This document shows positions 1 to 64,000 of a stretch of 64,000 bases of DNA, in pieces (the first letter of the stretch is position 1; every line of letters begins with the position of its first letter). The notes below the pieces were generated by a model, which made no database searches, was not told the origin of the DNA, and saw nothing but the letters and a program-made list of their open reading frames with translations. The stretch lies in the NCBI GenBank assembly GCA_020249045.1, contig JADCGK010000015.1:4944-68943 (forward strand). The letters are read 5' to 3'. The translations under genes and the position numbers were made by a program. The DNA comes from Azospirillum sp. Lineage in GTDB: Bacteria; Pseudomonadota; Alphaproteobacteria; CACIAM-22H2.

Positions 1-256
1 CTGCCGCCGAAATGTTGCGCTGACCTTCGCGATCCCCGATCCGGAAAGATCGATCGCACGGCATCCCCAACGTATCGGCGTGCCGGAAATAGAGGACCAA
101 ACCGCCGGCGCGCAGCCGCTCGACCAACGCGCGGCCTTCCACGCTGGCGGTTTCGACCGGTACGCGGGGCTCGGCGCGCGCGCCGGGCGCGAAGTCCGCG
201 GCGAGTGCGAACGCCACGAGTATTGCGGCCGCGCAAAACCGACGCGTCGCGATCAC
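1..256 (-). CDS. Hypothetical secreted protein, 3' portion of the gene truncated at window edge. GTG start overlaps the downstream PAS gene stop (GTGA).
   Basis: The minus-strand translation begins VIATRRFCAAAILVAFALAADFAPGA, a signal-peptide-like N-terminus, then continues in an open frame to the window edge. The 4-nt overlap with the next gene suggests an operon. Confidence 0.3.
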   Translation of the reverse strand, partial: MIATRRFCAAAILVAFALAADFAPGARAEPRVPVETASVEGRALVERLRAGGLVLYFRHADTLGMPCDRSFRIGDREGQRNISAA

Positions 257-783
257 GTCGTCCGGCCGTCGAGCCAACGATAGACGGTGATGCCGAGCAA
301 CGCTTCGACGTCGTCGTCCGCACCGGCGAGCGGCAGCATGATGCCCTCCAATTCGGTCACGAATTTGTGATGCTGCAGCGTCGGCGGGCCGCGATACCAA
401 TTGGGCTTGCGGCTCGCGGCGGCGGCGGCCAAATGCTCGTGCAGATGCGCCCCCGTCGTCGTGCGCGGAATTTCGTCGACATACATGCCCGGCCGGCCGG
501 GCGCGCCCGCGGCCAGCAGCGCCTCGCCGATCAACCGGAACCGGAACCGGCGCGGCGCGCGGCCCTCGACCGCGATCAGATAGACGTTCTGCAGCAAACG
601 CGGCACGGACATCGGATCGAAGTCGACGCGTCTGGGCAAATCGCCGCCGCTGCGCGGCAACGCCTCCCACACGGACAGAAGCTCGGCCAGCGGGTCCGGC
701 AATTCTTCGATCGGCGGCAGCATCTTCGACGGCGTATCGGATCGAATTCGGGGGGAAAAAGAAAGGGCCGCGCCTTGCGGCAC
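253..783 (-). CDS. PAS-domain containing protein (small sensor-like protein)
   Basis: A 176-aa ORF with composition and motifs typical of the small alphaproteobacterial PAS-fold proteins (…LIGEALLAAGAPGRPGMYVDEIP…). The call rests on family resemblance only. Confidence 0.5.
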   Translation of the reverse strand: MPQGAALSFSPRIRSDTPSKMLPPIEELPDPLAELLSVWEALPRSGGDLPRRVDFDPMSVPRLLQNVYLIAVEGRAPRRFRFRLIGEALLAAGAPGRPGMYVDEIPRTTTGAHLHEHLAAAAASRKPNWYRGPPTLQHHKFVTELEGIMLPLAGADDDVEALLGITVYRWLDGRTT

Positions 784-1014
784 GGCCCAAGTTTAGGGAG
801 GAAACGCCCAAGAAACGACCCGAAGGTCGTTTCAAGTCGCGACAATCAATGTCGCACCGCACAAGATAGATTGTGCAGCGCAAAAATCAAGCTCTAACAC
901 ACGGCAATTCAATCATATTTGGTTACCGCATTTGCACATCGCTCAAATATCTGAGCCGATTGCATATTTCGCGGCGGTGCCCGGCCGAAACCGCAACCGG
1001 GTACGACGCCGCGC

Positions 1015-2193
1015 TTGCGAGCGCTGTCATTCCCCAGCGAAGATCGCATCATGCGGGGGGCGGATCACGCGGGCTGGGCGAAGAGCGGTCGCAACGGGGC
1101 CGACGGCGTCATGACGCTCGGCGGGCGTTGGACGCTGGCGTTCGTGCCCGACCTCGAGGCCGCGTTGGGGAAGCTCGATGCGCGCGGCGCGCGGCGCGTC
1201 CGTGTGGACTTGGCGGCGGTCGAAGCGCTGGATTCGGGGGGGGCTTGGCTTCTCCACCGCCAGCTGCGCCGATGGCGCGATTCGGGCGTTGCGGTCGAGC
1301 TTTCGGGCGCGTCGGACGCGCAAGCGGCATTGCTCGAACGCATGGCGATCGCCGAGGAGGAGCGCAAGCCCCTCGCGCGGCCGTTCGAAGGCGCGTTCCG
1401 CGGACTGGTCGAGCGGGTCGGCAAAGGCACCTTCCACACGCTGGGCGAGGCGCGCGCGCTGATCGCCTTCCTCGGTGCCGTCGTGACGACCTGGATCGCC
1501 GCTTGGCGCAGGCCCGCGCGCGTGCGGATGACCAGCGTCGTGCATCACGTCGAACGCATCGGCATCGACGCGCTGCCGATCCTGGGCCTGCTCGCCTTCC
1601 TGATCGGCGTCGTGCTCGCCTTCCAAGGCGCCGACCAACTGCGCCAGTACGGCGCCGAGGTGTTCACCGTCAATCTGCTGGGCGTGTCGGTGCTGCGCGA
1701 AATCGGGGTGCTGATCACGGCGATCCTGGTGGCGGGGCGCACGGGCAGCGCCTTCACCGCCGAGATCGGCACGATGAAGGTGAACCAGGAAGTCGACGCG
1801 ATGCGTACCATCGGGCTCGACCCGATGGAGACGCTGGTCCTGCCGCGCCTTTTGGCGTTGGCGCTGGCGCTGCCGCTGCTCGTGTTCTACGCCAATCTGA
1901 TGGCGCTGACCGGCGGTGCGGCAATGGCGATGCTGGGGCTTGGCCTGTCGCTCGACCAGTTCCTCGAACAATTGGCGAGCGCGGTGAAGATCAACACCTA
2001 CCTCGTCGGCCTCATTAAAGCGCCGGTCTTCGCGCTGCTGATCGGTCTTGTCGCGTGCTACGAGGGCCTGAAGGTCACGGGCTCGGCCGAAAGCGTTGGC
2101 GTGCATACGACGCGCTCGGTCGTGAAATCGATCTTTCTCGTCATCCTGGCCGACGCGGTCTTCTCGGTCGTGTTTTCGTGGTTGCGCATATGA
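1015..2193 (+). CDS. mlaE: MlaE-family ABC transporter permease with N-terminal STAS domain
   Basis: The N-terminal ~110 aa are STAS-like (…VDLAAVEALDSGGAWLLHRQL…). They are followed by a multi-TM MlaE/YrbE permease core (…GRTGSAFTAEIGTMKVNQEVDAMRTIGLDP…). The stop overlaps the start of the next gene (ATGA). Confidence 0.85.
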   Translation: MRALSFPSEDRIMRGADHAGWAKSGRNGADGVMTLGGRWTLAFVPDLEAALGKLDARGARRVRVDLAAVEALDSGGAWLLHRQLRRWRDSGVAVELSGASDAQAALLERMAIAEEERKPLARPFEGAFRGLVERVGKGTFHTLGEARALIAFLGAVVTTWIAAWRRPARVRMTSVVHHVERIGIDALPILGLLAFLIGVVLAFQGADQLRQYGAEVFTVNLLGVSVLREIGVLITAILVAGRTGSAFTAEIGTMKVNQEVDAMRTIGLDPMETLVLPRLLALALALPLLVFYANLMALTGGAAMAMLGLGLSLDQFLEQLASAVKINTYLVGLIKAPVFALLIGLVACYEGLKVTGSAESVGVHTTRSVVKSIFLVILADAVFSVVFSWLRI

Positions 2194-2960
2194 CCGACGC
2201 CCCCGTCATCCGCGTGCGCGGCCTCGTCACGCGCTTCGGCGCCGCGACCATCCACGACGGGCTCGATCTCGACGTGCGCCGGGGCGAAATCCTGGCGATC
2301 GTCGGCGGGTCGGGCACCGGCAAGTCGGTTCTGTTGCGCACCATTCTGGGCTTGAAGGCGCCCGACGGCGGGACGGTCGAAGTGCTCGGCAAGCGTTTGG
2401 CCGATCTCGATCCCGACGCCCGCGCACCCGTCCTCAAACGCATGGGCGTGCTGTTCCAGGACGGCGCGCTGTTCAGCGCCATGACCGTGGCGCAGAACAT
2501 CCGACTGCCGTTCAACGAGCATACGCGCCTCGACCCCAAGCTGGTCGGCCAGCTGATCCGCGTCAAACTCGCGATGGTGGGGCTGCCGCAGGACGCCGGC
2601 GCGAAGCTTCCTTCCGAGCTTTCGGGCGGCATGCGCAAGCGCGCGGGCTTGGCGCGCGCCATCGCCCTCGACCCGGATGTGCTGTTCCTGGACGAACCGA
2701 CCGCCGGGCTCGATCCCATCGGCGCGGCGAAGTTCGATTCGCTCATCCGCGACCTGCAGCGCAGCCTTGCGCTCAGCGTCGTCATGATCACCCACGACGT
2801 CGACACGCTGGGCGCCATCGCCGACCGGGTCGCGGTCCTGCTCGACAAAAAAATGGTGGTCGGGACGCTGGACGAAATCCGCGCGCACCCGCATCCTTGG
2901 ATCCGGGAATACTTCTCCGGCCCGCGCGGACGCGCGGCGCTGGAAAGCCGGGGGCATTAA
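2190..2960 (+). CDS. mlaF: MlaF-like ABC transporter ATP-binding protein
   Basis: A Walker A (GGSGTGKS), ABC signature (LSGGMRKRAGLARA) and Walker B (LFLDEPTAGLD) are all present. The internal start MTDAPVIRV was chosen because the longer track ORF overlaps mlaE. Confidence 0.85.
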   Translation: MTDAPVIRVRGLVTRFGAATIHDGLDLDVRRGEILAIVGGSGTGKSVLLRTILGLKAPDGGTVEVLGKRLADLDPDARAPVLKRMGVLFQDGALFSAMTVAQNIRLPFNEHTRLDPKLVGQLIRVKLAMVGLPQDAGAKLPSELSGGMRKRAGLARAIALDPDVLFLDEPTAGLDPIGAAKFDSLIRDLQRSLALSVVMITHDVDTLGAIADRVAVLLDKKMVVGTLDEIRAHPHPWIREYFSGPRGRAALESRGH

Positions 2961-2963
2961 GTC

Positions 2964-3959
2964 GTGGAAACGCGGGCGAACCACTTCCTGGTCGGGCTGT
3001 TCGTGCTGACGCTGTTCGCCGCGATCGGGTTCGTCGGACTGTGGTTCGCGCGCGCCAATCTCGGCGAGGAGCGGACGGTCTTCCATACCTATTTCCGCGG
3101 CTCGGTCACGGGCCTGTCGATCGGATCGACCGTACGCTACCGCGGCGTGCCGGTCGGCACGGTCGCCGACATCGAGATCGATCCGGCGAACGTCGAACGC
3201 ATCCGGGTCACGCTCGCCTTGCGGCGGGGCACGCCGGTGAAGACCGACACCGTCGCCTCCCTGCAGCCGCAGGGCATCACGGGGTTGTCGTTCGTCGAAC
3301 TCAACGGCGGCACCCAAGCGGCCCCCGTGCGCGTGCCCGAACCAGGACAGGATTTCGCGCAGATCCCCTCGATCCCCTCGCCCATCGAACGCCTGCTCGC
3401 CGATGCGCCCGAAGCGATGGCGCGCGTTGGCGTGCTGGTCGAACGGATCGCGAGTCTTCTCAACGACGACAATCTGCGCAACATCGACCGCCTGATCGAC
3501 GGCGCCGCCGACGCGACGGTGCATTTGGCGCGGACGCTCGTGCATGTCGAAAAACTGACCGACGACGCGGGCGGCACGCTCCGGGGCGTGGACCGCACGG
3601 TCGCCGAAACGGGCCGCCTGATCGCCGAAGCCCGCGGCGCGCTCGACCGCGTCGCGACGCAAACCGAGGGGTTGATCGGCGACGCGCGGCCCCTGGCCCC
3701 GCAGGCCCAAGCGGCGGTCGGCGATCTGCGCCGCACGCTGGGCGGCTTCGGGCAGGTCGCCGACGAGCTTCAGAAGCTCCTGGCGACCGCCCGGCCGGGC
3801 CTGCAGGATTTCGGCCAGCAGGGCGTCTACGACCTGCAGCAATTCATGATCGAAGGCCGCACGCTGATGGTCACGCTCAACCGCGTCCTGATGAATTTCG
3901 AACGCGATCCCGCGCGTTTCCTGTTCGGCGACCAAACCCGCGGCGTGGAGGCGAAATGA
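2964..3959 (+). CDS. mlaD: MlaD / MCE-family substrate-binding protein
   Basis: An N-terminal TM helix is followed by an MCE domain (…VTGLSIGSTVRYRGVPVGTVADIEIDP…), directly after mlaF. Confidence 0.85.
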   Translation: METRANHFLVGLFVLTLFAAIGFVGLWFARANLGEERTVFHTYFRGSVTGLSIGSTVRYRGVPVGTVADIEIDPANVERIRVTLALRRGTPVKTDTVASLQPQGITGLSFVELNGGTQAAPVRVPEPGQDFAQIPSIPSPIERLLADAPEAMARVGVLVERIASLLNDDNLRNIDRLIDGAADATVHLARTLVHVEKLTDDAGGTLRGVDRTVAETGRLIAEARGALDRVATQTEGLIGDARPLAPQAQAAVGDLRRTLGGFGQVADELQKLLATARPGLQDFGQQGVYDLQQFMIEGRTLMVTLNRVLMNFERDPARFLFGDQTRGVEAK

Positions 3960-4585
3960 CCCGGCACGGCCCCACCCGGCGCGCATTCGTCCTGGGCGCT
4001 TGCGCCTCGCCGCTGGCCGCGTGTGCACTGCCCGGCGGCGGCGACCCGCCGCAGCTTTACACACTCACGCCAAAATCGACCTTCCCGCCCGATCTGCCCC
4101 AGGCGGACTGGCAACTCGCCGTCGAATTGCCGGTCGCCGCCGGCGGGCTCGACAGCGCGCGCATCGCGCTTCAGCGCACACCCGTGACGGTCGACTTCTT
4201 CGCCCGCGCCGCGTGGACCGACACGGTCCCGCGCATGGTCCAGACGTTGCTGATCGAAAGCTACGAGAACACCGGCCGGATCGTCGCCGTCAGCCGCGAC
4301 TCGGCCGCGTTGCGGCCGGATTATCTGCTGAAGGTCGATTTGCGCGAATTCCAGGCCGAATATTTCGAGCCCGGACCGCCGAAGGCCCATGTGCGCTTGT
4401 CCTTGCGCCTCGTGCGTATGCCCGAACGCACGATCCTGGCGAGTTTCACCCACGCCGAGCGCGTGACCGCCGCGCGCAACGAATTGCCCGCGATCGTCGC
4501 GGCGTTCGACGACGCCTTGGGCGTGACGATGCGCCGCTCGGTCGAATGGACGCTGCGCACCGGCCACGCCCAACGCCGCCGATAG
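3956..4585 (+). CDS. ABC-type transport auxiliary lipoprotein (PF03886-like) associated with the Mla/MCE system
   Basis: A lipobox follows the signal peptide (…SPLAACALPGGG…), and the ~200-aa size matches. The start overlaps the mlaD stop (ATGA), so it is an operon member. Confidence 0.7.
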   Translation: MTRHGPTRRAFVLGACASPLAACALPGGGDPPQLYTLTPKSTFPPDLPQADWQLAVELPVAAGGLDSARIALQRTPVTVDFFARAAWTDTVPRMVQTLLIESYENTGRIVAVSRDSAALRPDYLLKVDLREFQAEYFEPGPPKAHVRLSLRLVRMPERTILASFTHAERVTAARNELPAIVAAFDDALGVTMRRSVEWTLRTGHAQRRR

Positions 4586-4592
4586 CCGACCG

Positions 4593-4985
4593 TCAATCGC
4601 GCACGAGATCGCGGACGTCGTCCCCGTCGGCGGGCCATACGGCCCAATCGACCGGCCCCAGCCCGAACTTGTTGCGGTGGGAAACCGACGCACCCGCAGC
4701 CAGCAGCTTCTCCGCGCACGCGCGTCGGCCGCGCGCGGCGGCGTACATCAGGGCGGTGTTTCCGGCATCGTCGGTCGCGTCGGCGGACGCCCCGCGCGCG
4801 AGCAGCGCTTCGAGCGCGCGCGCCGAGCCTTTTTGCGCGGCGCGCATCAGCGGCGTGAGGCCGTAGGGCCCGCGCGCGTCGGCGGCACCCGGGGCGGGTC
4901 CGCCGCCCGCGGCGGCGTCGAGTGCGGCGGCGACGGCGGCGGGGTCGTCGGCTTCGGCCGCAAGGAAAAGGGGCGATCGGTTCAT
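4593..4985 (-). CDS. Ankyrin-repeat protein
   Basis: It contains repeat units GLTPLMRAAQKGSARALEALLARGASADATDDAGNTALMYAAARG typical of ANK repeats. Confidence 0.7.
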   Translation of the reverse strand: MNRSPLFLAAEADDPAAVAAALDAAAGGGPAPGAADARGPYGLTPLMRAAQKGSARALEALLARGASADATDDAGNTALMYAAARGRRACAEKLLAAGASVSHRNKFGLGPVDWAVWPADGDDVRDLVRD

Positions 4986-5049
4986 GACGCGTCAAACTGT
5001 TCGGGAAACGGGGCTTGCGTCAACCCCGATCTTGGCGTTTGCTCGCGCC

Positions 5050-5334
5050 ATGCCGACCTACGCCGAACGCATCCGCGCGAAGCTGGAGGCGGGCCTGGCG
5101 CCCGCCTCGCTCGATATCCTCGACGAATCCGCCAAGCATGCCGGGCATGCCGGCGCAGCACCGGGCGGGGAGACGCATTTCCGCGTGCGCATCGTGTCGG
5201 CGGCGTTCGCCGGCCAAGGTCGGGTCGACCGCCAGCGCAAGGTCTACGCCCTCCTGGCCGAGGAACTCGCCGAACGCGTTCACGCCTTGGCGCTCGAAAC
5301 CCGCACCCCCGAAGAAGCCGCGCGTTCGGCTTGA
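5050..5334 (+). CDS. BolA-family protein
   Basis: BolA hallmarks are present (…DESAKHAGHAG…ETHFRVRIVS..F.G…RQRKVYALL…). I chose the start at MPTYAERI; the track ORF starts at 4984. Confidence 0.7.
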   Translation: MPTYAERIRAKLEAGLAPASLDILDESAKHAGHAGAAPGGETHFRVRIVSAAFAGQGRVDRQRKVYALLAEELAERVHALALETRTPEEAARSA

Positions 5335-5431
5335 GCCGAGGCCCGAGGAACGCCACATGGCGCGGCGGGCGCGGTTGCGCACCCACAACTAATTTGTTAT
5401 CTAACTTCGGAATTATTCGCGAGGTTAGAAA

Positions 5432-5704
5432 TTGCACACGCGATCCGAGCCGCCCCGGAGCGTCAAGGTTCTCGGCCGGCGCACATCGATGCGCTTGGAA
5501 GGCGCCTATTGGGAGGCGCTGGAGGAGATCGCACGGCGCGAGGCGAGCGATCTGGAATACGTACTCGACCTCGCCGCAAGCGGGCCGCATCGGGGCAATC
5601 TAAGCTCCGCGATCCGGTTGTTCGTGCTTGCCTATTTCCGCGACAAGCGGCGATTGCCGCGCGGGCCGGCCCGACGTCGGGCCAATCATCGCGCGCCGGT
5701 GTAG
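5432..5704 (+). CDS. Ribbon-helix-helix (RHH_4-like) small protein
   Basis: …GRRTSMRLEGAYWEALEEIARREAS…LSSAIRLFVLAYFR matches the alphaproteobacterial RHH_4 family pattern. Its 3' end overlaps the convergent DUF2889 gene by ~19 nt. Confidence 0.55.
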   Translation: MHTRSEPPRSVKVLGRRTSMRLEGAYWEALEEIARREASDLEYVLDLAASGPHRGNLSSAIRLFVLAYFRDKRRLPRGPARRRANHRAPV

Positions 5705-6261
5705 AACTCCGGATAGCGATCGCGCACGACCTCGCCGTCGGTGGCGAGCGCGTGGCAGGCGTCGAGATGACCGGGCTTGCCGACGGATGCCCGCTTGCGT
5801 AGCGGCCCGATCGTTTGGATCGCCGTCGTGGCGAGCGCGCCGAGCGCGAGTTCGACCAGATGCGTGCAGCCTTTGGTGCCGCCCAAGCGCGCGAGGACGT
5901 CCTTGCGCCACCCCGGCCCGACGCGCAGACCCGCCAGCGCCGAAAAATCGGGCGCGATGTCCGGGCACGGCCGATAGGGCGTCGCGTAGCTCGCCGCGTG
6001 CGCGGCATGCACGACCAGATCGTCGTCGAGCGTCAGGCGCAAGCGCATGCCGTGCAGCGGCACGCCCGGCTCGATGCGCCCACGGAACGCGTTGTCGAAG
6101 CCATAGGCCTTGGTGTCGACCAATTCGCCTTCGATGTCCCACAGCCCGTCCGCCCGGCGATAGCCGTGGCACGCGATCGTGCGGGTATGCACGGGCTCTC
6201 GCGGGGCCGCAGGCGGCAAATCGGCGTGCGGCGTATCCTGGAAGGGCGTTGAAGCGGACAT
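5686..6261 (-). CDS. DUF2889-family protein
   Basis: A 191-aa ORF nested inside a longer track ORF (5686..6768), with the start at MSASTPFQD. The composition and conserved HxxH/Cys pattern are typical of DUF2889. Confidence 0.6.
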   Translation of the reverse strand: MSASTPFQDTPHADLPPAAPREPVHTRTIACHGYRRADGLWDIEGELVDTKAYGFDNAFRGRIEPGVPLHGMRLRLTLDDDLVVHAAHAASYATPYRPCPDIAPDFSALAGLRVGPGWRKDVLARLGGTKGCTHLVELALGALATTAIQTIGPLRKRASVGKPGHLDACHALATDGEVVRDRYPEFYTGAR

Positions 6262-6398
6262 AATGGAGCGTCTCCGGCGCGTGGCGCACCGAATGATCGC
6301 CCGCCGGGTACTTGGCGTCCAGCGGGCCGCCGCGAAGGTCGCGCCGGTTCCGGATTTCGCCGCACCCCGTGGGGCGCGGCGAAACGCCCGGCAGACCG

Positions 6399-6851
6399 TC
6401 AGTTCAGCCCGTAACCCGCACCGCCCGCAATGAACGCTTCGCGTTCCTTGAGGTTCTCCTCGAGCTCGCCCAACGCCGTCGCGTACAGGTCGCGCACCGA
6501 TACCATGCCGATCAGATCGGCACCGTCGACGACCGGCAAATGCCGGTAGCCGTGCTTGCGCATCATCTCCAGCGCCTCGCGCGCCGGTCGGCCCGGCGCG
6601 ATGGTATCGGGATTGCGGGTCATCGCGTCGGCAAGACGCACGGCATCCGGATCGCGTCCGGCGCCGACGACTTTGGTCATCACGTCGCGTTCGGTGAAGA
6701 TGCCCACCAACTTGTCGCCGTCCACGACCATCAGCGCGCCGATGCGCCGTTTTGCCATCAGCACGCAAGCTTCGCGGACGGTCATGGTGGCGGGGGCGGT
6801 CGCCAGCTCCTGGCGACCGGAAATCACGTCGGGAACGATGCGCCGATTCAT
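6399..6851 (-). CDS. CBS-domain protein
   Basis: It carries a tandem CBS pair (…IGALMVVDGDKLVGIFTERDV… and …HLPVVDGADLIGMVSVRDL…). Confidence 0.8.
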   Translation of the reverse strand: MNRRIVPDVISGRQELATAPATMTVREACVLMAKRRIGALMVVDGDKLVGIFTERDVMTKVVGAGRDPDAVRLADAMTRNPDTIAPGRPAREALEMMRKHGYRHLPVVDGADLIGMVSVRDLYATALGELEENLKEREAFIAGGAGYGLN

Positions 6852-6990
6852 GTTTCCTCCGATCCTGGCCGGGCGTCCGGCTTGGAAATGCGCCGCGCGG
6901 ATTTTTCCGTCGCGGGCGGCGGAACGCCGTCGTTTCGCATATTAAGCGCCCGCGCGGGCCCGTTTGGCAAGCGCCCGGCGCCCGGACCGG

Positions 6991-8340
6991 CTAGGCCGCG
7001 CGCTCGCCCGACGGAGCGGCCCGCGCCGCGTCCTTCGCCGTCGCGGTATCCTCGGCGACCGACACCCGCAACGTCGCGATCTGGTTGCGTTTGCGGCGCA
7101 ATATCTCGAAGCGCAATCCGTGGAAGACGAAGACCTGCCCCACTTCGGGGATCCGCCGCGCCTCGTACAGCACGAGGCCCGCGATGGTGGCCGCGGACTC
7201 GTCGGGCAGGCGCCAATCGAACTGCCGGTTGAGATCGCGGATCGTGACGTGGCCGTCGACGACCCAGCTGCCGTCCGTTTGCGCGCGCACGCCGGGCACG
7301 TTGAATTCGTGCCGTTCGGCGATGTCGCCGACGATCTCCTCGAGGATGTCCTCGAGCGTCACCACGCCCAGCAACGCCCCGTATTCGTCCACGACCAGCG
7401 CGAAATGCTCGCGCCGACGACGGAAGGCTTCGAGCTGGTCGAGCAGCGTCGTCGTGTCGGGGATGAACCACGGCCTTGCCGCGATCGCGGCGATGTCGAT
7501 CGCCGCGGGGTCGCCGGTGTTCGCGCGCACAGCCTGCAGCAGCGACTTCGCGTGCAATACGCCGATCACGTTGTCGGGCTGCCCGCGCCACAACGGAATG
7601 CGCGTATGCGGGCTCGACAATGCCTGCTCGATGATCGCTTCGACCGGCTGGCCCGCGTCGATGGCGACGACTTGGCGCCGGTGGACCAGGATGTCGGCGA
7701 CCGACACGTCGGCGAGGTCGAGGATGGAGCGCAGCATCTGCCGCTCCTTCCTGGCGCCGGCGTCCGATTGCACGGCGCCGTGCAGTTCGATGGCGCCTTT
7801 GAGTTCGTCGGCCGCGACGTCCGCCGGCCGGTCGCTCGGCCGCCAGCCGAGCACGCTGAGCATCCCCATCGCCGCCCAGCGCGTGGCCGTGGCCAGCGGC
7901 GAAAGCACCGACATCATCGCGCGCGCGAAGGGCGCGAGGCCGAGGGCCACGCGGTCCGCCCCGTTGAACGCCCAAACCTTGGGCATCACTTCGCCGAATA
8001 CGACGACCAGAACGGTCATGATTATCGTCGCATAGATCACGCCCGCGTCGCCGAAGAACGCGATCAGCACGCTCGTGGTCAGCGCCGAACCCAGGATGTT
8101 GACGAGATTGTTGCCCAGCAGGACGGCGGAGATGAATTGCTCGCTTTGTTCCTTCATGCGCAGCACGAGGCGCGCGCGCACGTTGCCCTGGCGTTCGAGC
8201 GCCGCCATACGCGGGCGCGAGGCCGAGGTGATCGAGGTTTCCACCGCCGACAACAGCGCCGCGAGCATCAGCAACGCCAGCACCACAGCCAGCACGAGCC
8301 AATCACCGCCGTCGATATCGCTCCACGTCAAGCCGCGCAC
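6991..8340 (-). CDS. HlyC/CorC-family transporter (DUF21 - CBS pair - CorC_HlyC)
   Basis: An N-terminal 4-TM DUF21 is followed by a CBS pair and a C-terminal transporter-associated domain. The architecture is classic TlyC/CorC. Confidence 0.85.
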   Translation of the reverse strand: MRGLTWSDIDGGDWLVLAVVLALLMLAALLSAVETSITSASRPRMAALERQGNVRARLVLRMKEQSEQFISAVLLGNNLVNILGSALTTSVLIAFFGDAGVIYATIIMTVLVVVFGEVMPKVWAFNGADRVALGLAPFARAMMSVLSPLATATRWAAMGMLSVLGWRPSDRPADVAADELKGAIELHGAVQSDAGARKERQMLRSILDLADVSVADILVHRRQVVAIDAGQPVEAIIEQALSSPHTRIPLWRGQPDNVIGVLHAKSLLQAVRANTGDPAAIDIAAIAARPWFIPDTTTLLDQLEAFRRRREHFALVVDEYGALLGVVTLEDILEEIVGDIAERHEFNVPGVRAQTDGSWVVDGHVTIRDLNRQFDWRLPDESAATIAGLVLYEARRIPEVGQVFVFHGLRFEILRRKRNQIATLRVSVAEDTATAKDAARAAPSGERAA

Positions 8341-9431
8341 TCCGTTTCCAGCATCGCGCGCACGTCGCCGATTTCGGCGTCGCGCGCGACGAACGATTTA
8401 CCGATCCCGCGCGCGAGGATGAAAGTGACCTTCCCGTCGCGGGTCTTCTTGTCGTGCCCCATATGGCCGACCAACCGGTCGGCGTCCCAACGCCGCGAGT
8501 CCGGCAAGGCCACCGGCAAGCCGCACGCGGCCAAATGCGCGCGCACGCGTGCGGCGTCCGCGGGCGGGCACAATCCCGCGCGGACCGAAAAATCGAACGC
8601 CTGGCGCATGCCCAGCGCCACCGCTTCGCCGTGCAGCAGTTCCGGGCCGTAGCCGAGTTCGGCCTCCAGAGCATGGCCGAACGTGTGGCCGAGATTGAGC
8701 AGGGCCCGCGCGCCGGTCTCGCGCTCGTCCTCGGCGACGATCCGCGCCTTGGCTTCGCACGCGATCTTGACCGCGTGGGCGCGCGCGGCGCGGTCCCCGG
8801 CCAGCAAGGCGGCGGCGTTGGCTTCGCACCAGGCGAAGAAATCGGGCATGTCGATCAGCCCGTATTTCACCGTCTCGGCATAGCCCGCGCGCAATTCGCG
8901 CGGACCGAGCGTGTCGAGCGCATCGAGATCGCACAGCACCAGACGCGGCTGGTGGAAGGCGCCGATCAGGTTTTTGCCGTGGCGGGTGTTCACGCCGGTC
9001 TTGCCGCCCACGGAACTGTCGACTTGGGCGAGAAGTGTCGTCGGGCATTGGACGAAGTCGAGCCCGCGCAGCAGCAGCGAGGCGGCGACTCCGGTCATGT
9101 CGCCGACGACCCCGCCGCCCAGGGCGAGCAGCATGTCCCCGCGTTCGGGCCGGCCGTCGAGCACGGCATTCAGCAACTCGCCCAGCCCGTCCCACGTCTT
9201 GGCGCCCTCGCCCGGCGGCCGGACGATCGCCGACGCGGCGATGCCCGCCGCGCGCAGTCCGCCTTCGAGACGCGGCAAATGCGAACCGGCGACGTTGGCG
9301 TCGGTGACGACGAAGACGCGCCGCGGCTTGCGCACGCGCGCGATGAATTCGCCCGCGCGTTCCAACAAGCCCCCGCCGATCAGAATGTCGTAGCCGCGGT
9401 CCCCCAGCGCCACGCGAACTTGGCCGGTCAT
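8328..9431 (-). CDS. aroB: 3-dehydroquinate synthase
   Basis: [11 protein letters not shown] nucleotide loop and the metal-binding motifs [11 protein letters not shown]…HGEAVALG are present. The 367-aa protein sits inside the 1282-aa artefactual track ORF. The start may be off by ±1 nt. Confidence 0.9.
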
Positions 9432-10015
9432 GCCGCCCTCGAAAAATGGTCGCGCAACGCGTCGATCACGCGCTGGGTGGTGGTTTCGGGCGGCGCCTCC
9501 AGGGAGTCGACCGTCAAATCGGCCTGCGCGTAGATCGGATACCGCTTGGTCATCAGATCGCCCAGGATCGCCCGCGGATCGCCCGCGTTGAGCAAGGGGC
9601 GGTTGTTGCGCCGCGCGGTGCGGCGCACCAGCGTGTCGAGATCCGCGCGCAGCCAGATCGACAGGCCGCCGACCTTGATCCGCGCGCGCGTGGTTTCGTC
9701 CATGAAGGCGCCGCCGCCGGTCGCCAGCACGCAGACCGGACCTTCGAGCAGCCGGGCGATCACCCGCCGTTCGCCGTCGCGGAACGCAGGCTCGCCGAAC
9801 CGGGCGAAGATCTCGGGAATCGTGCAGCCGGCGGCTTCTTCGATTTCCTTGTCCGCGTCGATGAATCCCAGACCCAAGGCTTGCGCGAGGCGCTTGCCGA
9901 TCGCGGATTTTCCCGCCCCCATCAACCCGACCATGACGATCGTGCGATCCAGCCGGTCGCGAACGGCCTGCGCCCCCGCCGCGAGGGGCGGCGGGTCCTG
10001 TGCGATCCCGTCCAT
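9428..10015 (-). CDS. aroK: Shikimate kinase
   Basis: A Walker A ([15 protein letters not shown]) with shikimate kinase length and motifs. It overlaps the aroB start, giving the classic aroK-aroB operon. Confidence 0.9.
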
Positions 10016-10191
10016 GGCCGGTTAACGCAACGCGTCCGGGCGGCCGGCGAAAAACCCGGGCCCGACGTCGCCTTTCCTCTTGCGCGCGCGCATCATGCTG
10101 GCAGTGTAGCAAACCGTTTCCAACCCCGCACGCCCCCGAGTCGCCCGAATTTTTCCACAATCGGGACAAGGACTTGAGATCGAGTCTCGCC

Positions 10192-10332
10192 ATGCGCAAG
10201 CCGCTTCTTCTCGTTTTGGCCCTATTGGTTTTGGCGGCGGCCGGATTCGCCGCCTTCCTCGCCACCTGGGAAATCCCAGCACCGACCGCGCGGATCGAAA
10301 AGGTCATTCCCAATGATCGCCTGCCGCGCTGA
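10192..10332 (+). CDS. Small hypothetical membrane peptide (46 aa). It overlaps, out of frame, the start of the next ORF.
   Basis: MRKPLLLVLALLVLAAAGFAAFLATW is a single TM helix, and the coding is uncertain. Confidence 0.25.
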   Translation: MRKPLLLVLALLVLAAAGFAAFLATWEIPAPTARIEKVIPNDRLPR

Positions 10333-12082
10333 TCGTTTTGCCGCGTTCGCACGGGCGGCCGCACTGGCCGTCGGTGTTGCGGCACCGGGCATCGCATGGG
10401 CGCAAGCGCCGCTGCGCTTGACCCCGCCGCCCGCGCGCGAGGCCCCGGCTCAACCGCCGGCGCCCGCGCGTCCCGAAGCACCCAGCGGGATCGAAGTCGA
10501 ACAGGTGCGCCCGCTCGATATGGGCGCGACCGGGCTTCTCGAACCCGATCGGGGCGGACTTCCCGCCGACGCGTGGGCCGGCACGGCGCGGCGCATCGCC
10601 GAACGCCTGGTGCGCGACTTGCCCGCACCGGTCGCCTCGCTGCCCGCGCGCGACATGGCGGTGCGGCTTTTGGCCTCGACGCTCGCCTCGCCCGCGGGCG
10701 AAGGCGAGGCGAACCTGACCGCGTTGCGCGCGCGCAAGCTCGGCGATCTCGGCGATCTCGCCGGGGCCGAGGCCTTGGCCGAACGGGTCCCCGCGCGCGA
10801 GGCCGATGGCCAACTCGCCCGCGCGCGGCTGGACGCGGCGTGGCTGGCCGGCCGCGACGAGGAAGCCTGCGCCCTGGCCCGCGACGCGCTGGCGCGCGAG
10901 CGCCATCCCGATTTCCAGAAGGCGCTGATGTTCTGCCAAGCGCTCGCGGGCGAACGCCAACGTGCGGAGATGGGCCTCGCCCTGCTGCGCGATCAGGGCG
11001 TGCCGGAGGATACGAACTTCGTCGCCTTGTTGCTCGCCCAGGGCGGCGACGGGCGCGGCGTGCGTCTGGACAACCCGCGCACGCTGACCCCGCTGGGGAT
11101 CGCGATGCTGCGCGGCGCCAAAGTGCCGCCGCCCGCCGATCTCGCGCAAAGCGATCGACCGGCGGTGCTGCTGGCGCTGCTGGCGAGCGCGGGGCTCGCG
11201 CCCGAGATCCGGTTGGCCGCCGCCGAACGCGCGGAAGCCTTCGGCGCATTCGGCGCGGAGGATCTCGCCAAGCTTTACGCCGAATTGCCGCTGACGCCGG
11301 CCCAGCTCGCCGATCCGGCCGCCTTCGCGCGTGCCGACGGCGGCCCGCGCGGGCGGGCGGCGCTGTTCCAAGCCGCGCAAGCCGCACAAGCGGGCGCGCG
11401 GCTCGAAGCACTGCGCCGGTTGTGGGCGCTGGGCCGCGAACGCGGCGGCTACGCCACGCTCGCGCGCGCAAGCTTGGGGGCGCTCGCCGAAATCGCGCCT
11501 TCGCCCGAACATGCTGCGTTCGCTCCGGACGCGGCGCGCGCCTTCCTGCTCGCCGGACGTATCGAGGATGCGCGCGAGTGGCTGCGTTTCGCGCGCGCGG
11601 CGCGCGTGGGCGGGGACCAAGCGGCCGAGGACCGGTATGCGGGGCTGTGGGCGCTCGCGGCGATCGCGGGGCTCGGCTGGTCGGATGCGGACGAACCGCG
11701 CGCCTTCCTTGCGTGGCGCGAGGCGACCATGCGGATCGACGCGCGCGGCGCGCCCGCGCGCGTGGCGCTGGCCGCGACGTTGCTCGCCGGACTCGGTCAT
11801 TTGCCGGCCGGCGGGGCGTTCGCCGCATTCCCCGAAACCGCGCCCGCGCGCGCGCAAGCGGCGTTGCCCCATCCGGCCGTGTGGACGGCCTTGCATCAAG
11901 CCGCCGTCGCGGGTCGAACGGCGGAAACGATAGCACTGGCCGCGCAAGCGTTGGGCACGGAAGGCCCGGCCGGTGCGGCGCCGCAGACGCTGCTCGCCGT
12001 TCTCGACGCGCTGCGCGCCGTGGGTCAGGACGGCGCCGCGCGCGCGCTGGCGCTGGAAGCGGCGATCGCCGCGGGGTTGTGA
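10313..12082 (+). CDS. Hypothetical Ala-rich secreted protein with helical (TPR-like) repeats
   Basis: It has a signal-peptide-like N-terminus (…AALAVGVAAPGIAWAQAP) and is 589 aa long. Its stop overlaps the xerD start by 1 nt (TGATG), which supports real coding despite low complexity. Confidence 0.5.
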   Translation: MIACRADRFAAFARAAALAVGVAAPGIAWAQAPLRLTPPPAREAPAQPPAPARPEAPSGIEVEQVRPLDMGATGLLEPDRGGLPADAWAGTARRIAERLVRDLPAPVASLPARDMAVRLLASTLASPAGEGEANLTALRARKLGDLGDLAGAEALAERVPAREADGQLARARLDAAWLAGRDEEACALARDALARERHPDFQKALMFCQALAGERQRAEMGLALLRDQGVPEDTNFVALLLAQGGDGRGVRLDNPRTLTPLGIAMLRGAKVPPPADLAQSDRPAVLLALLASAGLAPEIRLAAAERAEAFGAFGAEDLAKLYAELPLTPAQLADPAAFARADGGPRGRAALFQAAQAAQAGARLEALRRLWALGRERGGYATLARASLGALAEIAPSPEHAAFAPDAARAFLLAGRIEDAREWLRFARAARVGGDQAAEDRYAGLWALAAIAGLGWSDADEPRAFLAWREATMRIDARGAPARVALAATLLAGLGHLPAGGAFAAFPETAPARAQAALPHPAVWTALHQAAVAGRTAETIALAAQALGTEGPAGAAPQTLLAVLDALRAVGQDGAARALALEAAIAAGL

Positions 12083-13038
12083 TGGGCCGGCCCAAGACGG
12101 CGCCGGATCTGGTTTCCGTCCACGGCGAAGCGTTCCTGGAGATGCTTGTGGCCGAGCGCAACGCGTCGGCGCACACGCTGCGCGCCTATCGGGCGGACGT
12201 GGCGCACTACGAGGATTTCCTCGCCAAAAAGGGGACCGATGCCCCGCGCGCGGCCCCCGCGCACGCCAAGCTTTACATGGCCGCGATCGCGCGGGCCGGG
12301 CTGGCGCCGCGTTCGGCCGCGCGCCGGCTGTCGGCGCTGCGCCAATACCATCGCTTCCTGGTGGCCGAACGGCGCGCGAGCGTCGATCCGTTCGGTGGCG
12401 TCGACGCGCCGAAGATCGGCCGGCCATTGCCCAAAATCCTATCGGAGGGCGAGACCGAAGCGCTGATCGCCGCGGCACGCGCCGCCGGGGACGCCCGGCT
12501 CGTCTGCGCGCTCGAAGTGCTCTACGGCTCCGGGTTGCGGATTTCGGAACTCGCGGGCCTGAAGTTGTCGGCACTGTCGCGCGACGGGCGTTTCCTGATC
12601 GTGCGCGGCAAAGGCGCCAAGGAACGGTTGGTGCCGCTGTCGGGCCCCGCGCGCGACGCGCTCGCGGCATGGCGGGCGATCCGCGATGCGGCGCTCGCGC
12701 GGACCAAAAAGACCTCGCCTTTTCTGTTCCCCAGCCGCGCGGCGGCCGGCCACACCACCGAAGCGCGCTTCGCCCAGGAATTGAAGGCGCTCGCCCCGCG
12801 CGCGGGGATCGAACCCCGTCGGCTGTCCCCGCACGTGCTGCGCCACGCCTTCGCAAGCCATCTGGTCGATCGCGGCGCCGATTTGCGGGCGGTACAGGCG
12901 ATGCTGGGGCATTCGGACATCTCGACGACCCAGATTTACACCCATGTGGGCGGCGAACGGCTCAAACGCGTCGTCGCCGACCACCACCCGCTCGCCCGCG
13001 GCACCGCACCGCGCCCGGCGGCGCGTAAGCTGCCTTGA
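12082..13038 (+). CDS. xerD: Site-specific tyrosine recombinase XerD
   Basis: It carries the conserved catalytic residues R…HxxR…Y (…HVLRHAFASHLVDRGADLRAVQAMLGHSDISTTQIYTHV…). The length is 318 aa, and the chromosomal context is housekeeping. Confidence 0.9.
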   Translation: MGRPKTAPDLVSVHGEAFLEMLVAERNASAHTLRAYRADVAHYEDFLAKKGTDAPRAAPAHAKLYMAAIARAGLAPRSAARRLSALRQYHRFLVAERRASVDPFGGVDAPKIGRPLPKILSEGETEALIAAARAAGDARLVCALEVLYGSGLRISELAGLKLSALSRDGRFLIVRGKGAKERLVPLSGPARDALAAWRAIRDAALARTKKTSPFLFPSRAAAGHTTEARFAQELKALAPRAGIEPRRLSPHVLRHAFASHLVDRGADLRAVQAMLGHSDISTTQIYTHVGGERLKRVVADHHPLARGTAPRPAARKLP

Positions 13039-13100
13039 TCGGGGCCCGCGCCCCCGCTAAACCCACCTGTCGTTCTCGCTTGTCCCAAGGAAACGCCCCC

Positions 13101-15101
13101 ATGGCCGCCAAGAAGAAACCCGCCAAGAAAGCCCCCGCCAAAGCCCCCGCCAAGGCCAAAGCGAAACCGGCCAAAAAGGTCCCGGCCAAGAAGCCCGTCG
13201 CCAAGAAGCCCGCACCGAAGGCCGCCGCCAAGAAGGCGGCACCGAAAAAGGCGGCGCCCAAGCCCATCGCCAAAAAGCCGGCGCCGAAGCCCGCGCCGAA
13301 AAAGGTCGCGGCGAAGGCGATCGCCAAGCCCGTGCCGGCAAAGGCCCCCGCAAAAGCGCCCCCGAAGTCCGTTCCCGCGCCCGTCAAGGCCGCCCCCGCC
13401 AAAGTCGCCGCGGCGAAGCCCGCCCCGGCCCCGGTTCCCGCCAAACCCGCCGCGCCGCCGGCGCCGACGACGGTGAAGGGCCCGGGCGGCACGGTGCTGC
13501 CTGCCGGCGTCAAGCTCGACGCGGTCGTGAAGCCCGAGCATCTGCAGATCCTGACGCCCGAGGCGATCGCCTTCGTGGTCGAACTCGAGCGCAAATTCGG
13601 CGCCCGCCGCCGCGAATTGCTGGCCGCGCGCGCCGAGCGCCAAAAGCGCCTCGACGCGGGCGAGAAGCCCGACTTCCTGCCGCAGACGCGTTCGATCCGC
13701 GAAGGCGACTGGACCGTCGCGCCGTTGCCCAAGGACATCCTCGACCGCCGCGTTGAAATCACCGGTCCCGTGGACCGCAAGATGGTGATCAACGCGCTCA
13801 ATTCGGGCGCGAACGTGTTCATGGCCGATTTCGAGGACGCCTCGACCCCGACCTGGAACAATCTGATCGAAGGCCACGTCAATTTGCGCGACGCCAACGC
13901 CGGAACGATCGCGTTCGAGGATCCGAAATCGGGCAAGAGCTACAAGCTCAATCCCAAGCACGCGGTGCTGTTCGTGCGTCCGCGCGGCTGGGCGCTGCCC
14001 GAAAAGCACGTGATCGTCGACGGTCACCCGATGTCGGGTTCGCTGTTCGATTTCGGTCTCTATTTCTTCCACAACGTCAAACTCCGGCAGAAGAAGGGCA
14101 CGGCGCCCTATTTCTACCTGCCGAAGATGGAGAGCCATCTCGAAGCCCGGCTGTGGAACGACGTGTTCTGCCACGCGCAGGACGCGCTGGGCGTGAAGCG
14201 CGGCACGATCAAGGCGACCGTGCTGATCGAAACGCTGCTCGCCAGCTTCGAAATGGACGAGATCCTGTACGAGCTGCGCGAACATTCGGCCGGCCTGAAT
14301 TGCGGCCGCTGGGACTACATCTTCTCCTACATCAAGAAGCTCGCCGAGGACCCGCACGCCATGCTGCCCGACCGCGGGCAGGTGACGATGACCTCGCACT
14401 TCATGCGCTCGTATTCGCAGCTCGTGATCAAGACCTGCCACAAGCGCAACGTCCACGCGATGGGCGGCATGGCGGCGCAGATCCCGATCAAGGACGATCC
14501 GGCCGCCAACGAGGCCGCGATGGCCAAGGTCCGCACGGACAAGGAACGCGAAGCCAACGACGGTCACGACGGCACGTGGGTCGCCCATCCGGGCCTGGTG
14601 TCGATCGCCAAGGCGGTGTTCGACGAGAAGATGAAGGACGCCAACCAGATCGCACGCAAGCGCCAGGACGTGCACGTCACGGCCGCCGATCTGCTGCAAC
14701 CGGCCGCCGGCACGATGACCGAGGGCGGCTTGCGCCAGAACGTTTCGGTCGGCATCGGCTATCTGGAGGCGTGGCTGCGGGGCTTGGGCTGCGTGCCGCT
14801 GCACAACCTGATGGAGGACGCCGCGACGGCCGAAATCTCGCGCGCCCAGGTCTGGCAGCAATTGCGCCACGGGGCGACGCTCGACGACGGCCGCGCCGTC
14901 GACAGGGCCCTGGTGCGCAAGATCGTCGACGAGGAAATGGACAAGGTGAAGAAGGCGCAAGGCGCCGAACGCTTCGCCAAGGGCCGCTTCAAGGAAGCCT
15001 CGAAGATGTTCCTCGAAATGGTCGAGGCGGAGAAGTTCCCCGACTTCCTCACCCTGCCCGCCTACGATTGGGTGATCGCCAACGAATCGAAGATCGGCTG
15101 A
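13101..15101 (+). CDS. aceB: Malate synthase A with ~135-aa N-terminal Lys/Ala/Pro-repeat (histone H1/AlgP-like) extension
   Basis: The core aligns along its length to malate synthase A (…VEITGPVDRKMVINALNSGANVFMADFEDASTPTWNN…, …GLNCGRWDYIFSYIK…, …HDGTWVAHPGL…). The N-terminal extension MAAKKKPAKKAPAKAPAKAKAKPAKK… is in frame with no stop. An RBS (AAGGA) lies ~10 nt upstream of the ATG at 13101. Confidence 0.85.
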   Translation: MAAKKKPAKKAPAKAPAKAKAKPAKKVPAKKPVAKKPAPKAAAKKAAPKKAAPKPIAKKPAPKPAPKKVAAKAIAKPVPAKAPAKAPPKSVPAPVKAAPAKVAAAKPAPAPVPAKPAAPPAPTTVKGPGGTVLPAGVKLDAVVKPEHLQILTPEAIAFVVELERKFGARRRELLAARAERQKRLDAGEKPDFLPQTRSIREGDWTVAPLPKDILDRRVEITGPVDRKMVINALNSGANVFMADFEDASTPTWNNLIEGHVNLRDANAGTIAFEDPKSGKSYKLNPKHAVLFVRPRGWALPEKHVIVDGHPMSGSLFDFGLYFFHNVKLRQKKGTAPYFYLPKMESHLEARLWNDVFCHAQDALGVKRGTIKATVLIETLLASFEMDEILYELREHSAGLNCGRWDYIFSYIKKLAEDPHAMLPDRGQVTMTSHFMRSYSQLVIKTCHKRNVHAMGGMAAQIPIKDDPAANEAAMAKVRTDKEREANDGHDGTWVAHPGLVSIAKAVFDEKMKDANQIARKRQDVHVTAADLLQPAAGTMTEGGLRQNVSVGIGYLEAWLRGLGCVPLHNLMEDAATAEISRAQVWQQLRHGATLDDGRAVDRALVRKIVDEEMDKVKKAQGAERFAKGRFKEASKMFLEMVEAEKFPDFLTLPAYDWVIANESKIG

Positions 15102-15195
15102 CGCACGAAGCCCCCCTCGCCCTTCGACAGGCTCGGGGCGAGGGGGCGCTTTCCCAACATCACGGTGAGCTTGTCGAACCCCGAGGTTCGGCCCC

Positions 15196-16140
15196 ATGCC
15201 CGACACCGTCCCCGCCCGTCTGAACCGCACCGAGCTGGCCGTCCCGGCGAGCCGGCCCGAATTGTTCGCCAAGGCCGCACGCTCGGCGGCCGACGTCGTG
15301 TTCCTCGATCTCGAGGACGCCGTGGCGCCGTCCGACAAGGCCAAGGCGCGCAAGAACGCGATCGAGGGCCTCAACGACATCGATTGGCGCGGCGTGGGAA
15401 AAACCGTTTCGGTGCGGATCAACGGCGCCGACACCGAATGGATGTATCGCGACGTCGTCGACGTCGTCGAAAAGGCCGGATCGCGGCTCGACCTCATCAT
15501 GGTGCCGAAGGTGAGCCGGCGCGAGGACGTGCTGGCGCTCGACATGTGGCTTGCGCAGATCGAGCGGGCCAAGAAGATCCCCACGCCCATCGGCCTCGAA
15601 CTTCTGATCGAAACCGCGCAAGGCCTCGCCAACGTCGAAACTATCGCCTCGGCGAGCCCGCGCGTGGAAGCGCTGTTGCTGGGGTCGGGAGACCTCGCCG
15701 CATCGATGGGCATGCGCACGACGAATATCGGGGGACTGTCGGCCGCCTACGCGGTCGACGGCCGGCAGGCGGACATCTGGCACTACGCGCTCGCGCGCCT
15801 GGTCGTGGCCGCGCGGGCGGCCGGCAAGCGGCCCGTCGACGGCCCTTACGCCGACTTCAACGATCCCCAGGGCCTGAAGGAAGCAGCCGCCCGAGCCGCC
15901 GCACTGGGATGCGAGGGCAAGATGGTGATCCATCCCAGCCAGATCGCCCCGGTCAACGAAGCCTTCACCCCCGATCCGATGGAGATCGAGCGCGCCAAGG
16001 GCATTCTGCTGGCGCTGGAAGAGGCCGCCGAGCGCGGCCAGGGGGCCGCGACCTACGAGGGCCGGTTGGTGGACATCGCCTCGATCCGCCAAGCCCGGGT
16101 CGTGGTCGCCAAAGCCGAGCGCTTGCGGCAATGGTCGTAA
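15196..16140 (+). CDS. mcl: L-malyl-CoA/beta-methylmalyl-CoA lyase (HpcH/HpaI-CitE family)
   Basis: It resembles Mcl1-type lyases (…[36 protein letters not shown]…, …[19 protein letters not shown]…). Confidence 0.8.
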
Positions 16141-16204
16141 GGCGCCGCGTCGACGCGCCCCGTGCTCTCGACTCCGGCACATCCCATGCTATAGAGCGCG
16201 GGCC

Positions 16205-17158
16205 ATGACGCATTACCTGGATTTCGAAAAGCCCATCGCCGAGCTCGAAGGCAAGATCGAAGAGCTCAAGCGGCTGACGGGCGACGCGAATTTCAATATC
16301 GCCGACGAAGTCGCCAAGCTGCAAAGCAAGGTCGACAAGCAGGTGCGCGCGGCCTACGCCAAGCTCACGCCCTGGCAGAAGGTCCAGGTCGCCCGCCATC
16401 CCGAACGCCCGCATTTCGTCGACTACGCGGCCGGCCTGATCGAGGATTTCATGCCGCTGGCCGGCGACCGTCTGTTCGCCGACGACAAGGCGATCCAAGG
16501 CGGCATCGGCCGTTTCCGCGGCCGGTCGGTCGTCGTGATGGGTCACGAAAAGGGCTCCGACACCGAAAGCCGCATCCGGCACAATTTCGGCATGGCGCGG
16601 CCCGAGGGCTATCGCAAGGCCCAGCGCCTGATGGAACTCGCCGAACGCTTCAAACTGCCGGTCGTCGCCCTCGTCGATACCGCCGGCGCCTATCCCGGGA
16701 TCGACGCCGAGGCGCGCGGCCAGGCCGAGGCGATCGCGCGCGCCATCGAAATCTGCCTCAAGATCAAGGTGCCGTTCGTCGCCACGGTGATCGGCGAGGG
16801 CGGCTCGGGCGGGGCGATCGCCATCGCCGCGGCCAACCGCGTGCTGATGCTCGAGCACGCGATCTATTCGGTCATTTCGCCCGAAGGCTGCGCCTCGATC
16901 CTGTGGCGATCGGCCGAACATGCGCAGACGGCGGCCGACGCGCTGAAGCTGACGGCGCAGGATCTGTTCAAGCTCGGCGTCGTCGACCGCGTCGTGCCCG
17001 AACCGCTGGGCGGCGCGCATCGCGACCCGAAAAGCGCGGTTCTGGCGCTGGGCGACGCGCTGGAGGCCGCGCTCGGCGAACTCGACGGCCAGGACGGCGC
17101 GGCGCTGCGCGCGCGCCGGCGCGAGAAATTCGTCGAAATGGGCCGTAAGGGCCTGTGA
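16205..17158 (+). CDS. accA: Acetyl-CoA carboxylase carboxyltransferase subunit alpha
   Basis: AccA-like along its full length (…[37 protein letters not shown]…IGEGGSGGA…). Confidence 0.95.
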
Positions 17159-17168
17159 GCGCGTCCCC

Positions 17169-18149
17169 ATGACCGGCAGCGTGGATCTCGCGGCGCGCGT
17201 GCGCGCGGGCGATCGCCGGGCCTTGGCGCGCGCGATCACGCTGGTCGAGTCCACCCGCCCCGACCACCGCGGCGACGCCGAAAAACTGGTCGCCGCCGTG
17301 CTGCCGGATACCGGGCGCGCCGTGCGCGTGGGCATTTCCGGCCCGCCGGGCGCGGGCAAGTCGACCTTCATCGAGGCGTTCGGGCTTTTCCTGCTCGACC
17401 GCGGCCGCACGCCCGCCGTGCTCGCGGTCGATCCCTCCTCGCCCGTGTCCGGCGGTTCGATCCTCGGCGACAAAACGCGCATGGAAAGCCTGGCGCGCGA
17501 CGAACGCGCCTTCATCCGGCCCTCGCCCTCGGGCGGCACGTTGGGCGGGGTCGCGCGCCGCACGCGCGAAGCCGCCCTGGTGTGCGAGGCCGCCGGCTTC
17601 GACACCCTGCTGATCGAAACCGTCGGCGTCGGCCAATCGGAAACCGCCGTGGCCGAGATGGTCGATCTTTTCATGCTGCTGTTGCCGCCCGCCGGAGGCG
17701 ACGAACTGCAAGGCATCAAGAAGGGCATCGTCGAACTCGCCGATCTCGTCGTCATCAACAAGGACGATGGCGATCTGGCGCCGGCCGCGGGCCGCACGGC
17801 GGCCGAATACGCGGCCGCGTTGCACATGCTCCGGCCCGCTTCGGCCGCCTGGCATCCGCCCGTGTTGCGCGTGTCGGCTTTGCAGCGCCGGGGCATGGAC
17901 AAAGTCTGGTCGGCGATCGAGGCGCATCGCGCGGCGCTGGGCGTTGCGGGACTCGCGGCCAAACGGGCGGGACAAGCGCGTGCGGTCTTGTGGCGGGAAA
18001 TCGAGGAGGAGGTGCGCGGTCGGCTGGCCCGCCAAGCCCCCCTCGCCGACCTGCTGGAAACGATGGAAATCGAGATTTCGCAAGGGGTTACGAGCCCCGC
18101 CCAAGCTGCGCGCCGGATCGTCGACAGCCTTGCCAAAGCGGGCAGTTGA
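17169..18149 (+). CDS. meaB: Methylmalonyl-CoA mutase-associated GTPase MeaB (ArgK)
   Basis: A P-loop (GISGPPGAGKST) and the motifs …ETVGVGQSE… and …NKDD… of the G3E family MeaB. Confidence 0.9.
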   Translation: MTGSVDLAARVRAGDRRALARAITLVESTRPDHRGDAEKLVAAVLPDTGRAVRVGISGPPGAGKSTFIEAFGLFLLDRGRTPAVLAVDPSSPVSGGSILGDKTRMESLARDERAFIRPSPSGGTLGGVARRTREAALVCEAAGFDTLLIETVGVGQSETAVAEMVDLFMLLLPPAGGDELQGIKKGIVELADLVVINKDDGDLAPAAGRTAAEYAAALHMLRPASAAWHPPVLRVSALQRRGMDKVWSAIEAHRAALGVAGLAAKRAGQARAVLWREIEEEVRGRLARQAPLADLLETMEIEISQGVTSPAQAARRIVDSLAKAGS

Positions 18150-18243
18150 CGGGGGCTCCCCCCTCCCCTAAAACCTCCCGTCCCCGCGTCGGCGGGTTCG
18201 AATTTCAGGGGTGCCGCGCACCCCAAACGAGAGGATGAGTGCG

Positions 18244-18537
18244 ATGTCGCGTCGTTGCATGGTGACCGGTAAGGGCGCCCTAGTGGGTAACAACGTCTCC
18301 CACGCGAACAACAAGACCAAGCGCCGCTTCCTGCCCAACCTGCAGGCCGCCACGCTGCTGTCGGACGTGCTGGGCCAAGCGGTTCGCGTGCGCCTGACGA
18401 CCCGCGGTCTGAAGACCGTCGAACACGCCGGCGGTTTGGACGCTTGGCTCGCCAAGACGCCGAAGACCAAGCTCGACAAGGATATGCGCCGCTTGAAGTC
18501 GCGCGTGGAGAAGGCGCTGGAAAAGCGCGCCGCCTGA
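18244..18537 (+). CDS. rpmB: 50S ribosomal protein L28
   Basis: [34 protein letters not shown]… is canonical L28. Confidence 0.9.
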
Positions 18538-18621
18538 GTTTCCTTTCAGCCCCCCGCATGCGGGAGCGAAGGCCGAGATAACAACAACACGACTCCTTGT
18601 TTCCGATCCAAGGCACTCAAA

Positions 18622-18652
18622 GCCCGCCCGCACCGGCGGGCTTTTTTCTTTC
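18622..18652 (+). terminator. Rho-independent terminator (bidirectional), after rpmB and abutting the stop of the convergent minus-strand gene
   Basis: A GC stem GCCCGCC-cgcacc-GGCGGGC is followed by TTTTTTCTTT. Confidence 0.7.
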
Positions 18653-19622
18653 AAGCAACGGCGAAGCAGACCAGCAGCGTGCGCTGGAACGCCTGGAAAT
18701 TGTCGTCCGCGACCAGCCACAGCAGCGTCGCGCCCGAAGGATCGCGCGTGACCGCGATCCCCTCGTAATTGTCCACGAGCAACGGCGCGCGCAATCGCGC
18801 CAATTCCTCGCCCGCGAGCGTCGCATCCGCGCGGACATCGGCGGCAAGCAGCCTGACGATCCGCACGGCGAAGCCGGCCCACGAAAACGCCCTTTCAAGG
18901 ACGTAAAGATGCGCGCCCGCCACGCACGCGCCGACCGGCTTGAACCCTTCCGCCGCGCGATAGGCGAGTTCGACCCAGCCTTGCGCGCCCCCCAGCCAAG
19001 CTTGCGGACTGTCCTCGGGCAGGACCAGAAACCGCCCGTCCGGCAAGCGCGCGAGCGCCTCCATGCCGCCATTGGCCGGCCATTGCGCGGCGGCCGGCGG
19101 GGCGGCGAGCGTGCGCGGTGCGCGCGAGAAGGGCGGATCGGCTGGCGGGTAGAGGAGAATCCGATGGCGCTGTTCGAAGGACACGGCGAAACCGCCGTCG
19201 GGCAACCGTACGAGTCCTTCGGCGTCGGTCGCACGCCCGAACAGATTTTTGCCGTCGGGGCCGATCAGGCGGCCCATACGCGCCGGCCCGAGCCCGCGCA
19301 AACGTCCGTCGAAGGCGAGATCGAGTTCGAGGGCGAGCCCGCGGTCCGAGATCAGCGTCGCGCGCGAATTGTCGGGCGCCACCCACAGATCGGACCAGCC
19401 GCCGAAGCGCCGATCCTCGGCGCCGAGTTGCAACCCGCCGCGCCAGACGAGCTTGTCCACCCGCATGCGGGTGGGATCGCGCTCGTCGAGCGGCAGCGCC
19501 GCCGCGCGGACTTCGATCGGGGCCCAGCCCTCGGTCGCGCGCGCGGGGCCCGCGAGAAAAGAAGCGCCCGCCCCCGCAAGGAGGGCGAGCGCTTCGCGTC
19601 GGGCCAAGCCCTGCGGCGTCAC
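18651..19622 (-). CDS. Phytase-like esterase family (PF13449-like) secreted protein
   Basis: A Tat/Sec-like N-terminus (…ARREALALLAGAGASFLAGPARA). The C-terminal motifs …DNYEGIAVTRDP… and …LVADDNFQAFQRTLL… are typical of the family. The GTG start overlaps the upstream gene stop. Confidence 0.55.
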   Translation of the reverse strand: MTPQGLARREALALLAGAGASFLAGPARATEGWAPIEVRAAALPLDERDPTRMRVDKLVWRGGLQLGAEDRRFGGWSDLWVAPDNSRATLISDRGLALELDLAFDGRLRGLGPARMGRLIGPDGKNLFGRATDAEGLVRLPDGGFAVSFEQRHRILLYPPADPPFSRAPRTLAAPPAAAQWPANGGMEALARLPDGRFLVLPEDSPQAWLGGAQGWVELAYRAAEGFKPVGACVAGAHLYVLERAFSWAGFAVRIVRLLAADVRADATLAGEELARLRAPLLVDNYEGIAVTRDPSGATLLWLVADDNFQAFQRTLLVCFAVA

Positions 19623-20524
19623 ACGAGGTTGCGCGAGAACCAGACTTCCAAACGCCGCCAACCGTCGCGCGCCGCGGCTTCGCGGTAGCTCGGGCGGTAA
19701 TCGGCGTGGAAGGCGTGGGGCATATCCGGATACAGCACGATTTCCGAGCGCTTGCCGGCGTCGCGCAACGCGGTGCGCATGCGCTCGACCGTTTCGTTGG
19801 GAATGCCCTGGTCGGCGGCGCCGTAAAGCCCCAGGATCGGCGCGTCGATATTCGCCACGACGTCGAGCGGATGGCGCGTGCGGAACTCGTTGGTCGGACC
19901 CGTCAGCACGCCGTACCACGCGACGCCCGCGCGCAGATTGCGGTTGTGGGCGGCGTAAAGCCATACGATACGCCCACCCCAGCAAAAACCGGTGATCCCG
20001 AGGCGCGCGGTTTCCCCGCGGCCGACGTTCCCGCCGGCCCAGGCCACGGTCGCGTCGATGTCGGACATCACTTGCGCGTCGCCGACGCGCGCGACGATGT
20101 CGCGTTGGATGGTCGGAATGTCCGGTGCGGCGGCCGGATTGCCTTGCCGGAAATAAAGCTCGGGCGCGACGGCGAGATAGCCGATCTTGGCCAAGCGGCG
20201 GCACGTGTCCTTGATGTATTCGTGCACGCCGAGGATTTCCTGCACGACGATCACGGTCGCGAATTTGGAACCCTGGGCGGGCCGCGCGTAATAGGCGGGC
20301 ATCGTGCGGCCGTCGGCCGTGCGCACGTCGACCATGCCGTCGGCGAGACCTTGCGTGTCGGTGCGGATCGCGGTCTGCGCCTGCACGGGGCCGGCGGCCA
20401 ACGCGTAGCCGGTTGCGAGCGAGGCGCCCGCAAGGAACCCGCGGCGGCCGACCGGCGACGGGTCGGGCAGCAGGGACTTCTTTTCGTCGAGCAACGCGGC
20501 GGGGATCAGATCGTCGGCGGTCAT
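19619..20524 (-). CDS. Dienelactone hydrolase family protein (Tat-exported)
   Basis: A twin-arginine signal RRGFLAGASLATGYALAAGP. The nucleophile elbow GFCWGG marks DLH family resemblance. Confidence 0.85.
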   Translation of the reverse strand: MTADDLIPAALLDEKKSLLPDPSPVGRRGFLAGASLATGYALAAGPVQAQTAIRTDTQGLADGMVDVRTADGRTMPAYYARPAQGSKFATVIVVQEILGVHEYIKDTCRRLAKIGYLAVAPELYFRQGNPAAAPDIPTIQRDIVARVGDAQVMSDIDATVAWAGGNVGRGETARLGITGFCWGGRIVWLYAAHNRNLRAGVAWYGVLTGPTNEFRTRHPLDVVANIDAPILGLYGAADQGIPNETVERMRTALRDAGKRSEIVLYPDMPHAFHADYRPSYREAAARDGWRRLEVWFSRNLV

Positions 20525-20555
20525 GGGAAATACGCGCTCCGGTTGGGGGGAGGAA

Positions 20556-22160
20556 TCAGCGCGTGACGATACGCCCGTCCAGGCCGATGCGCACGGGATT
20601 GTTCGTACGGATGTATTCGGCCAACGCGTCGTCGAGCCCCGGCCCGAAATCGTACGGGTCGATCGCGCGGTCGCGGAGCACCGTGTATCCGTCGCCGCCC
20701 CGACGCATGAAGTCGTTCGTGGCGATCGTGTAGATCGCGTCGGGATCGAGGGGCCCGTATCCGCCGTCGGGCCGGCGCAACTCGACCGAAATCACGCGGG
20801 CGCCTGCGGGCCGTGCGCGGTCCCAGGTATAGCGCACGCCCGCGACCTGCGGGAAACGGCCGGCCCCCTGTTCGACCTGGCTCAACCCGCTCTCCAGCGC
20901 CGCGACGAAATCTCGGCCGCGCAGCTTCAACGTGGCCACCGCGTTTTGGAAGGGCAGCGTCGTCAGCACGTGGCCGAGGGTGACGTTACCGGCGGGAATG
21001 CCCGCGCGCAGGCCGCCGCCGTTCTGAAGCGCGATTTGCGCGCCCGCCTGGCGCGTGGCGGCGAGCATCGCCTCGGCCACCAGATTGCCGAGCGCGCATT
21101 CGCGCGCGCGACAGCCCTCCAACGGAAATTCGGCCGGCGTGACGCCCACGGGCCGCGCGCGCACCTCGACCAGCGGCGCGTCCAGCCGGTCGATCGCCGC
21201 CTGGATCGCGGCGTTGGGCGCGATGGATTGGACGACCGGAATCGTGTCGCCTTCGGCGCGGATCACATTGCCGGTGGCGTCGAAATCGACGTCCAAGCGG
21301 CCCACGAAGCGCGTGAACGCCATCGCCTGGACGATCAGCACCTCGCGGCCGGAGGGGCCGCGCACGCGCACGGGATAGGGCCCCTCGGCCCCTTGCGCGG
21401 TGTTGGACAGCAGCGTGTGCGAATGCCCGCCGACGACGACGTCGATTCCGTCGACCGCCGCCGCGACCTCGCGATCGCGCGCCAGGCCCAGATGCGACAG
21501 CAGCACGACGTGCGACACGCCCTCGGCGCGCAAGCGCGCGATCAACGGGTTCAGCACGGTCTCGGCGCGCGGGAAGGCCACGCGCGGTCCGGGCGAGGCG
21601 ATCGAGGGCGTGTCCTCGGTCGTCGCGCCGATGATCGCGATCCGGTGCCCGCCGCGCGACAGCACGACGTGACTGCGATAAAGGCCGCGCAACGCGGGCT
21701 CGGCGTCGGCGTTCACGTTGGCGGAGAGGACCGGCACGCGCACGGTGCGCAGGAACCGCGCGAGGACTTCGGGGCCATCGTCGAATTCGTGGTTGCCCAA
21801 GGCCATCGCGTCGTAGGCCATCAGGTTCATGACCTCGGCCTCGGCCGCCCCCTTGTAATGCGAATAGAACAGCGAGCCCTGGAACTGGTCGCCGGCGTCG
21901 AGCACGAGAATCTGCCGACCGGCGGCCGCGGCGGCCGCCCGTTCGCGTTCGATCAACGCCGCCACGCGCGCCATGCCGCCGAAACACTGGTTCTGGGCGA
22001 GTTGCTGGGCCGAACAGGTGTTGTTCTGCGCGGAGACCGGCTGCAGGCGCGAGTGAACGTCGTTGTTGTGCAGGATGGTCAAGCGCAGCGGCTCGGGCGG
22101 CGCGCACGCCGCCGACAACGCCAAAACCGCACCCGCGAAAACGAACCGCAACGACCGCAT
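20556..22160 (-). CDS. Bifunctional metallophosphatase / 5'-nucleotidase (UshA-like) lipoprotein
   Basis: A lipobox LALSAAC, the calcineurin-like motifs (…ILHNNDVHSRL…, …GNHEFD…, …GGHSH…) and a C-terminal 5'-nucleotidase domain. Confidence 0.85.
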   Translation of the reverse strand: MRSLRFVFAGAVLALSAACAPPEPLRLTILHNNDVHSRLQPVSAQNNTCSAQQLAQNQCFGGMARVAALIERERAAAAAAGRQILVLDAGDQFQGSLFYSHYKGAAEAEVMNLMAYDAMALGNHEFDDGPEVLARFLRTVRVPVLSANVNADAEPALRGLYRSHVVLSRGGHRIAIIGATTEDTPSIASPGPRVAFPRAETVLNPLIARLRAEGVSHVVLLSHLGLARDREVAAAVDGIDVVVGGHSHTLLSNTAQGAEGPYPVRVRGPSGREVLIVQAMAFTRFVGRLDVDFDATGNVIRAEGDTIPVVQSIAPNAAIQAAIDRLDAPLVEVRARPVGVTPAEFPLEGCRARECALGNLVAEAMLAATRQAGAQIALQNGGGLRAGIPAGNVTLGHVLTTLPFQNAVATLKLRGRDFVAALESGLSQVEQGAGRFPQVAGVRYTWDRARPAGARVISVELRRPDGGYGPLDPDAIYTIATNDFMRRGGDGYTVLRDRAIDPYDFGPGLDDALAEYIRTNNPVRIGLDGRIVTR

Positions 22161-22222
22161 CTACGCCTCCCTCGAACGAAGGAGGCGAGCCTAACAGCCC
22201 CGGAAACGGAGTCCAGCCGAGC

Positions 22223-22843
22223 TTAAGCCTCGGACGCGCCCGCGCCCTTGGCGGCCGCATCGGAGGCCGCCGCGGCCTTCGCCGCGCGCCGCGCCGCGCG
22301 TTCCTGTTCCTTGCGCGCGCGTTCGGCGGCGCGCGCCGCACGGCCGATGGCCTCGTCGAGCGCGTCCTGGCTGCACAAGCCCAGCACGACCGGGTTGGTC
22401 GGCTTGATGTTGGCCATGTCGAAATGGGTGCGGTCGCGGATCTTTTGGATCGTCGGCTTGGTCGTGCCGACCAGACGGCCGATTTGGGCGTCGGTCAGTT
22501 CGGCGTGGTGGCGCAACAGCCAGGCGATCGCCGCCGGACGATCCTGCCGCTTGGAGACAGGCGTGTAGCGCGCGCCGCGCGTGCGTTGGATCGGCGAGGG
22601 CAAATCGGCCGCGAGCATTTCGAGCTTGGCGTCGCGGTCCTTCTCGCAACGCTCGATCTCCGCGCGCGTCAGCTGGTTGTTGGCGATCGGGTCGAGCCCG
22701 ACGATGCCGATCGCGACCTCGCCGTCGGCGATGCCTTGGATTTCGAGCGGATGCATGCCGCAGAACTCGGCGATCTGCTCGAAGCTCAGGGCGGTGTTCT
22801 CGACCAGCCACACGGCGGTGGCTTTGGGCATCAACAGCGACAT
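22223..22843 (-). CDS. DUF1013-family protein (cell-cycle-associated conserved alphaproteobacterial protein)
   Basis: MSLLMPKATAVWLVENTALSFEQIAEFCGMHPLEIQGIADGE… is the DUF1013 signature. I used the internal start rather than the longer track ORF. Confidence 0.75.
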   Translation of the reverse strand: MSLLMPKATAVWLVENTALSFEQIAEFCGMHPLEIQGIADGEVAIGIVGLDPIANNQLTRAEIERCEKDRDAKLEMLAADLPSPIQRTRGARYTPVSKRQDRPAAIAWLLRHHAELTDAQIGRLVGTTKPTIQKIRDRTHFDMANIKPTNPVVLGLCSQDALDEAIGRAARAAERARKEQERAARRAAKAAAASDAAAKGAGASEA

Positions 22844-23009
22844 GGTGCGCACTCCGTTTCGACGCGAAACGGCAGGCTGTTTCCCATGGCGAGGAAACAT
22901 CGGTACCGTTCCGGATTGTCCGAATGCACGCACTTATATAGGCTTGCGCCCGCGCGGTCAAAACGCGCGCGACACGCAGCGAAACCCATTCGGGGCCAAC
23001 GACTTACCG

Positions 23010-23636
23010 ATGCCCGACCTGACGCGCGAACGGCGGATCGCGGGGCCCGTGGCGGGGGTGGACGAAGCCGGCCGCGGCCCGTTGGCGGGGCCCGTGCTCG
23101 CCGCCGCCTTGGTTTTCCGCGACGCCAAGCTCCCGCGCACGCTGGAAGGATTGATCGACGATTCCAAAAAGCTGAGTGCGGCGGCGCGCGCGCGCGCCTT
23201 CGACGAAATCCGCGCCCAGAAGCTCGTCGGCACGCTCGACTTCGCGATCGCCGCGGCGAGCGTGGCGGAGATCGACGCGCGCAACATCCTCGCGGCCACG
23301 CATTTGGCCATGACCCGAGCGCTCGCCCGGCTGCGCGTGCGGCCCGCGCACGCGCTGATCGACGGCAATCGCGCGCCCAAGGGGTTGGCGCTCGCGCATA
23401 CTTGCGTGGTCGGCGGCGACGCGCGAAGCCTGTCGATCGCCGCGGCATCGATCTGCGCCAAAGTCGTCCGCGACCGGATCATGGCACGCCTCGACGCGCG
23501 CTATCCGCACTACGGCTGGGCGTCCAACAAAGGCTATGGCGCCAAAGCGCACATCGAATCCCTTGTGGTCCACGGACCGTCGCCCCACCACCGATTGAGT
23601 TTTGCGCCCCTCGCGCAGGGCCGTCTAAGCCTTTGA
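23010..23636 (+). CDS. rnhB: Ribonuclease HII
   Basis: …GVDEAGRGPLAGPV… and …LIDDSKKLS… are RNase HII catalytic motifs, in a 208-aa protein. Confidence 0.9.
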   Translation: MPDLTRERRIAGPVAGVDEAGRGPLAGPVLAAALVFRDAKLPRTLEGLIDDSKKLSAAARARAFDEIRAQKLVGTLDFAIAAASVAEIDARNILAATHLAMTRALARLRVRPAHALIDGNRAPKGLALAHTCVVGGDARSLSIAAASICAKVVRDRIMARLDARYPHYGWASNKGYGAKAHIESLVVHGPSPHHRLSFAPLAQGRLSL

Positions 23637-23652
23637 TTCGTTTATCTGTTGA

Positions 23653-24789
<1,137 letters not shown>

Positions 24790-24826
24790 CGGGCCCCGCC
24801 CGTCCGCACGAAGGTCGAAGAACGAC

Positions 24827-25192
24827 ATGCCCGAGCCCCGCCTCCCCTCGACCGCCCGCGGCCGCGACCAAGCCCGCGTGCGCGCGATCTTCATCCTGTC
24901 GAAATCGGTGGCCGAGTTGCTGGGGCCGGACCATCACGTGGCGCGCGCGGTGCGCACGGCGGCCGACGACGAGAACGCGTTCAACTTCGAACTCGCCCGC
25001 ACGGCGTTCGACCGTCTGCCGGGCGCCACGCGCAAGCGCATCCGTACCCACGCCGAATCCGAAGCGGAACGCTACGCCGACGCGATCGGCCTCAAGGCCA
25101 TCCTGCGCAAGCTGCCGACGGACCAGCCGATCGGCCTCGAAATGATCTGGCCGCAATCGGGCTCGACGCCCGCGCGCCGGCGCGATTCCTGA
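24827..25192 (+). CDS. Hypothetical protein
   Basis: A 121-aa ORF with an RBS-like AAGG upstream, ending convergent to the rpiR-type gene. No recognisable motif. Confidence 0.4.
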   Translation: MPEPRLPSTARGRDQARVRAIFILSKSVAELLGPDHHVARAVRTAADDENAFNFELARTAFDRLPGATRKRIRTHAESEAERYADAIGLKAILRKLPTDQPIGLEMIWPQSGSTPARRRDS

Positions 25193-25195
25193 ACG

Positions 25196-26080
25196 TCAGA
25201 AGCGTTTGAGCGACAGCACTTCGAACGTCTTGCGCAAGGCGCCGTCGGCCTTGTCGCGGCGGGCCAGCGCCATGCGCGCGATCAGCGCATCGACGATACC
25301 CAGTTGCGCGATGCGGCTCGTCATCGCTTCCGTCCGGTAGCGCGTCTCCTTGGCCATCGTGCTCAGCACGATGTCCGCATGGTTCTGCAGCGGCGAACGG
25401 CCGAAATTGGTGATGCAGATCGTCGTGGCGCCGGCCTCCTTGGCCAAACGCGTCGCGGTCACGGTTTCCAGCGTGCTGCCCGAATGCGACACGGTCAGCA
25501 CGGCGACGTTCGGCCCCGTAAGCGACGCGGCGATCGCCTGGATGTGCGAATCGACCGCCAGACGGCAATCCAAACCGATCCGCAGCATGCGGTAGTGCGC
25601 GTCCTCGGCGATCGAGGCGGCGCTGCCGATGCCATAGATCTCGATGCGCTTGGCCGCGAGCATGGCGCCCACGGCGCGTTCCAGCGCCGCGGGATCGAGC
25701 ACGCGCAGCGTATCGCGGAGCGCCTGCATGCCGCTGGCGAAGATCTTTTCGATGACTTGTGCCGCGCCGTCCCCGGGTTCGAGATCCTCGTGGATGAACT
25801 GCACCGGTTCGACCAAATCCTGGGCGATCGCGATCTTCAGGTGTTGGAACCCGTTGGCGCCGAGATGACGGCACAGATTGATCACGCTGCCTTCGCTCGC
25901 CCCCACCCTCTCGGCGACCTCGGTGACGGACATGTGCACGACTTCGGCCGCGTTGTCCGCGAGGAAGGCGGCGATCCGCCCGGCGGTCGGCGACAAGTCC
26001 GCGCGCAGCGAACGCAAGCGCTCGCGAATGCCGTCCAGCGCCGGCGCGCGCCGGGCGGGCGATTTCGCCCGGCGGGTCAT
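25196..26080 (-). CDS. MurR/RpiR-family transcriptional regulator (HTH_6 + SIS)
   Basis: An N-terminal HTH (…TVTEVAERVGASEGSVINLCRHLG…) and a C-terminal SIS domain. I used the internal start, since the longer ORF overlaps the upstream gene. Confidence 0.8.
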   Translation of the reverse strand: MTRRAKSPARRAPALDGIRERLRSLRADLSPTAGRIAAFLADNAAEVVHMSVTEVAERVGASEGSVINLCRHLGANGFQHLKIAIAQDLVEPVQFIHEDLEPGDGAAQVIEKIFASGMQALRDTLRVLDPAALERAVGAMLAAKRIEIYGIGSAASIAEDAHYRMLRIGLDCRLAVDSHIQAIAASLTGPNVAVLTVSHSGSTLETVTATRLAKEAGATTICITNFGRSPLQNHADIVLSTMAKETRYRTEAMTSRIAQLGIVDALIARMALARRDKADGALRKTFEVLSLKRF

Positions 26081-26868
26081 TTCGCCGCCATCGTCGCGGA
26101 GGTGTGGAGCAATCGGGTCTCGACCAAAAACGAGGCGAGATCCGGCCATCCGAGCTGTGCGTCCACGCCGACGAGGGCGCACGCCATACCGAGCGCGCGC
26201 GCACCGCGCCCGTCGGTATCCGGATTGTCACCGACCACCAGCGTTCGATCCACTGTCGCGCCCAACGCCGAAAGCGCGCGGACGAACAGCTCGGGCTCGG
26301 GTTTGCCGATCACCCGATAACGAACATCGCCCGCGCACGCCAGCAAGGCCGCGAGCATCGCACCGGTTTCCGGCACGCGCCGCGCGTCCGGACCGGGGTG
26401 CCAAAGATCCGGATTGGCGACGATCAGCTCGGCGCCCGCGCGCACCGCATCGGCAGCGACGCCGATCCGCGCGAGATCGACCGCCGGATCGCGCGTCGCC
26501 AACACGAACGCCGGCGCGTCGTCGGTCGAAACCAGACCGCGCGCGCCCGCGCGCGACGCATCGCCGCCGAGCGTCATGACCCGCGCGCCGGGCCGCGTCG
26601 CGGCGATCCAATCGAGCGCGACCTCGCCCGCGAGCACCACACGCGAAGCCGGGACTTCGATGCCCAACCGCGCCAACCGCACCGCGACCTCGCGCGCCGA
26701 ATCGACCGAATTGTTGGACACGATCGCGCAACGCGGTCCCAGCGCGCGCACCAGCGCGCCCGCACCCTCCACCGCCGCCTCGCCGCGCACAAGCGTGCCG
26801 TCGAGGTCGAGCAGAACGAAGGGGGCGGGGGTTCGCGCCAGGAAATGGAGCGTCGCTTCGCGGGACAT
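26077..26868 (-). CDS. HAD-superfamily hydrolase, subfamily IIA (NagD-like)
   Basis: A DLDGT motif I (…FVLLDLDGTLVRG…) and the C-terminal motifs …GKPEP… and …VGDNPDTD…. Confidence 0.8.
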   Translation of the reverse strand: MSREATLHFLARTPAPFVLLDLDGTLVRGEAAVEGAGALVRALGPRCAIVSNNSVDSAREVAVRLARLGIEVPASRVVLAGEVALDWIAATRPGARVMTLGGDASRAGARGLVSTDDAPAFVLATRDPAVDLARIGVAADAVRAGAELIVANPDLWHPGPDARRVPETGAMLAALLACAGDVRYRVIGKPEPELFVRALSALGATVDRTLVVGDNPDTDGRGARALGMACALVGVDAQLGWPDLASFLVETRLLHTSATMAAK

Positions 26869-26927
26869 GACGGTCTATGTAGCGTCGAATTGAGATTTTC
26901 TCAATACGGCTCTTTGCGTACTGAGGG

Positions 26928-28175
26928 ATGTTCATCAAGCCGTCACGAAGCCCCGATACAACGGCGGCATTCGCGACGGAGGACTCCGCTTTGGCCGAAA
27001 TTGTGATCGACGGTTTGATCAAGTCGTTCGGCGCCACACCCGTTCTGCGGGACGTATCGCTGCGTGTGGCGGACGGTGAGTTCGTCTCGCTGCTGGGACC
27101 CTCGGGGTGCGGAAAGACGACGCTCTTGCGGATCGTCGCGGGACTAGAAACGCAGGACGCCGGCACGGTGCGGATCGGCGCGCGCGCGGTCGACGACCTC
27201 GCACCGAAGGCGCGCGACGTGGCGATGGTATTCCAATCCTACGCGCTCTATCCCTACATGACGGTCGCCGAGAACATCGGCCTGCCGCTTCAGATGCGCC
27301 GTCTTTCGCGCGCGCAGCGGCTGCCTCTCATCGGCGCATCGTTGCCGGGAACGCGCGCCATCCGTGCCGACATCGAGGCCGAAATCGTCAAGACCGCCGA
27401 GGGTCTGGGGATCGGTCATCTGCTTGATCGCCGTCCCGGTCAACTGTCCGGCGGGCAGCGGCAACGCGTGGCGCTCGCCCGCGCGATGGTGCGCCATCCG
27501 GCGGCGTTCTTGATGGACGAGCCGCTTTCCAATCTCGATGCCAAGCTTCGCGTGAAGGCGCGCGCCGAGATCGCGGGCCTGCATCGCCGTCTCGGCGCCA
27601 CGTTCGTCTACGTGACGCATGACCAAACCGAGGCGATGACGATGTCCGACCGCGTGGCGGTGATGATGGAGGGACGGATCGCCCAGTTCGCTGCGCCGCA
27701 GACGCTCTACGACGACCCCGAGACCTTGGCGGTGGCCGCCTTCATCGGCGCACCCGAGATCAACGTGCTGCCCGCCAAACGCCGCGGGGACGGCGCAGTC
27801 GAGGTCGCCGGCGCAGTTTGGTCGGCGGCGTTGCCCGACGCCGGCGGCGCTGAGCTACACGCGGGCGTGCGTCCGGAATCCTGGCGGATCGCGCCGCGCG
27901 CCGCGCACGCGGACCCGGCATGGCTCGCGGCCGAAGTACGGCACATCGAGCATCTCGGTTCCGAGACGCTGATCCACTGCGCCTTGGCGCGGGGCGGTCA
28001 TGCGGTCGTTGCCCGGGTCGAACCCGCCTTGGCGGCGGGGTTCCGCGCGGGCGACGGCGCGAGCCTGGCGCCGGATACGACCAAGGTCCTTTACTTCGGC
28101 GCCGACGGGGCGCGTTTGCGCGGCGCACGTCCGATGGCGGCGCGCATCCAGCCGGCTTTGGCGCATCATGGTTGA
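26928..28175 (+). CDS. ABC transporter ATP-binding protein, sugar/UgpC-MalK type
   Basis: A Walker A (GPSGCGKTT), the signature LSGGQRQRVALARA, Walker B (FLMDEPLSNLD) and a C-terminal TOBE-like domain. The start is approximate. Confidence 0.85.
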   Translation: MFIKPSRSPDTTAAFATEDSALAEIVIDGLIKSFGATPVLRDVSLRVADGEFVSLLGPSGCGKTTLLRIVAGLETQDAGTVRIGARAVDDLAPKARDVAMVFQSYALYPYMTVAENIGLPLQMRRLSRAQRLPLIGASLPGTRAIRADIEAEIVKTAEGLGIGHLLDRRPGQLSGGQRQRVALARAMVRHPAAFLMDEPLSNLDAKLRVKARAEIAGLHRRLGATFVYVTHDQTEAMTMSDRVAVMMEGRIAQFAAPQTLYDDPETLAVAAFIGAPEINVLPAKRRGDGAVEVAGAVWSAALPDAGGAELHAGVRPESWRIAPRAAHADPAWLAAEVRHIEHLGSETLIHCALARGGHAVVARVEPALAAGFRAGDGASLAPDTTKVLYFGADGARLRGARPMAARIQPALAHHG

Positions 28176-29094
28176 CGCCGCCTTCCCATCCGCGCGCCCG
28201 CGCCCGTCGCGCCGGGCCGGCGCAGCGTTGGAGGCCGCAGCCGCTTGGACGCTCGCGGGACCGGCGGTGGCCTTGATGTGGACGATGCTGCTGGGACCCG
28301 CGCTCGCGGTGGTCGGCCTGTCGCTGACCGACTGGGAATTCGGCATGCCCACGATCGGCTGGGCGGGGCTCGACAACTACTTCGAGATGGCCGGCGATCG
28401 CGTCTTCTGGGTCACCTTGCGCAATACGCTCGTCTATGTCGCCTTCGTGGTGCCGTTGTCGGTTTTCTTGGGCCTCGGCGTCGCGCTGTTGATCGAGGCG
28501 GGTGCGACCTTGCGCGGATTCTACCGGGCCGCTTTCTTCTTGCCCGTGACGTCGACTTTGCTGGCGATGGCGTTGGTTTTCCAATTCGCTTTCCATCCCA
28601 GCGTCGGCGCGGTGAACCGGACGTTCGCGTGGCTCGGCCTGCCGACGACCGATTGGTTGCGCAATCCCGATACGGCGTTGTTCGCGCTTGGGGCGATCGG
28701 GATCTGGCAGGCCGTCGGCCTGTCGATGGTGCTTTTCCTTGCCGGGCTCAAGGCCATTCCGCGCGACCTTTACGAGTCGGCGGCGATCGACGGCGCCGAC
28801 GGCCCGTGGGAGCGCTTCCGCCGCGTGACCTGGCCGATGCTGGGGCCGGCCACGGTCTTTGTCGTGACGATCACCGCGATCCGGTCTTTCCAGGTTTTCG
28901 ACACGGTGGCGGTTCTCACCGACGGCGGCCCGAACAAGGCGACTAGCGTCCTGCTCTACCAGATGTACCAGGAGGGATTCTCCTTCCTGCGCTCGGCCTA
29001 CGCGGCGGCGCTGACTTGCGTCTTCCTCGGTTTCGTCCTGCTGCTGACGTGGCTGCAGGTGAAGCTGCTCGACCGCCGGACCCATTACGCGTGA
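28168..29094 (+). CDS. ABC transporter permease (UgpA/MalF-like)
   Basis: Multi-TM with an EAA-like loop (…AAIDGADGPWERFRRVTWPMLGP…). It overlaps the ATPase stop. Confidence 0.85.
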   Translation: MVDAAFPSARPRPSRRAGAALEAAAAWTLAGPAVALMWTMLLGPALAVVGLSLTDWEFGMPTIGWAGLDNYFEMAGDRVFWVTLRNTLVYVAFVVPLSVFLGLGVALLIEAGATLRGFYRAAFFLPVTSTLLAMALVFQFAFHPSVGAVNRTFAWLGLPTTDWLRNPDTALFALGAIGIWQAVGLSMVLFLAGLKAIPRDLYESAAIDGADGPWERFRRVTWPMLGPATVFVVTITAIRSFQVFDTVAVLTDGGPNKATSVLLYQMYQEGFSFLRSAYAAALTCVFLGFVLLLTWLQVKLLDRRTHYA

Positions 29095-29945
29095 TGGACC
29101 GCATGACCCGCCGCATGTCCCCAGCCGCTTTCGCCTTCGCCGCCTTTCGCCATGCGGTGCTCGGGCTCGGGTCGGTGTTGATGCTCGCACCATTCGTGCT
29201 GATGGTCGCGATCAGCCTCAAGCCGCCGGGCGAGATCTTCGCGCCGGTTTTCACCCTGCTGCCGGAAACGTGGGCGATCTGGGAGAACTACGGCGCGGCG
29301 TTCCAGCGCCAGCCGCTGGCGCGGTTCCTGTTCAACGGCTTCGCGATCACTTTCGCCATCTTCGCGCTGCAGGCGCTGACCGCCCTGCCGTGCGCGTACG
29401 CGCTCGCCAAACTGCGCTGGCGCGGCCGCGAGACGACGTTCGTGTTCGTGCTGCTCGGCCTGCTGATCCCGCCGCAAGTCACCGCGATCCCGCTCTACAT
29501 ACTCATGTGGCAACTCGGGATCCTCGACACCTACGCGGCCATCGTCATGCCCTCGGCAATTTCGGTCTTCGGGATATTCCTCATGCGTCAGTTTTTCCGC
29601 ACGGTGCCCGACGATCTGATTCATGCGGCGCGCTTGGACGGTCTCGGCGAATTCGCGATCGTATGGCGGATCATGCTGCCGACCGCGATCCCGGCGCTGA
29701 TCGCTTTCGGCATCCTGTCCTTCGTGTGGAATTGGAACGAGTTCTTCTGGCCGCTCATCGTGGTGCAGAGCGAGGAACTCGCCCCCCCGCCTTTGGGCAT
29801 CGTCTTCTTCGCCAATGCCGAGGCCGGTACCGCCTACGGACCCTTGATGGCGGCGGCGACGGTCGTCAACGCACCGCTCGTGCTCGCTTTCCTATTCGCC
29901 CAACGCTGGTTCATCGACGGCGTCACGATGACCGGCGTCAAGTAA
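29094..29945 (+). CDS. ABC transporter permease (UgpE/MalG-like)
   Basis: An EAA motif (…AARLDGLGEFAIVWRIMLPTAIPAL…). It overlaps the previous gene by 1 nt. Confidence 0.85.
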   Translation: MDRMTRRMSPAAFAFAAFRHAVLGLGSVLMLAPFVLMVAISLKPPGEIFAPVFTLLPETWAIWENYGAAFQRQPLARFLFNGFAITFAIFALQALTALPCAYALAKLRWRGRETTFVFVLLGLLIPPQVTAIPLYILMWQLGILDTYAAIVMPSAISVFGIFLMRQFFRTVPDDLIHAARLDGLGEFAIVWRIMLPTAIPALIAFGILSFVWNWNEFFWPLIVVQSEELAPPPLGIVFFANAEAGTAYGPLMAAATVVNAPLVLAFLFAQRWFIDGVTMTGVK

Positions 29946-29971
29946 CCCTGGCCCCTCCGGAGGACCCTCAG

Positions 29972-31267
29972 ATGCACAACCTGTCCCGCCGCAAGCTTCT
30001 CGCCGCCTCGGCCGCCGCCGCAGGCACCCTCGCCGCGCCCGGCTACCTGCGCGCGCAGTCGCAGACCGTCGAGTTGTCGGTCCAGTATTCGATTCCCGTG
30101 TTGTTCAAGGATCTCATCGAGAAGCTCGTCGCCGGGTTCAACTCGGCCAATCCCTCGATCCGCGTGTCGTTGCGCGCGCCCGAACTCGGCTACGAAGAGA
30201 TCATGCAGCGCAATCTGCGCGACGCCATCACCAACACTTTGCCGGACGTCGCGTTCCACGGTCTGAACCGCCAGCGCACACTCGACGAGCGGCAGATCCC
30301 TGTCGATCTGCGGCCGTTCATGGCGGGCGACCCCGAGACGCCGTCGCTCGGCTTCTCCGACGCGCTGCTTTCGCTCGGCCGCGTGGGCGCCAAACAGACG
30401 GGCGTCGGCTTCGCGCTGTCGACGCCGATCCTCTACTACAACGCCGAATTGCTGCGCGCGGCGGGCGGTAACCCCGAGCGCCTGCCCGAATCTTGGGACG
30501 AATTGCTGCGCTTGGCCGCGGCGATCCACAATCCCGGTCGGTCGCACACCGGCATGTTCTTCGACTGGACGATCACCGGCAACTGGTCGTGGCAGGGCCT
30601 CGTCTTTTCGCACGGCGGCTCGATGCTCAACGCCGAGGAAACGCGCGTCGCCTTCAACGAAGAGCCCGGGATGCGCGCGATCCGGCTGATGCGCCGCATG
30701 CTCGACGACGGTCGCATGCCCGACATCCAGCCGGCCACGATGTTCCAGGACTTCCTGGCCGGCCGGATGGGCATCGCCATGCAGTCGACGGCCCAACTTG
30801 GCCGCTTCAATCGCGAGATCGGCGGCCGCTTCGGGCTGGTGTGCGGGCGTTACCCGCTTTCCGCGCCGACCGCGCGTCTTCCCTCGGGGGGCAACGTCGC
30901 GATGATGTTCACCAAGGACGCCGCAAAACAGCGCGCCGCCTGGCAGTTCATCAAGTATTGCTGCGGCCCCATCGGCGCCACCGAAATGGTCCGCGCCACC
31001 GGCTACGTTCCTGCGACCACGGTGCCCGCGACGCGCGAGGACATGCTGGCCGGATTCTATCGCGACAACCCCAATCACATGATCGCAATCCGCCAACTCG
31101 ACGTGCTGACCGGTTGGTACGCCTTCCCCGGCCAGAACGCGCTTCGCATCACCGACGTGATCAACGACCACCTCCAGACGGTCGTCAACAAGTCGCGGGA
31201 ACCGGAAGCCGCGATGGCGAGCATGGCGCAGGCGGTCCAAGGTCTCCTGCCGCGGCGCGCGGGTTGA
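29972..31267 (+). CDS. ABC transporter extracellular solute-binding protein (family 1), Tat signal
   Basis: It opens with MHNLSRRKLLAASAAAAGTLAAPGYLRA and is 431 aa long, an SBP_bac_1-like size. Confidence 0.85.
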   Translation: MHNLSRRKLLAASAAAAGTLAAPGYLRAQSQTVELSVQYSIPVLFKDLIEKLVAGFNSANPSIRVSLRAPELGYEEIMQRNLRDAITNTLPDVAFHGLNRQRTLDERQIPVDLRPFMAGDPETPSLGFSDALLSLGRVGAKQTGVGFALSTPILYYNAELLRAAGGNPERLPESWDELLRLAAAIHNPGRSHTGMFFDWTITGNWSWQGLVFSHGGSMLNAEETRVAFNEEPGMRAIRLMRRMLDDGRMPDIQPATMFQDFLAGRMGIAMQSTAQLGRFNREIGGRFGLVCGRYPLSAPTARLPSGGNVAMMFTKDAAKQRAAWQFIKYCCGPIGATEMVRATGYVPATTVPATREDMLAGFYRDNPNHMIAIRQLDVLTGWYAFPGQNALRITDVINDHLQTVVNKSREPEAAMASMAQAVQGLLPRRAG

Positions 31268-31291
31268 TCCCGCACGGAAAGGAAGCAGATC

Positions 31292-32149
31292 ATGCGTCTG
31301 GCGGTCGTCACCGACATCCACCACGGACGGGTCACGTTCGTGAAACAGGGGCCGCGCGCGCTCGGCTTGCTCGAGGCCGCCCTGCGCCGGGCGCGCGAGG
31401 CCAAGGTCGACGCGGTCGTCGAACTCGGCGACCGCATCTCGGACGTCGATGCGGCGGCCGATTTCGCCCTGGAGAGCGAAGTCGGCCGCGTTTTCGCCGA
31501 GAGCGGCCTCGCGCGGCATCACATCTGCGGCAACCACGATCGCGCGCATCTTTCCGCCGATCGCAACGCCGTGGCTTTGAACGCCCCGTTGGGCACGCGG
31601 GCGGTCGAACTCGGCGACATTCGGTTGGCGTTCTGGGAGCCGGATGTGTCGCTGTCGCGCGCGCGGGGCTTTTCGCTCGCGCCGGGCGACCTCGAATCGC
31701 TGCGCGATCTGTTGGGACGAAGCGATCGGCGTACGATCCTGTTCAGTCACGCGCCCCTATCCGGCCACTCGATGCGCGGGAATTACTGGTTCGAGAACAA
31801 TCCCGCGCACGCGACCTACGCCCAAATCGACGACATCCGAAAAATCCTTGCCGAGGCGCCGTGCCCGCTGCTCGCGATCGCCGGTCATGTGCATTGGAAT
31901 TCGGTCGCCGACGTCGACGGCACGACCCACTTGACGCTCCACTCGCTGAGCGACAGTACGTTCAGCCATCCAGAGCCGTCGGGCGCCTTCGGCTGGTTGA
32001 CGGTCGAAGCCGATCACGTCTTATGGCGGGTCGACGGTCTCTCGCCGGTCGCGATGGAGCTCCCGTTTCCAGCGGCGAAATCGAGCCGCCCGGCGACATT
32101 GCCGCGCTTTTCCGACCTGGCGAAGGGTGCTGACCTGATCTCCGCCTAA
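31292..32149 (+). CDS. Metallophosphoesterase (calcineurin-like)
   Basis: …VVTDIHHG…, …GDRISD…, …GNHDR… and …GHVHWN… are metallophosphatase motifs. Confidence 0.7.
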   Translation: MRLAVVTDIHHGRVTFVKQGPRALGLLEAALRRAREAKVDAVVELGDRISDVDAAADFALESEVGRVFAESGLARHHICGNHDRAHLSADRNAVALNAPLGTRAVELGDIRLAFWEPDVSLSRARGFSLAPGDLESLRDLLGRSDRRTILFSHAPLSGHSMRGNYWFENNPAHATYAQIDDIRKILAEAPCPLLAIAGHVHWNSVADVDGTTHLTLHSLSDSTFSHPEPSGAFGWLTVEADHVLWRVDGLSPVAMELPFPAAKSSRPATLPRFSDLAKGADLISA

Positions 32150-32463
32150 CGCGCGGCGGGCTCCGGTGGCGGGGGAAGTTCGCCGAGCGCGGCAAGGCCC
32201 AGGGCACAGCCGCAAAACGGGCAATCGCTGGCCAAGGCCAGATCGCGGGCCTGGGTCTCGGGCAGGCCGCGGCCCTCCAGTTCGGCGATCATCGCATCGA
32301 TCTGGCGCCGGTGTTCGTTGCGCGCTTCGCAAGCGGCGATCACGAGCCGCTGGCGTGGGGCGTCCATTTCCTCGATGCGCAAGGCCAACGCCGCCGGCGC
32401 AACGGCCGGGACGGCGGCCAAACCCAACGCGGTACGGAGCATCTGACGGCGGGTGTTCGACAT
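32146..32463 (-). CDS. Small Tat-signal protein with CxxC motif (hypothetical)
   Basis: MSNTRRQMLRTALGLAAVPAVAPAALA followed by …CPFCGC…. A good RBS (GGAGG) precedes it, and it converges on the previous gene with a 4-nt overlap. Confidence 0.5.
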   Translation of the reverse strand: MSNTRRQMLRTALGLAAVPAVAPAALALRIEEMDAPRQRLVIAACEARNEHRRQIDAMIAELEGRGLPETQARDLALASDCPFCGCALGLAALGELPPPPEPAAR

Positions 32464-32560
32464 GGGGCCTCCGGGCTATCCGATTAATATAGGGCCGTTA
32501 TCCGGGCTTGCCAAATCCCCAGCGGACCGCCACATACCCCCGGTCACTGTTTTGTCCCCC

Positions 32561-33280
32561 ATGCCCCTGGTTCGCATGCCCTTCCGGCGTTTACTGGCTG
32601 TTCTCCTGGCCCTGGCCTTTACCGCCGCCATTTTCGCGGCGCCTGCATCGGCCGCCGGTCAGGCGATGCGCGGCGTGCCGCCCGAGGGGCGCTTGGAATT
32701 CTCGGTCGTCAAGTCCGGGGCCGAAATCGGCCGGCACGCGATCCGTTTCTCCGAGAAAGACGGCGCCTTGATCGTCGATATCGAGGCGAGTTTGCGCGTG
32801 CGCTTCGCCTTCGTCACGGTCTACCGCTACGCCCAGCGTACGCGGGAAACCTGGCGCGACGGGGCGCTGGTGGCGTTCGAAAGCGATATCGACGACAACG
32901 GCACGCCCTTTCGTGTGCGCGCCGAGCTGCGCGAGGGCGCGCTGCACGTGAACGGACACGAGGAAAAGCTGGCGCTTGCCCGCGGGACGCATCCGTTGAG
33001 CTATTGGAATCCGGATTTGATGCGTCAATCCAAAGGGATCGACCTGCAGTGGGGGTCGCTCGCCGAACTCGACGTCGCCGAACGGGGCATCGAACGGCGT
33101 AAGGTGCGCGGCGCCGAGGTCGAAACCCGGCGCTTCAACATGAAGGGCACGGAAGTGAAGGCCGGCAAGCGCCAGCCCAAACCCTGGCTGGATGTCGACG
33201 CGTGGTACACGGCCGAAGGCAAGCTGGTCGGCATGGCGTTCCATTATCGCGGCTTCGATTTCGACTACGTGCTGCAGTGA
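32561..33280 (+). CDS. Hypothetical secreted protein (DUF6134/DUF3108-like)
   Basis: A signal peptide (…MPFRRLLAVLLALAFTAAIFAAPASAAGQA) with a beta-rich, conserved-looking remainder. Confidence 0.55.
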   Translation: MPLVRMPFRRLLAVLLALAFTAAIFAAPASAAGQAMRGVPPEGRLEFSVVKSGAEIGRHAIRFSEKDGALIVDIEASLRVRFAFVTVYRYAQRTRETWRDGALVAFESDIDDNGTPFRVRAELREGALHVNGHEEKLALARGTHPLSYWNPDLMRQSKGIDLQWGSLAELDVAERGIERRKVRGAEVETRRFNMKGTEVKAGKRQPKPWLDVDAWYTAEGKLVGMAFHYRGFDFDYVLQ

Positions 33281-33311
33281 ACCGTCCGGCGGGCGGGGGC
33301 GTATCGTGACC

Positions 33312-34046
33312 ATGGAAATCGCACCCGTCTGGATCACCGGCGCCTCGTCGGGCATCGGCCGCGGCCTCGCGCTCAAACTGGCGCGCGAAGGCCGCAAGGT
33401 CGTCGTCTCTGCCCGCTCGGCCGAAGCGCTTGCCGATTTGGCGCGCGAACACCCCAACCTTGCCGCCTGGCCGCTCGATACGACCGACGCCGACGCATGC
33501 GCGGCGGCCATCGCCGGAATCGAAGCCGCGCACGGCAAGATCGCCCTCGCCGTGCTCAACGCCGGCACGCATATCCCCACTCCGGCCGCCGATTTCCGGA
33601 TCGCCGACGCCAAACGGCTGATCGACGTCAACCTGACGGGCACCGTCAACGCCCTGGCCCCGCTGTTGGGCCGCCGCACGCGGCACATCGCGATCGTCGC
33701 CTCGGTCGCCGGCTATTCGGGTTTGCCGACGGCCGCGATCTACGGCGCCACCAAAGCGGCCCTCATCAACATGTGCGAGGCGCTGAAGCCCGAGTGCGAC
33801 GCGCTGGGCATCAAGCTCCAACTCGTCGATCCCGGCTTCGTCCGCACGCCGCTGACGGACAAGAACGAGTTTCCGATGCCGTTCCTGATGGAGCTCGACG
33901 CGGCGGTCGACGCGTTCGCGCGCGGGCTCGCCGCCGACAGGTTCGAAATCGTCTTCCCGCGCCGCTTCGCCCTCATCCTGAAATTCTTGCGTTTGCTCCC
34001 TTACGGGCTCTATTTCCGGCTCGTCCGCCGCATGACGGGAGTTTGA
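33312..34046 (+). CDS. Short-chain dehydrogenase/reductase (SDR)
   Basis: TGASSGIGRG Rossmann motif and the catalytic YGATK. Confidence 0.85.
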   Translation: MEIAPVWITGASSGIGRGLALKLAREGRKVVVSARSAEALADLAREHPNLAAWPLDTTDADACAAAIAGIEAAHGKIALAVLNAGTHIPTPAADFRIADAKRLIDVNLTGTVNALAPLLGRRTRHIAIVASVAGYSGLPTAAIYGATKAALINMCEALKPECDALGIKLQLVDPGFVRTPLTDKNEFPMPFLMELDAAVDAFARGLAADRFEIVFPRRFALILKFLRLLPYGLYFRLVRRMTGV

Positions 34047-34050
34047 CCGA

Positions 34051-34485
34051 ATGGAGCTGCGCGCCGCCTTGGACCGCTACGCCCGTTTCTACGAAACGAT
34101 GTCGCGGGCCGATCTCGAGACGCTCGACCGGTTCGTGACCGAGGACGTGCGCTTCAAGGATCCGTTCAACGACGTGACCGGCGTGGACGCGATGGCGCGG
34201 TGCCTCGCCATGGCCTACGATCACGGCACGCCGAAATTCGAGGTTCTGGACCGCGCCGCCTCCGAACGGGCGGGCTACCTGCTGTGGCGCTATACCTCCA
34301 CGCCGAAGGGCGCCAGCGTTCCCGCTTGGATCGTCGAGGGCATGAGCGAGGTCCGCTTCGCGCCCGACGGCCGGGCCGTCGAGCATATCGACCACTGGGA
34401 TTCGGGCGAGCAGTTCTACCTTCGCCTGCCGATCATCGGGTGGCTGGTCGGCAAGGTGCGCGCCAGGCTCAAGGTTGGCGCTTAA
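34051..34485 (+). CDS. NTF2-like/SnoaL-like family protein
   Basis: A 144-aa ORF immediately after the SDR, with a typical SnoaL-like size and hydrophobic pattern. Confidence 0.6.
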   Translation: MELRAALDRYARFYETMSRADLETLDRFVTEDVRFKDPFNDVTGVDAMARCLAMAYDHGTPKFEVLDRAASERAGYLLWRYTSTPKGASVPAWIVEGMSEVRFAPDGRAVEHIDHWDSGEQFYLRLPIIGWLVGKVRARLKVGA

Positions 34486-34996
34486 ACACGATCGTGACCG
34501 AACCGATCTGGATGCCCCAACGATAGACGTAGGCGCGGTTGATCAACACGCCATCCGATTGCAGGAACATCCAGTCGTCGAAGCGCACCTTCCAGCGCCC
34601 GTCGCCGACCTTCAAATTCAGGTAATAGCCGAAATTGAACGCGTTGCCGGCGGCCCGGCCTTGCGCTGCGCCGATCGCGTCCTCGGTCCGGCCTTCCCAA
34701 GCGTCCGGCCCCGTGCGCTTGAGGCGCCAGACGCGCCGCTCGCGCTCGCCGTCGGTGTAAAGGAACCGCTCGTCGAGGACGAACTCGTCGCCGACCCAAG
34801 CGCCCTCGATGTCGACCGCGAACTCGCGCCGCAGATTGCCGAGGCGGTCCTCGAAAATCCCCCACGCGCGGGTCGTGCCGAGGAAGTATTCCTCGATCTT
34901 CAGTTCGGGCGTCTTGCCCTTGAAATCTTCGATCTTCATGCCGCCGCATCCCGCCAAGGTCAGGGCCAGCGCGAGGCCCAAGAGAATCCGTTTCAT
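34469..34996 (-). CDS. DUF3833-family lipoprotein
   Basis: MKRILLGLALALTLAGCGG (lipobox) plus conserved …FFEGTWRAWGIF…-like core. The start overlaps the stop of the upstream MFS gene. Confidence 0.65.
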   Translation of the reverse strand: MKRILLGLALALTLAGCGGMKIEDFKGKTPELKIEEYFLGTTRAWGIFEDRLGNLRREFAVDIEGAWVGDEFVLDERFLYTDGERERRVWRLKRTGPDAWEGRTEDAIGAAQGRAAGNAFNFGYYLNLKVGDGRWKVRFDDWMFLQSDGVLINRAYVYRWGIQIGSVTIVFKRQP

Positions 34997-36345
34997 GCCG
35001 ACATCGTCCTCGCTTCGATCCGCGCACGCAACGCGCCTTGCGCGCGCGCGTCGAGCGGAAAGTTCCAGATGACCGCCACGGCCGCCAATTTGAAGGCGAC
35101 CGGCACCCAAGCATATAGAACGGCGAGCGCGAAAAGCCCGTCGCCCGTGCCCGCGCCGCGCGCGTAGCCGGCGAACTCGAGGGCGGGAAAAGCGAGTGCC
35201 GGCGCCAACGCCAGCGCAAGCTTGGTCGCGACCGACCACAGTGCGAAGTAAAGACCCGCGCGCGCCGCCCCGGTTTCGGCCGTTTCCGCGTCGATCGCGT
35301 CGGCCTGCATCGAGGCGGGCAGCGACAGATCCGCGCCGAGGCAGAAGCCCGTCGCCACGCAGATCGCGGCGAACCAGATCCCATCCCCCGCCCCCAGCAG
35401 CGGCGCCGGCAGGAAGGCAAGACAGCTCGCCAGCATCGCCACGCACCAGGCGCGGTGCTTGCTGGTGCGCCGGGCGTAGGCGAGCCAGAACGGCACGGAG
35501 GCCAGCCCGCACAGGAAATAGATCAGCAAGAACGCGCCTTCCTGCCCTTGCGCGTCGAGCACATCACCCGCGTAGAGCAAAAACAACGTGGCAGGCAGCG
35601 CGTTGGCCACACCGTTGACGAGGTAGCTTGCGATCAGCCGCCGGAACGGCAGATTGGCGCGCAACGCGCCGAGGCCCGCACGCCAGCCCGGCCAGGCCGA
35701 GGGTATTGCGGTCTTGGGCTCGGGCACGCGCAGCAGCAAAACGACGCCCGCAACCGGCAGCAGCACCGCACAGCTCCACAAGATCGCGCGCAATGCGGCT
35801 TCCTCGACCGGGCGGCCAGGTTCGCCGGGCAGCAGCACCGGCAAAGCCGAGGCGACCGCGACGCCCGCCACGGTCAGGCTTTCGCGCCACGCGGTCACGC
35901 GGTTGCGGGCGTGGTATTCGGTCGCGAGTTCAGCCCCCCACGCTTGATGCGGGATCTGCAGCATCGACCAGCCGAGATAGACGGCAAGCATCCAGAACAG
36001 CAGATAGCCCGCCCCCGCGCTCGCCGGCGGATCGAACAACGCCCAACTCGCCCCGATGGTCACCGGCAGCGCCGCCAGCAGCCAAGGCCGCCGCCGGCCG
36101 ATGGGCGTGCGCGTGCGGTCGGACAGGAACCCGATCGCCGGATCGACCGCGACGTCCCAAAGCCGCGCGACCAGCAGCACGAGGCCGATGGCCGACAGCG
36201 TCAACGTCGTCGCTTGCGCGTAATAGGCCGGCAGAAACACGAGCAACGGCAGCCCCAGCATCGCCGCGGGCAACGCCGGGGCGGCATAGGCGATCAAAAC
36301 GCCGGTCGTCGGCTCCCCCCGAGGCGCCCGGTCAGGGGCGGACAA
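34993..36345 (-). CDS. MFS transporter (MFS_2 / glycoside-pentoside-hexuronide-like)
   Basis: A 12-TM profile with a conserved D/R motif in loop 2-3 (…GFLSDRTRTPIGRRRPW…). Confidence 0.8.
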   Translation of the reverse strand: MSAPDRAPRGEPTTGVLIAYAAPALPAAMLGLPLLVFLPAYYAQATTLTLSAIGLVLLVARLWDVAVDPAIGFLSDRTRTPIGRRRPWLLAALPVTIGASWALFDPPASAGAGYLLFWMLAVYLGWSMLQIPHQAWGAELATEYHARNRVTAWRESLTVAGVAVASALPVLLPGEPGRPVEEAALRAILWSCAVLLPVAGVVLLLRVPEPKTAIPSAWPGWRAGLGALRANLPFRRLIASYLVNGVANALPATLFLLYAGDVLDAQGQEGAFLLIYFLCGLASVPFWLAYARRTSKHRAWCVAMLASCLAFLPAPLLGAGDGIWFAAICVATGFCLGADLSLPASMQADAIDAETAETGAARAGLYFALWSVATKLALALAPALAFPALEFAGYARGAGTGDGLFALAVLYAWVPVAFKLAAVAVIWNFPLDARAQGALRARIEARTMSA

Positions 36346-37537
36346 GGGCGACCTGCGTCACGTCCGTCGAACCCGAGCGGAACCCGGCCTCGCAATAGGC
36401 GAGGTAGAACTCCCACATGCGCTTGAAGCGGACGTCGAAACCCAGCGGCTCGATCTCCGTCCAGCGCGACTGGAAGCGCGCGTTCCATTCGGCGAGCGTG
36501 CGCGCGTAGTCGAGGCCGAAGAACTCCTGCTTGGCGAGCGTCAGGCCCGCGCGTTCGTATTCGCGCGCCAGAGCGGCGTTGGACGGCAGCATGCCGCCCG
36601 GGAAGATGTAGCGCTGGATGAAATCCACGCCCGAGCGGTAGGAGTCGAAGAACCGGTCGGCGATCGTGATGATCTGCAATGCCGCCCGCCCGCCCGGCGC
36701 CAGCGCCTCGCGCAACTTGCCGAAATAGGCGGGCCAGTATTTCTCGCCCACCGCCTCGAACATCTCGATCGACGCGATGCGGTCGTAGCGTCCCTCGACG
36801 TCGCGATAGTCGACGAACTTCGCCTCGATCCGTTCGCCCAGCCCTTCGCTTTGGACCTTGGCGCGGGTGTGCTCGAGCTGCTCCTTCGACACCGTGATTG
36901 CGGTGACTTGGGCCTGATATTCCTTGGCGAGATAGGCCGCAAAACCGCCCCAACCGCAGCCGATTTCGAGCACGCGCTGGCCGGGTTTCACGTCCAGCTT
37001 TTCGGCCATGCGGCGGAACTTGGCGCGCTGGGCATCCTCGAGATCGGCAATGCCCGGTTCGTAGACCGCCGAGGAATACGCCATCGTCGGGTCGAGCCAC
37101 CGCGAATAGAAGGCGTTGCCGAGGTCGTAGTGGTAGGCGATGTTCTTCTTCGATCCGGTGCGGGTATTCGCACGCAACGCATGCCACAAACGGCGCGCGA
37201 GGTTGAGCGCTGGCGCGAGCGCGCTGGCTTTGCCGTAATGCAGATCGTTGCATGCCGCTTCGTTGCGCGCGGCGAGTTCGAGCACGGCGGCCAAATCGGG
37301 CGTGTCCCAATCCCCGTCCATATAGGCTTCCGCGAACCCGACATTCCCGCCGAACATCAACCGGCGCGCGGCGCGGCGATGGCGGACGATCAGCTTGGCC
37401 GACGGCCCCTCGACCGCCCCTTGGAAAATCCGCGACGCCCCGCCCGGCAGGACGATTTCGAGACGCCCGATTTCGATGCGCTGGGCCGCGAGCAGCAAGG
37501 CCCCCATCGCCCAACCGTTCGAATCAGCTTCGCGCAT
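36332..37537 (-). CDS. cfa: Cyclopropane-fatty-acyl-phospholipid synthase
   Basis: SAM-binding VLEIGCGWGG and CFA synthase family similarity along its length. Confidence 0.9.
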   Translation of the reverse strand: MREADSNGWAMGALLLAAQRIEIGRLEIVLPGGASRIFQGAVEGPSAKLIVRHRRAARRLMFGGNVGFAEAYMDGDWDTPDLAAVLELAARNEAACNDLHYGKASALAPALNLARRLWHALRANTRTGSKKNIAYHYDLGNAFYSRWLDPTMAYSSAVYEPGIADLEDAQRAKFRRMAEKLDVKPGQRVLEIGCGWGGFAAYLAKEYQAQVTAITVSKEQLEHTRAKVQSEGLGERIEAKFVDYRDVEGRYDRIASIEMFEAVGEKYWPAYFGKLREALAPGGRAALQIITIADRFFDSYRSGVDFIQRYIFPGGMLPSNAALAREYERAGLTLAKQEFFGLDYARTLAEWNARFQSRWTEIEPLGFDVRFKRMWEFYLAYCEAGFRSGSTDVTQVALVRP

Positions 37538-38330
37538 GGCCGATTCCTCCCTCCGCCACCCCGGCGAGTTCGACGGCCGCAGCGGGAGGTGCGGGCCGGG
37601 GGTGGTACTTCGCGCCTTTGAGCCACAACTTAAGCGCCTCCCAATGAATCCCGACGATGACCTTGAGCGTCAAGAGGGGATAAGCGACGAACGCCTTGGC
37701 GAATTCGGCGTCGGCGAAGGGCGCGCGCTCGGCGACGTGTGTGGCGATCAACAACTCGCCCTCGGGGACGCTTTGCCGGATCAACATCGCGAAGCGGTCC
37801 TCGGGCGCGTCGACGCGGAAGCGATAGGTCGCGCGCATGCCGATGAAGGGCGAAACGTGGAAATTCTTCTCGGCACGCTGGACGACCGGCGCATCGGCTG
37901 TGCGGGCGGGATCGACCGGGATCAGATAGCCGTGCTGCTCGCCGAAGGTATTCTTGACCTCGTAGAGCATCGCGGCGAGCCGGCCGGCCGCGTCGTGGCA
38001 GAAATACACGGTCAGTGGGTTGAACGCGTAACCCAGGATGCGCGGAAAGCAATGGGCGTAGATCTTCGCACCCGCCGCCGCGAGGCCCGCGTCGGCCAGC
38101 CGCGCGCGAACCCAATGCAGCGCCGGAGTGCCGTCGCGCGCGCCGTGGTCGCGATCCTGGAACGAGAACAGCCGCGCGCGGTTGTAGCCGAACAACTTCG
38201 AGCGCGCGTCGAGGGCGGGCAGTTCCTCGAGATCGACGAGCATGGAAAACACGCGGTAGGCGAAGCGATGGCGGAACGGCCGCAAGCGGGCGTGCATCAC
38301 TTGACCAAAGTAAAGGCAGGATTGCGGCAT
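37524..38330 (-). CDS. DUF1365-family protein
   Basis: …VMHARLRPFRHRFAYRVFSMLVDLEEL… is the DUF1365 signature. It sits between the FAD oxidoreductase and cfa, as in known operons. Confidence 0.8.
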   Translation of the reverse strand: MPQSCLYFGQVMHARLRPFRHRFAYRVFSMLVDLEELPALDARSKLFGYNRARLFSFQDRDHGARDGTPALHWVRARLADAGLAAAGAKIYAHCFPRILGYAFNPLTVYFCHDAAGRLAAMLYEVKNTFGEQHGYLIPVDPARTADAPVVQRAEKNFHVSPFIGMRATYRFRVDAPEDRFAMLIRQSVPEGELLIATHVAERAPFADAEFAKAFVAYPLLTLKVIVGIHWEALKLWLKGAKYHPRPAPPAAAVELAGVAEGGIGHARS

Positions 38331-38343
38331 GGTGCTTCGAAGT

Positions 38344-39717
38344 CTACTCGGCCGCCGCGGGTAACGGCAGGGGGGCGGACGCCACCGCCGTTCCCCAAGG
38401 CCGGCGCACGCCGAAGGTTTCGGCCGCGGCAAGACCGCTGCGCAACCCGTCCTCGTGGAAGCCATAGCCGGTCCAAGCCCCCGCGAAGACGAGTCCGCGA
38501 GCACCCTGGATTTCGGGCAGCCGCGCTTGGGCGGCGAGTGTGCCGGCGTCGAAGGCGGGATGCATGTATTCCCACGCGCCCAGTACCGTCTCGGGGCGGG
38601 GCGCCCGGATCGGATTGAGCGACACGAACAGCGGAAAATCCGCGTCGAGATTCTGAAGGCGGTTCATCCAATAGGTGACCGAGACCAGCCGTTCGCCGGT
38701 CATGTCGGTCCCCTCGCGCTCCGCGAGATAGTTCCAGCTCGCCCACGCGAGTTTGCGTTTGGGCATCAGGGCGAGATCCTGATGCAGCACCGCAAGATTG
38801 GGCTGGAAGGTGAAGGCGCCCAGGATGTCGCGCTCCTGCGGCGTGGGGTTCTCGAGCAGCGCCAAGCTCTCGTCCGCGTGGCCCGCGAGAACGACGCGAT
38901 CGAAGCGCCGCACTTTGCCGTCCTGACCGCGCACTTTCACCCCGCCCGGCTCCACCCGCACGCCCGCGGCCCCGTTCTCGCGCCCCAGCGAAGGACCGAT
39001 ATCGGCAAGGATCGCCTTCACGTATTCGCGCGAGCCGCCTTTGACCGTGCGCCACAGCGGCCGGTCGAAGATCTGCAACAGGCCGTGGTTGCGGAAGAAC
39101 GCGCAGAAGCTGCGCGCCGGGAATTCGAGCATTTTCGAGGGCGGGCAGGACCAGATCGCCGCCGCCATCGGAATCAGATGGTTTTCCACGAATTCGCGCG
39201 AATATCGGCCCCGGATCAGGAATTCGCCCAAGGTCGGGCCTCCGACGCCACCCGCGGCCATCGCCGTGCCGTCCCGGAAAAAGCGCATCGCGTCGCGCAG
39301 CATGCGCCAATGGCCGGGGCGCAGCAGATTCGACGGTTGCGCGAACAATCCGGTCCACGTGCCGCCCGAATACTCGACGCGGCCGCGGTCGATCGACGCG
39401 GCGAAGGACATGTTCGAGGTTTCGCTCGCCACGCCCAAGCGATCGAACAATGCGATCAGATTGGGATAGGTCGCTTCGTTGTAGACGATGAAGCCGGTGT
39501 CGACCGGGATCGCGCGCGAGCTGCCGTCCTTGGCCTTGGCGACGACCTCGACCGTATGGGCGTGGCCGCCCAAGCGCGCTTCCTTCTCGTAGAGCGTCAC
39601 CCGATGTCGCTTGGACAGCAGCCACGCCGCACCGAGCCCCGAAACGCCCGCGCCGATCACGGCGATATCCATCGGGCGCGACCCGTCCGGGCCGGCGAAA
39701 TCGTCGTGCGGCGTCAT
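38344..39717 (-). CDS. NAD(P)/FAD-dependent oxidoreductase (amine oxidase-like)
   Basis: An N-terminal dinucleotide motif IAVIGAGVSGLGAA…YEKEARLGGH. Confidence 0.85.
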   Translation of the reverse strand: MTPHDDFAGPDGSRPMDIAVIGAGVSGLGAAWLLSKRHRVTLYEKEARLGGHAHTVEVVAKAKDGSSRAIPVDTGFIVYNEATYPNLIALFDRLGVASETSNMSFAASIDRGRVEYSGGTWTGLFAQPSNLLRPGHWRMLRDAMRFFRDGTAMAAGGVGGPTLGEFLIRGRYSREFVENHLIPMAAAIWSCPPSKMLEFPARSFCAFFRNHGLLQIFDRPLWRTVKGGSREYVKAILADIGPSLGRENGAAGVRVEPGGVKVRGQDGKVRRFDRVVLAGHADESLALLENPTPQERDILGAFTFQPNLAVLHQDLALMPKRKLAWASWNYLAEREGTDMTGERLVSVTYWMNRLQNLDADFPLFVSLNPIRAPRPETVLGAWEYMHPAFDAGTLAAQARLPEIQGARGLVFAGAWTGYGFHEDGLRSGLAAAETFGVRRPWGTAVASAPLPLPAAAE

Positions 39718-39718
39718 T

Positions 39719-41131
39719 TCAAGCGGCCTCTTTCAATGATTGGAACGCCGCCAACGCGCGCGCGCGCGCTTCGCCGTGATCCACGATGGGGTTGGGATAG
39801 GTGACGCCGAGTTTCACGCCCGCGCGCGCCAGCACGTCGGCCGGCGCCTCCCACGGCGTGTGGATGTGTTCGGCGGGCAGACGGGCGAGTTCGGGCACGA
39901 AGCGGCGGACGTAAGCGCCGTCGGGATCGAATTTGGCGCCCTGCAGCATGGGATTGAAGATTCGGAAATAGGGTGCGGCATCCGCCCCGCAGCCCGCGAC
40001 CCATTGCCAGCTCGCCGCGTTGTTGGCGAGATCCGCGTCGACCAGCGTGTCCCAGAACCAATCCTCGCCCGCGCGCCAGGGTTGGAGCAGATGCTTGACG
40101 AGGAACGACGCCGCGATCATCCGAACGCGATTGTGCATCCAGCCGGTTTGCCACAACTCGCGCATGCCCGCGTCGACGATGGGATAACCGGTCGCACCTT
40201 TGCGCCACGCGCGCAAATGCGCGGGATTCTCGCGCCAGGGGAAATCGCGGAATTCGGTGCGCAGCGCCGTCTCGGGCAGATCGGGCAATTGGAACAGCAG
40301 ATGATGCGAGAACTCGCGCCACCCGAGTTCGGCGACGAACTTGGTCGACGACGCCCCCGCATGGAAGCATTGGCGCGGCGAGATTTCGCCGAAATGCAGA
40401 TGCGGCGACAGCCGCGACGTCGCCTCGATATCCGGCCGGTCGCGCGAAGACGCGTAACCCGACAGCGCCGTCGCCACGAATGAAGCGAGCCGCGCTTGCG
40501 CACCCGCCTCACCCGGCGTCCAAACCGAAAAGCCGCCCGCCCAATCGGGCTTGGTCGGCAGCAGCGCCCAAGCATCGAGCGCATCCGACGCCGGCCATGC
40601 GCCCGGCGCCGACGCCTTCTTGGGGGCGGGCACGGCCGCCGACGGCGGTTCGGCGGCAAGACACGCCTTCCAGAACGGCGTAAACACCCGGAAGGGCGTG
40701 CCGGTCTTCGACACGATGGTCCACGGCTCGAACAGCAAATTCGCGTTGAAGCTTTTGGCGACGAGACCGCGCGCCTCCAGATCGGCTTTGATCGTCTTGT
40801 CGCGCGCGACCGCGAAAGGCTCGTAGCAGCGGTTCCAGTGCACGCCCGCGGCTTTGGTTTCGCCGATCAACGCATCCAAGCACGCCGCGGATCTGCCCCG
40901 GCGCAAGATCAGCTTCAGCCCGAGGTCGCCGAGATCGCGCGCGAGCGACGCGAGCGAATGATGCAACCACCAGCGGCTGGCGCCGCCCATCCGCCACACG
41001 CCCGGCGCGTCGTCGTCGAGGATGTAGACCGGCACCACGGGCGCGCCGGTCGCGATCGCCTCGCGCAAAGCCGGATTGTCGGAAAGCCGCAAATCCTGAC
41101 GGAACCAGACCAGAAGAGGCGAAAGGGACAT
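39719..41131 (-). CDS. phrB: Deoxyribodipyrimidine photolyase (CPD photolyase)
   Basis: An FAD-binding C-terminal domain (…TGYPIVDAGMRELWQTGWMHNRVRM…WQWVAGCGADAAPYFRIFNP…). Confidence 0.9.
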   Translation of the reverse strand: MSLSPLLVWFRQDLRLSDNPALREAIATGAPVVPVYILDDDAPGVWRMGGASRWWLHHSLASLARDLGDLGLKLILRRGRSAACLDALIGETKAAGVHWNRCYEPFAVARDKTIKADLEARGLVAKSFNANLLFEPWTIVSKTGTPFRVFTPFWKACLAAEPPSAAVPAPKKASAPGAWPASDALDAWALLPTKPDWAGGFSVWTPGEAGAQARLASFVATALSGYASSRDRPDIEATSRLSPHLHFGEISPRQCFHAGASSTKFVAELGWREFSHHLLFQLPDLPETALRTEFRDFPWRENPAHLRAWRKGATGYPIVDAGMRELWQTGWMHNRVRMIAASFLVKHLLQPWRAGEDWFWDTLVDADLANNAASWQWVAGCGADAAPYFRIFNPMLQGAKFDPDGAYVRRFVPELARLPAEHIHTPWEAPADVLARAGVKLGVTYPNPIVDHGEARARALAAFQSLKEAA

Positions 41132-41165
41132 GCGGACGGAGAGCGTTACCGGTTGAGGATGAACG

Positions 41166-41195
41166 TCTTTACGCCCCGGGACCCGGGACGGATCA
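41166..41195 (-). promoter_or_regulatory. Putative ECF sigmaE(RpoE)-type promoter upstream of the photolyase operon
   Basis: The minus strand reads TGATCC-N17-GTAAAGA ~35 nt upstream of the photolyase ATG. This matches the TGATCC…TAAGA pattern reported for singlet-oxygen sigmaE promoters. Confidence 0.4.
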
Positions 41196-41903
41196 CTCGC
41201 GCGGCGGCTTCGGAAGGCGCGCGATCGGCGCCAAGCGGTCGGCCGGGAACAAATGCAGGCGATCCCGACCCGTCATCAATACCCGAAACCGCGTGCGTCC
41301 GAACAGGCCCGCGATCGCCCGATCGAGCGCATCGAGACCGCCGGCATACGCGCCGAACGCCGGCATCACCATCCGCCGTCCGTCATGCGCGAAACACGGC
41401 GCCACGACCCGCCCTGCAGACGTGGTGACGCAGGCCTTCGGATGGAAGTGCCCGACGATCTCGCCCGGCGATAAAACCGCACCGGCCGGTGCGTGACGCA
41501 GAACGAGGCGCCCTTCCGCGACCTCGGTTACCGCGCGGCCCCCCAAAACCGACGGTATCGCGGGATCGTGGTTCCCCAGCACCCACACCCAGTCGACCCC
41601 ATCCATCAGCCGGACGAGCATCTCCCGATCCGCAGGCGCGATCCGATCGGCCGCGCCGGTATCGTGGAACGAGTCCCCCAGACAAACGACGCGCGCGGGC
41701 GTGTAGCGCCGGATCAAACGCTGGAGTTCGCCCAACGTGGCGCGGGTGTCGTAGGGCGGCAGCATCACGCCCTTGGCGGCGTACGCCGAGCCTTTCTCCA
41801 AATGCAGGTCCGCCACGACCAAGGTTTTGACCGCCGGCCAATAAAGCGCGCCCGAGGGATCGGCGAACAGCGCCGTGTCTTCGATCGTGATCCGGGCGTG
41901 CAT
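41193..41903 (-). CDS. pdeM: Ligase-associated DNA damage response endonuclease PdeM (metallophosphoesterase)
   Basis: …LVVADLHLEKG… and …VCLGDSFHD…VLGNHD… give the PdeM pattern, and it sits immediately downstream of the Lhr-type helicase. Confidence 0.8.
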   Translation of the reverse strand: MHARITIEDTALFADPSGALYWPAVKTLVVADLHLEKGSAYAAKGVMLPPYDTRATLGELQRLIRRYTPARVVCLGDSFHDTGAADRIAPADREMLVRLMDGVDWVWVLGNHDPAIPSVLGGRAVTEVAEGRLVLRHAPAGAVLSPGEIVGHFHPKACVTTSAGRVVAPCFAHDGRRMVMPAFGAYAGGLDALDRAIAGLFGRTRFRVLMTGRDRLHLFPADRLAPIARLPKPPRE

Positions 41904-44335
41904 CAGAAAAGTTCGCTCTGCGGGTCTTCGGCGGTCGCTTCGTCGATCAGGGCTTGCGCGGCCGCTTCGTCGGCCAACGCGTCTTCGATGGCCGCACCGT
42001 AGATCGCTTCGCGGCCCACTTCCAGCAGCACCGGAACGGCCAATGGCGAAACGCGCGCCAAGCGCCGATGCCGGATCGCGCCGCGGCAACCGCGCAGCAT
42101 CGCGGCCAAACGCTCCAGATCGACCAGGCCGGTCGCCGCATCGGCCCTTGTCGCGCGCAACAGGACGTGATCGGGTTCGTGCTTGCGCAGCACGTCGTAG
42201 ATCAGGTCCGACGAGAAGGTCACCTGCCGGCCACTTTTCTCCTGGCCGGGATGGCGCCGCTCGATCAGCCCCGCGATCACCGCGACGTTGCGGAACGCGC
42301 GTTTGAGCATCGAGGAATCGGCGAGCCACTCCTCGAGTTCGTCGCCGAGAATGTCCTCGGCGAAGAGCTCGGCCGGCCGTTCGGCCGGCTTCAGCGACCA
42401 CACCGCGATCGAGTAATCGGACGCGACGAACCCCAAAGGCCGCAACCCGGTCCGTTCCATCCGCCGTGTCAGCAGCAGACCCAAGGTCTGATGCGCGTTG
42501 CGTCCGGCGAAGCAATAGGCGACCAGAAACCAGCGTCCATGGCGCGGAAAGGTTTCGATCAGCAATCCGGTCCGTTCGGGCAGGGAAGACCGCCGGCGCT
42601 GCAATCCCAGCCATTCCTTCACGTCGCTCGGGAACCCGCGCCACGCGGCGGGATCGGCGAGCAGACCGCGCACCCGGTCGGCGAGTTCGGCCGTGAAGGG
42701 CATCCGCCCGCCGGCGAAGACCGGCACTTTGGGCTGGTCGTCCTTCGCGCGGGAGACTTCGACCGTCGTCTCGCGCAGGCCTTCGTAGCGCAGCACCTGA
42801 CCCGCGAAGGCGAAACTGTCGCCGGGGGCGAGTTGCACGACGAAGTTCTCCTCGATCCGGCCGAGCCGTTTGCCGCGCCGGAAGGCGACGTTGAGCATCG
42901 GCTCCTCGACGATCGTGCCGACGTTGAGCCGGTACTGACGCACGACGAGCGCGCCGGCAACCGTCCAGCGCCCGGCGTCGTCGCGTTTGAGGCGCTTGAA
43001 GCGCTCGTAGGCGCCGAGGGCGTAGCCGCCATCGGCCACGAAGCCGAGCACGCGGTCGAAATCCCCGCGCGTCAACCCGGCATAGGGTGCCGCCCGGCGC
43101 ACATTGGCGTAGGTCGCCTCGGCGTCGAACGGCGCCGAGCACGCGCGCGCCAGAAGATGCTGCGCGAGCACGTCGAGCGCGCCCGGCGGCATCCGCAAGG
43201 GCTCGATCTCGCCCGCTTCGAGGGCCGCGATCGCCGCGCGGCATTCGAGCATTTCGAAGCGGTTGGCGGGCACGAGGATGGCGCGCGACGGCTCGTCGAG
43301 CCGGTGATTGGCCCGGCCCACGCGCTGGATCAGCCGCGCGGCCCCTTTGGGCGCGCCGATCTGAACGACCAGATCGACGTCGCCCCAGTCGATCCCCAGA
43401 TCGAGCGAGGATGTGGCGACCACGGCGCGCAGCTTGCCCGCGGCCATCGCCGCCTCGACCTTGCGCCGCTGTTCGGGCGACAGCGAACCGTGGTGCAGGG
43501 CGATGGGAAGATTGTCGGCGTTGAGCTTCCAAAGCTCGCGGAAGCAGATTTCCGCCTGCGCGCGCGTGTTGACGAACACGATCGCCGAGCGCGCGGCCTT
43601 GAGCGCCAGGTAAACCTCCGGCAGCGCGTGCACGGCCATGTGCCCGCCCCACGGGATGCGCGCTTCGGGCACCAGGATCGAGACCCGCGCTTGGGCCCCC
43701 GCTCCCCCGCGCACGATTTCGGGCGTCGCATCCATTCCGGCGCCGAGATAGCCCGCGAGCTTCGGCGGTTCGGCGACCGTGGCCGAAAGGCCGATGCGGC
43801 GCGCGCGCGGGGCGATGTCGGCCAGCCGCGCGAGATCGAGGGCAAGCAGATCGCCGCGCTTGGTCCCGGCCAAAGCGTGGATCTCGTCGATCACGACCGC
43901 ACGCAATCGGGCGAACGTGGCGGGCGCATCGGGGTATGACAGCAGCAGCGCCAGCGATTCGGGTGTCGTCATCAGGATGTGCGGCGGGGATTTGCGCTGG
44001 CGAACGCGTTTGGCTTGGGGCGTGTCGCCGGTCCGGCTTTCAGCCCGCAGGGGCAGGTCCATCTCGGCGATGGGTCGCTCGACGTTGCGGTGCACGTCGA
44101 TGGCGAGCGCCTTCAAGGGCGAGACGTAAAGCGTGTGCAACCCCGGTGCGGGGTCGGCGGCCAGTTCGACGAGGCTCGGCAGAAACCCCGCCAAAGTCTT
44201 GCCCGCGCCCGTAGGCGCGACCAGCAAGGCCGACCGGCCGGCGCGCGCGTGGTCGAGCAGTGCGGCCTGGTGCGCGCGCAAGCGCCAGCCCCGCGCCGCC
44301 ATCCAGCCCGCGAAGGGTTCGGGCAGGCCGCTCAC
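41903..44335 (-). CDS. Ligase-associated DNA damage response DEXH-box helicase (Lhr-core-like)
   Basis: Walker A (APTGAGKT), DEIH box (VVIDEIHAL) and helicase C motifs, with a C-terminal Lhr extension. The start is approximate (GTG/ATG between 44302 and 44467). Confidence 0.85.
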   Translation of the reverse strand: MSGLPEPFAGWMAARGWRLRAHQAALLDHARAGRSALLVAPTGAGKTLAGFLPSLVELAADPAPGLHTLYVSPLKALAIDVHRNVERPIAEMDLPLRAESRTGDTPQAKRVRQRKSPPHILMTTPESLALLLSYPDAPATFARLRAVVIDEIHALAGTKRGDLLALDLARLADIAPRARRIGLSATVAEPPKLAGYLGAGMDATPEIVRGGAGAQARVSILVPEARIPWGGHMAVHALPEVYLALKAARSAIVFVNTRAQAEICFRELWKLNADNLPIALHHGSLSPEQRRKVEAAMAAGKLRAVVATSSLDLGIDWGDVDLVVQIGAPKGAARLIQRVGRANHRLDEPSRAILVPANRFEMLECRAAIAALEAGEIEPLRMPPGALDVLAQHLLARACSAPFDAEATYANVRRAAPYAGLTRGDFDRVLGFVADGGYALGAYERFKRLKRDDAGRWTVAGALVVRQYRLNVGTIVEEPMLNVAFRRGKRLGRIEENFVVQLAPGDSFAFAGQVLRYEGLRETTVEVSRAKDDQPKVPVFAGGRMPFTAELADRVRGLLADPAAWRGFPSDVKEWLGLQRRRSSLPERTGLLIETFPRHGRWFLVAYCFAGRNAHQTLGLLLTRRMERTGLRPLGFVASDYSIAVWSLKPAERPAELFAEDILGDELEEWLADSSMLKRAFRNVAVIAGLIERRHPGQEKSGRQVTFSSDLIYDVLRKHEPDHVLLRATRADAATGLVDLERLAAMLRGCRGAIRHRRLARVSPLAVPVLLEVGREAIYGAAIEDALADEAAAQALIDEATAEDPQSELF

Positions 44336-44414
44336 GCGCCCGCGAGCGGCCGAGGACGAACGCGGTGCGTCCCACGGACGACCGGACCGGCGAGCGCGCG
44401 CAATCCCAACACCG

Positions 44415-44828
44415 TCATCGCGCGGCCCCCGGATTGAACGCGACCGCCACGTCGTCCGGCGGGGCACCGCCCGTCTCCCGGATCAAGAACGCGGGCCGCC
44501 CGGCGATCATCCGGAAGCTCGCCGTCGCCCCGGGCGGTACGGGCCCCGACTGCACGCGGTTGCGCGCGTCCGCGCAAAAGGCGGTCAACGCGGCGGCGAT
44601 CTCGCCGGCGTCGAAGTCGATGCGCCGTTCCCCGCCCTCGTCGGTCGCCACGATCAGGACGACGCGCAGCGTCCGCGGTTCGCATTGGACGCCCAGGATG
44701 CGGCCCGGCGGCAAAGGGTCCTTAAGCGCGCGCCGGAACGCGGTCAGCGCATTGACGAGTTCGCTTTCGCGCAGCAAGAGCGCGCGGTAGGCCTCGGTGC
44801 CGGGCGGCAAGGTTCGGGGCTTGGCCAT
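44415..44828 (-). CDS. Hypothetical protein (137 aa)
   Basis: Non-repetitive composition, co-oriented and immediately upstream of the helicase. No motif recognised. Confidence 0.35.
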   Translation of the reverse strand: MAKPRTLPPGTEAYRALLLRESELVNALTAFRRALKDPLPPGRILGVQCEPRTLRVVLIVATDEGGERRIDFDAGEIAAALTAFCADARNRVQSGPVPPGATASFRMIAGRPAFLIRETGGAPPDDVAVAFNPGAAR

Positions 44829-44846
44829 CGCGCGCCCTCGTCTGCC

Positions 44847-45215
44847 CTATGCCGCCGCTTCGGACAGGATTTCGAGGGTCAGCGCCTCGGGTTCAACCGG
44901 ACCCGCGACATGCGCCGACAGCGCCAAGCGCCCCTCGATCAGATGCAGATCGCGCGCCGCACGCGGCGGCAGCACCACGCCCACGTCGTGGCAGCGCATC
45001 GCCAAGGCGGCCACCACGGAGTCCTTGTCGTAGACGAAGCGCTTGCGGTCGGGCGGCGCGCCGAAGGACAGCGCGCAGCCCAACGTATCGGGATCGATCT
45101 CGAACAGATCGGCCGGCGTCGTCGGGGTCGACAGGCCGCGCCGTCGGTCGTAGGCGACCAACGCGCCGCGCACGTCGCGCCAGGAAAAAATCACGAATCG
45201 GTACTCGCTCGCCAT
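44847..45215 (-). CDS. Hypothetical protein (~122 aa)
   Basis: MASEYRFVIFSWRDVRGALVAYDRRRG…, co-oriented with the previous ORF. No motif recognised. Confidence 0.35.
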   Translation of the reverse strand: MASEYRFVIFSWRDVRGALVAYDRRRGLSTPTTPADLFEIDPDTLGCALSFGAPPDRKRFVYDKDSVVAALAMRCHDVGVVLPPRAARDLHLIEGRLALSAHVAGPVEPEALTLEILSEAAA

Positions 45216-45284
45216 CCGACGCCCCCAGGTCCGATTTCGCGGCACCCGGCGGGCGGCGTCAAGCGGATCGAACGCGAAGCGCCC

Positions 45285-48200
45285 TCACTCCGCCGGATGG
45301 GCGGCCGGCGCCGCCTTGCGGAAGCGGCGCGAAAGCTCGCGCATGACCACGTAGAACACCGGGGTCAGGAACAGACCGAAGATCGTCACGCCGATCATGC
45401 CAGAGAACACGGCCGTCCCCAGGGATTGGCGCATCTCCGCGCCCGGCCCCGTCGCCGTGACCAACGGAACCACGCCCAGGATGAAGGCGAGCGCGGTCAT
45501 CAGGATCGGGCGCAGGCGCAAGCGGCAGGCCTCGACCACCGCGGCGATCGGATCCTTGCCCTCGTGCTCGAGCTGACGCGCGAACTCCACGATCAAAATC
45601 GCGTTCTTGGCGGCGAGGCCCACGAGCACGATCAACCCGACCTGGACCAGAATGTTGTTGTCGAGCCCGCGGATCATCACGCCGATCAGCGCCGAAAGCA
45701 CGCTCATCGGCACGATCAGCACGATCGCCAGCGGCAGACCCCAGCTTTCGTACTGGGCGGCGAGTGCCAGAAACACGAACACGACCGCCAACGCGAAAAT
45801 CCAGACGGCCGTGTTGCCGACCAGCTTTTCCTGCAGCGCGAGTTCGGTCCACTCGAAGCTGATGCCCGCGGGCAGCGTCTCCGCGGCGAGGCGCTCGATC
45901 GTGGCGATCGCCTGCCCCGAGGAAATTCCCGCCGCCGTCAACTGGATCGGAACGGAGACATAGGCGTTGTAGCGCTGGACCAGATCCGGCCCGGCGGTGT
46001 CGCGAATATCCACGATCGTGCCGAGCGGCACGAGATCGCCTGTCGCCGATCGCACCTTCAACCGCGCGATATCCTCGCGGTCCACGCGATGGACGCGGTC
46101 GGCCTGCGCGCGCACCTGATAGACGCGCCCGAACGCGTTGAAGTCGTTGACGTAAGCGGTGCCGAGATTGAACTGCAACGTCTCGAAGATGTTGCCGATC
46201 GGCACGTTCAGCATCTGCGCTTTGGTCCGATCGATATCGAGATAGATCTGCGGCGTGCCGGCCGAGAAGGTCGTGAATACGCCCACCAGCCCCGGCACCT
46301 GGCGCAAGCGGCCGATGAATTCGTTGGCGACCTCCAGCAGGCGGCGCGGGTCGTTGCCGGTGCGGTCCTGCAATTGCAGCTTCAACCCGCCCAATCCGCC
46401 GATACCCGGCACCGCCGGCGGCGGGATCGGGATGATGAAGGCGTCCTGGATCGACATCGTCCGGCCGAAGACCTGGCGCAGGATGTTGCCCACGCTCAAG
46501 CCCTCGCGCGTGCGTTCGGCGAACGGCGTGAAGCCGGTGAACACGACGGCCGCGTTGGGCGCGTTGGTGAACGTGGCGCCCGAAAAACCCGCGAAGGCGA
46601 CGGCGTCCTTGATGCCGGGCGTGGCCTTCAGGATTTCGCTGGCACGCAGCGTCACCGCGTCGGTGCGTTCGAGCGAAGCCCCGTCGGGCAGTTGGATCGC
46701 CACGATGCCGTAGCCGCGATCGAGCGGCGGAATGAAGCCGCGCGGCACCATCGAGCCGACCTGCACGGTCAGCGCCGCGAGGCCGACGTAGACGCCGAGC
46801 ATCACGAGCTTTCGCTTGGCGACCCAACCGGCCGACCGCGCGTAGCCGTTGCCCATCTTGTCGAAGCTGCGGTTGAACACGCGCGCGAACGCCGCGCCCG
46901 CCTTGCCCAACGGGCCCGTCGGCGCGTGCCCGGGTTCGTGCTTTTTGAGCAGCATGGCGGCCAACGCGGGCGAAAGCGTCAACGAATTGAAGGCCGACAG
47001 CACCGTCGCCACCGCGATCGTGACGGCGAATTGCCGGTAGAACTGCCCCTGCAGGCCGGGAACGAAGGCGGTGGGGATGAACACCGCCGCCAGCACGACG
47101 GCGATGGCGATCACGGCGGTGCCGACCTCGTCCATCGTCTCGTGGGCGGCGTCGCGCGGGCTCATGCCGTTGGCGATATTGCGCTCGACGTTCTCCACCA
47201 CGACGATCGCGTCGTCGACGACGATGCCGATGGCCAGCACCATTCCGAACAGCGTCAGCACGTTCAGCTGGAAGCCGAATTCGAGCATGACCGCGAACGT
47301 GCCGACCAGCGAGACCGGGATGGCCAGGATCGGAATCAACGCCGCGCGCCAAGATTGCAGGAAGACGAGCACGACCAGCGCGACCAGGAAGACGGCTTCG
47401 GCCAGCGTCACGTAGACCGCGTCGATCGATTCCTGGATGAACTCGGTGGGATTGTAGACGACCTGATAGTCCACGCCGACGGGGAAGTCGCGTTTGAGCT
47501 CGGCCATGCGCTTCTGGATCGCGGCGGAGGTCGCGAGCGCGTTCGAGCCCGGCCGCTGGAACACGGCGATCGCCACCGCCGGCTTGCCGTTCAGATATGA
47601 ATTCGTGACGTATTCGCGCGCGCCAAGTTCCACCCGCGCCACGTCGCGCAAGCGCACGATGCGGCCGTCGCCGGAGGACCGGATGATGACGTCGTTGAAC
47701 TGGCGCGGATCGTCGAAACGTCCTTGGGTGAGGATCGGAATCTGAAACGCCGCGCCCTGCGACGGCGGCGTGCCGAGCGCGCCGCCGGAGACCTGGACGT
47801 TCTGTTCGCGCAACGCGCGCACGACATCGCCCGCCGACAACGCGTAGCCGGCCAGCCGTTCGGGATCGAGCCAAACGCGGATCGCGTATTCGCGCGCGCC
47901 GAAGACGAGCAGATCGCCCACGCCGTCGATGCGCAGCAGCTGGTCGCGCACGCGCAGGATCGCGTAGTTGGAGATGTAGAGCTGGTCGTAGCTCTCGTCG
48001 GGCGAGAGCATGTGGACGACCATCATGAGATTGGGCGAGCTTTTCTGCGTGACGACGCCAAGCTGGCGCACGGCGTCGGGCAGGCGCGGCGTCGCGATCT
48101 GGACGCGGTTCTGGACGAGCACCTGGGCGTTGTCGAGGTTGGTGCCCGGCTTGAACGTGATCGTCAGCGCCATGCCGCCATCGGCCGTGGCGTAGGAGGA

Positions 48201-48440
48201 CATGTAGAGCATGTCCTCGACGCCGTTGATCTCCTGCTCCAGGGGCGTGGCGACGGTGGCGGCGACGGTTTCGGCGTCCGCCCCCGGATAGTTCGCGCGC
48301 ACGACGATCGTTGGGGGCGCGATCTCCGGATACTCGGACACCGGCAGCGCGACGAACGCGATGCCGCCCAGGATGACCATGACGATCGAGACGACGATCG
48401 CGAAGATCGGCCGATCGACGAAGAAATGGGCGAAACGCAT
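45285..48440 (-). CDS. RND multidrug efflux transporter permease (HAE1, AcrB/MexB-like)
   Basis: A 1051-aa protein with a 12-TM profile and two large periplasmic loops, AcrB-like throughout. Confidence 0.95.
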   Translation of the reverse strand: MRFAHFFVDRPIFAIVVSIVMVILGGIAFVALPVSEYPEIAPPTIVVRANYPGADAETVAATVATPLEQEINGVEDMLYMSSYATADGGMALTITFKPGTNLDNAQVLVQNRVQIATPRLPDAVRQLGVVTQKSSPNLMMVVHMLSPDESYDQLYISNYAILRVRDQLLRIDGVGDLLVFGAREYAIRVWLDPERLAGYALSAGDVVRALREQNVQVSGGALGTPPSQGAAFQIPILTQGRFDDPRQFNDVIIRSSGDGRIVRLRDVARVELGAREYVTNSYLNGKPAVAIAVFQRPGSNALATSAAIQKRMAELKRDFPVGVDYQVVYNPTEFIQESIDAVYVTLAEAVFLVALVVLVFLQSWRAALIPILAIPVSLVGTFAVMLEFGFQLNVLTLFGMVLAIGIVVDDAIVVVENVERNIANGMSPRDAAHETMDEVGTAVIAIAVVLAAVFIPTAFVPGLQGQFYRQFAVTIAVATVLSAFNSLTLSPALAAMLLKKHEPGHAPTGPLGKAGAAFARVFNRSFDKMGNGYARSAGWVAKRKLVMLGVYVGLAALTVQVGSMVPRGFIPPLDRGYGIVAIQLPDGASLERTDAVTLRASEILKATPGIKDAVAFAGFSGATFTNAPNAAVVFTGFTPFAERTREGLSVGNILRQVFGRTMSIQDAFIIPIPPPAVPGIGGLGGLKLQLQDRTGNDPRRLLEVANEFIGRLRQVPGLVGVFTTFSAGTPQIYLDIDRTKAQMLNVPIGNIFETLQFNLGTAYVNDFNAFGRVYQVRAQADRVHRVDREDIARLKVRSATGDLVPLGTIVDIRDTAGPDLVQRYNAYVSVPIQLTAAGISSGQAIATIERLAAETLPAGISFEWTELALQEKLVGNTAVWIFALAVVFVFLALAAQYESWGLPLAIVLIVPMSVLSALIGVMIRGLDNNILVQVGLIVLVGLAAKNAILIVEFARQLEHEGKDPIAAVVEACRLRLRPILMTALAFILGVVPLVTATGPGAEMRQSLGTAVFSGMIGVTIFGLFLTPVFYVVMRELSRRFRKAAPAAHPAE

Positions 48441-48441
48441 G

Positions 48442-49593
48442 TCAGCGCGCCTCCCGCACCGGGGGCAACTCCACCGGTTGGGGCGTCACGCGCCCGCCCG
48501 GCCGCACGCGCTGCAGACCCGCGATGACGATCGTTTCCGATCCGTCGAGACCCTGGCGGATCACGCGATAGCCGTCGTGCCGCGGCCCCGGGCGCACGAG
48601 CCGCGGGGACACGGTCCCGTCGGCGGCCACGACCCACACGATGCGCCGGTCGAGATCGGCGGCGATCGCCTCGTCGGGCACCAGAACGGCGCGATAGGGG
48701 GTACCGCCGGGAACTTCGACGCGGCCGAACATACCCGGCGCGAGGAACAGATCCTCGTTTTTGACGGTGGCGCGCACGCGCATCGTGCCGGTCGCCTGGT
48801 CGAGCCGGCTGTCGACGAAATCGACCAGCCCCTTGCGGGTCATCTGGCGTTCGTCCGCGACGCCGATCAGCACTTCGATCTCGCTGGGCCGTTCGCGCGG
48901 ATTGGGCAAGCCGCCCGCCGCGCGCACGGAACGCGCGTAGGCGAGATAGGCACGCTCGTCGATGTCGAAATAGAACTTCACCGGGTCGAGGGTGACGATC
49001 GTGGCGAGCAGCGATTGATCGGCGGCGACGAGATTTCCTTCGGACACGAGCTTGCGGCCGATGCGCCCGGAAATCGGCGCGCGCACGTCGGTGAATCCCA
49101 GATTGAGCCGCGCCGTCTCCAGTTCCGCGCGCAGACCCGCGATGTCGGCCTGGGCCTGCAGGAATTGCTGGCGAGTTTGCTCGAGCTGACGTTCGGGCGC
49201 GGTGCCCGAACGCGCCAGACGCTCGTACCGCTCCATGTCGGACCGGAAGAAATCCAGGCGCGTCTGCGCGGCCGTCACGGCCGATTGCGCGCGCGCGAAC
49301 GCCGCGTTGTAGGTGCGCTTGTCGATCACGAACAGCACGTCGCCCTCGCGTACCATCTGGCCGTCGCGGAAGCGCACCGCCTCCAGATAGCCCGACACGC
49401 GCGCGCGCAGATCGACCGACTCGGCCGCTTCGAATCGACCGACGAATTCGTCGCGGTCGACGATCTCCTTGACCACGGGCTTGGCCACGGTCACCGGCGG
49501 CGGCGGAGCGCCCGGCCCCATTTGGGCGGACGCATCGGAAACGCAAACCAGCGCGACGGCCAATACGGCCGTCGGCACGATCCAATTACGCAT
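48442..49593 (-). CDS. RND efflux periplasmic adaptor (membrane fusion protein)
   Basis: A signal/anchor followed by biotinyl-lipoyl, beta-barrel and MP domains (…VRAPISGRIGRKLVSEGNLV…). It sits 1 nt from the RND gene. Confidence 0.9.
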   Translation of the reverse strand: MRNWIVPTAVLAVALVCVSDASAQMGPGAPPPPVTVAKPVVKEIVDRDEFVGRFEAAESVDLRARVSGYLEAVRFRDGQMVREGDVLFVIDKRTYNAAFARAQSAVTAAQTRLDFFRSDMERYERLARSGTAPERQLEQTRQQFLQAQADIAGLRAELETARLNLGFTDVRAPISGRIGRKLVSEGNLVAADQSLLATIVTLDPVKFYFDIDERAYLAYARSVRAAGGLPNPRERPSEIEVLIGVADERQMTRKGLVDFVDSRLDQATGTMRVRATVKNEDLFLAPGMFGRVEVPGGTPYRAVLVPDEAIAADLDRRIVWVVAADGTVSPRLVRPGPRHDGYRVIRQGLDGSETIVIAGLQRVRPGGRVTPQPVELPPVREAR

Positions 49594-49713
49594 GGCTCCC
49601 CACTTATCCGGCCGAACGCGGCGACCGCGGATTCCCCGCCGCTCGCGTAGGCAAATTTCGAAGTCGTTTCGTACAACTAGACGGGGTGAACGGTGGGCGC
49701 AAGCCGCAGGGGG

Positions 49714-51264
49714 CTACCGCAACGCAGCCATGACAGCCGCGACGGGATGCGACCAATCCCCCGCAAGCGCTTGGCGATACAGCGTTAAGGTCGGGTACCA
49801 GGGCGTGTCCGCGCGCTCGAGCATCCACCGCCAATCGGGTGCGAAAGACAGCAAAAGATGGGTCTTCAATCCCATCGCACCGGCCAAATGGGCGACCGAG
49901 GTGCACGAAACGACGACAGCGTCGAGATTGGCAAGGCACGCGGCGGTTTCGCCCATATCGGTCAAGTCGTCCGCAACGTCGCGGAAACTTCCCGGCAGGT
50001 TCGCGTCGCGCAAATCGCCGCGCCGCGGGCCAACCTGCAAACCGATCCACTCGATCCGCGCGAGGCCCAGCAACGGGAGCAACGGCTTCAAGCCCGGCGA
50101 GCGCCAGCGATCGCCGGGAAAATCCGGATTGCCGCCCCACACGAGGCCGATGCGCGCGCCGCGCCTGGGACCGAGCTTCGCCGCCCACGCGGCCGTGCGC
50201 GCGGGATCGGGCGCGACGTAAGGAATGTCGGCGGGTACGGTTTCGGGCGTCGTGCCGAAAATGCCGGGCAGATCCAGCATCGGCGCTTCCGCGTCGAACG
50301 CGGGCAACGCGTCGCCTTGGGCGACGAGCGCATCGATGCCGGGCGTGCGCGCGAGGGCGGGCAACAGCGTCGCCGGCGCTTCGACCGTCACGCGCCAGCC
50401 GCGCGCGCCGGCGAGCGCGGCGTAGCGCACGAATTGGATCGCATCGCCCAAACCCTGTTCGGCGCGCAGCAGCAGCGTGCGGCCCGCGCCGTCTTCGCCC
50501 GTCCAGCGCGGCTTATCGAAGCGGCGGGCGAAGGGTTTCTGCGCGGGCGTCGCCCACCGCCACGCGAATTCCTTCCAGCCGCGCGCCCAATCGCCGGCGA
50601 GCAGCGCCGCGAAACCGAGATTGAAATGCGCATCGGCCCGATCCGGGGCTTTGGCGATCGCGCGTTCGTAGGCGGCAATGGCCGCCGGCAGATCGCCGGC
50701 CATGCGCTCGGCGTTGGCGAGGTTGAACGACGCGGCCGCGTCGTGCGGGGCCAACGCCTCCGCCCGGCGCAGCAGCGAGCGCGCTTCGACCAGCCGCCAA
50801 TCGTCGATCAGCAGCGCCGCGAGGTTCTCGCGCGGCGCGACGGCCTGCGGATCGCGCGCGATCACTTCGCGGTAGAGCGTCTCGGCCTCGGCCGAGCGGC
50901 CGAGCTTGCGCGCGACGTTGGCGAGGTTGAAGGCGATGCCCGGATTGTCGGGCGCGAATTGCCGGGCGAGCCGCATGGCGGTCTCCGCCTCGGTCAGCAG
51001 GCCCGCGCGTTCGAACGCGAGGCCCATATTCGCATGGGCGAGCGGGTCGCGCGGCGCGAGGTCGACCGCCCGCGAGAATTCGACCAATGCGGCGGTTTGG
51101 TCGCCCGCTTGCGACAGCGCAACGCCCAGTTCGACGCGCACGCCCGCATGGGCAGGACGCGCGTCGGCCAACGCGCGGAAAACCGCTGCGGCGGCTTGCG
51201 GCCGGCCGGCGGCCAATTCGTCGCGGCCGGCTTGGCGGCGGGACTCGAAGGCTTCGTCGTTCAC
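49714..51264 (-). CDS. TPR-repeat protein with C-terminal glycosyltransferase family 9 (heptosyltransferase-like) domain
   Basis: The N-terminal TPRs carry repeated A..A..G motifs. The C-terminal region (…LGDAIQFVRYA…, …IGLVWGGNPD…) is GT9-like. Confidence 0.7.
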   Translation of the reverse strand: MNDEAFESRRQAGRDELAAGRPQAAAAVFRALADARPAHAGVRVELGVALSQAGDQTAALVEFSRAVDLAPRDPLAHANMGLAFERAGLLTEAETAMRLARQFAPDNPGIAFNLANVARKLGRSAEAETLYREVIARDPQAVAPRENLAALLIDDWRLVEARSLLRRAEALAPHDAAASFNLANAERMAGDLPAAIAAYERAIAKAPDRADAHFNLGFAALLAGDWARGWKEFAWRWATPAQKPFARRFDKPRWTGEDGAGRTLLLRAEQGLGDAIQFVRYAALAGARGWRVTVEAPATLLPALARTPGIDALVAQGDALPAFDAEAPMLDLPGIFGTTPETVPADIPYVAPDPARTAAWAAKLGPRRGARIGLVWGGNPDFPGDRWRSPGLKPLLPLLGLARIEWIGLQVGPRRGDLRDANLPGSFRDVADDLTDMGETAACLANLDAVVVSCTSVAHLAGAMGLKTHLLLSFAPDWRWMLERADTPWYPTLTLYRQALAGDWSHPVAAVMAALR

Positions 51265-51343
51265 GCCGCGCAGATTAGCGAAAAGCGGAACGCCCGGCGC
51301 GGGTTTCGCACCGGGCGTCCGTTCGACGGGCGCGAAGCGCCGC

Positions 51344-51544
51344 TCAGTTGCGCTTCTGGGTCTGACCCGGCGCGGCGTCGCGGCGGACTTCGTTCTTCTT
51401 CGCCTCGTCCTTCTTGACGGGCGCCGCGGGCGCCTGGGCGTGCGGCGCGGCCGGCGTCGCCGGCGTGGCGGGCGTCGCTTGGGCGAACGCGATCGCGGGG
51501 GCCACGAGCGAGAAAGCGAGGGCGGCGGCGAGGGTCTTCTTCAT
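51344..51544 (-). CDS. Small secreted Pro/Ala/Thr-repeat protein (66 aa)
   Basis: MKKTLAAALAFSLVAPAIAFAQA signal peptide, with a GGAGAA RBS 6 nt upstream. Confidence 0.4.
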   Translation of the reverse strand: MKKTLAAALAFSLVAPAIAFAQATPATPATPAAPHAQAPAAPVKKDEAKKNEVRRDAAPGQTQKRN

Positions 51545-51683
51545 GGGGCTTCTCCGTTTGCGACCGGCGGCGAAATCGCCGTCGTCGTCAGGACAAAGCG
51601 CGAGCCCGATCCGCTATTCCGGCGCGATTTGGGAAAGATTGTGGCGCTTCGCATGCGAACGACCGCGCGTTCGCCCGGCGCAC

Positions 51684-52115
51684 TCAGTGCGTGCGGTCGA
51701 GCTGCGCGTCGAGCCGCGCGACCCGTTCGAACAAGGTCAGGCTGCGTGCCATCAATTCGGCCAGCTTGGGCGACATCTCGCGCACCTCGGCGGTCGTGTC
51801 GGCGAGACATATCCGATGCGCGTCCAGACGATATCTGGGATCGCGCGCCTCCTCGGCCGTGATCTCGCCGGCGGCGACCGCGCGCTGGGCCAGCAACCAC
51901 GCCATCACTTGCGCGAGCCGCGCGGTCAAGCGCATCGCCTCGCAACTGAGGTTGAGGCGCGCCTCGCGCCGGTCGGGCATGGGCTCGCCCGGCTGCACCG
52001 TCGCGCAGTAATGGCGCGCCGACAGCAGCAAGCCCATCGTCTCGTCATAGGTGCGGCCGATGAACGGATTGGCGGCGCCGCCAACGCTCGGCGTTACATT
52101 GTCGCTCGGTCTCAT
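51684..52115 (-). CDS. DUF1465-family protein (RcdA-like, regulator of CtrA degradation family)
   Basis: A 143-aa internal-start ORF with helical composition typical of DUF1465. The track ORF is longer (392 aa) but its upstream part is antisense to hsp20. Confidence 0.55.
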   Translation of the reverse strand: MRPSDNVTPSVGGAANPFIGRTYDETMGLLLSARHYCATVQPGEPMPDRREARLNLSCEAMRLTARLAQVMAWLLAQRAVAAGEITAEEARDPRYRLDAHRICLADTTAEVREMSPKLAELMARSLTLFERVARLDAQLDRTH

Positions 52116-52195
52116 GACGTCTATTCCCCGGGAAACCCTGCGCTTTCCGTAGCGAAAACGCAAACCTGGAAACGCGCGCGCGTCGCGAAAGGGGG

Positions 52196-52223
52196 CTTGA
52201 AGGCGGCGCGCTACCGCCCAAAT
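52196..52223 (+). promoter_or_regulatory. Putative sigma32 (RpoH)-type heat-shock promoter upstream of hsp20
   Basis: GGGGGCTTGAAG-N14-CCCAAAT resembles the sigma32 consensus (CCCTTGAA-N13-15-CCCCATnT). It lies ~100 nt upstream of hsp20. Confidence 0.3.
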
Positions 52224-52331
52224 CGCAGCGTGTCCGGCGGCGCCCGTTTCGGGGTCGTTGGACCGAAAACGACCGGGCCCGGCCATCGTGGCGAGCCCCG
52301 ACCATCCGATCGCTCTTTGGAGGATAGGACC

Positions 52332-52790
52332 ATGAACCAGTTCGATTTTTCGCCCCTGTTCCGCTCGACCATCGGCTTCGATCGTCTGTCGCGCCTGATC
52401 GACGAAGGTTTGCGCGGCGTCGAGGCGCCCAGCTACCCGCCCTACAACATCGAGAAGACCGGCCCCGACGCCTATCGCATCGTGATGGCAGTGGCGGGCT
52501 TCGCGGAGTCCGAGCTCGATCTCGTGCAGCAGGAAAACCAGCTGCTGATCGTTGGCCGCAAAGCCGAGGCGCAGGATCCGGCGACGACGTATCTGCATCG
52601 CGGCATCGCCGCGCGGGCGTTCGAGCGCCGCTTCCAGCTCGACGACTTCATCCGCGTCGTCGGCGCGAAACTCGAGAACGGCTTGCTGCACGTCGAACTC
52701 GTGCGCGAGGTGCCCGAGGCGATGAAGCCCCGGCGCATCCAAGTGACGGCCGCTTCGGCACCCGCCGCGATCGAAACCAAGGCGGCCTGA
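52332..52790 (+). CDS. Hsp20/alpha-crystallin family small heat-shock protein
   Basis: An alpha-crystallin domain (…PPYNIEKTGPDAYRIVMAVAGFAESELDL… and …GLLHVEL…), with a GGAGGA RBS 8 nt upstream. Confidence 0.9.
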   Translation: MNQFDFSPLFRSTIGFDRLSRLIDEGLRGVEAPSYPPYNIEKTGPDAYRIVMAVAGFAESELDLVQQENQLLIVGRKAEAQDPATTYLHRGIAARAFERRFQLDDFIRVVGAKLENGLLHVELVREVPEAMKPRRIQVTAASAPAAIETKAA

Positions 52791-52818
52791 CCGCCGAACG
52801 AAGCCACAGACGAATGCG

Positions 52819-52851
52819 CCCCCGCCGGGGAAATCCCCCGGCGGGTTTTTG
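52819..52851 (+). terminator. Rho-independent terminator after hsp20
   Basis: CCCGCCGGGG-aaat-CCCCGGCGGG stem followed by TTTTTG. Confidence 0.7.
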
Positions 52852-52921
52852 CGCTGGATCAATGCGCCGCTTCGCGCGATGCTTTCCAGTATTCGGGAGC
52901 ATCGCGTTCGGGGGGACGCTC

Positions 52922-53107
52922 ATGATCCGCAATCTCGACGATTTCGACCGGCTCGCCCGTTTTCTGCTGGGCGCGGCGCTTCTCGCCAATGCGCTGCACA
53001 TGGACGGCACCGAGGGCTGGTGGGGCCTGCTCGGGGTCCTGCCGCTGATGTCGGCGATGGCGGGCTGGTGCCCGTTCGCCTCGCTCAGCGCGCGAAATGG
53101 GCCTTGA
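52922..53107 (+). CDS. DUF2892-family small membrane protein (YgaP-like)
   Basis: MIRNLDDFDRLARFLLGAALLANALHMDGTEGWWGLLGVLPLMSAMAGWCPFASL matches the DUF2892 pattern. Confidence 0.5.
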   Translation: MIRNLDDFDRLARFLLGAALLANALHMDGTEGWWGLLGVLPLMSAMAGWCPFASLSARNGP

Positions 53108-54536
53108 TGCGCGCGCGGATATTCGGATCGGGACAGGTGTAGCGCGCGCCGATCAAGCCGTCGGCGACGCGCATGATCTGCATTTCGACGTCGAACACCA
53201 GATTCAGATACGCGTTGCGCAAGATCACATTCCCCGGCACGCGCTGGCCCATCGCAAGATGCGCCGCCGGCCCGAACAACAGTCCCGTCTCGCTCCAGTT
53301 GCGCAGCGGCACGCGCTGGCCCATCACTTGGACGCGGTCTTCGGGGCCGGCGATCATGCGCGGGGAAATGCGCCGGTCGCCCGCTTGGGGCGTCGCGAAC
53401 AGGACGGCGGCCGCCTCCTTGAACCGCAGCCTCAGCGCCTCGGGAATGGCGGAGGCGGCGAATGCCTTGGCCGTCTCGGACAATTGCAGGGCCTTCTCGT
53501 CGGTCGCCAGGCCGACCGAATGGAACTCGTCGCGGAAATCGCGATAGGCGAGCCAATTGGCGATCGCGCCTTCGAGGCTGCGCCGCGCGCCGGGATCGTC
53601 GATCTCGGCGTGCAGCTGGAGCAGCAATAGCAGCTTGCGCGCCACACCCTGCTCGCGCGCGAGGATCGGATCGAGACTTTCCGGGGCGACCATGCGCGCG
53701 AAACGGCGCGACAGCTCGGCGCCGATCTCGGCGTCGTCGGCGAACAGCGCACGCGCCGCGATCCGCGCGCGCAAGCCGCGCGCCATTTTCATCTCGCCAC
53801 CGGGATCGCGCTTGGCGAACGAGGCGGGGCTGGCCAACGCCGCGCGCAGGCGTTCGCGCGCCGCTTGATGGAGCGCGGGCGACGGCCGGCCGGCGCGCGC
53901 CAGCGCCACGGTGCGCACGAAGGGCACCGTCTCGCCCAAGGCAGCTTCGTCCCCCGCCAGGGCCAGACACATCCGCGTCGTCGCCATCGCATTGTCGTAA
54001 CCGACGCCCAGCGCCGCCGCCGACGGCTCCATCAGCAGCAATTCCGCCATCGTCCGTTCGAGCAGCGCGAAGGCCGGGGCGGATTTGGCCTCGCGCATGA
54101 TCTGCACGCACAGCGTCGCCTTGGCCGCGAAATCCGGGCTCGTCGCAAGCCAGCCCGCCAGCAGCACGCCGGCCATCGCCGGGCCCGTCTCGCCGTCGGC
54201 GGCGGCCGCATCCAAGCGCACGGGATCGGGGGGCGTGTCGGGCGGCACGCGTTTGAGCGTCGTTTCCACGAGTTTCGTCGCCGCATCGGCGATCGCAATC
54301 AGGTCACGGACCCGTTCGGTGACGGGCGTCTTGACGGTCTTGCCCTGAAGCACGGCAAGGCGCTGGATGTACTCCTGATAGCGCGTGCCCGAGTTCAGAA
54401 GCTTGCGCTGCTCGCGCGGGTCGAAGACGAGTTCGGTCAGCGTAATCCGCACGGATTCGAGATACGGGCGGACGATCTGGAACAGCAGCGCGCGCGCGGG
54501 ATCAGCGAGCGCTTCGAGGGGGGTCGCACACAGCAT
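53085..54536 (-). CDS. PilZ-domain protein with large uncharacterised N-terminal region (putative c-di-GMP receptor)
   Basis: The C-terminal ~100 aa carry PilZ motifs (RRISPRM…, …DGLIGARYT…). The N-terminal ~380 aa are helical with no recognisable domain. Confidence 0.65.
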   Translation of the reverse strand: MLCATPLEALADPARALLFQIVRPYLESVRITLTELVFDPREQRKLLNSGTRYQEYIQRLAVLQGKTVKTPVTERVRDLIAIADAATKLVETTLKRVPPDTPPDPVRLDAAAADGETGPAMAGVLLAGWLATSPDFAAKATLCVQIMREAKSAPAFALLERTMAELLLMEPSAAALGVGYDNAMATTRMCLALAGDEAALGETVPFVRTVALARAGRPSPALHQAARERLRAALASPASFAKRDPGGEMKMARGLRARIAARALFADDAEIGAELSRRFARMVAPESLDPILAREQGVARKLLLLLQLHAEIDDPGARRSLEGAIANWLAYRDFRDEFHSVGLATDEKALQLSETAKAFAASAIPEALRLRFKEAAAVLFATPQAGDRRISPRMIAGPEDRVQVMGQRVPLRNWSETGLLFGPAAHLAMGQRVPGNVILRNAYLNLVFDVEMQIMRVADGLIGARYTCPDPNIRARIKAHFAR

Positions 54537-54560
54537 GATGCGACAATATACGCGATTTGG

Positions 54561-54995
54561 TTAACGGAGAATTGTTTCGAACGCCGAGCGAATTCGATCC
54601 GGAATCGCCACCGGCCGTTGTTCCGCGCGCGCCACGAAGACGTGCACGAAATAGCCCTCCGCCGCCGCCGTGTCCGTACCCGCGCGGAACAAGCCGATCT
54701 CGTAGCGCACCGAACGACCGCCCAAATGGCCGACCCGCAAGCCCGCGTCGATCGTTTCGGGATAGGCGATCGATGCGTGGAAACGGCAACCGGATTCCGC
54801 CGCGACGCCGATGATGTCGCTTTTGTGGATGTCGAGACCGCCGCGTTCGATCAGGAACTTGTTTATGACGGTATCGAAATAACTGTAATAGACGACGTTA
54901 TTCACGTGGCCGTACAGGTCGTTGTCCATCCACCGCGTCGGGATGGCCAGGAAATGCCGGTAGTCGGCGCGGATCCCGGGCGCGGGCCGGGTCAT
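54561..54995 (-). CDS. Acyl-CoA thioesterase (4HBT/YbgC-like hotdog fold)
   Basis: …DLYGHVNNVVYYSYFD… is the hotdog active-site region. Its start overlaps the stop of the hydrolase upstream. Confidence 0.8.
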   Translation of the reverse strand: MTRPAPGIRADYRHFLAIPTRWMDNDLYGHVNNVVYYSYFDTVINKFLIERGGLDIHKSDIIGVAAESGCRFHASIAYPETIDAGLRVGHLGGRSVRYEIGLFRAGTDTAAAEGYFVHVFVARAEQRPVAIPDRIRSAFETILR

Positions 54996-55774
54996 AGGAT
55001 CGCCGCCAGCGCATCGAGCGTGGCGTCCGGCTTTTCGACCATCATCATGTGCCCCGCCCCGGCGATTTCCAGCGTCTTGGCGCCCGCGATCCGCGCGGCC
55101 AAAGCGCGACCGCCGGCCGGCGGGGTCATTCGGTCGGTGGCACCGATCACGATCAAAGCCGGGCATGCGAGTGCCGCCGCCGCCGCGGGCGCCGATTTAT
55201 AGGCATCGCACGCGGCCAGATCGTCGGCGAGTGCCGGGCCTTTGGCGGTTTCGAGCAGCCTGACCCCGCCGCCGACCATCCAGGTGCCCGGCGCTTGGGC
55301 CCCGCCCAGTTGCGCCGCGCGACCGAACCCCCATTCGGCGATCATGTCGATGGCGGCGTGATCGCCCTTGCGCGCGGCGTCGAGCAATTTCGGGTGAACG
55401 GGCATCGCTTCGGCCGCGCCGAGAAGTGCCAACGCCCGCACGCGATGGCGCGCGGCGAAATCGAGCGCCACCAGCGCGCCCATCGAATGGCCCGCGACGG
55501 CCGGCGCTTCGATCCCGAGCGCCGCGCACGCGCGCGCGAGGAAATCCGCCATCGCCGGAATGTCGGTCAAACCCGGGCCGTCGCTGCGGCCATGCCCGGG
55601 CAAATCGAGCGCCAGCGCGTTGCGGCCGTGATGGGCGAAAAAGCGCGTCTGCAGCGTCCAGACCGTGTGGTCCATCCCCGCGCCATGCACGAACACGGCC
55701 GTCGGTTTGGCGGGATCGAACGCTTTGCCGCCGGTGGCGGCGAAGACCTTGCGGCCGTCGACGGAGAATTCCAT
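54992..55774 (-). CDS. Alpha/beta-hydrolase fold protein (3-oxoadipate enol-lactonase-like)
   Basis: A nucleophile elbow GHSMGA with HGAGMD and GHMMM motifs, in a 260-aa protein. It sits 5 nt downstream of metY. Confidence 0.8.
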   Translation of the reverse strand: MEFSVDGRKVFAATGGKAFDPAKPTAVFVHGAGMDHTVWTLQTRFFAHHGRNALALDLPGHGRSDGPGLTDIPAMADFLARACAALGIEAPAVAGHSMGALVALDFAARHRVRALALLGAAEAMPVHPKLLDAARKGDHAAIDMIAEWGFGRAAQLGGAQAPGTWMVGGGVRLLETAKGPALADDLAACDAYKSAPAAAAALACPALIVIGATDRMTPPAGGRALAARIAGAKTLEIAGAGHMMMVEKPDATLDALAAIL

Positions 55775-55779
55775 CGCCG

Positions 55780-57072
55780 TCAGCCCTTGGCCGCGGCGCG
55801 CAAACCGGCCGCGAGGTCGTCGAGAATATCGGCCGCGTCTTCCAGGCCGACGGAAAGCCGGATCATTTCCTCGCCGATGCCGGCCTTGCGCAGCGAGTCC
55901 GCGTCCATCTGCTGATGGGTGGTCGAGGCGGGATGGATGACCAGCGACTTCGCGTCGCCGACATTGGCGAGATGGCTGAAAAGCTTCAGCGCCTCGATGA
56001 AGCGCCGGCCGGCGGCGCGCCCGCCTTTGACGCCGAAGCTGATCATCGAACCCGCCCCCTTGGGCAGCAGCTTCGCGGCCAGCGCCTTGTCGGCGTGGGC
56101 GTCGAGTTCGGGATAGTTGACCCAAGCGACCGCCTCGTGGCCCGCGAGGAAGGCGGCCACCTTGCGCGCGTTGTCGACGTGCCGCGCCATGCGCAGCGGC
56201 AGCGTTTCGAGGCCCTGGAGCAGATGGAACGCGTTGGTGGGCGACATCGCCGCGCCGAAATCGCGCAAACCCTCGGCGCGCGCGCGCATGACGAAGGCCG
56301 CCGGCCCGAACTCCTCGGCGAAGTCGAGCCCGTGATAACCCGCATAAGGCTCGGTCAGGGTCGGGAACTTTCCCGAAGCCTCCCAATCGAACTTGCCGGA
56401 GTCCACCAGCACGCCGCCGATCGCCACCCCATGCCCGCCGATCCACTTGGTCGCCGAGTGCATGACGAGATCGGCCCCGTGTTCGAACGCGCGGAACAGA
56501 TAGGGCGTGCAGAAGGTGCAATCGAGCATCAACGGCAGGCCGTGCCTGTGCGCGATCGCCGCGATCCGGGGCACGTCCATCACTTCGAGACCGGGATTGC
56601 CGATCACCTCGCCGAAGATCAGCCGCGTTTCGGGCCGGATGGCGCGGTCGAAGGCGTCGGGGTCGCGCACGTCGGCGAAGCTCGTCGCGATCCCGAAACG
56701 CGGCAGCGTGTGCGCGAACATGTTGTGCGAGCCGCCGTAAACGCTGGCGGAGGACACGATATGACCGCCCGCCCCCATCAGCGTCGCCACCGCCAAGTGC
56801 AACGCCGCCTGACCCGAGGCGGTCGCGATCGCGCCCACGCCGCCCTCGAGCGCCGCCACGCGTTCCTCGAACACCGCGACCGTCGGGTTCGAAATGCGCG
56901 AATAGATGTGGCCCGCGCGTTCGAGATTGAACAGCGACGCCGCGTGATCCACGTCGCGGAAAACGTAGGAGGTGGTTTGGTAGATCGGCACGGCGCGCGC
57001 GCCGGTGGCCGGATCCGGCTGCTGGCCGGCGTGCAACGACAATGTATCGAAACGCGGGAATCGCTCGGCCAT
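55780..57072 (-). CDS. metY: O-acetylhomoserine aminocarboxypropyltransferase / O-acylhomoserine sulfhydrylase (PLP-dependent, Cys/Met gamma family)
   Basis: A PLP lysine region (…DLVMHSATKWIGGHG…) and an N-terminal …SNPTVAVFEERVAALEGG… conserved in MetY/MetZ. Confidence 0.9.
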   Translation of the reverse strand: MAERFPRFDTLSLHAGQQPDPATGARAVPIYQTTSYVFRDVDHAASLFNLERAGHIYSRISNPTVAVFEERVAALEGGVGAIATASGQAALHLAVATLMGAGGHIVSSASVYGGSHNMFAHTLPRFGIATSFADVRDPDAFDRAIRPETRLIFGEVIGNPGLEVMDVPRIAAIAHRHGLPLMLDCTFCTPYLFRAFEHGADLVMHSATKWIGGHGVAIGGVLVDSGKFDWEASGKFPTLTEPYAGYHGLDFAEEFGPAAFVMRARAEGLRDFGAAMSPTNAFHLLQGLETLPLRMARHVDNARKVAAFLAGHEAVAWVNYPELDAHADKALAAKLLPKGAGSMISFGVKGGRAAGRRFIEALKLFSHLANVGDAKSLVIHPASTTHQQMDADSLRKAGIGEEMIRLSVGLEDAADILDDLAAGLRAAAKG

Positions 57073-57392
57073 CGCAACACTCCGAATCCGGGCCCGAAAC
57101 GGCGAACCGCCCGGAACGCATCTTCGGCGTTTCGCGGGCGGTTCTGATTAAGCGGCGCGTCCCTGTTCAACTCGCGGCTTGGTCGGGATTCTTAGCGGGG
57201 TACCGGAGTCGGCGTCAATTGGGAATTCGGCGTTCGTTCGCCCGCGAACGATGCCCCCGCGGCGCCGCTTTTTTGTGCGGCGCCGGAAAACCGCCCTTGG
57301 CAAAGCGGGGCGCCATTGGCATTGTCCCCCCCTCTTTGCCCCCGCCCCCTCGCGGTATCGAGACGGGCGCTTTTGTCGTCTGGAGACGCCGG

Positions 57393-58559
57393 ATGAAAGT
57401 CGCCATCCTCAAAGAACGGCGCGCCTTCGAAGCGCGCGTGGCCGCAACCCCCGATTCGATCAAGCGCATGAAGCCGCTGGGCCTGACCTTTTTGGTCGAA
57501 GCCGGCGCGGGTGCCGCCGCCGCCATCGCCGATCAGGCCTTCGCGGACGCGGGTGCCGAGATCGTCGCCGACCCGGCGGCGTTGCTGGCCCAAGCCGACG
57601 TGGTTCTGAAGGTCGCGCGGCCGTTGACCGCGGCCGAAAACGGCACCGACGAACTCGCCGGCATCAAGCAAGGCGCCGTGTTGATTTCCCAGCTCGATCC
57701 CTACCGCAACCGCGAACAGGTCGCCGATTTCGCCGCGCGCGGCATCGTGGCGGTCGCCATGGAGTTGGTGCCGCGCATCACGCGCGCCCAGGCGATGGAC
57801 GTGCTGTCGAGCCAGGCGAACCTCGCCGGCTACAAGGCCGTGATCGACGCCGCCGAACAATTCGGCCGCGCCTTTCCGATGATGATGACGGCCGCGGGCA
57901 CGATCGCGCCCGCCAAGGTGATGGTGATGGGCGCGGGCGTGGCGGGTCTGCAGGCGATCGCGACCGCGCGGCGCTTGGGTGCGGTCGTCTCGGCGACCGA
58001 CGTGCGTCTGGCCGCCAAGGAACAGGTCGAAAGCTTGGGCGCCACGTTCGTCTTCGTCGACGACGAGGAAGCCCGCCAGGCCGAAACCGCCGGCGGCTAC
58101 GCCAAGGAAATGTCCGACGCCTACAAGGCCAAGCAAGCCGCGCTGATCGCCGAAACGGTCAAGAAGATGGACGTGATCATCTGCACGGCGCAGATCCCCG
58201 GCCGTCCGGCGCCGCGCCTCGTGACCGACGCGATGGTCGCCTCGATGAAGCAAGGCTCGATCGTCGTCGACCTCGCGGTGGAAACCGGCGGCAATTGCGA
58301 AGGCTCGGAGACCGGCAAGGTCGTCGTCAAGCACGGCGTCAAGATCGTCGGCTACGCCAACGTGCCGTCGCGCCTGGCGGTGGACGCGTCGGCGCTGTAC
58401 GCGCGTAACCTCGCCGAATTCATGAAGCTGATCGTCCAGAAGGACGGCACGTTGAAGATCGACCGCGAGGACGAGATCCTCAAGGGCAGCGTGCTGACCC
58501 AAGACGGCCAGATCGTCCACCCCGCCTTCGCGCCCGCGCAGCCCGCGGCCGCTCAGTAA
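57393..58559 (+). CDS. pntAA: NAD(P) transhydrogenase subunit alpha part 1 (dI)
   Basis: An alanine dehydrogenase/PNT N- and C-domains, with an NAD-binding [14 protein letters not shown]. Confidence 0.9.
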
Positions 58560-58575
58560 CCGGAGAGGGACCCCC

Positions 58576-58977
58576 ATGTCCGATCCCACCACCCTCGCCA
58601 ACCAATTGGCGATCGACGCGGCCGCCCTGGCGCTCCGCGCCAAGGAATTGGCCCTGACCACCGCGACCGCCGCCGCCCCGCAGACCGGCGGCGTGGACGC
58701 GTTGACGATGGGCTTGACCGTTCTCGTGCTCGCGACGTTCGTCGGCTACTACGTGGTCTGGCGCGTGACGCCGGCGCTGCACTCGCCGCTGATGGCGGTC
58801 ACCAACGCGATCTCCTCGGTCATCATCGTCGGCGCGCTGCTCGCCGCGGGGGCCTCGGCCGTCGGCTTCAGCCAGGCGATGGGGTTCCTCGCCGTCGTGC
58901 TCGCCTCGGTCAACATCTTCGGCGGCTTCGTCGTCACCCAGCGCATGCTGGGCAAGTTCAAGAAGAAGCAGAAGTAA
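58576..58977 (+). CDS. pntAB: NAD(P) transhydrogenase subunit alpha part 2 (membrane, dII-a)
   Basis: A 133-aa, 3-4-TM protein between pntAA and pntB (…[33 protein letters not shown]…). Confidence 0.9.
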
Positions 58978-58995
58978 GGCGGGAGGACACACATC

Positions 58996-60408
58996 ATGAG
59001 CGCCAACACCGCTTCGCTTCTCTATCTCGTCGCGTCGATCTGCTTCATCATGAGCTTGCGCGGCCTCGCGAGCCCGGAGACCGCCCGCGCGGGCAATTTC
59101 TGGGGCATCGCGGGCATGGTCGTGGCGATCCTCACGACGCTCGCCGGCCCCGGCATGGGCAATTTCGGCGTCATCGTCGCGGGCATCGTGATCGGCGGGG
59201 CCATCGGCACCTTCGTCGCCTTGCGCATCGAAATGACGGCGCTGCCCCAGCTCGTAGCCGCCTTCCACAGCCTCGTCGGTCTCGCGGCCGTGTTCGTGGC
59301 GGCGGCGACGCTCTATTCCCCGCAGAGCTTCGGAATCGGCGTGCCCGGCGCCATCAAGGCCGCCTCGCTGATCGAAATGGCGCTGGGAACGGCCATCGGC
59401 GCGATCACCTTCACGGGATCGCTGGTCGCCTTCGCCAAGCTGCAAGGCTTGGTGTCGGGCGCGCCGCTGCAATTCCCGATGCAGCACCAGTTCAACGCGC
59501 TGCTCGGCGTGCTGATCGTCGCCAACATCGTCTGGCTGTCGATGACGGGCAGCCCTGTCGCGTTCTGGGTATTGGTGCTGCTGTCGCTGGCGCTCGGCTT
59601 CCTGCTGATCCTGCCGATCGGCGGTGCGGACATGCCGGTCGTCGTGTCGATGCTGAACTCCTACTCGGGGTGGGCGGCGTGCGGCATCGGCTTCACGCTG
59701 CAGAATCCGCTGCTGATCGTCACCGGCGCGTTGGTCGGTTCGTCGGGCGCCATCCTGTCCTATGTCATGTGCAAGGGCATGAACCGCTCGATCTTCAATG
59801 TGATCCTGGGCGGCTTCGGCACCGACGCGGCGGGTGCCGCCGCGGGCGGCGGCGGCGCCAAGGAGCAGCGTCCGGTCAAGCAGGGCTCGGCCGACGACGC
59901 GGTCTTCATCATGAAGAACGCAAGCTCGGTCATCATCGTTCCCGGCTACGGCATGGCGGTCGCCCAAGCCCAGCACGCGCTGCGCGAGATGGCGGACCTG
60001 CTGAAGAAGGAAGGCGTGTCGGTGCGCTATGCGATCCACCCGGTCGCGGGGCGCATGCCCGGGCACATGAACGTGCTGCTGGCCGAAGCCAACGTGCCTT
60101 ACGACGAGGTGTTCGAACTCGACGACATCAACCGCGACTTCGCGCAAGCCGACGTCGCCTTCGTCATCGGCGCCAACGACGTGACCAACCCGGCCGCCAA
60201 GACCGATCCGAAAAGCCCGATCTACGGCATGCCGATTCTGGACGTCGAACGCGCCAAGACGGTGCTGTTCATCAAGCGCTCGATGGCTTCGGGCTACGCG
60301 GGCGTCGAGAACGAGTTGTTCTTCCGCGACAACACGATGATGCTGTTCGGCGACGCCAAGAAGGTCGTCGAAGACATCGTCAAAGCGGCGGGCGGCGGAT
60401 CGCACTGA
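58996..60408 (+). CDS. pntB: NAD(P) transhydrogenase subunit beta
   Basis: An N-terminal multi-TM region and a C-terminal dIII NADP(H)-binding domain (…IIVPGYGMAVAQAQH…). Confidence 0.95.
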   Translation: MSANTASLLYLVASICFIMSLRGLASPETARAGNFWGIAGMVVAILTTLAGPGMGNFGVIVAGIVIGGAIGTFVALRIEMTALPQLVAAFHSLVGLAAVFVAAATLYSPQSFGIGVPGAIKAASLIEMALGTAIGAITFTGSLVAFAKLQGLVSGAPLQFPMQHQFNALLGVLIVANIVWLSMTGSPVAFWVLVLLSLALGFLLILPIGGADMPVVVSMLNSYSGWAACGIGFTLQNPLLIVTGALVGSSGAILSYVMCKGMNRSIFNVILGGFGTDAAGAAAGGGGAKEQRPVKQGSADDAVFIMKNASSVIIVPGYGMAVAQAQHALREMADLLKKEGVSVRYAIHPVAGRMPGHMNVLLAEANVPYDEVFELDDINRDFAQADVAFVIGANDVTNPAAKTDPKSPIYGMPILDVERAKTVLFIKRSMASGYAGVENELFFRDNTMMLFGDAKKVVEDIVKAAGGGSH

Positions 60409-60429
60409 GCGCCCGCCTTCGTCGGCGAA

Positions 60430-60480
60430 ATCGGCCGCCGCCGGGGTCCGCCTCGGCGGCGGTTTTCGTTTCGGGGTAAC
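60430..60480 (+). terminator. Probable rho-independent terminator after pntB
   Basis: GC-rich inverted repeat CCGCCGCC…GGCGGCGG followed by TTTTCGTTTC. Confidence 0.5.
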
Positions 60481-60533
60481 GCCCCACGCGGCGGCGCCGT
60501 CGGCATGGCGGGCTTACGCGCGGGGCCGGACGC

Positions 60534-62117
60534 TCACGCGCCCCGTCGGATGAAATCGGCGCAACGCGCGCCGACCATCAACGCGGCCGGTTGGATGTTC
60601 GGCGACGGAATCAGCGGAAAGACCGAGGCGTCGGCGATGCGCAAACCCGACACGCCGTTGACCCGCAGATGCGGATCGACGACCGCGCGCGCGTCCGAAC
60701 CCATGCGCGCCGTGCCGCACGGGTGGAAAACGGTGCCCGCCGTGTCGCGGATGCTGGCGCGCAACGCCGCGTCGTCCGTACCTTCGGGTCGCAGCGTCTC
60801 CACCAGCAGATCGCGGAACGGCGCCTCGGCGAATATCCGCCGGCAAAAGCGCGCGGCGGCCAGCATCGCGTCGAGATCGCGCGGATCGTCGAGATAATTG
60901 GCGCGGATGACCGGCCGCTCGAAGGGATCGGGACCGCGCAATTCAAGCGCGCCGCGACTTTCGGGCCGGCACAGGCCGTAATTCACCGCCACGCCCGGGT
61001 GGGGAAGCAAACCCTTGGCGAAGTCGAAGCTCGCGAAATTGACGAACAGCAACTGCGCGTCGGGTTCCTCCAGATCGGGCGCGGTCTTGAAGAACGCCGT
61101 CGCCTCGCCCGCGCTGATCGTGAAGGGGCCGGCCGCATGGGCGAGCCATTGCCAGGCCATTTTCGCCCAGCCGACGGGCGAGCGGGTGAGTTCGTTCAAC
61201 GTGCCGCACGGCCTGGTGCGGAAGATGTATTTGGCGATCAGATGGTCCTGCAGGTTCCGGCCGACCTCGGGCGCGTCGTGCACCGGGACAATCCCGTGTG
61301 CGGCCAGATGCGCCGCCGGCCCCACGCCGGACAGCATCAAGAGCTGGGGAGTTTCGATGGCGCCGCAGGAAACGACGATCTCGCGCGCCGCACGGAACGT
61401 GCCGGCGGTCGTTTCGACCCCCGTCGCGCGTTTGGCCTCGAACGTCAGGCGCAAGGCGCGGGCGCCCGTGACGACGCGCAGATTGGGTCGCGCCATGGCC
61501 GGCCGCAGGGCCGCGCGCGCCGAGGATGCGCGCAAGCGCCCGGCCACGTTCATCTGCACCGGCCCCACGCCTTCCAGCGTTTCGGCCGCGTTGACGTCGG
61601 CGAAGCGGGGCAACCCCGCCTTGACCGTGCTTTCGATGAAGGCGCGGCAAGCTTGCGAGAGTGTGGGCGGTTCGCGCACCGCGATGGGGCCGCGCGTGCC
61701 GCGCGCGTCGGACGGCGCGCCGCGCCAGTTTTCGAGCGACTTGAAGAACGGGGCGACGTCGTCCGAAGCCCAGCCGCGCGCGCCGGCCTGCGCCCAGCGG
61801 TCGTAGTCGCGCGGGCTGCCGCGCAAGTAGACGAGCCCGTTGACCGAACCCGCACCGCCCAGCACGCGCCCGCGCGGCCATTTGATCGACCGGCCGCCCA
61901 GATGCGGCTCGGGTTCCGTCGCGAAGCCGGGGTCGTAGCGCTTGTTCACGAAAAGCCGCGCATACCCGATCGGGACGGCGATCAACGGATCGCGGTCGGA
62001 CGGTCCCGCTTCGAGCAGCAGCACGCGCAAGGACGGATCCTCGGACAGGCGTGCCGCGACCACGCATCCGGCCGACCCGCCGCCCACCACGATCACGTCC
62101 GCGTCGAACTCCCCCAT
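60534..62117 (-). CDS. GMC-family oxidoreductase (choline dehydrogenase-like)
   Basis: An N-terminal FAD motif DVIVVGGGSAGCVVAARL and the GMC signatures. Confidence 0.9.
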   Translation of the reverse strand: MGEFDADVIVVGGGSAGCVVAARLSEDPSLRVLLLEAGPSDRDPLIAVPIGYARLFVNKRYDPGFATEPEPHLGGRSIKWPRGRVLGGAGSVNGLVYLRGSPRDYDRWAQAGARGWASDDVAPFFKSLENWRGAPSDARGTRGPIAVREPPTLSQACRAFIESTVKAGLPRFADVNAAETLEGVGPVQMNVAGRLRASSARAALRPAMARPNLRVVTGARALRLTFEAKRATGVETTAGTFRAAREIVVSCGAIETPQLLMLSGVGPAAHLAAHGIVPVHDAPEVGRNLQDHLIAKYIFRTRPCGTLNELTRSPVGWAKMAWQWLAHAAGPFTISAGEATAFFKTAPDLEEPDAQLLFVNFASFDFAKGLLPHPGVAVNYGLCRPESRGALELRGPDPFERPVIRANYLDDPRDLDAMLAAARFCRRIFAEAPFRDLLVETLRPEGTDDAALRASIRDTAGTVFHPCGTARMGSDARAVVDPHLRVNGVSGLRIADASVFPLIPSPNIQPAALMVGARCADFIRRGA

Positions 62118-62127
62118 TCGCCAAGTC

Positions 62128-62167
62128 TAAAACGAAAACCGCCGCGAAGGTCACCCTTCGCGGCGGT
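62128..62167 (-). terminator. Rho-independent terminator after rpsU (bidirectional hairpin)
   Basis: Perfect 12-bp stem CCGCCGCGAAGG-tcac-CCTTCGCGGCGG, with TTTTCGTTTT on the minus strand. Confidence 0.7.
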
Positions 62168-62203
62168 TTGGAATCCTGAGTTCGGCTCGAACCCGGCGAA
62201 AGC

Positions 62204-62407
62204 TCAGTAGCCTTCGCGCTCCATGCGCTTGCGCTGGAGCTTGCGCAGACGGCGCACCGCCTCCGCCTTCTCGCGCGCCTTCTTCTCCGAGGGCTTCTCG
62301 AAGTGGCGGCGCAGCTTCATCTCGCGGAAAATACCTTCGCGCTGCATCTTCTTCTTGAGCGCGCGCAGGGCCTGGTCGACATTGTTGTCGCGAACGATAA
62401 CTTGCAC
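62204..62407 (-). CDS. rpsU: 30S ribosomal protein S21
   Basis: [53 protein letters not shown] is canonical S21. Confidence 0.9.
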
Positions 62408-62581
62408 GGGGAGCCCGGGCTCCTTTCTTGAACAATATCAAAGGGTTGAGCCGATACGACGGAGCCCGCCTGACTCGGCGATCCCAATCGAGAGCGCGCA
62501 TATAACACACGCCTTGGGCCCTGGCAAATGCCCGTTTTGACGGGCTTTTCGCGGCCCCCCGGGCGCCCTATCCTCTCCGTC

Positions 62582-63112
62582 ATGGCCATTTTGAAGATCG
62601 CCCGGATGGGGCACCCGGTTCTCGCCCGCCGGGCCGAACCCGTCCCCGACCCCACGGCACCGGAAATCCGCGCGCTGGTCGCGGACATGGTCGATACCAT
62701 GATCGACGCCCCCGGGACGGGTCTTGCGGCACCGCAAGTCCATGTGCCCTTGCGCGTGGTCGTGTTTCTGGTGCGCAAGGAACGTTGCACCGATTTGCCG
62801 GGCGATGGGCCGGTCGACCTGACCGTGTTGATCAACCCAGAACTGACGCCGCTGGGCGCGGAAACCGACAAAGGCTGGGAGGGGTGCCTGTCCGTTCCCG
62901 GCCTGACCGGCAACGTGCCGCGCCATCGGCGCTTGCGCTACGCGGGCTACGGGCTCGACGGCAAGCGCTTCGAGCGCGAGGCGGCGGGTTTCCATGCCCG
63001 CGTCGTCCAGCACGAATGCGACCATCTCGACGGCATTCTCTATCCCCAGCGCATGGCGGATCTCGGCGAACTCGGTTTCGTCGAGGAAATCCGCAAGCGC
63101 GAAGCGCTTTGA
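62582..63112 (+). CDS. def: Peptide deformylase
   Basis: The motifs GxGxAAxQ (GTGLAAPQV), EGCLS and HEcDH (QHECDHLDG). Confidence 0.9.
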   Translation: MAILKIARMGHPVLARRAEPVPDPTAPEIRALVADMVDTMIDAPGTGLAAPQVHVPLRVVVFLVRKERCTDLPGDGPVDLTVLINPELTPLGAETDKGWEGCLSVPGLTGNVPRHRRLRYAGYGLDGKRFEREAAGFHARVVQHECDHLDGILYPQRMADLGELGFVEEIRKREAL

Positions 63113-63123
63113 CGGAGACGCAT

Positions 63124-63777
63124 ATGGCATTCGACCGCGACCTCGCGCGCGACCGCATCGTCGAGGCAGCACTGGCCCACGCGCCCTTCGACGGCTGGAC
63201 GGCCGCCACGCTCGCCCAAGCCGCGCAGGATGCCGGCTACGATCCCGCGACGGCGCTGCGGGTTTTTCCCGGCGGGCCGCTCGCCGCCATCGCGCATTGG
63301 GCCGCGATGGCCGACCGCGCGATGCTCGCCGCGATCGAGGCCGAAGGGGCCGCGTTCCAATCCCTCAAGGTCCGCGAGAAGATCGCGCGCGCCATCCGCT
63401 TGCGCCTGACGCCGTTGGCCGCGCATCGCGAGGCGGTCCGCCGCGCGTTGGCCGTGCTGGCGCTGCCGCAGGGTCTGCCGGTGTCGCTGCGTACGGTGTG
63501 GGCGACGGTCGACGCGGTTTGGTACGCCGCGGGCGATCGCGCCACGGACTTCAACCACTACACCAAGCGCGGCCTTGCCGCGGGCGTCTATTCGGCGACG
63601 CTGCTGCATTGGCTCGAAGACAAATCCGAGGGGCAGGCCGATACCTGGGCCTTCCTCGATCGCCGCATCGCGAACGTGATGGCGTTGCCCAAGGCGATGG
63701 GCGGGGCGAAGGCGAAGCTCGAGGCGGTCGCCTCTCCCCTCAAACCGTTCTTCGCGAAGTTCAAGCGCGCGGGGTGA
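63124..63777 (+). CDS. COQ9-family protein ('rpsU-divergently transcribed protein', ubiquinone biosynthesis accessory)
   Basis: A 217-aa helical protein with conserved synteny, divergent from rpsU, as for the TIGR02396/COQ9 family. Confidence 0.7.
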   Translation: MAFDRDLARDRIVEAALAHAPFDGWTAATLAQAAQDAGYDPATALRVFPGGPLAAIAHWAAMADRAMLAAIEAEGAAFQSLKVREKIARAIRLRLTPLAAHREAVRRALAVLALPQGLPVSLRTVWATVDAVWYAAGDRATDFNHYTKRGLAAGVYSATLLHWLEDKSEGQADTWAFLDRRIANVMALPKAMGGAKAKLEAVASPLKPFFAKFKRAG

Positions 63778-64000
63778 TCACGGCGCGGGCGCGCCCGGTC
63801 CCTCGGCCAATTCCTTGACCCGCTCGCCCCACTCGGCTTCGAGCGAAACCTGCCGACGCTGGAGCTGACGAAGACGGTTCTCGGCCCGCCGCTCGTAGAT
63901 CGCGTTCATCACGATCGGGAACAGCCAGCACAGCCCCCACGCGAACAGCGCCGCCGCGTAGACCGCGACCCAGGCGAAGGCGTTGCTCAGAATGTCGCGC
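63778..64000 (-). CDS. Hypothetical membrane protein, TM helix + coiled-coil (FtsB/DivIC-like). Partial: the gene's 5' portion extends beyond the window.
   Basis: My hand translation of the minus strand gives …AFAWVAVYAAALFAWGLCWLFPIVMNAIYERRAENRLRQLQRRQVSLEAEWGERVKELAEGPGAPAP*. It is open to the window edge. Confidence 0.3.
   Translation of the reverse strand, partial: RDILSNAFAWVAVYAAALFAWGLCWLFPIVMNAIYERRAENRLRQLQRRQVSLEAEWGERVKELAEGPGAPAP

Follow-up and report, generated by a model that had tools for sequence, protein, structure and literature searches.

An alphaproteobacterial malate synthase A with a polycationic, lysine-, alanine- and proline-rich N-terminal tail

In the window analysed here (i.e., the whole stretch of 64,000 nucleotides), a single open frame on the plus strand runs from an ATG at 13101..13103 to a TGA at 15099..15101 and encodes, on direct reading, 666 amino acids, in which a long tail rich in lysine, alanine and proline passes without a stop into malate synthase A. 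The in-frame fusion that the original prediction had described is thereby borne out. To judge from its codons and its start site, the tail is almost certainly translated as part of the malate synthase polypeptide, and, by analogy with tails known from other proteins, we see an even chance that it tethers the enzyme electrostatically to a polyanion of the cell, most probably the nucleoid DNA and/or polyphosphate.

Results

Malate synthase removes glyoxylate, which it joins to acetyl-CoA to give malate and CoA, and the part of the protein behind the tail had been taken for a complete malate synthase A. This reading is upheld by the family model, by three Pfam domains and by the active-site residues that were kept. 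NCBIfam TIGR01344 (malate_syn_A) matches aa 150-658 with 844.7 bits (cutoff 594.5), over positions 1-510 of the 511 of the profile. The domains, all on the plus strand, are the N-terminal MS_N (PF20656, E=9e-19; aa 144-197, 13530..13691), the catalytic MS_TIM-barrel (PF01274, E=3e-118; aa 289-533, 13965..14699), which holds R293, E377 and D405, and the C-terminal MS_C (PF20659, E=6e-42; aa 539-656, 14715..15068), which holds D573. In the alignment to 3CUZ and 3CUX these four residues fall on R166, E250, D278 and D447 of Escherichia coli AceB, and none of their columns varies in alignment A1 (39 sequences); Lohman and co-workers are said to have assigned the AceB residues, in 2008, as the catalytic arginine, the two Mg2+-binding carboxylates and the catalytic aspartate (base). 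The top Foldseek matches of the core are 3CUX (E=2e-56; target-normalised TM 0.88) and 3CUZ, and residues 141-656 can be aligned over their whole length with residues 11-526 of 3CUX, at about 60% identity. The core is presumably an intact and active malate synthase A, sharing fold and catalytic residues with the canonical enzymes (E. coli AceB, 3CUZ; B. anthracis, 3CUX); the difference is that solved or typical enzymes begin 5-30 residues before the core.

Residues 1-124 consist of 45 alanines (36%), 36 lysines (29%), 33 prolines (27%) and 10 valines, with no aspartate or glutamate and no aromatic residue, giving a pI of 11.5 and a net charge of about +36. Many AKKPA/PAKKA-like units are found among them, and AlphaFold predicts no secondary structure for aa 1 to about 110, where the pLDDT stays below 50. 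The polycationic tail is hence as first described, but not its length of about 135 residues: the disordered part takes up some 110-124, since the clade-specific junction that follows, VKGPGGTVLPAGVKLDA (aa ~124-141; 13473..13523, plus strand), is confidently predicted as beta-strands (124-126, 132-134 and 137-139, in a block with pLDDT of 85-95) and forms part of the folded N-terminal domain. This junction motif is kept in all K-type orthologues.

Two zones can be told apart within the tail. The distal half (aa 1-75; 13101..13325, plus strand) has 27 lysines and about 0.36-0.4 charges per residue, and is a putative polyanion anchor; the proximal half (aa 76-124; 13326..13472, plus strand) is rich in proline and alanine, has nine lysines, ends in PAAPPAPTT, and is a putative spacer or stalk. 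A quintile profile of 21 K-type tails, taken from the tip towards the enzyme, shows the same gradient, charge density falling from 0.40 to 0.13 and proline rising from 0.15 to 0.41, and in most close orthologues the proximal half contains five prolines in a row (PPPPP). The whole protein has a pI of 9.8, and the mean charge of the core is +0.9 in tailed forms as opposed to -3.0 in tail-less ones. We accordingly rejected the idea of the tail folding back onto an acidic core, as cores with a tail are no more acidic than those without, and a near-neutral catalytic core offers no acidic surface for it. No other K/A/P-rich stretch lies in the window, and 776 kb of related loci yielded none besides those in the orthologous aceB genes and in one stand-alone H1-like ORF, so that a chance occurrence is very unlikely; should many other proteins of the genome, beyond the 64 kb surveyed, carry similar tails, these would be a habit of the lineage and not specific to the enzyme.

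That the tail is translated follows from several features taken together: its GC3, which resembles that of the core, the conserved ribosome-binding site and start, the kept reading frame, the repeat periods and the position of substitutions within codons. A Shine-Dalgarno sequence, AAGGA, is read directly at 13087..13091 (plus strand), 9 nt before the ATG, and AAGGA, GAGGA or AGGAG lies 8-10 nt 5′ of the MAAKKK/MAARRK ATG in 10/10 loci examined, which confirms the good ribosome-binding site claimed earlier. The ATG opens a conserved start, M-A-A-K-K-K-P-A-K-K, and nearly all tailed homologues begin with MAA[KR]KK; a TTG upstream, at 13035, was discarded as a start, as it overlaps the xerD stop and lacks conservation. 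GC content by codon position is 0.68/0.62/0.85 in the tail, so that the high GC3 ascribed to it holds, next to 0.895 in the core and likewise high values in the neighbouring genes. In nine independent DNA loci, with tails of about 95-193 codons, the start and the core, both conserved, remain in one frame, and the degenerate tandem repeats of the tail have periods of 12, 15 and 27 nt, all of them multiples of three (i.e., 4, 5 and 9 codons). The sequence of the tail is fast-evolving, with frequent indels, and where orthologues differ in it the change is mostly at codon position 3 (e.g., 22/15/50 against locus L204), a distribution in which apparent synonymous change is inflated by protein-guided alignments of low-complexity sequence.

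Other uses of the same DNA were dismissed. An Rfam scan of 12800-13700 found no RNA family, and the reading of this region as a structured RNA leader, not as coding sequence, was rejected. The scan for promoters and terminators found no promoter-like site, and the three terminator-like matches inside the tail, on the minus strand, are fewer than shuffles predict. Long antisense or overlapping ORFs (e.g., 12936-15719, minus strand) have neither codon-position signal nor conservation, and are typical for DNA of 68% GC.

Whether orthologous malate synthases carry the tail, a point raised by the original prediction, can be answered in the affirmative: a polycationic N-terminal tail is present in about 64 of the 120 closest homologues, a count over sequences that are not phylogenetically independent. 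The tailed enzymes make up one alphaproteobacterial clade (Tagaea-like Rhodospirillales), and amongst the best 150 cluster representatives of the malate synthase family a polycationic N-terminal extension is found only in the representative of that clade. The 64 tails range from 31 to 197 residues at a net charge density of 0.32 +/- 0.07, with 0.0% aspartate, 0.2% glutamate and no F, W, Y or C; in more distant clades lysine is partly replaced by arginine, which makes up roughly half of the basic residues. Charge and disorder are kept throughout the clade and, judging by this pattern, selection is on the charge of the tail and not on its sequence.

In at least four NCBI records the annotated gene begins at an internal start, so that the tail is lost from view, and PGAP and JGI call the orthologues P0008, P0010, P0022, P0023 and P0111 at 536-544 aa. 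As NCBI-style annotation repeatedly picks an internal start, reference protein sets, and the surveys of domain architecture drawn from them, contain too few such tails. Different pipelines have given one tailed gene lengths of 544, 581 and 703 aa.

The surroundings of the gene are conserved as well. A xerD-type tyrosine recombinase gene (12100..13038, plus strand; PF02899 and PF00589) lies upstream, with a gap of 62 nt, and wherever the flank reaches far enough, a tailed aceB has xerD directly 5′ of it. Downstream, on the same strand, come the gene of an L-malyl-CoA/beta-methylmalyl-CoA lyase of Mcl1 type (15196..16140; 5UGR 1e-96, 4L9Y 1e-95, HpcH_HpaI), which stays below the cutoffs of the NCBIfam haloarchaeal and RipC models, and a conserved flank made of accA (16205-17158; NCBIfam accA) and meaB (17169-18149; Pfam MeaB). 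Lyases of this type produce or consume glyoxylate. The order xerD-aceB-(mcl)-accA-meaB is fixed in every tailed locus with enough flank, including the R/K-type ones, where core identity is about 70%, and it occurs in 0 of about 70 tail-less loci; mcl is syntenic in most tailed loci and missing from the locus in some tailed genomes. As far as gene order can tell, the tail is inherited vertically, together with this locus. Amongst the scanned ORFs of the window no ccr, ecm, mcd or mch was noticed.

The repeats had been likened to those of histone H1, AlgP and PhaF, and the likeness stands as regards K/A/P composition, repetition and disorder, but not as a match to a family model. The tail alone matches nothing in Pfam even at E<=10, HC2 included, and the full protein has no match to HC2 (PF07382) at E<=0.01; some orthologues (P0002, P0062, P0071 and others) have a precomputed PF07382 match, which makes membership of HC2 borderline and driven by composition. 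A phmmer search with the tail alone against a set of 5.8 billion proteins gave 8000 word-sharing candidates, none of which scored, probably because of HMMER's composition correction. With no match for the tail in either search, its resemblance to H1 and AlgP is compositional only.

Discussion

Taken as a whole, the structural claims of the original prediction stood, whilst its functional reading draws on composition, evolutionary pattern and analogy. On these same grounds, with AlgP, PhaF, PhaM, HupB and Ku as the analogues, it is plausible that the tail binds polyanions and localises the enzyme. To our knowledge, malate synthase has no nucleic-acid function. The tail fits electrostatic tethering, since its charge is kept without its sequence, acidic and aromatic residues are avoided, and a cationic tip gives way to a Pro/Ala stalk. 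The gene makes one polypeptide, an intact malate synthase A behind a disordered cationic N-terminal extension of about 120 residues, whose distal 70-75 residues would bind polyanions multivalently and without sequence specificity, the targets being most probably the nucleoid DNA and/or polyphosphate granules and possibly RNA. The proximal stalk of about 50 residues would keep the catalytic domain some nanometres off the bound surface. With one zone binding and the other spacing, an enzyme that removes glyoxylate would be concentrated at a polyanionic structure instead of diffusing freely.

The histone-H1-like KPAA-repeat domains of AlgP and PhaF are known or thought to bind DNA. Like the tail of the malate synthase, these Pseudomonas domains are disordered, cationic K/A/P low-complexity sequences with repeats of 4-5 residues, and their charges (+55 in AlgP and +35 in PhaF, against +36 here) are of the same kind. 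They differ from it in being C-terminal, on a small helical or phasin structural domain, whereas here the repeats are N-terminal on a catalytic enzyme of 540 aa, and there is no detectable sequence homology between them. In AlgP, the K/P/A repeats form a domain that binds DNA; it also localises to polyphosphate granules, whose spacing depends on it (PMC9239181). Short PAKKA/AKKA-type repeats are also shared with PhaM, mycobacterial Ku and HupB/MDP1, where they give non-specific affinity for DNA: the PAKKA motif of PhaM tethers PHB granules to the nucleoid in Ralstonia eutropha (PMC11352279), in M. smegmatis Ku the PAKKA tail has a modulating effect on the binding of DNA (PMC3553676), and the tail of HupB is indispensable (PMC5676037). 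These carriers, unlike malate synthase, are themselves associated with DNA or granules, and the malate synthase tail has in addition a low-charge Pro/Ala stalk. A literature search for malate synthases with such tails, for granule proteomes or for nucleoid association returned nothing relevant.

The tail could also be translated without having any role in targeting, either as an entropic bristle or solubility enhancer, or because an A-rich, weakly structured 5′ region aids the initiation of translation. This we consider unlikely. It would agree with the enrichment of AAA amongst the lysine codons of the tail (12/36, vs 3/38 in the core) and their clustering towards the 5′ end, in a genome of 68% GC, with MAAKKK being a very common start of many unrelated ORFs, and with the fast evolution and frequent indels of the tail. 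An initiation enhancer, however, needs about ten codons and the tails have 31-197 residues, whilst a bristle needs neither the near-total lack of acidic residues, nor a charge density constant at about 0.32 over deep divergence, nor a gradient of charge from tip to stalk.

The surface of PHB granules, which the original prediction had listed amongst possible targets, is retained here only as a rival reading, jointly with anionic phospholipids and an enzyme condensate. The tail would then reach the granule directly or through a PhaM-like bridge to the nucleoid, and the enzyme would channel the glyoxylate of Mcl; we hold the whole set to be distinctly improbable. Lyases of the Mcl1 type and meaB are associated with the ethylmalonyl-CoA route, which shares intermediates with PHB metabolism, and aceB adjoins the one and has the other nearby. 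K/A/P tails do occur in granule biology, in PhaF and PhaM (PMC9239181, PMC11352279), but in both of these proteins it is DNA that the K/A/P part binds, the granule being left to a separate domain. The malate synthase tail, moreover, has no phasin-like or amphipathic segment, and no hydrophobic or aromatic residues for insertion in a membrane. As for channelling, the neighbouring Mcl is itself tail-less, and its gene, as seen above, is not at the locus in every tailed genome.

Very improbable, and pure speculation, is the tail as a regulatory handle, in which acylation of lysines by acetyl-CoA or acetyl-phosphate would neutralise its charge and release or re-partition the enzyme, or in which regulated proteolysis would start from the disordered tail. 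In its favour are the 36 exposed lysines in a disordered region of an enzyme that binds acetyl-CoA, and an analogy with histone tails and with the MDP1/HupB tail, which is post-translationally modified (PMC13639343). Yet about half of the basic residues of distant clades are arginines, which cannot be acetylated, and the sequence has no sign of a protease tag. It is scarcely credible, finally, that the repeat region is un- or partly translated, through a start at the internal GTG of VKGPGG (13473) or through long and short isoforms: the calls of 536-544 aa and a valine codon at 13473 that is GTG in 8/9 loci speak for it, but GTG is the commonest valine codon anyway, no Shine-Dalgarno sequence precedes 13473 or 13494, the site is isoleucine in P0016 and a non-GTG valine codon in L002, and the deep conservation of frame, start motif, Shine-Dalgarno sequence, GC3 and lysine richness (against the GC bias) would be left unexplained.

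Lysine-, alanine- and proline-rich H1-like tails are familiar from proteins of the nucleoid and from organisers of granules, as tethers of structures to DNA or polyphosphate, and finding one on a housekeeping enzyme throughout a deep clade would, if tethering is its role, extend this principle to central carbon metabolism. Carried further, though rather improbably, the clade could park its glyoxylate-consuming enzyme on the surface of the nucleoid or of polyphosphate granules, creating a site of C2 assimilation and glyoxylate detoxification with charge-tuned occupancy. If this were so, the tuning could come from, e.g., polyphosphate levels in starvation or lysine acylation tracking acetyl-CoA, and central metabolism would be compartmented without membranes by a simple, deletable appendage. 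Tailed aceB, with only about 370 bp of tail to delete, offers a clean and genetically tractable test of the placement of enzymes by polycationic disordered tails.

The start of the tail is met well beyond malate synthase. A scan of metagenome DNA for MAAKKKxxKK starts gave at least 120 loci; amongst the matches listed there is no malate synthase, and the carriers are mostly nucleic-acid binders (SWIB, HC2, HU, LigD and DksA), in keeping with the proposed tethering. The motif being generic, the idea of MAAKKK as a dedicated tag, comparable to a signal peptide, was dropped. The HU, SWIB, LigD and DksA proteins listed share with the malate synthase both this start and an N-terminal polycationic extension, and differ from it in that most of them act on DNA or RNA polymerase. 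A few enzymes are also present amongst the carriers listed, namely an M18 aminopeptidase, a peroxiredoxin and a metallophosphoesterase.

Gene and enzyme

The reading frame running from the ATG at 13101 to the stop at 15099-15101 on the forward strand is unbroken over its 666 codons, so that tail and enzyme are fused in frame, as the original prediction had it; the ribosome-binding site it described as good is a Shine-Dalgarno sequence, AAGGA at 13087-13091 (+), 9 nt 5′ of this ATG. The ORF list starts the same frame at TTG 13035, but as this codon overlaps the xerD stop (13036-13038) and is not conserved, the start to consider is 13101.

What follows the tail is, as had been supposed, a complete malate synthase A core. 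The Pfam domains MS_N, MS_TIM-barrel and MS_C are all present, and the NCBIfam equivalog TIGR01344 is covered over its whole profile at 844.7 bits (cutoff 594.5). Residues 141-656 can be aligned over their whole length with residues 11-526 of B. anthracis MSA (3CUX), and with E. coli AceB (3CUZ), these two structures also being the Foldseek matches of the core, which AlphaFold predicts to be confidently folded. R293, E377, D405 and D573 align with AceB R166 (catalytic Arg), E250 and D278 (Mg ligands) and D447 (catalytic base), and their columns are invariant in a 39-sequence alignment. Every testable defining feature of malate synthase A is found and, judged by its sequence, the protein belongs to this family.

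Translation of the tail

GC by codon position in the tail is 0.68/0.62/0.85, the predicted high GC3 being borne out (0.85 against 0.895 in the core) and shared with the neighbouring genes. The tail is 29% Lys, encoded by AAR codons, against which mutation is biased in a genome of 68% GC, and there is no second such Lys-rich stretch within the 64-kb window. In 10 DNA loci the ATG of the MAA[KR]KK start motif has AAGGA, GAGGA or AGGAG 8-10 nt on its 5′ side, start and core stay in frame, their distance being divisible by three at all loci although it ranges from ~95 to 193 codons, and no in-frame stop lies between them in the DNA loci compared. Tail differences in pairwise codon alignments fall mainly at position 3 (22/15/50 by codon position, 36 codon changes being synonymous and 29 not, between the window and the related locus L204), an outcome which protein-guided alignment of low-complexity sequence itself favours. 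The candidate internal starts GTG 13473 and GTG 13494 have no Shine-Dalgarno sequence before them, and the position equivalent to 13473 is Ile in one orthologue and a non-GTG Val codon in another, so that internal initiation, leaving the repeat untranslated, is not supported. No Rfam family matched in the tail region. The tail is very probably part of the mature protein.

Among the Lys codons, AAA accounts for 12 of 36 in the tail and 3 of 38 in the core, with a concentration in the first ~30 codons (13101-13200) that may come either from repeat slippage or from selection to keep the mRNA weakly structured around the start.

The tail is systematically under-reported, since the homologues P0008, P0010, P0022 and P0111 are annotated in NCBI as tail-less proteins of 528-542 aa (the first three at 536-542 aa) with an internal GTG or ATG start, whilst in the DNA of each a tail beginning MAAKKK or MAARRK, with its own Shine-Dalgarno sequence, can be read in frame 5′ of that start, and since different pipelines call the same gene 544, 581 and 703 aa within one 90%-identity cluster. 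Unannotated tails occupy 2647-3000, 2638-3000, 2518-3000 and ~3750-4090 of the orthologous loci L081, L082, L083 and L006, respectively.

Composition and distribution

Residues 1-124 (MAAKKKPAKKAPAKAPAKAKAKPAKK...PAAPPAPTT; pI 11.5, against 9.8 for the whole protein) include 45 Ala, 36 Lys, 33 Pro and 10 Val, and no Asp, Glu, aromatic residue or Cys. Tandem Repeats Finder detects degenerate repeats of 12, 15 and 27 nt, that is of 4, 5 and 9 codons, and successive fifths of the tail from the N-terminus hold 9, 10, 8, 5 and 3 Lys. AlphaFold, given the 39-sequence alignment, predicts residues 1 to ~110 to be without secondary structure (pLDDT 35-48) and residues 124-139 (VKGPGGTVLPAGVKLDA) to form, with high confidence, beta-strands of the folded N-terminal domain. 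The tail thus stands, but not at the ~135 aa first proposed, as disorder stops near residue 110-124. Tailed cores are near-neutral (mean charge +0.9) and tail-less ones average -3.0; being no more acidic than the latter, they offer the tail no obvious intramolecular partner.

Whether orthologues share the tail can be answered clearly: a polycationic N-terminal extension, almost always starting MAA[KR]KK, occurs in 64 of the 120 closest homologues. In a neighbour-joining tree of cores the tailed proteins fall in clades of their own, and Reyranella with its relatives makes up a large group without tails. The closest relatives, with at least 78% core identity (Tagaea sp., ‘Telmatospirillum’, Rhodospirillales MAGs), have Lys/Ala/Pro tails of 118-213 aa, counted to core residue 141 and usually ending in a PPPPP run, whilst more distant ones (~65-75% identity) have shorter, R/K/A-rich tails. 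When the core was searched against 1.84 billion cluster representatives, only P0121, the representative of this clade, had a polycationic extension among the best 150 malate synthase A representatives; the other N-terminal extensions among these were not cationic. One contig labelled MAG: Asaia bogorensis (CAMDLT010000011.1), a species label that looks doubtful, carries a malate synthase with a 193-aa Lys/Ala/Pro tail downstream of xerD, like Tagaea-type loci, at a lower GC3 (~0.62).

With the structured junction removed, the 64 tails range from 31 to 197 aa and from +1 to +45 in net charge, which tracks length (r = 0.90), so that its density hardly varies (0.32 +/- 0.07); Asp makes up 0.0% and Glu 0.2%, and Phe, Trp, Tyr and Cys are absent. 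In the 21 Lys-type tails charge density is 0.40 in the fifth farthest from the enzyme and 0.13 in the one beside it, and Pro rises from 0.15 to 0.41 in the same direction, which gives a cationic tip on a Pro/Ala stalk.

Possible role of the tail

It is charge, disorder and the absence of acidic and hydrophobic residues that are conserved in these tails, not sequence, which is the pattern expected of multivalent, non-specific electrostatic binding to polyanions. There is an even chance, in our estimate, that the tip binds nucleoid DNA and/or polyphosphate, possibly RNA, by such electrostatic contacts, and that the stalk would keep an active malate synthase away from the bound surface.

Appendages of low complexity and rich in Lys are frequent in high-GC bacteria. 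Those bacterial domains of the tail's composition that have been characterised behave as polyanion binders of this kind. AlgP has a KPAA domain that binds DNA and localises to polyphosphate granules, whose even spacing depends on it (PMC9239181); through its PAKKA motif PhaM joins PHB granules to the nucleoid, as summarised in PMC11352279; DNA binding by mycobacterial Ku is modulated by a PAKKA-type tail (PMC3553676), and HupB cannot do without its tail (PMC5676037). The tail resembles such histone-H1-like domains in composition and proposed working, but since it matches no Pfam model even at E<=10 we file it as their analogue, not as a member. By this analogy it would be a known type of polycationic tethering tail, here N-terminal on a central metabolic enzyme and conserved in a clade, its function being what we infer. 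No paper linking malate synthase to a tail of this kind was found in an incomplete library. The evolutionary pattern is clear.

A non-targeting role, physical or in expression, is unlikely: enhancing initiation takes only a few codons, and a bristle needs no fixed charge density. Targeting to PHB granules, membranes or a pathway condensate is rather improbable, the tail having no hydrophobic or phasin-like element. That the tail serves regulation, by way of lysine acylation or proteolysis, is very doubtful; the frequent replacement of Lys by Arg in distant clades speaks against acetylation being what is conserved. That the tail is untranslated, or that two isoforms are made, can hardly be reconciled with a conserved GC3, Shine-Dalgarno sequence, start motif and frame, and with internal GTGs lacking a Shine-Dalgarno sequence.

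In 776 kb of fetched related loci the sole other Lys-rich stretch is a stand-alone histone-H1-like ORF of 112 aa (MAKKKAAKKAAKTKKK..., with a Met/Pro/Ala-rich end) in Ferrovibrio xuzhouensis (L029 8358-8696, +), where the gene of a tail-less malate synthase A lies ~2.7 kb upstream. Among the metagenome matches listed (L084-L203), those ORFs starting MAAKKKxxKK whose length allows classification are mostly SWIB, HC2, HU, LigD or DksA, the few enzymes being an M18 aminopeptidase, a peroxiredoxin and a metallophosphoesterase; dozens more are ORFs of 11-30 codons, almost wholly Lys and Ala (e.g., MAAKKKAKKKAKKKK), with identical peptides recurring in unrelated samples.

The locus and its history

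The window is an ordinary alphaproteobacterial chromosome segment (CcrM-type methylase, TrcR, accA, rpmB, pntB, AcrB pump), whose closest named relative is Tagaea (Rhodospirillaceae in NCBI taxonomy). All tailed aceB genes with enough flank lie in the order aroB-aroK-(unknown, ~600 aa)-xerD-aceB-(mcl)-accA-meaB-rpmB, the R/K-type loci L006, L207 and L208 included, and this arrangement is absent from all of ~70 tail-less loci. In the simplest history, a gene already at this locus gained the tail once, in the distant past, and has kept it since through long vertical inheritance.

Only 94 nt separate aceB in the window from its neighbour, an Mcl1-type L-malyl-CoA/beta-methylmalyl-CoA lyase (5UGR 1e-96, 4L9Y 1e-95). 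Such lyases release or consume glyoxylate, so the locus has to do with glyoxylate handling; since this lyase has no tail and mcl is missing at the locus in some tailed genomes, we do not claim channelling between both enzymes. In L007, L021 and L005 (about 2500-8100) the tail-less Reyranella-type aceB adjoins urate oxidase (Urate_ox_N) or a xanthine/uracil permease, with AMP-binding acyl-CoA-ligase-like and ketopantoate-reductase-like genes beside it, which suggests that these enzymes, unlike the tailed form in its context, handle glyoxylate from purine breakdown.

Elsewhere in the window, a 483-aa ORF at 53085-54536 (-) shows gene-like codon-position GC, but its translation of 482 aa matches nothing in Pfam at E<=1e-5. 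The Ala/Leu/Arg-rich ORF of 589 aa at 10313-12082 (+), also without Pfam match, appears to encode a conserved protein of unknown function, gene callers placing a 585-635-aa product without Pfam match at the same aroK-xerD position in L204, L207, L208, L081 and L082. Just downstream of tailed aceB, before mcl or accA, are variable insertions (L081 4730-5306, L082 4615-5307, L204 11976-12671, L207 6901-11292), which consist of a HigB/HTH toxin-antitoxin pair, a DUF1223 gene or a 4.5-kb island that encodes both a RES-Xre toxin-antitoxin pair and a restriction enzyme of the Mrr type.

Follow-up and report, generated by a model that had tools for sequence, protein, structure and literature searches.

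Genes of the phrB locus and their coupling

The DNA analysed here, hereafter the window, is a 64 kb stretch of an Azospirillum sp. contig. The source is a MAG of an uncultured, Tagaea-like alphaproteobacterium from freshwater, which bears the label 'Azospirillum sp.' or 'Tagaea sp.' in NCBI; database records of several of its proteins identify it as belonging to Tagaea-like MAGs. The minus strand of the window carries a compact run of six genes headed by a photolyase-family gene (phrB) and preceded by two DNA-damage response genes; a short set of plus-strand genes converges on this run from the other side.

41903..44467, minus strand: Lhr-type ligase-associated DEXH helicase, lhr (TIGR04121, 1095 bits vs a cut-off of 850)
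41193..41903, minus strand: pdeM, ligase-associated DNA damage response endonuclease (TIGR04123, 215 bits vs a cut-off of 150)
39719..41131, minus strand: phrB, class I CPD photolyase-family protein, 470 aa (PF00875 and PF03441)
38344..39717, minus strand: FAD-dependent amine-oxidase-like oxidoreductase, UfaD-like (RSP1091/RPA2571 type; PF01593 and PF13450, Amino_oxidase/NAD_binding_8)
37524..38330, minus strand: DUF1365 protein, UfaO-like (RSP1090/RPA2570 type; PF07103, E = 1e-81)
36332..37537, minus strand: CMAS-family SAM-dependent fatty-acyl methylase, cfa/UfaM-like (PF02353, E = 1e-86)
34993..36345, minus strand: MFS_2 (GPH-family) transporter, start codon TTG (PF13347, E = 9e-79)
34469..34996, minus strand: DUF3833 lipoprotein, last gene of the operon (PF12915, E = 2e-61; LAGC lipobox)
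34051-34485, plus strand: SnoaL_2 protein (domain match)
33312-34046, plus strand: SDR, RSP1087-like (start codon probable)
about 32561-33280, plus strand: DUF6134 protein, ahead of the SDR and SnoaL_2 genes (domain match)

Pfam and NCBIfam searches confirmed the identities that a preliminary description had given to four of these genes, i.e., the photolyase, the amine-oxidase-like flavoprotein, the DUF1365 protein and the CMAS (cfa) protein. An exact look-up of the phrB product gave no database record. Orthologues of phrB, 53-71% identical, are present in 80 genomes; the photolyase/cryptochrome models of NCBIfam match the protein, all of them under their cut-offs. The methylase has a CMAS domain, with every CFA-synthase equivalog model of NCBIfam scoring under its cut-off, and its place in the gene order is that of ufaM (RPA2569) in R. 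palustris. Immediately ahead of it, the UfaD-like flavoprotein gene (PF01593/PF13450) and the UfaO-like DUF1365 gene (PF07103) are direct neighbours.

The six genes are tightly coupled. The flavoprotein gene starts 1 nt past the phrB stop and the DUF1365 gene 13 nt past the flavoprotein stop; the DUF1365 and methylase genes share 14 nt, as do the methylase gene and the MFS_2 gene with its TTG start, and the DUF3833 start overlaps the MFS_2 stop in an ATGA (-4 nt). Such spacing (+1, +13, -14, -14 and -4 nt) favours transcription of the six genes as one unit. A promoter scan found no internal sigma-70-like promoter within the operon, and terminator-like matches in the operon region were fewer than expected by chance. 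The operon had been outlined before as four genes spanning 36332-41195. The co-orientation and tight packing then described hold, but the extent has to be revised: as overlapping co-oriented genes run on through the MFS_2 and DUF3833 genes, the operon counts six genes and ends at 34469, not at 36332. The MFS_2 transporter occupies the same position in loci L001, L002, L003, L006, L011, L015, L018 and L024, among others.

Upstream, the lhr stop overlaps the pdeM start (ATGA), and these adjacent genes, both over their NCBIfam cut-offs, represent the helicase and phosphoesterase of the ligase-associated DNA damage response module; the ATP-dependent ligase and exonuclease genes are absent from beside lhr-pdeM at this locus. 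The next two ORFs upstream of lhr (44415-44828 and 44847-45245) have no Pfam match and are followed by an AcrB/HlyD efflux pair. No gene for a MerR/LitR regulator, a photoreceptor or any other regulator flanks the operon among the neighbouring genes.

An ECF11-type promoter motif at the pdeM-phrB junction

The gap of 61 nt between pdeM and phrB, together with the end of pdeM, contains the elements listed below; a second, weaker candidate lies on the convergent strand.

41190..41195, minus strand: -35 box TGATCC of an ECF11-type promoter (exact match to the consensus)
41174..41189, minus strand: 16-nt spacer GTCCCGGGTCCCGGGG (spacer sequences diverged among relatives)
41170..41173, minus strand: -10 box CGTA (exact match to the consensus), extended as CGTAAAGA to 41166
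41160..41164, minus strand: predicted transcription start zone (from the geometry of apparently leaderless relatives and the leader sequence)
33278..33303, plus strand: candidate weaker site TGAACC-N16-CGTA (one mismatch to the consensus)

From 41195 to 41170 the minus strand reads TGATCC-N16-CGTA, which is exactly the promoter consensus of ECF11 (RpoE/ChrR-type) sigma factors. The preliminary description had reported TGATCC-(17 nt)-GTAAAGA, a near-consensus ECF sigmaE promoter about 35 nt before the photolyase ATG and overlapping the 3' end of pdeM. All of this was borne out: the letters read exactly so (41195-41190 and 41172-41166), and in the published register, which designates the same site, the fit to the experimentally derived consensus is exact. 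The phrB ATG at 41131 lies 34 nt past GTAAAGA and 38 nt past CGTA, in the same orientation as the promoter, and the TGA of TGATCC is itself the stop codon of pdeM (41195-41193). The -10 form TAAGA, suggested for finding further sites, has to be abandoned, with zero matches in the window; the correct register is CGTA. The exact motif occurs once in the 64 kb, vs 0.11 copies expected from dinucleotide shuffles.

Given the CGTA-N8-ATG geometry of loci L001, L016, L054 and L062, transcription would start at 41160-41164, giving phrB a leader of about 30 nt, in which no clear Shine-Dalgarno sequence was found. Neither the leader nor the operon gave a match to an Rfam RNA element, and there are no tRNAs. 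The spacer (41174-41189) can fold into a short hairpin with no T-run behind it, which we rejected as a terminator; in its degree of structure the region does not exceed shuffled sequence (z = +1.1).

Both boxes are present upstream of phrB in 33 of the 80 orthologous loci from other species, with a spacer of 16 nt in nearly all of them. Among these 33 loci CGTA is invariant and the boxes as a whole nearly so, while the spacer and flank sequences have diverged. The motif precedes phrB in 18 of the 23 loci in which phrB and the flavoprotein gene are adjacent. Exact TGATCC-N16-CGTA sites number 47 in 1.42 Mb of related loci, vs 0.95-1.9 expected (an enrichment of about 25-50x), and almost all of them precede phrB or chrR/DUF6134-SDR units. 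The lhr-pdeM-phrB synteny is found in at least 13 related loci, and the fusion of stop codon and -35 box seen at pdeM recurs in the diverged relatives L001, L002, L006, L011 and L025; the boxes are also intact in loci without pdeM upstream (e.g., L003, L008, L012 and L020).

The same motif is found in relatives at chrR-like genes adjoining the cluster (L008, L012, L020, L023, L037, L040, L042, L049 and L055), and in L072 an rpoE-chrR pair adjoining the flavoprotein and DUF1365 genes stands behind TGATCC-N16-CGTT. In relatives, the cluster-side chrR-like genes have no sigma gene beside them ('orphans'), and the zinc-binding Cys motif is missing from several. Searching the window by tblastn with ChrR and sigmaE queries from related loci revealed no ECF sigma or ChrR gene, nor was one found in near-identical contigs that extend it by about 8 kb on the right and by about 7 kb on the left. 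In a ChrR profile search of a large protein database, the 120 matches listed were all of Ferrovibrio or Hyphomicrobiales type and none bore the label of this organism, a result with no bearing on the presence of chrR in this MAG.

On the convergent strand, the TGA of the candidate site TGAACC-N16-CGTA is the stop codon of the DUF6134 gene, and the site lies 8 nt ahead of the probable ATG of the SDR gene (33312). L001 and L006 keep a CGTA-N8/10-ATG arrangement ahead of their SDR gene as well. The perfect motif that several relatives have upstream of DUF6134 is absent from the window, where the search turned up just the site with one mismatch ahead of the SDR gene. In R. sphaeroides and P. syringae the SDR belongs to the core regulon (PMC6852236, PMC5507510).

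Comparison with described RpoE-ChrR regulons

The consensus TGATCC-N16-CGTA was established for ECF11 in P. syringae by ChIP-seq and qRT-PCR (PMC5507510), and the RpoE2-ChrR system of S. oneidensis uses TGATCC-N16-CGTAAT, with transcription starts mapped at rpoE2 and pgpD (PMC4336711). In P. syringae DC3000, the regulon of the RpoE-ChrR-type pair PSPTO_1043/1042 includes the phrB operon PSPTO_1121-1114, whose promoter, (T/a)GATCC-N16-CGTA, is bound by the sigma factor, is induced 14-fold and answers singlet oxygen and t-BOOH (PMC5507510). As in the window, that operon is led by phrB, contains genes for an amine-oxidase flavoprotein, a DUF1365-type protein and cfa, and has its promoter inside the preceding gene or at the end of that gene. 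The P. syringae operon differs in having the SDR gene inside it, whereas here this gene is on the convergent strand. The Azospirillum operon further differs in that its -35 box is TGATCC without a mismatch and is fused with the stop codon of pdeM, and in the addition of the MFS_2 transporter and the DUF3833 lipoprotein.

The sigmaE-ChrR core regulon of R. sphaeroides comprises rpoE-chrR, phrB (RSP_2143), cfaS/ufaM (RSP_2144) and RSP1091-1087 (PMC6852236, PMC7380195). Six of its families, i.e., photolyase, CMAS methylase, FAD oxidoreductase (UfaD), DUF1365 protein (UfaO), lipoprotein and SDR, are found here too, and both systems have the same type of promoter. The RpoE/ChrR regulon architecture proposed beforehand for the locus is supported. 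Its genes are the same set as the published core regulon phrB, cfaS, RSP1091/1090/1088/1087; the DUF3833 protein is probably, by analogy, the counterpart of the core-regulon 'lipoprotein' RSP1088. In R. sphaeroides, however, these genes are distributed over three loci, with rpoE-chrR divergent from RSP1091-1087, whereas here five of the families are united in one operon behind phrB, with no sigma or anti-sigma gene nearby.

Functions have been assigned to UfaD, UfaO and UfaM, UfaO being a DUF1365 protein, and RSP1089 of R. sphaeroides is a dispensable methylase paralogue (PMC7380195). In R. palustris, RPA2571-2570-2569 (ufaD-ufaO-ufaM) encode a FAD desaturase, a DUF1365 oxygenase and a SAM methylase in the identical order (PMC7380195); the operon described here differs in having phrB upstream and the transporter and lipoprotein genes downstream, and its methylase is UfaM-like by domain and position. 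The S. oneidensis operon SO_3386-3379 (ybgA-phrB...cfa) likewise unites phrB and cfa (PMC4336711), but it is led by ybgA instead of phrB and its host is a gammaproteobacterium.

Probable regulation and function of the operon

We consider it probable that an ECF11 (RpoE/ChrR-type) promoter drives the six-gene operon 34469-41131 on the minus strand. With R. sphaeroides, P. syringae and S. oneidensis taken as models, the anti-sigma factor ChrR would be inactivated under stress from singlet oxygen, organic peroxides or light, and the freed sigma factor, presumably encoded in this genome, would direct RNA polymerase to TGATCC (-35) and CGTA (-10), 16 nt apart. Transcription starting about 8-10 nt past CGTA would then yield one polycistronic mRNA. 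Since their domains and order are the same as those of R. palustris ufaD-ufaO-ufaM, the flavoprotein, DUF1365 protein and methylase are best read as a furan fatty acid biosynthesis trio (ufaD/ufaO/ufaM-like). The mRNA would thereby join photoreactivation of UV-damaged DNA to the synthesis of methylated furan fatty acids for membrane phospholipids. Such furan lipids would scavenge singlet oxygen and, as in R. sphaeroides, could feed back on ChrR turnover.

A fortuitous match in GC-rich DNA would by itself explain one motif in 64 kb, which is not rare (11 of 100 dinucleotide shuffles of the window held one exact copy), but a correctly oriented match at most 65 nt upstream of phrB, a core-regulon gene, has a chance of about 6e-5 (arithmetic from the shuffle expectation). 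With the recurrence of the motif in 33 orthologous loci and the excess of exact sites, the comparative data in effect refute this explanation, to which we give a negligible probability. It is also very improbable that phrB and the genes behind it are mainly read through from lhr-pdeM as one long DNA-repair operon, the motif being silent or minor. Read-through could contribute, since the terminator scan detected no terminator between pdeM and phrB; the short gap, the spacer hairpin lacking a T-tail and folding no better than shuffled sequence, and the widespread lhr-pdeM-phrB synteny point the same way. Yet a silent site would not be expected to keep its boxes intact in highly diverged relatives, some of them without pdeM upstream, and the P. 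syringae counterpart, which lies inside the upstream gene, is a bound promoter with 14-fold induction (PMC5507510).

The promoter could instead be real and be read by another ECF sigma factor or circuit, e.g., an ECF11-like sigma without ChrR, or LitR/MerR-type light control. The sigma/ChrR search of the window and about 15 kb of flank, in which neither gene was found, is compatible with this, as are the orphan chrR-like genes of relatives, and V. cholerae is reported to use both MerR and ChrR in its blue-light responses (PMC5241685). The orphan genes, some without the Cys motif, suggest that the circuitry of this clade may differ from the R. sphaeroides paradigm, and the clade might use these ChrR-like proteins in a rewired circuit. 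Nevertheless, TGATCC-N16-CGTA is the consensus reported for ChrR-paired sigma factors (PMC5507510, PMC4336711), the ChrR-like genes of relatives bear the same motif, and the genes beside the operon include neither a MerR/LitR-type or other regulator nor a photoreceptor, so that another circuit seems unlikely.

The window and five relatives have the -35 box and the pdeM stop codon fused, and lhr-pdeM-phrB synteny is widespread in the clade. Together these features raise the idea that the Lhr-PdeM module for DNA damage makes up a conserved supra-operon with the operon for singlet-oxygen stress and photoreactivation. We regard this idea as rather doubtful. If it were true, the photo-oxidative stress response would have in Lhr-PdeM a functional partner so far unrecognised, and the sigmaE promoter would be modulated by RNA polymerase reading through the end of pdeM or by ribosomes terminating there.

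Judged from sequence comparison, the ECF11-type promoter is genuine and conserved in relatives, and it is an ordinary further case of a regulon known from other bacteria, which leaves the current understanding of the RpoE-ChrR system unchanged. The locus would add one more lineage, probably a non-phototrophic one, to the range of the RpoE-ChrR core regulon, which was predicted in 2008 and has been tested in a few model species. The compact six-gene set could also offer a natural and convenient cassette for making furan fatty acids. For the organism itself, the gain is a regulatory and functional annotation made with confidence, with a single stress promoter that would couple photoreactivation with furan fatty acid synthesis.

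The promoter motif upstream of phrB

On the minus strand, the sequence leading up to the start of phrB reads gcgagTGATCCgtcccgggtcccggggCGTAaagacgttc...ccgcATG and contains a putative promoter of the ECF11 (RpoE/ChrR) type, set among the following features.

Features of the phrB region
41903-44467, minus strand, Lhr-type helicase gene (TIGR04121, above the NCBIfam cut-off)
41193-41903, minus strand, pdeM (TIGR04123, above the NCBIfam cut-off)
41195-41190, minus strand, TGATCC, putative -35 box
41173-41170, minus strand, CGTA, putative -10 box in the published register (TGATCC-N16-CGTA)
41131, minus strand, ATG of phrB
39719-41131, minus strand, phrB (PF00875 and PF03441)
38344-39717, minus strand, amine-oxidase-like flavoprotein gene (PF01593)
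37524-38330, minus strand, DUF1365 protein gene (PF07103)
36332-37537, minus strand, CMAS-family methylase gene (PF02353)
34993-36345, minus strand, MFS_2 transporter gene, continuing the string past the methylase
34469-34996, minus strand, DUF3833 lipoprotein gene, after the transporter
about 32561-33280, plus strand, DUF6134 gene, first of the convergent unit
33312-34046, plus strand, SDR gene of the convergent unit
34051-34485, plus strand, SnoaL_2 protein gene of the convergent unit

The preliminary description had proposed a four-gene phrB operon behind a near-consensus sigmaE-like promoter, TGATCC-N17-GTAAAGA. This string is present, with GTAAAGA at 41172-41166, and in the register of the published consensus, TGATCC-N16-CGTA, the site is an exact match; the TAAGA form of the -10 box has no match in the window. 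In P. syringae, ChIP-seq and expression data on PSPTO_1043, a sigma factor of the RpoE-ChrR type, yielded this consensus (PMC5507510); TGATCC...CGTAAT promoters with mapped starts have been reported for RpoE2 of S. oneidensis (PMC4336711). The window holds a single exact match, versus 0.11 per window in dinucleotide shuffles, and its CGTA stands 38 nt from the phrB ATG. The promoter also overlaps the 3′ end of pdeM, as had been noted, the pdeM stop codon TGA (41193-41195) forming the first three bases of TGATCC. At the sequence level, the site has every feature expected of an ECF11-dependent promoter.

The probable transcription unit and its surroundings

From phrB to the lipoprotein gene, successive junctions measure +1, +13, -14, -14 and -4 nt; our scan revealed no sigma-70-like promoter inside this string, and terminator-like matches across the region number below the chance expectation. 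For these reasons, the transcription unit most likely comprises six genes (34469-41131). The operon first proposed (phrB, flavoprotein, DUF1365 and cfa genes) was correct in the shared orientation of its four members and in their families, confirmed with Pfam and NCBIfam, but too short, as the string runs on through the MFS_2 and DUF3833 genes. Since the scan detected no terminator between pdeM and phrB, and a hairpin in the spacer is without a T-tail, basal read-through from lhr-pdeM into phrB is possible.

At the far end, the 3′ ends of the DUF3833 (minus) and SnoaL_2 (plus) genes share 17 nt (34469-34485), with no terminator-like structure between them. The lhr and pdeM genes, of 'ligase-associated' families, lack a ligase or exonuclease gene beside them; the two ORFs that come next upstream (44415-45245, minus; 137 and 132 aa) are without Pfam matches, and beyond them lies an AcrB/HlyD efflux pair (45285-49593). 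In 32000-45500, the sole sigma-70-like promoter detected (32514-32486, minus) falls in an unusually AT-rich patch (32461-32560; ccgattaatatagggccgttatcc) that separates DUF6134 from a divergent 109-aa ORF (32146-32475, minus; Tat-signal-like N-terminus, no Pfam match).

Elsewhere, 750-823 (minus) matches the suhB/mmgR sRNA family (Rfam RF00519; 49.7 bits versus a gathering score of 41), and 28001-30000, over ABC-transporter permease and solute-binding-protein genes, is a strong AT-skew outlier (-0.28). Among contigs near-identical to the window, L087 (1-7400) diverges left of mlaE from L085 and L086 (1-7800) of the same species: at the position where the window-like L085 and L086 have a PAS_5 gene and its neighbours, L087 has an island that includes genes for a phage-type integrase, an SNase, AIPR (abortive infection) and a DDE transposase. 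The insertion, at the window's left edge, varies between strains.

Recurrence of the motif and its association with chrR

Our comparison drew 80 loci with a phrB relative (53-71% identity) from species-representative genomes; the closest is a Tagaea MAG (L001; 71% phrB identity). TGATC(C/T)-N15-17-CGTA occurs within 300-400 nt upstream of phrB in 33 of the 80 loci (exact TGATCC-N16-CGTA in 30 of these), including 18 of the 23 with a flavoprotein gene directly after phrB; spacers and flanks of the motif-bearing loci are unrelated sequences. Over 1.42 Mb, both strands, we counted 47 exact sites versus 1.9 expected from base composition and 0.95 from dinucleotide shuffles, and nearly all those not upstream of phrB precede the convergent unit or a chrR-like gene. 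This recurrence and enrichment exclude a chance match as the explanation of the motif.

In L001, L002, L006, L011 and L025, just like the window, the -35 hexamer opens with the three bases of the pdeM stop codon, so that the same bases serve as coding signal and promoter element in these six diverged genomes. The order lhr-pdeM-phrB is found in at least 13 loci, and the phrB promoter of P. syringae likewise lies inside the upstream neighbour gene (PMC5507510).

At phrB, the arrangement CGTA-N8-ATG in L001, L016, L054 and L062 (N10 in L028) implies leaderless mRNAs. L001 has an extra exact TGATCC-N16-CGTA (16136-16161, plus) between MFS and DUF3833, just a few nt ahead of where DUF3833 starts; an internal site of this kind is absent from the window. 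Within 33278-33314 (plus) of the window, a one-mismatch site, TGAACC-N16-CGTA, runs from the DUF6134 stop codon to 8 nt before the probable SDR ATG (33312), with the leaderless geometry of phrB in some relatives; it is a candidate for a second, weak promoter of the sigmaE type, serving the RSP1087-like SDR. Before the SDR genes of L001 and L006, CGTA-N8/10-ATG is retained, with a degenerate -35 box in each. Unlike several relatives, the window has no ECF11 motif upstream of DUF6134.

In nine loci (L008, L012, L020, L023, L037, L040, L042, L049 and L055), an exact site is followed first by a gene for a ChrR-like protein that combines an anti-sigma N-terminal domain with a cupin domain. L072 has an rpoE-chrR pair, divergent from flavoprotein-DUF1365 genes and preceded by TGATCC-N16-CGTT. 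These loci connect the motif with the ChrR system in this section of the Alphaproteobacteria. The nine chrR-like genes are 'orphan', each with its own TGATCC-N16-CGTA promoter, and most head an SDR(-SnoaL) unit beside the phrB/ufa (furan fatty acid) cluster, L055 and L008 being exceptions. No sigma gene adjoins the chrR-like gene in L042 (16208-16966) or L023 (15920-16716), the two with ORFs inspected. The H-x3-C-x2-C zinc motif is lacking in the proteins of L008, L023, L040, L049 and L055 and kept in the Ferrovibrio-type ones.

No ECF sigma or ChrR gene was detected in the window, and none, nor any further motif, in extensions of ~8 kb to the right and ~7 kb to the left along near-identical contigs. 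A ChrR profile search listed Ferrovibrio- and Hyphomicrobiales-type proteins among the 120 matches shown, which bears neither way on a chrR gene in this MAG. That the closest relatives have kept both boxes is indirect evidence for a cognate sigma factor in this lineage. The DNA comes from an uncultured MAG with exact protein matches to NCBI MCA3245292-MCA3245343 ('Azospirillum sp.'); MAGs nearly identical to it bear the label Tagaea sp.

Operon function and proposed regulation

The RpoE-ChrR core regulon includes phrB, cfaS (RSP_2144), RSP_1091 (amine oxidase), RSP_1090, RSP_1088 (lipoprotein) and RSP_1087 (SDR) (reviewed in PMC6852236). The window encodes one member of each family, all at a single locus, which bears out the likeness to RpoE/ChrR regulon architecture initially proposed. 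RSP1091 is the desaturase UfaD, RSP1090 is the DUF1365 oxygenase UfaO, which forms the furan ring, and UfaM is a SAM methylase that makes the precursor (PMC7380195). Because domain order equals that of ufaD-ufaO-ufaM in R. palustris (RPA2571-2570-2569), we read 36332-39717 as a putative furan fatty acid cassette, with the caveat that its methylase could be UfaM or of the type of RSP1089, the in-operon CMAS paralogue of R. sphaeroides that is dispensable for the furan pathway.

Upon stress, ChrR would be inactivated and the sigma factor would initiate at this promoter. By analogy with the apparently leaderless CGTA-N8-ATG relatives (L001, L016, L054 and L062), transcription would start near 41160-41164, giving a leader of ~30 nt, in which no Shine-Dalgarno sequence is evident. 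By analogy, the locus would work like the core regulon of R. sphaeroides and like the phrB-led operons known from P. syringae and S. oneidensis. Its particular traits are five core-regulon families and a transporter fused behind phrB, a -35 box fused to the pdeM stop codon and a DNA-repair (lhr-pdeM) module as neighbourhood.

What the first reader, a model, noticed from the sequence alone, without database searches (positions are those of the whole stretch)
41193..45245. Ligase-less Lhr helicase-PdeM DNA-damage module preceded by two unknown small ORFs
The 'ligase-associated DNA damage response' helicase (Lhr-core) and phosphoesterase PdeM normally sit next to an ATP-dependent DNA ligase and an MBL-fold exonuclease. 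Here neither is present. The module is flanked downstream by the photolyase stress operon and upstream by two co-oriented hypothetical ORFs (44415..44828 and 44847..45215) with no recognisable motifs. These could be novel accessory components of the pathway, or the ligase and exonuclease are encoded elsewhere.
Basis: inference. Interest (0 to 1): 0.55.

Follow-up and report, generated by a model that had tools for sequence, protein, structure and literature searches.

The report
Ordinary Lhr-PdeM pair; unrelated small genes
This is a normal two-gene DNA-repair cassette (Lhr-Core helicase plus PdeM/MPE nuclease) that has lost its neighbouring ligase-exonuclease operon, and the two small genes upstream are real but belong to a widespread uncharacterised protein family that is not tied to this repair pathway.

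Summary
Lhr-Core (41903-44335, TIGR04121, 1095 bits) and PdeM/MPE (41193-41903, TIGR04123, 215 bits) lie on the minus strand. No ligase or exonuclease is encoded anywhere in the 64-kb window. Two real co-oriented small genes lie upstream.

Two-gene Lhr-Core-MPE clusters without a ligase are already described. In 41 alphaproteobacterial species loci with full flanks, 19 (46%) lack Exo-LigB within 10 kb.

In a close relative (L022, Lhr 77% identical) the divergent Exo-LigB operon sits exactly between ORF1 and lhr. The window's 79-nt gap is therefore best read as a deletion scar.

ORF1 and ORF2 are paralogs. They belong to an unannotated family (885 clusters) built from an internally duplicated beta-alpha-beta-beta unit. 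Distant members are stand-alone genes next to gcvP, prfC or a pseudouridine synthase gene, never lhr.

Within the clade, the pair always follows the RND permease. Its downstream neighbour varies: lhr, TauE, or convergent genes.

The photolyase operon has its own conserved sigmaE/ChrR-type promoter. Whether Exo-LigB is encoded elsewhere in the genome could not be tested.

Low interest. The unannotated small-protein family is the only mildly new item.

The parts
45285..48440 (-). RND multidrug efflux permease (context). It is the invariant upstream neighbour of the small-ORF pair.
   Evidence: NF000282, 1348 bits. It directly precedes ORF2-ORF1 in every locus that has the pair.
45216..45284 (-). 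69-nt RND-ORF2 intergenic spacer, with a possible sigma70-like promoter (TTGACG-N17-CGAAAT).
   Evidence: Inference only. TTGNNN / TATNNG-like elements sit at similar positions in relatives. The consensus scan found no strong promoter.
44847..45215 (-). ORF2, 122 aa. Member of an uncharacterised duplicated beta-alpha-beta-beta family.
   Evidence: Orthologs are 61-68% identical. AF2 pLDDT 81, pTM 0.76. Family HMM E 5.8e-27. GC3 0.86.
44415..44828 (-). ORF1, 137 aa. Paralog of ORF2, fast-evolving in this lineage.
   Evidence: BLASTP against ORF2 gives E 3e-6. Orthologs are 45-52% identical. AF2 pLDDT 83. Window-branch dN is 0.30 against 0.09 on the sister branch.
44336..44414 (-). 79-nt non-coding spacer. 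It marks the site where relatives carry TauE, or a cyclase-like gene plus LigB and Exo. Probable deletion scar.
   Evidence: Synteny breakpoints. Gene orders. No Rfam hit and no terminator.
41903..44335 (-). Lhr-Core DExH helicase (ligase-associated DNA damage response helicase family), 810 aa.
   Evidence: TIGR04121, 1095 bits against a cutoff of 850. Pfam DEAD, Helicase_C, WH_Lhr and DEAD_assoc. Motifs GAGKT, DEIH, SAT and QRVGRANH are present.
41193..41903 (-). PdeM/MPE binuclear metallophosphoesterase endonuclease, 236 aa, translationally coupled to lhr (TGATG).
   Evidence: TIGR04123, 215 bits against a cutoff of 150. Motifs DLH, GDSFH, GNHD and GHFHP are present. Start/stop overlap.
41170..41195 (-). 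RpoE/ChrR-type (sigmaE) promoter TGATCC-N16-CGTA for the photolyase operon. It overlaps the pdeM stop codon.
   Evidence: Only match in the window; 0.18 expected by chance. Conserved at the same junction in 11 of 11 close relatives. Consensus taken from PMC5507510.
39719..41131 (-). Photolyase, first gene of the photo-oxidative stress operon (phr, amine oxidase, DUF1365, CMAS, MFS).
   Evidence: Pfam DNA_photolyase and FAD_binding_7. Downstream genes.

Best explanation
The locus joins three separate units.

(1) lhr-pdeM is a standard two-gene Lhr-Core/MPE DNA-repair cassette. Lhr-Core is a 3'-5' DExH helicase. PdeM/MPE is a Mn-dependent single-strand DNA endonuclease, translationally coupled to lhr. 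The partner operon, a divergently transcribed Exo-LigB pair, stood immediately upstream of lhr in the ancestor. It was deleted or relocated in this Tagaea-like (Rhodospirillaceae) lineage and left a 79-nt spacer. The cassette then works on its own or with housekeeping enzymes, as in the many bacteria that have only the two-gene cluster (inferred).

(2) ORF2-ORF1 is a tandem pair of paralogous small soluble proteins from a widespread uncharacterised family. The family is seen mainly in Rhodospirillales, and its domain is an internal duplication of a roughly 50-aa beta-alpha-beta-beta unit. The pair sits at the tail of an RND efflux operon. It abuts lhr only because the intervening genes were lost. 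It is not a dedicated component of the Lhr pathway. Its biochemical role is unknown. My best guess, which is inference only, is a small pseudo-dimeric binding or regulatory protein.

(3) The photolyase operon downstream is a separate sigmaE/ChrR-type transcription unit.
For: Identities: TIGR04121 at 1095 bits and TIGR04123 at 215 bits, both above their cutoffs, with catalytic motifs intact.

[quoted passage not shown] MPE lies next to bLhr in 276 of 319 genomes (PMC8301817).

Survey of 41 species loci with at least 8 kb on both sides of lhr:
- PdeM adjacent in 40.
- Exo+LigB within 10 kb in 22, absent in 19.

L022 (Lhr 77% identical) has this order: MFP, RND, ORF2, ORF1, then on the opposite strand a cyclase-like gene, LigB (TIGR04120, 724 bits) and Exo (TIGR04122, 432 bits), then lhr, pdeM, phr. 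Outgroups commonly have Exo-LigB divergent from lhr. The synteny breakpoints fall exactly at the ORF1|lhr junction.

Small ORFs:
- They are paralogs.
- The family has 885 representative clusters.
- The two halves of the domain are homologous (hhalign 97%, E 5.5e-11).
- Seven loci of single-copy members, falling into about five distinct gene neighbourhoods, all lack lhr.
- The family is found near lhr only in 5 of 41 loci, all with Lhr at least 73% identical.
- No family member occurs in 80 LigB loci.

The sigmaE-type promoter is conserved in 11 of 11 close relatives.
Against: In three relatives (L015, L024, L026) ORF2, ORF1 and lhr overlap by 4 nt or abut. That would fit co-translation and a lineage-specific functional link.

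The whole RND-to-phr block is syntenic in the clade. Neither neighbour can therefore be proven to be the functional partner.

Loss of Exo-LigB from the genome, as opposed to relocation, is not shown. The direction of change (deletion here versus insertion in L022) rests on parsimony with outgroups.

Confidence: 0.72

Rival explanations
1. ORF2 and ORF1 are lineage-specific accessory or regulatory subunits of the Lhr-PdeM repair module. They might compensate for the missing Exo-LigB.
For: They are co-oriented and immediately upstream of lhr in the window. In L015, L024 and L026 there are 4-nt overlaps ORF2/ORF1/lhr. No terminator lies between ORF1 and lhr. Both genes evolve faster in the window lineage, which lost TauE and Exo-LigB.
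Against: - The pair coexists with Exo-LigB in L022 and is separated there from lhr by three opposite-strand genes.
- In Tagaea it is separated from lhr by TauE.
- Distant family members are never next to lhr.
- 36 of the 41 full-flank lhr loci have no family member within 10 kb.
- There are no nucleic-acid-enzyme motifs and no fold match.
Confidence: 0.07
2. ORF2 and ORF1 are tail genes of the RND efflux operon and act with, or regulate, the pump.
For: They directly follow the RND permease, co-oriented, in every locus that has the pair. This holds whatever lies downstream: the window, L001-L008, L015/16, L019, L021, L022, L024 and L026.
Against: - They are soluble proteins with no membrane segment.
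- A 69-140-nt gap with promoter-like elements lies before ORF2.
- Distant homologs are not next to RND pumps.
- Synteny within one clade may be inertia.
Confidence: 0.18
3. The small ORFs are spurious high-GC reading frames.
For: Many long non-coding ORFs occur in this 68% GC sequence. There are no database family hits.
Against: - Orthologs and a family of 885 clusters.
- dN/dS below 1 and GC3 of 0.86-0.89.
- Confident AF2 models with the same topology for both.
- Homologous internal repeats.
Confidence: 0.01

Closest known systems
Two-gene Lhr-Core-MPE cluster (Ejaz and Shuman 2018, as cited in PMC7826289; bLhr with adjacent MPE, PMC8301817)
   Same: An Lhr-Core-only helicase (RecA1, RecA2, WH, Domain 4, no C-terminal extension) is followed directly by a roughly 236-aa MPE/PdeM. 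No ligase or exonuclease is adjacent.
   Different: Nothing substantive. Here the cassette is followed by a sigmaE-driven photolyase operon. That arrangement was seen in 20 of 41 alphaproteobacterial loci.
Four-gene Exo-LigB-Lhr-Core-MPE 'ligase-associated DNA damage response' cluster (Pseudomonas putida type; TIGR04120-04123)
   Same: The Lhr-Core and PdeM members score above the equivalog cutoffs. A close relative (L022) still has all four genes at this locus.
   Different: LigB (TIGR04120) and Exo (TIGR04122) are absent from the 64-kb window.
RpoE-ChrR (sigmaE) photo-oxidative stress core regulon (phr, cfa, DUF1365, amine oxidase; Rhodobacter sphaeroides and P. syringae PSPTO_1043)
   Same: A TGATCC-N16-CGTA promoter lies 38 nt upstream of phr, followed by amine oxidase, DUF1365, CMAS and MFS.
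   Different: It belongs to the neighbouring operon, not to lhr-pdeM or the small ORFs. No such motif lies upstream of lhr or ORF2.
Tautomerase/MIF superfamily and DNA-clamp domains (folds built from duplicated beta-alpha-beta(-beta) units)
   Same: The small proteins have a duplicated beta-alpha-beta-beta topology. About 46% of family representatives start with Met-Pro.
   Different: - No profile similarity to human MIF (hhalign probability 0.07%).
- No Foldseek match (TM 0.28 or less).
- Both window proteins lack Pro1.
- This is a resemblance of the secondary-structure string only, recalled from memory.

Membership tests
Lhr-Core / bLhr (TIGR04121) | Equivalog HMM score above the curated cutoff | tested here: met
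   1094.9 bits against a cutoff of 850.
Lhr-Core / bLhr (TIGR04121) | Domain order RecA1, RecA2, Lhr winged helix, Domain 4 (DEAD_assoc), with no long C-terminal extension | tested here: met
   PF00270, PF00271, PF19306 and PF08494 cover residues 65-810 of the 854-aa ORF. The protein is 810 aa.
Lhr-Core / bLhr (TIGR04121) | SF2 motifs I (GxGKT) and II (DE[VILW]H) | tested here: met
   APTGAGKT and VIDEIH are in the translation.
Lhr-Core / bLhr (TIGR04121) | 3'-5' DNA helicase activity | not testable with these tools
   Biochemistry is required.
PdeM / MPE (TIGR04123) | HMM score above the cutoff, and position immediately downstream of Lhr-Core | tested here: met
   215.4 bits against a cutoff of 150. 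The TGATG overlap with the lhr stop.
PdeM / MPE (TIGR04123) | Binuclear metallophosphoesterase motifs, including the two His residues essential for nuclease activity in P. putida MPE (His81, His113) | tested here: met
   DLH, GDSFH (His80), GNHD (His112) and GHFHP are present. Equivalence to His81/His113 is inferred from motif position, not from an alignment with the P. putida protein.
Four-gene Exo-LigB-Lhr-Core-MPE cluster | ATP-dependent DNA ligase TIGR04120 adjacent | tested here: not met
   tblastn of the L022 LigB against the whole window gave a best E of 0.13.
Four-gene Exo-LigB-Lhr-Core-MPE cluster | MBL/beta-CASP exonuclease TIGR04122 adjacent | tested here: not met
   tblastn of the L022 Exo against the window gave a best E of 1.3.
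Four-gene Exo-LigB-Lhr-Core-MPE cluster | Ligase and exonuclease present elsewhere in the same genome | not testable with these tools
   Only 64 kb are available. The metagenome scan with the L022 LigB found no 65-80% identical ortholog from samples that carry Tagaea-like contigs. This is a weak negative.
Accessory component of the Lhr/PdeM pathway (small ORFs) | Co-occurrence and synteny with lhr beyond the immediate clade | tested here: not met
   Seven loci of single-copy homologs lack lhr. The family lies near lhr in only 5 of 41 species loci, all close relatives.
Tautomerase / MIF superfamily (small ORFs) | N-terminal Pro1, and sequence or structure similarity to known members | tested here: not met
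   - ORF2 starts MAS and ORF1 starts MAK.
- Pro2 occurs in 69 of 149 representatives.
- hhalign against human MIF gives probability 0.07%.
- No tautomerase hits in Foldseek PDB.
RpoE/ChrR-dependent promoter (photolyase operon) | TGATCC-N16-CGTA upstream of a core-regulon gene, conserved in orthologous positions | tested here: met
   A single match at 41195-41170. Found in 11 of 11 close relatives. sigmaE dependence itself was not tested.

The most novel reading that the evidence does not exclude
The ORF2/ORF1 family is a previously undescribed pseudo-symmetric fold, a duplicated beta-alpha-beta-beta unit with no PDB match. In this Tagaea-like clade the tandem pair would have been recruited as a helper of Lhr-PdeM, for example a DNA-end or nuclease-modulating factor, after or alongside loss of Exo-LigB.
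Probability: 0.06. Interest if true: 0.5.

Novelty: new member of a known kind. Interest (0 to 1): 0.2.

Why it matters
The result matters little for DNA-repair biology. The window adds one more example of the already described two-gene Lhr-Core-MPE cassette.

Comparison with relatives shows that the Exo-LigB operon can be lost cleanly from the locus. This is consistent with Lhr-MPE acting independently of the dedicated ligase.

The modest by-product is a large family of about 110-aa proteins that Pfam and NCBIfam do not cover. It has about 885 clusters at 50% identity and is seen mainly in Rhodospirillales. It has a clear internal duplication and confident predicted structure. It could be registered as a new domain family of unknown function.

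Tried and rejected
- Pfam, NCBIfam, PHROGs and PADLOC scans of ORF1, ORF2 and up to 71 family members gave no consistent hit.
- A PDB sequence-profile search gave nothing below E 0.5.
- Foldseek of both AF2 models against the PDB and BFVD gave a best E of 0.016-0.04 and low TM-scores, so no fold assignment. The PCNA and SRPBCC hits are at noise level.
- The tautomerase/MIF hypothesis was not supported.
- The LexA box GTTC-N7-GTTC does not occur near the locus. The single window match is at 36369, and 2.6 matches are expected by chance.
- Rfam found nothing in 40900-45500.
- The promoter and terminator consensus scan was not above chance.
- A viral-contig scan for ORF1 relatives found none.
- The metagenome scan for a Tagaea-lineage LigB was inconclusive.
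- Ejaz and Shuman 2018 (PMC6231139) is not held in the library, so it is cited only through PMC7826289 and PMC8301817.
Full report
**Observation**

The region lies in 65-74% GC DNA with many spurious long ORFs. On the minus strand the real genes, in order of transcription, are:

| Gene | Coordinates | Notes |
|---|---|---|
| RND adaptor (MFP) | 48442-49593 | |
| RND permease | 45285-48440 | |
| ORF2 | 44847-45215 | 122 aa; starts at the ATG, because MASEYRF is invariant in orthologs |
| ORF1 | 44415-44828 | 137 aa |
| Lhr-Core | 41903-44335 | 810 aa; GTG start, deduced from the HMM alignment and the conserved xxLPEP N-terminus |
| PdeM/MPE | 41193-41903 | 236 aa; ATG overlaps the lhr stop as TGATG |
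| Photolyase | 39719-41131 | |
| Amine oxidase, DUF1365, CMAS, MFS | downstream | |

- Lhr-Core scores 1095 bits on TIGR04121 (cutoff 850). It has the DEAD, Helicase_C, WH_Lhr and DEAD_assoc architecture and the GAGKT and DEIH motifs.
- PdeM scores 215 bits on TIGR04123 (cutoff 150). It has the DLH, GDSFH, GNHD and GHFHP metallophosphoesterase motifs.
- tblastn with the LigB and Exo proteins of the nearest relative that has them finds nothing in the 64-kb window; the best E is 0.13.

**Is 'ligase-less' unusual?**

It is not.
- A phylogenomic survey found MPE next to bLhr in 276 of 319 genomes (PMC8301817).
- The ligase of the cluster is LigB-type (PMC7470946), named TIGR04120 in NCBIfam. It is not LigC.

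I scanned one genome per GTDB species with the window's Lhr (80 loci; best hits are Tagaea sp. MAGs at 80-81%). I then annotated the loci by tblastn and HMM. Among the 41 loci with at least 8 kb on both sides:
- PdeM is adjacent in 40.
- Exo+LigB lie within 10 kb in 22 and are absent in 19.
- A photolyase lies within 10 kb in 20.

Conversely, many LigB-Exo pairs in metagenome contigs have no lhr within 5-6 kb.

**What happened at this locus**

L022 is an alphaproteobacterial MAG with Lhr 77% identical to the window's. Its gene order is MFP, RND, ORF2, ORF1, then on the opposite strand a HAMP/cyclase-like gene, LigB (TIGR04120, 724 bits) and Exo (TIGR04122, 432 bits), then lhr, pdeM, phr and amine oxidase.

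Exo-LigB transcribed divergently from lhr is also the common state in more distant relatives: L025, L031, L032, L034, L041, L053, L065, L067 and L075.

In the Tagaea MAGs the same slot holds a TauE-family gene, with an extra 90-aa ORF in some. In L015, L024 and L026 nothing intervenes. In the window there is a 79-nt spacer.

blastn synteny breakpoints fall exactly at this junction. By parsimony, the ancestral divergent Exo-LigB operon was lost here, and ORF1 came to abut lhr secondarily.

Whether Exo-LigB moved elsewhere in the genome cannot be decided from 64 kb. A metagenome scan with the L022 LigB found one 76% identical hit and then nothing above 60%. No hit came from the samples that hold long Tagaea-like contigs. 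This is a weak negative.

**The two small ORFs are real**

They are coding:
- GC3 is 0.86-0.89.
- Orthologs exist.
- Pairwise dN/dS is about 0.25-0.5.
- The AlphaFold models are confident: pLDDT 83 with pTM 0.72, and pLDDT 81 with pTM 0.76.

They are paralogs of each other (26% identity over 114 aa, E 3e-6).

A profile of both finds 885 representative clusters at E ≤ 1e-3, and 140 at E ≤ 1e-10, among 1.84 billion representatives. The consensus is MPxExRxIxFxxxEVxxAL…PLPxG…VAAALIxxCxxxxIPLPxxAxKxL.

Named members come from Niveispirillum, Telmatospirillum, Magnetospirillum, Aliidongia, Tagaea and unclassified Alphaproteobacteria. All are annotated 'hypothetical protein'.

No Pfam, NCBIfam, PHROG or PADLOC model matches.

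Both models share the topology beta-alpha-beta-beta-beta-alpha-beta-beta. The N- and C-halves are homologous (hhalign probability 97%, E 5.5e-11). The domain is therefore an internal duplication of a roughly 50-aa unit.

Foldseek finds no significant match in the PDB or BFVD. The other structure libraries were unavailable.

A tautomerase/MIF-like reading was considered. It rests on the same secondary-structure string and on Met-Pro starts in 46% of representatives. It was not supported.

**The small ORFs are not linked to Lhr**

Single-copy family members on long contigs sit in unrelated places:

| Context | Loci |
|---|---|
| Between XdhC/aldo-keto reductase genes and an MFS and pseudouridine synthase gene | L009, L018 |
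| Next to prfC | L011, L017 |
| After gcvTHP | L013/14, L180 |
| Next to a pseudouridine synthase gene | L179 |
| Near DUF3750/GFA and ribonucleotide reductase | L181 |

None of these has lhr or pdeM.

The MAG that carries L022 has a third member beside prfC (L017). Tagaea has a third member 9 kb downstream of lhr on the other strand.

From the Lhr side, a family member lies within 10 kb in only 5 of 41 loci, all with Lhr at least 73% identical. None occurs in 80 LigB loci or in viral contigs.

Within the clade, the neighbour that never changes is the RND permease immediately upstream. The downstream neighbour changes: lhr, TauE, or convergent genes.

It is met.

The best evidence for a link is the 4-nt overlap chain ORF2/ORF1/lhr in L015, L024 and L026. 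I read this as a consequence of the deletion, but it keeps a small probability alive for a lineage-specific connection.

**Rate of evolution**

By RND, Lhr and PdeM the window is closest to L005 (87-92% identity). Yet ORF1 is only 52% identical to L005's ORF1, and ORF2 is 63% identical, while L005 and L001 are 74-76% identical to each other.

Three-point estimates give a window-branch dN of 0.30 for ORF1, against 0.09 on the L005 branch and 0.03-0.05 for the neighbouring genes. Omega is about 0.5.

Window ORF1 has also lost family-conserved residues: the Glu of ExR, a Phe, and the Lys after PLP. It carries a 5-aa insertion in the IPLP motif.

The pair is therefore weakly constrained in this lineage. 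This does not suggest an indispensable repair partner.

**Transcription units**

A perfect RpoE/ChrR-type promoter (TGATCC-N16-CGTA; consensus from PMC5507510) lies at 41195-41170. It overlaps the pdeM stop codon and ends 38 nt before the phr ATG.
- It is the only match in the window, where 0.18 are expected by chance.
- It is conserved at the same junction in all 11 close relatives examined.

The photolyase operon is thus a separate photo-oxidative-stress unit. No such motif, LexA box, terminator or Rfam element lies upstream of lhr or ORF2. The RND-ORF2 gap has weak sigma70-like elements at similar positions in relatives; this is inference only.

**Verdict**

The Lhr-PdeM module is an ordinary, already described two-gene cassette. 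Its ligase-exonuclease partner operon was lost from this locus.

The small ORFs are genuine members of an unannotated, internally duplicated small-protein family of unknown function. They are juxtaposed to lhr by genome rearrangement.

Source organism: an unrepresented Tagaea-like member of the Rhodospirillaceae. The exact PdeM sequence occurs in MAG GCA_020249095.1.

Noticed in passing
window 41170-41195 (-): An RpoE/ChrR-type promoter (TGATCC-N16-CGTA) overlaps the pdeM stop codon and drives the operon phr, amine oxidase, DUF1365, CMAS, MFS. It is conserved at the same junction in 11 of 11 close relatives.
   Followed up: yes
L019-L098 (Lhr loci of alphaproteobacterial species): lhr-pdeM is followed within 10 kb by a photolyase in 20 of 41 full-flank loci. 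This recurrent repair/photoreactivation neighbourhood did not appear in the papers I read.
   Followed up: partly
window 44415-44828 (-) compared with L005 10382-10780 and L001 10001-10390: ORF1 evolves far faster on the window's branch (dN 0.30 against 0.09; 52% identity where Lhr is 87%). It has lost several family-conserved residues and gained a 5-aa insertion in the IPLP motif.
   Followed up: yes
L009/L018, L179, L181: Distant single-copy members of the small-protein family repeatedly lie within one or two genes of an RluA-type pseudouridine synthase gene (PF00849). This could be a conserved neighbourhood or chance.
   Followed up: no
P0252 (238 aa, metagenomic): A rare fusion: the small-protein family domain at the N-terminus, followed by a CheY-like receiver domain. 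It hints at a signalling context for the family.
   Followed up: partly
L019 21487-21837 (-), L021 21486-21872 (-): Tagaea MAGs carry a third family paralog (128 aa) beyond the photolyase/SDR/SnoaL cluster. The syntenic position in the window (about 32.2 kb) lacks it.
   Followed up: partly
L001 10390-11133; L005 10811-11817: In Tagaea-like relatives a TauE/sulfite-exporter-family gene, with an extra 90-aa ORF in some, occupies the ORF1|lhr junction. The junction is an indel hotspot with four different states among close relatives.
   Followed up: yes
window 31292-34485: Convergent with the photolyase operon are a metallophosphoesterase, a DUF6134 protein, a short-chain dehydrogenase and a SnoaL-like protein. 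The last two resemble members of the sigmaE core regulon cluster.
   Followed up: no
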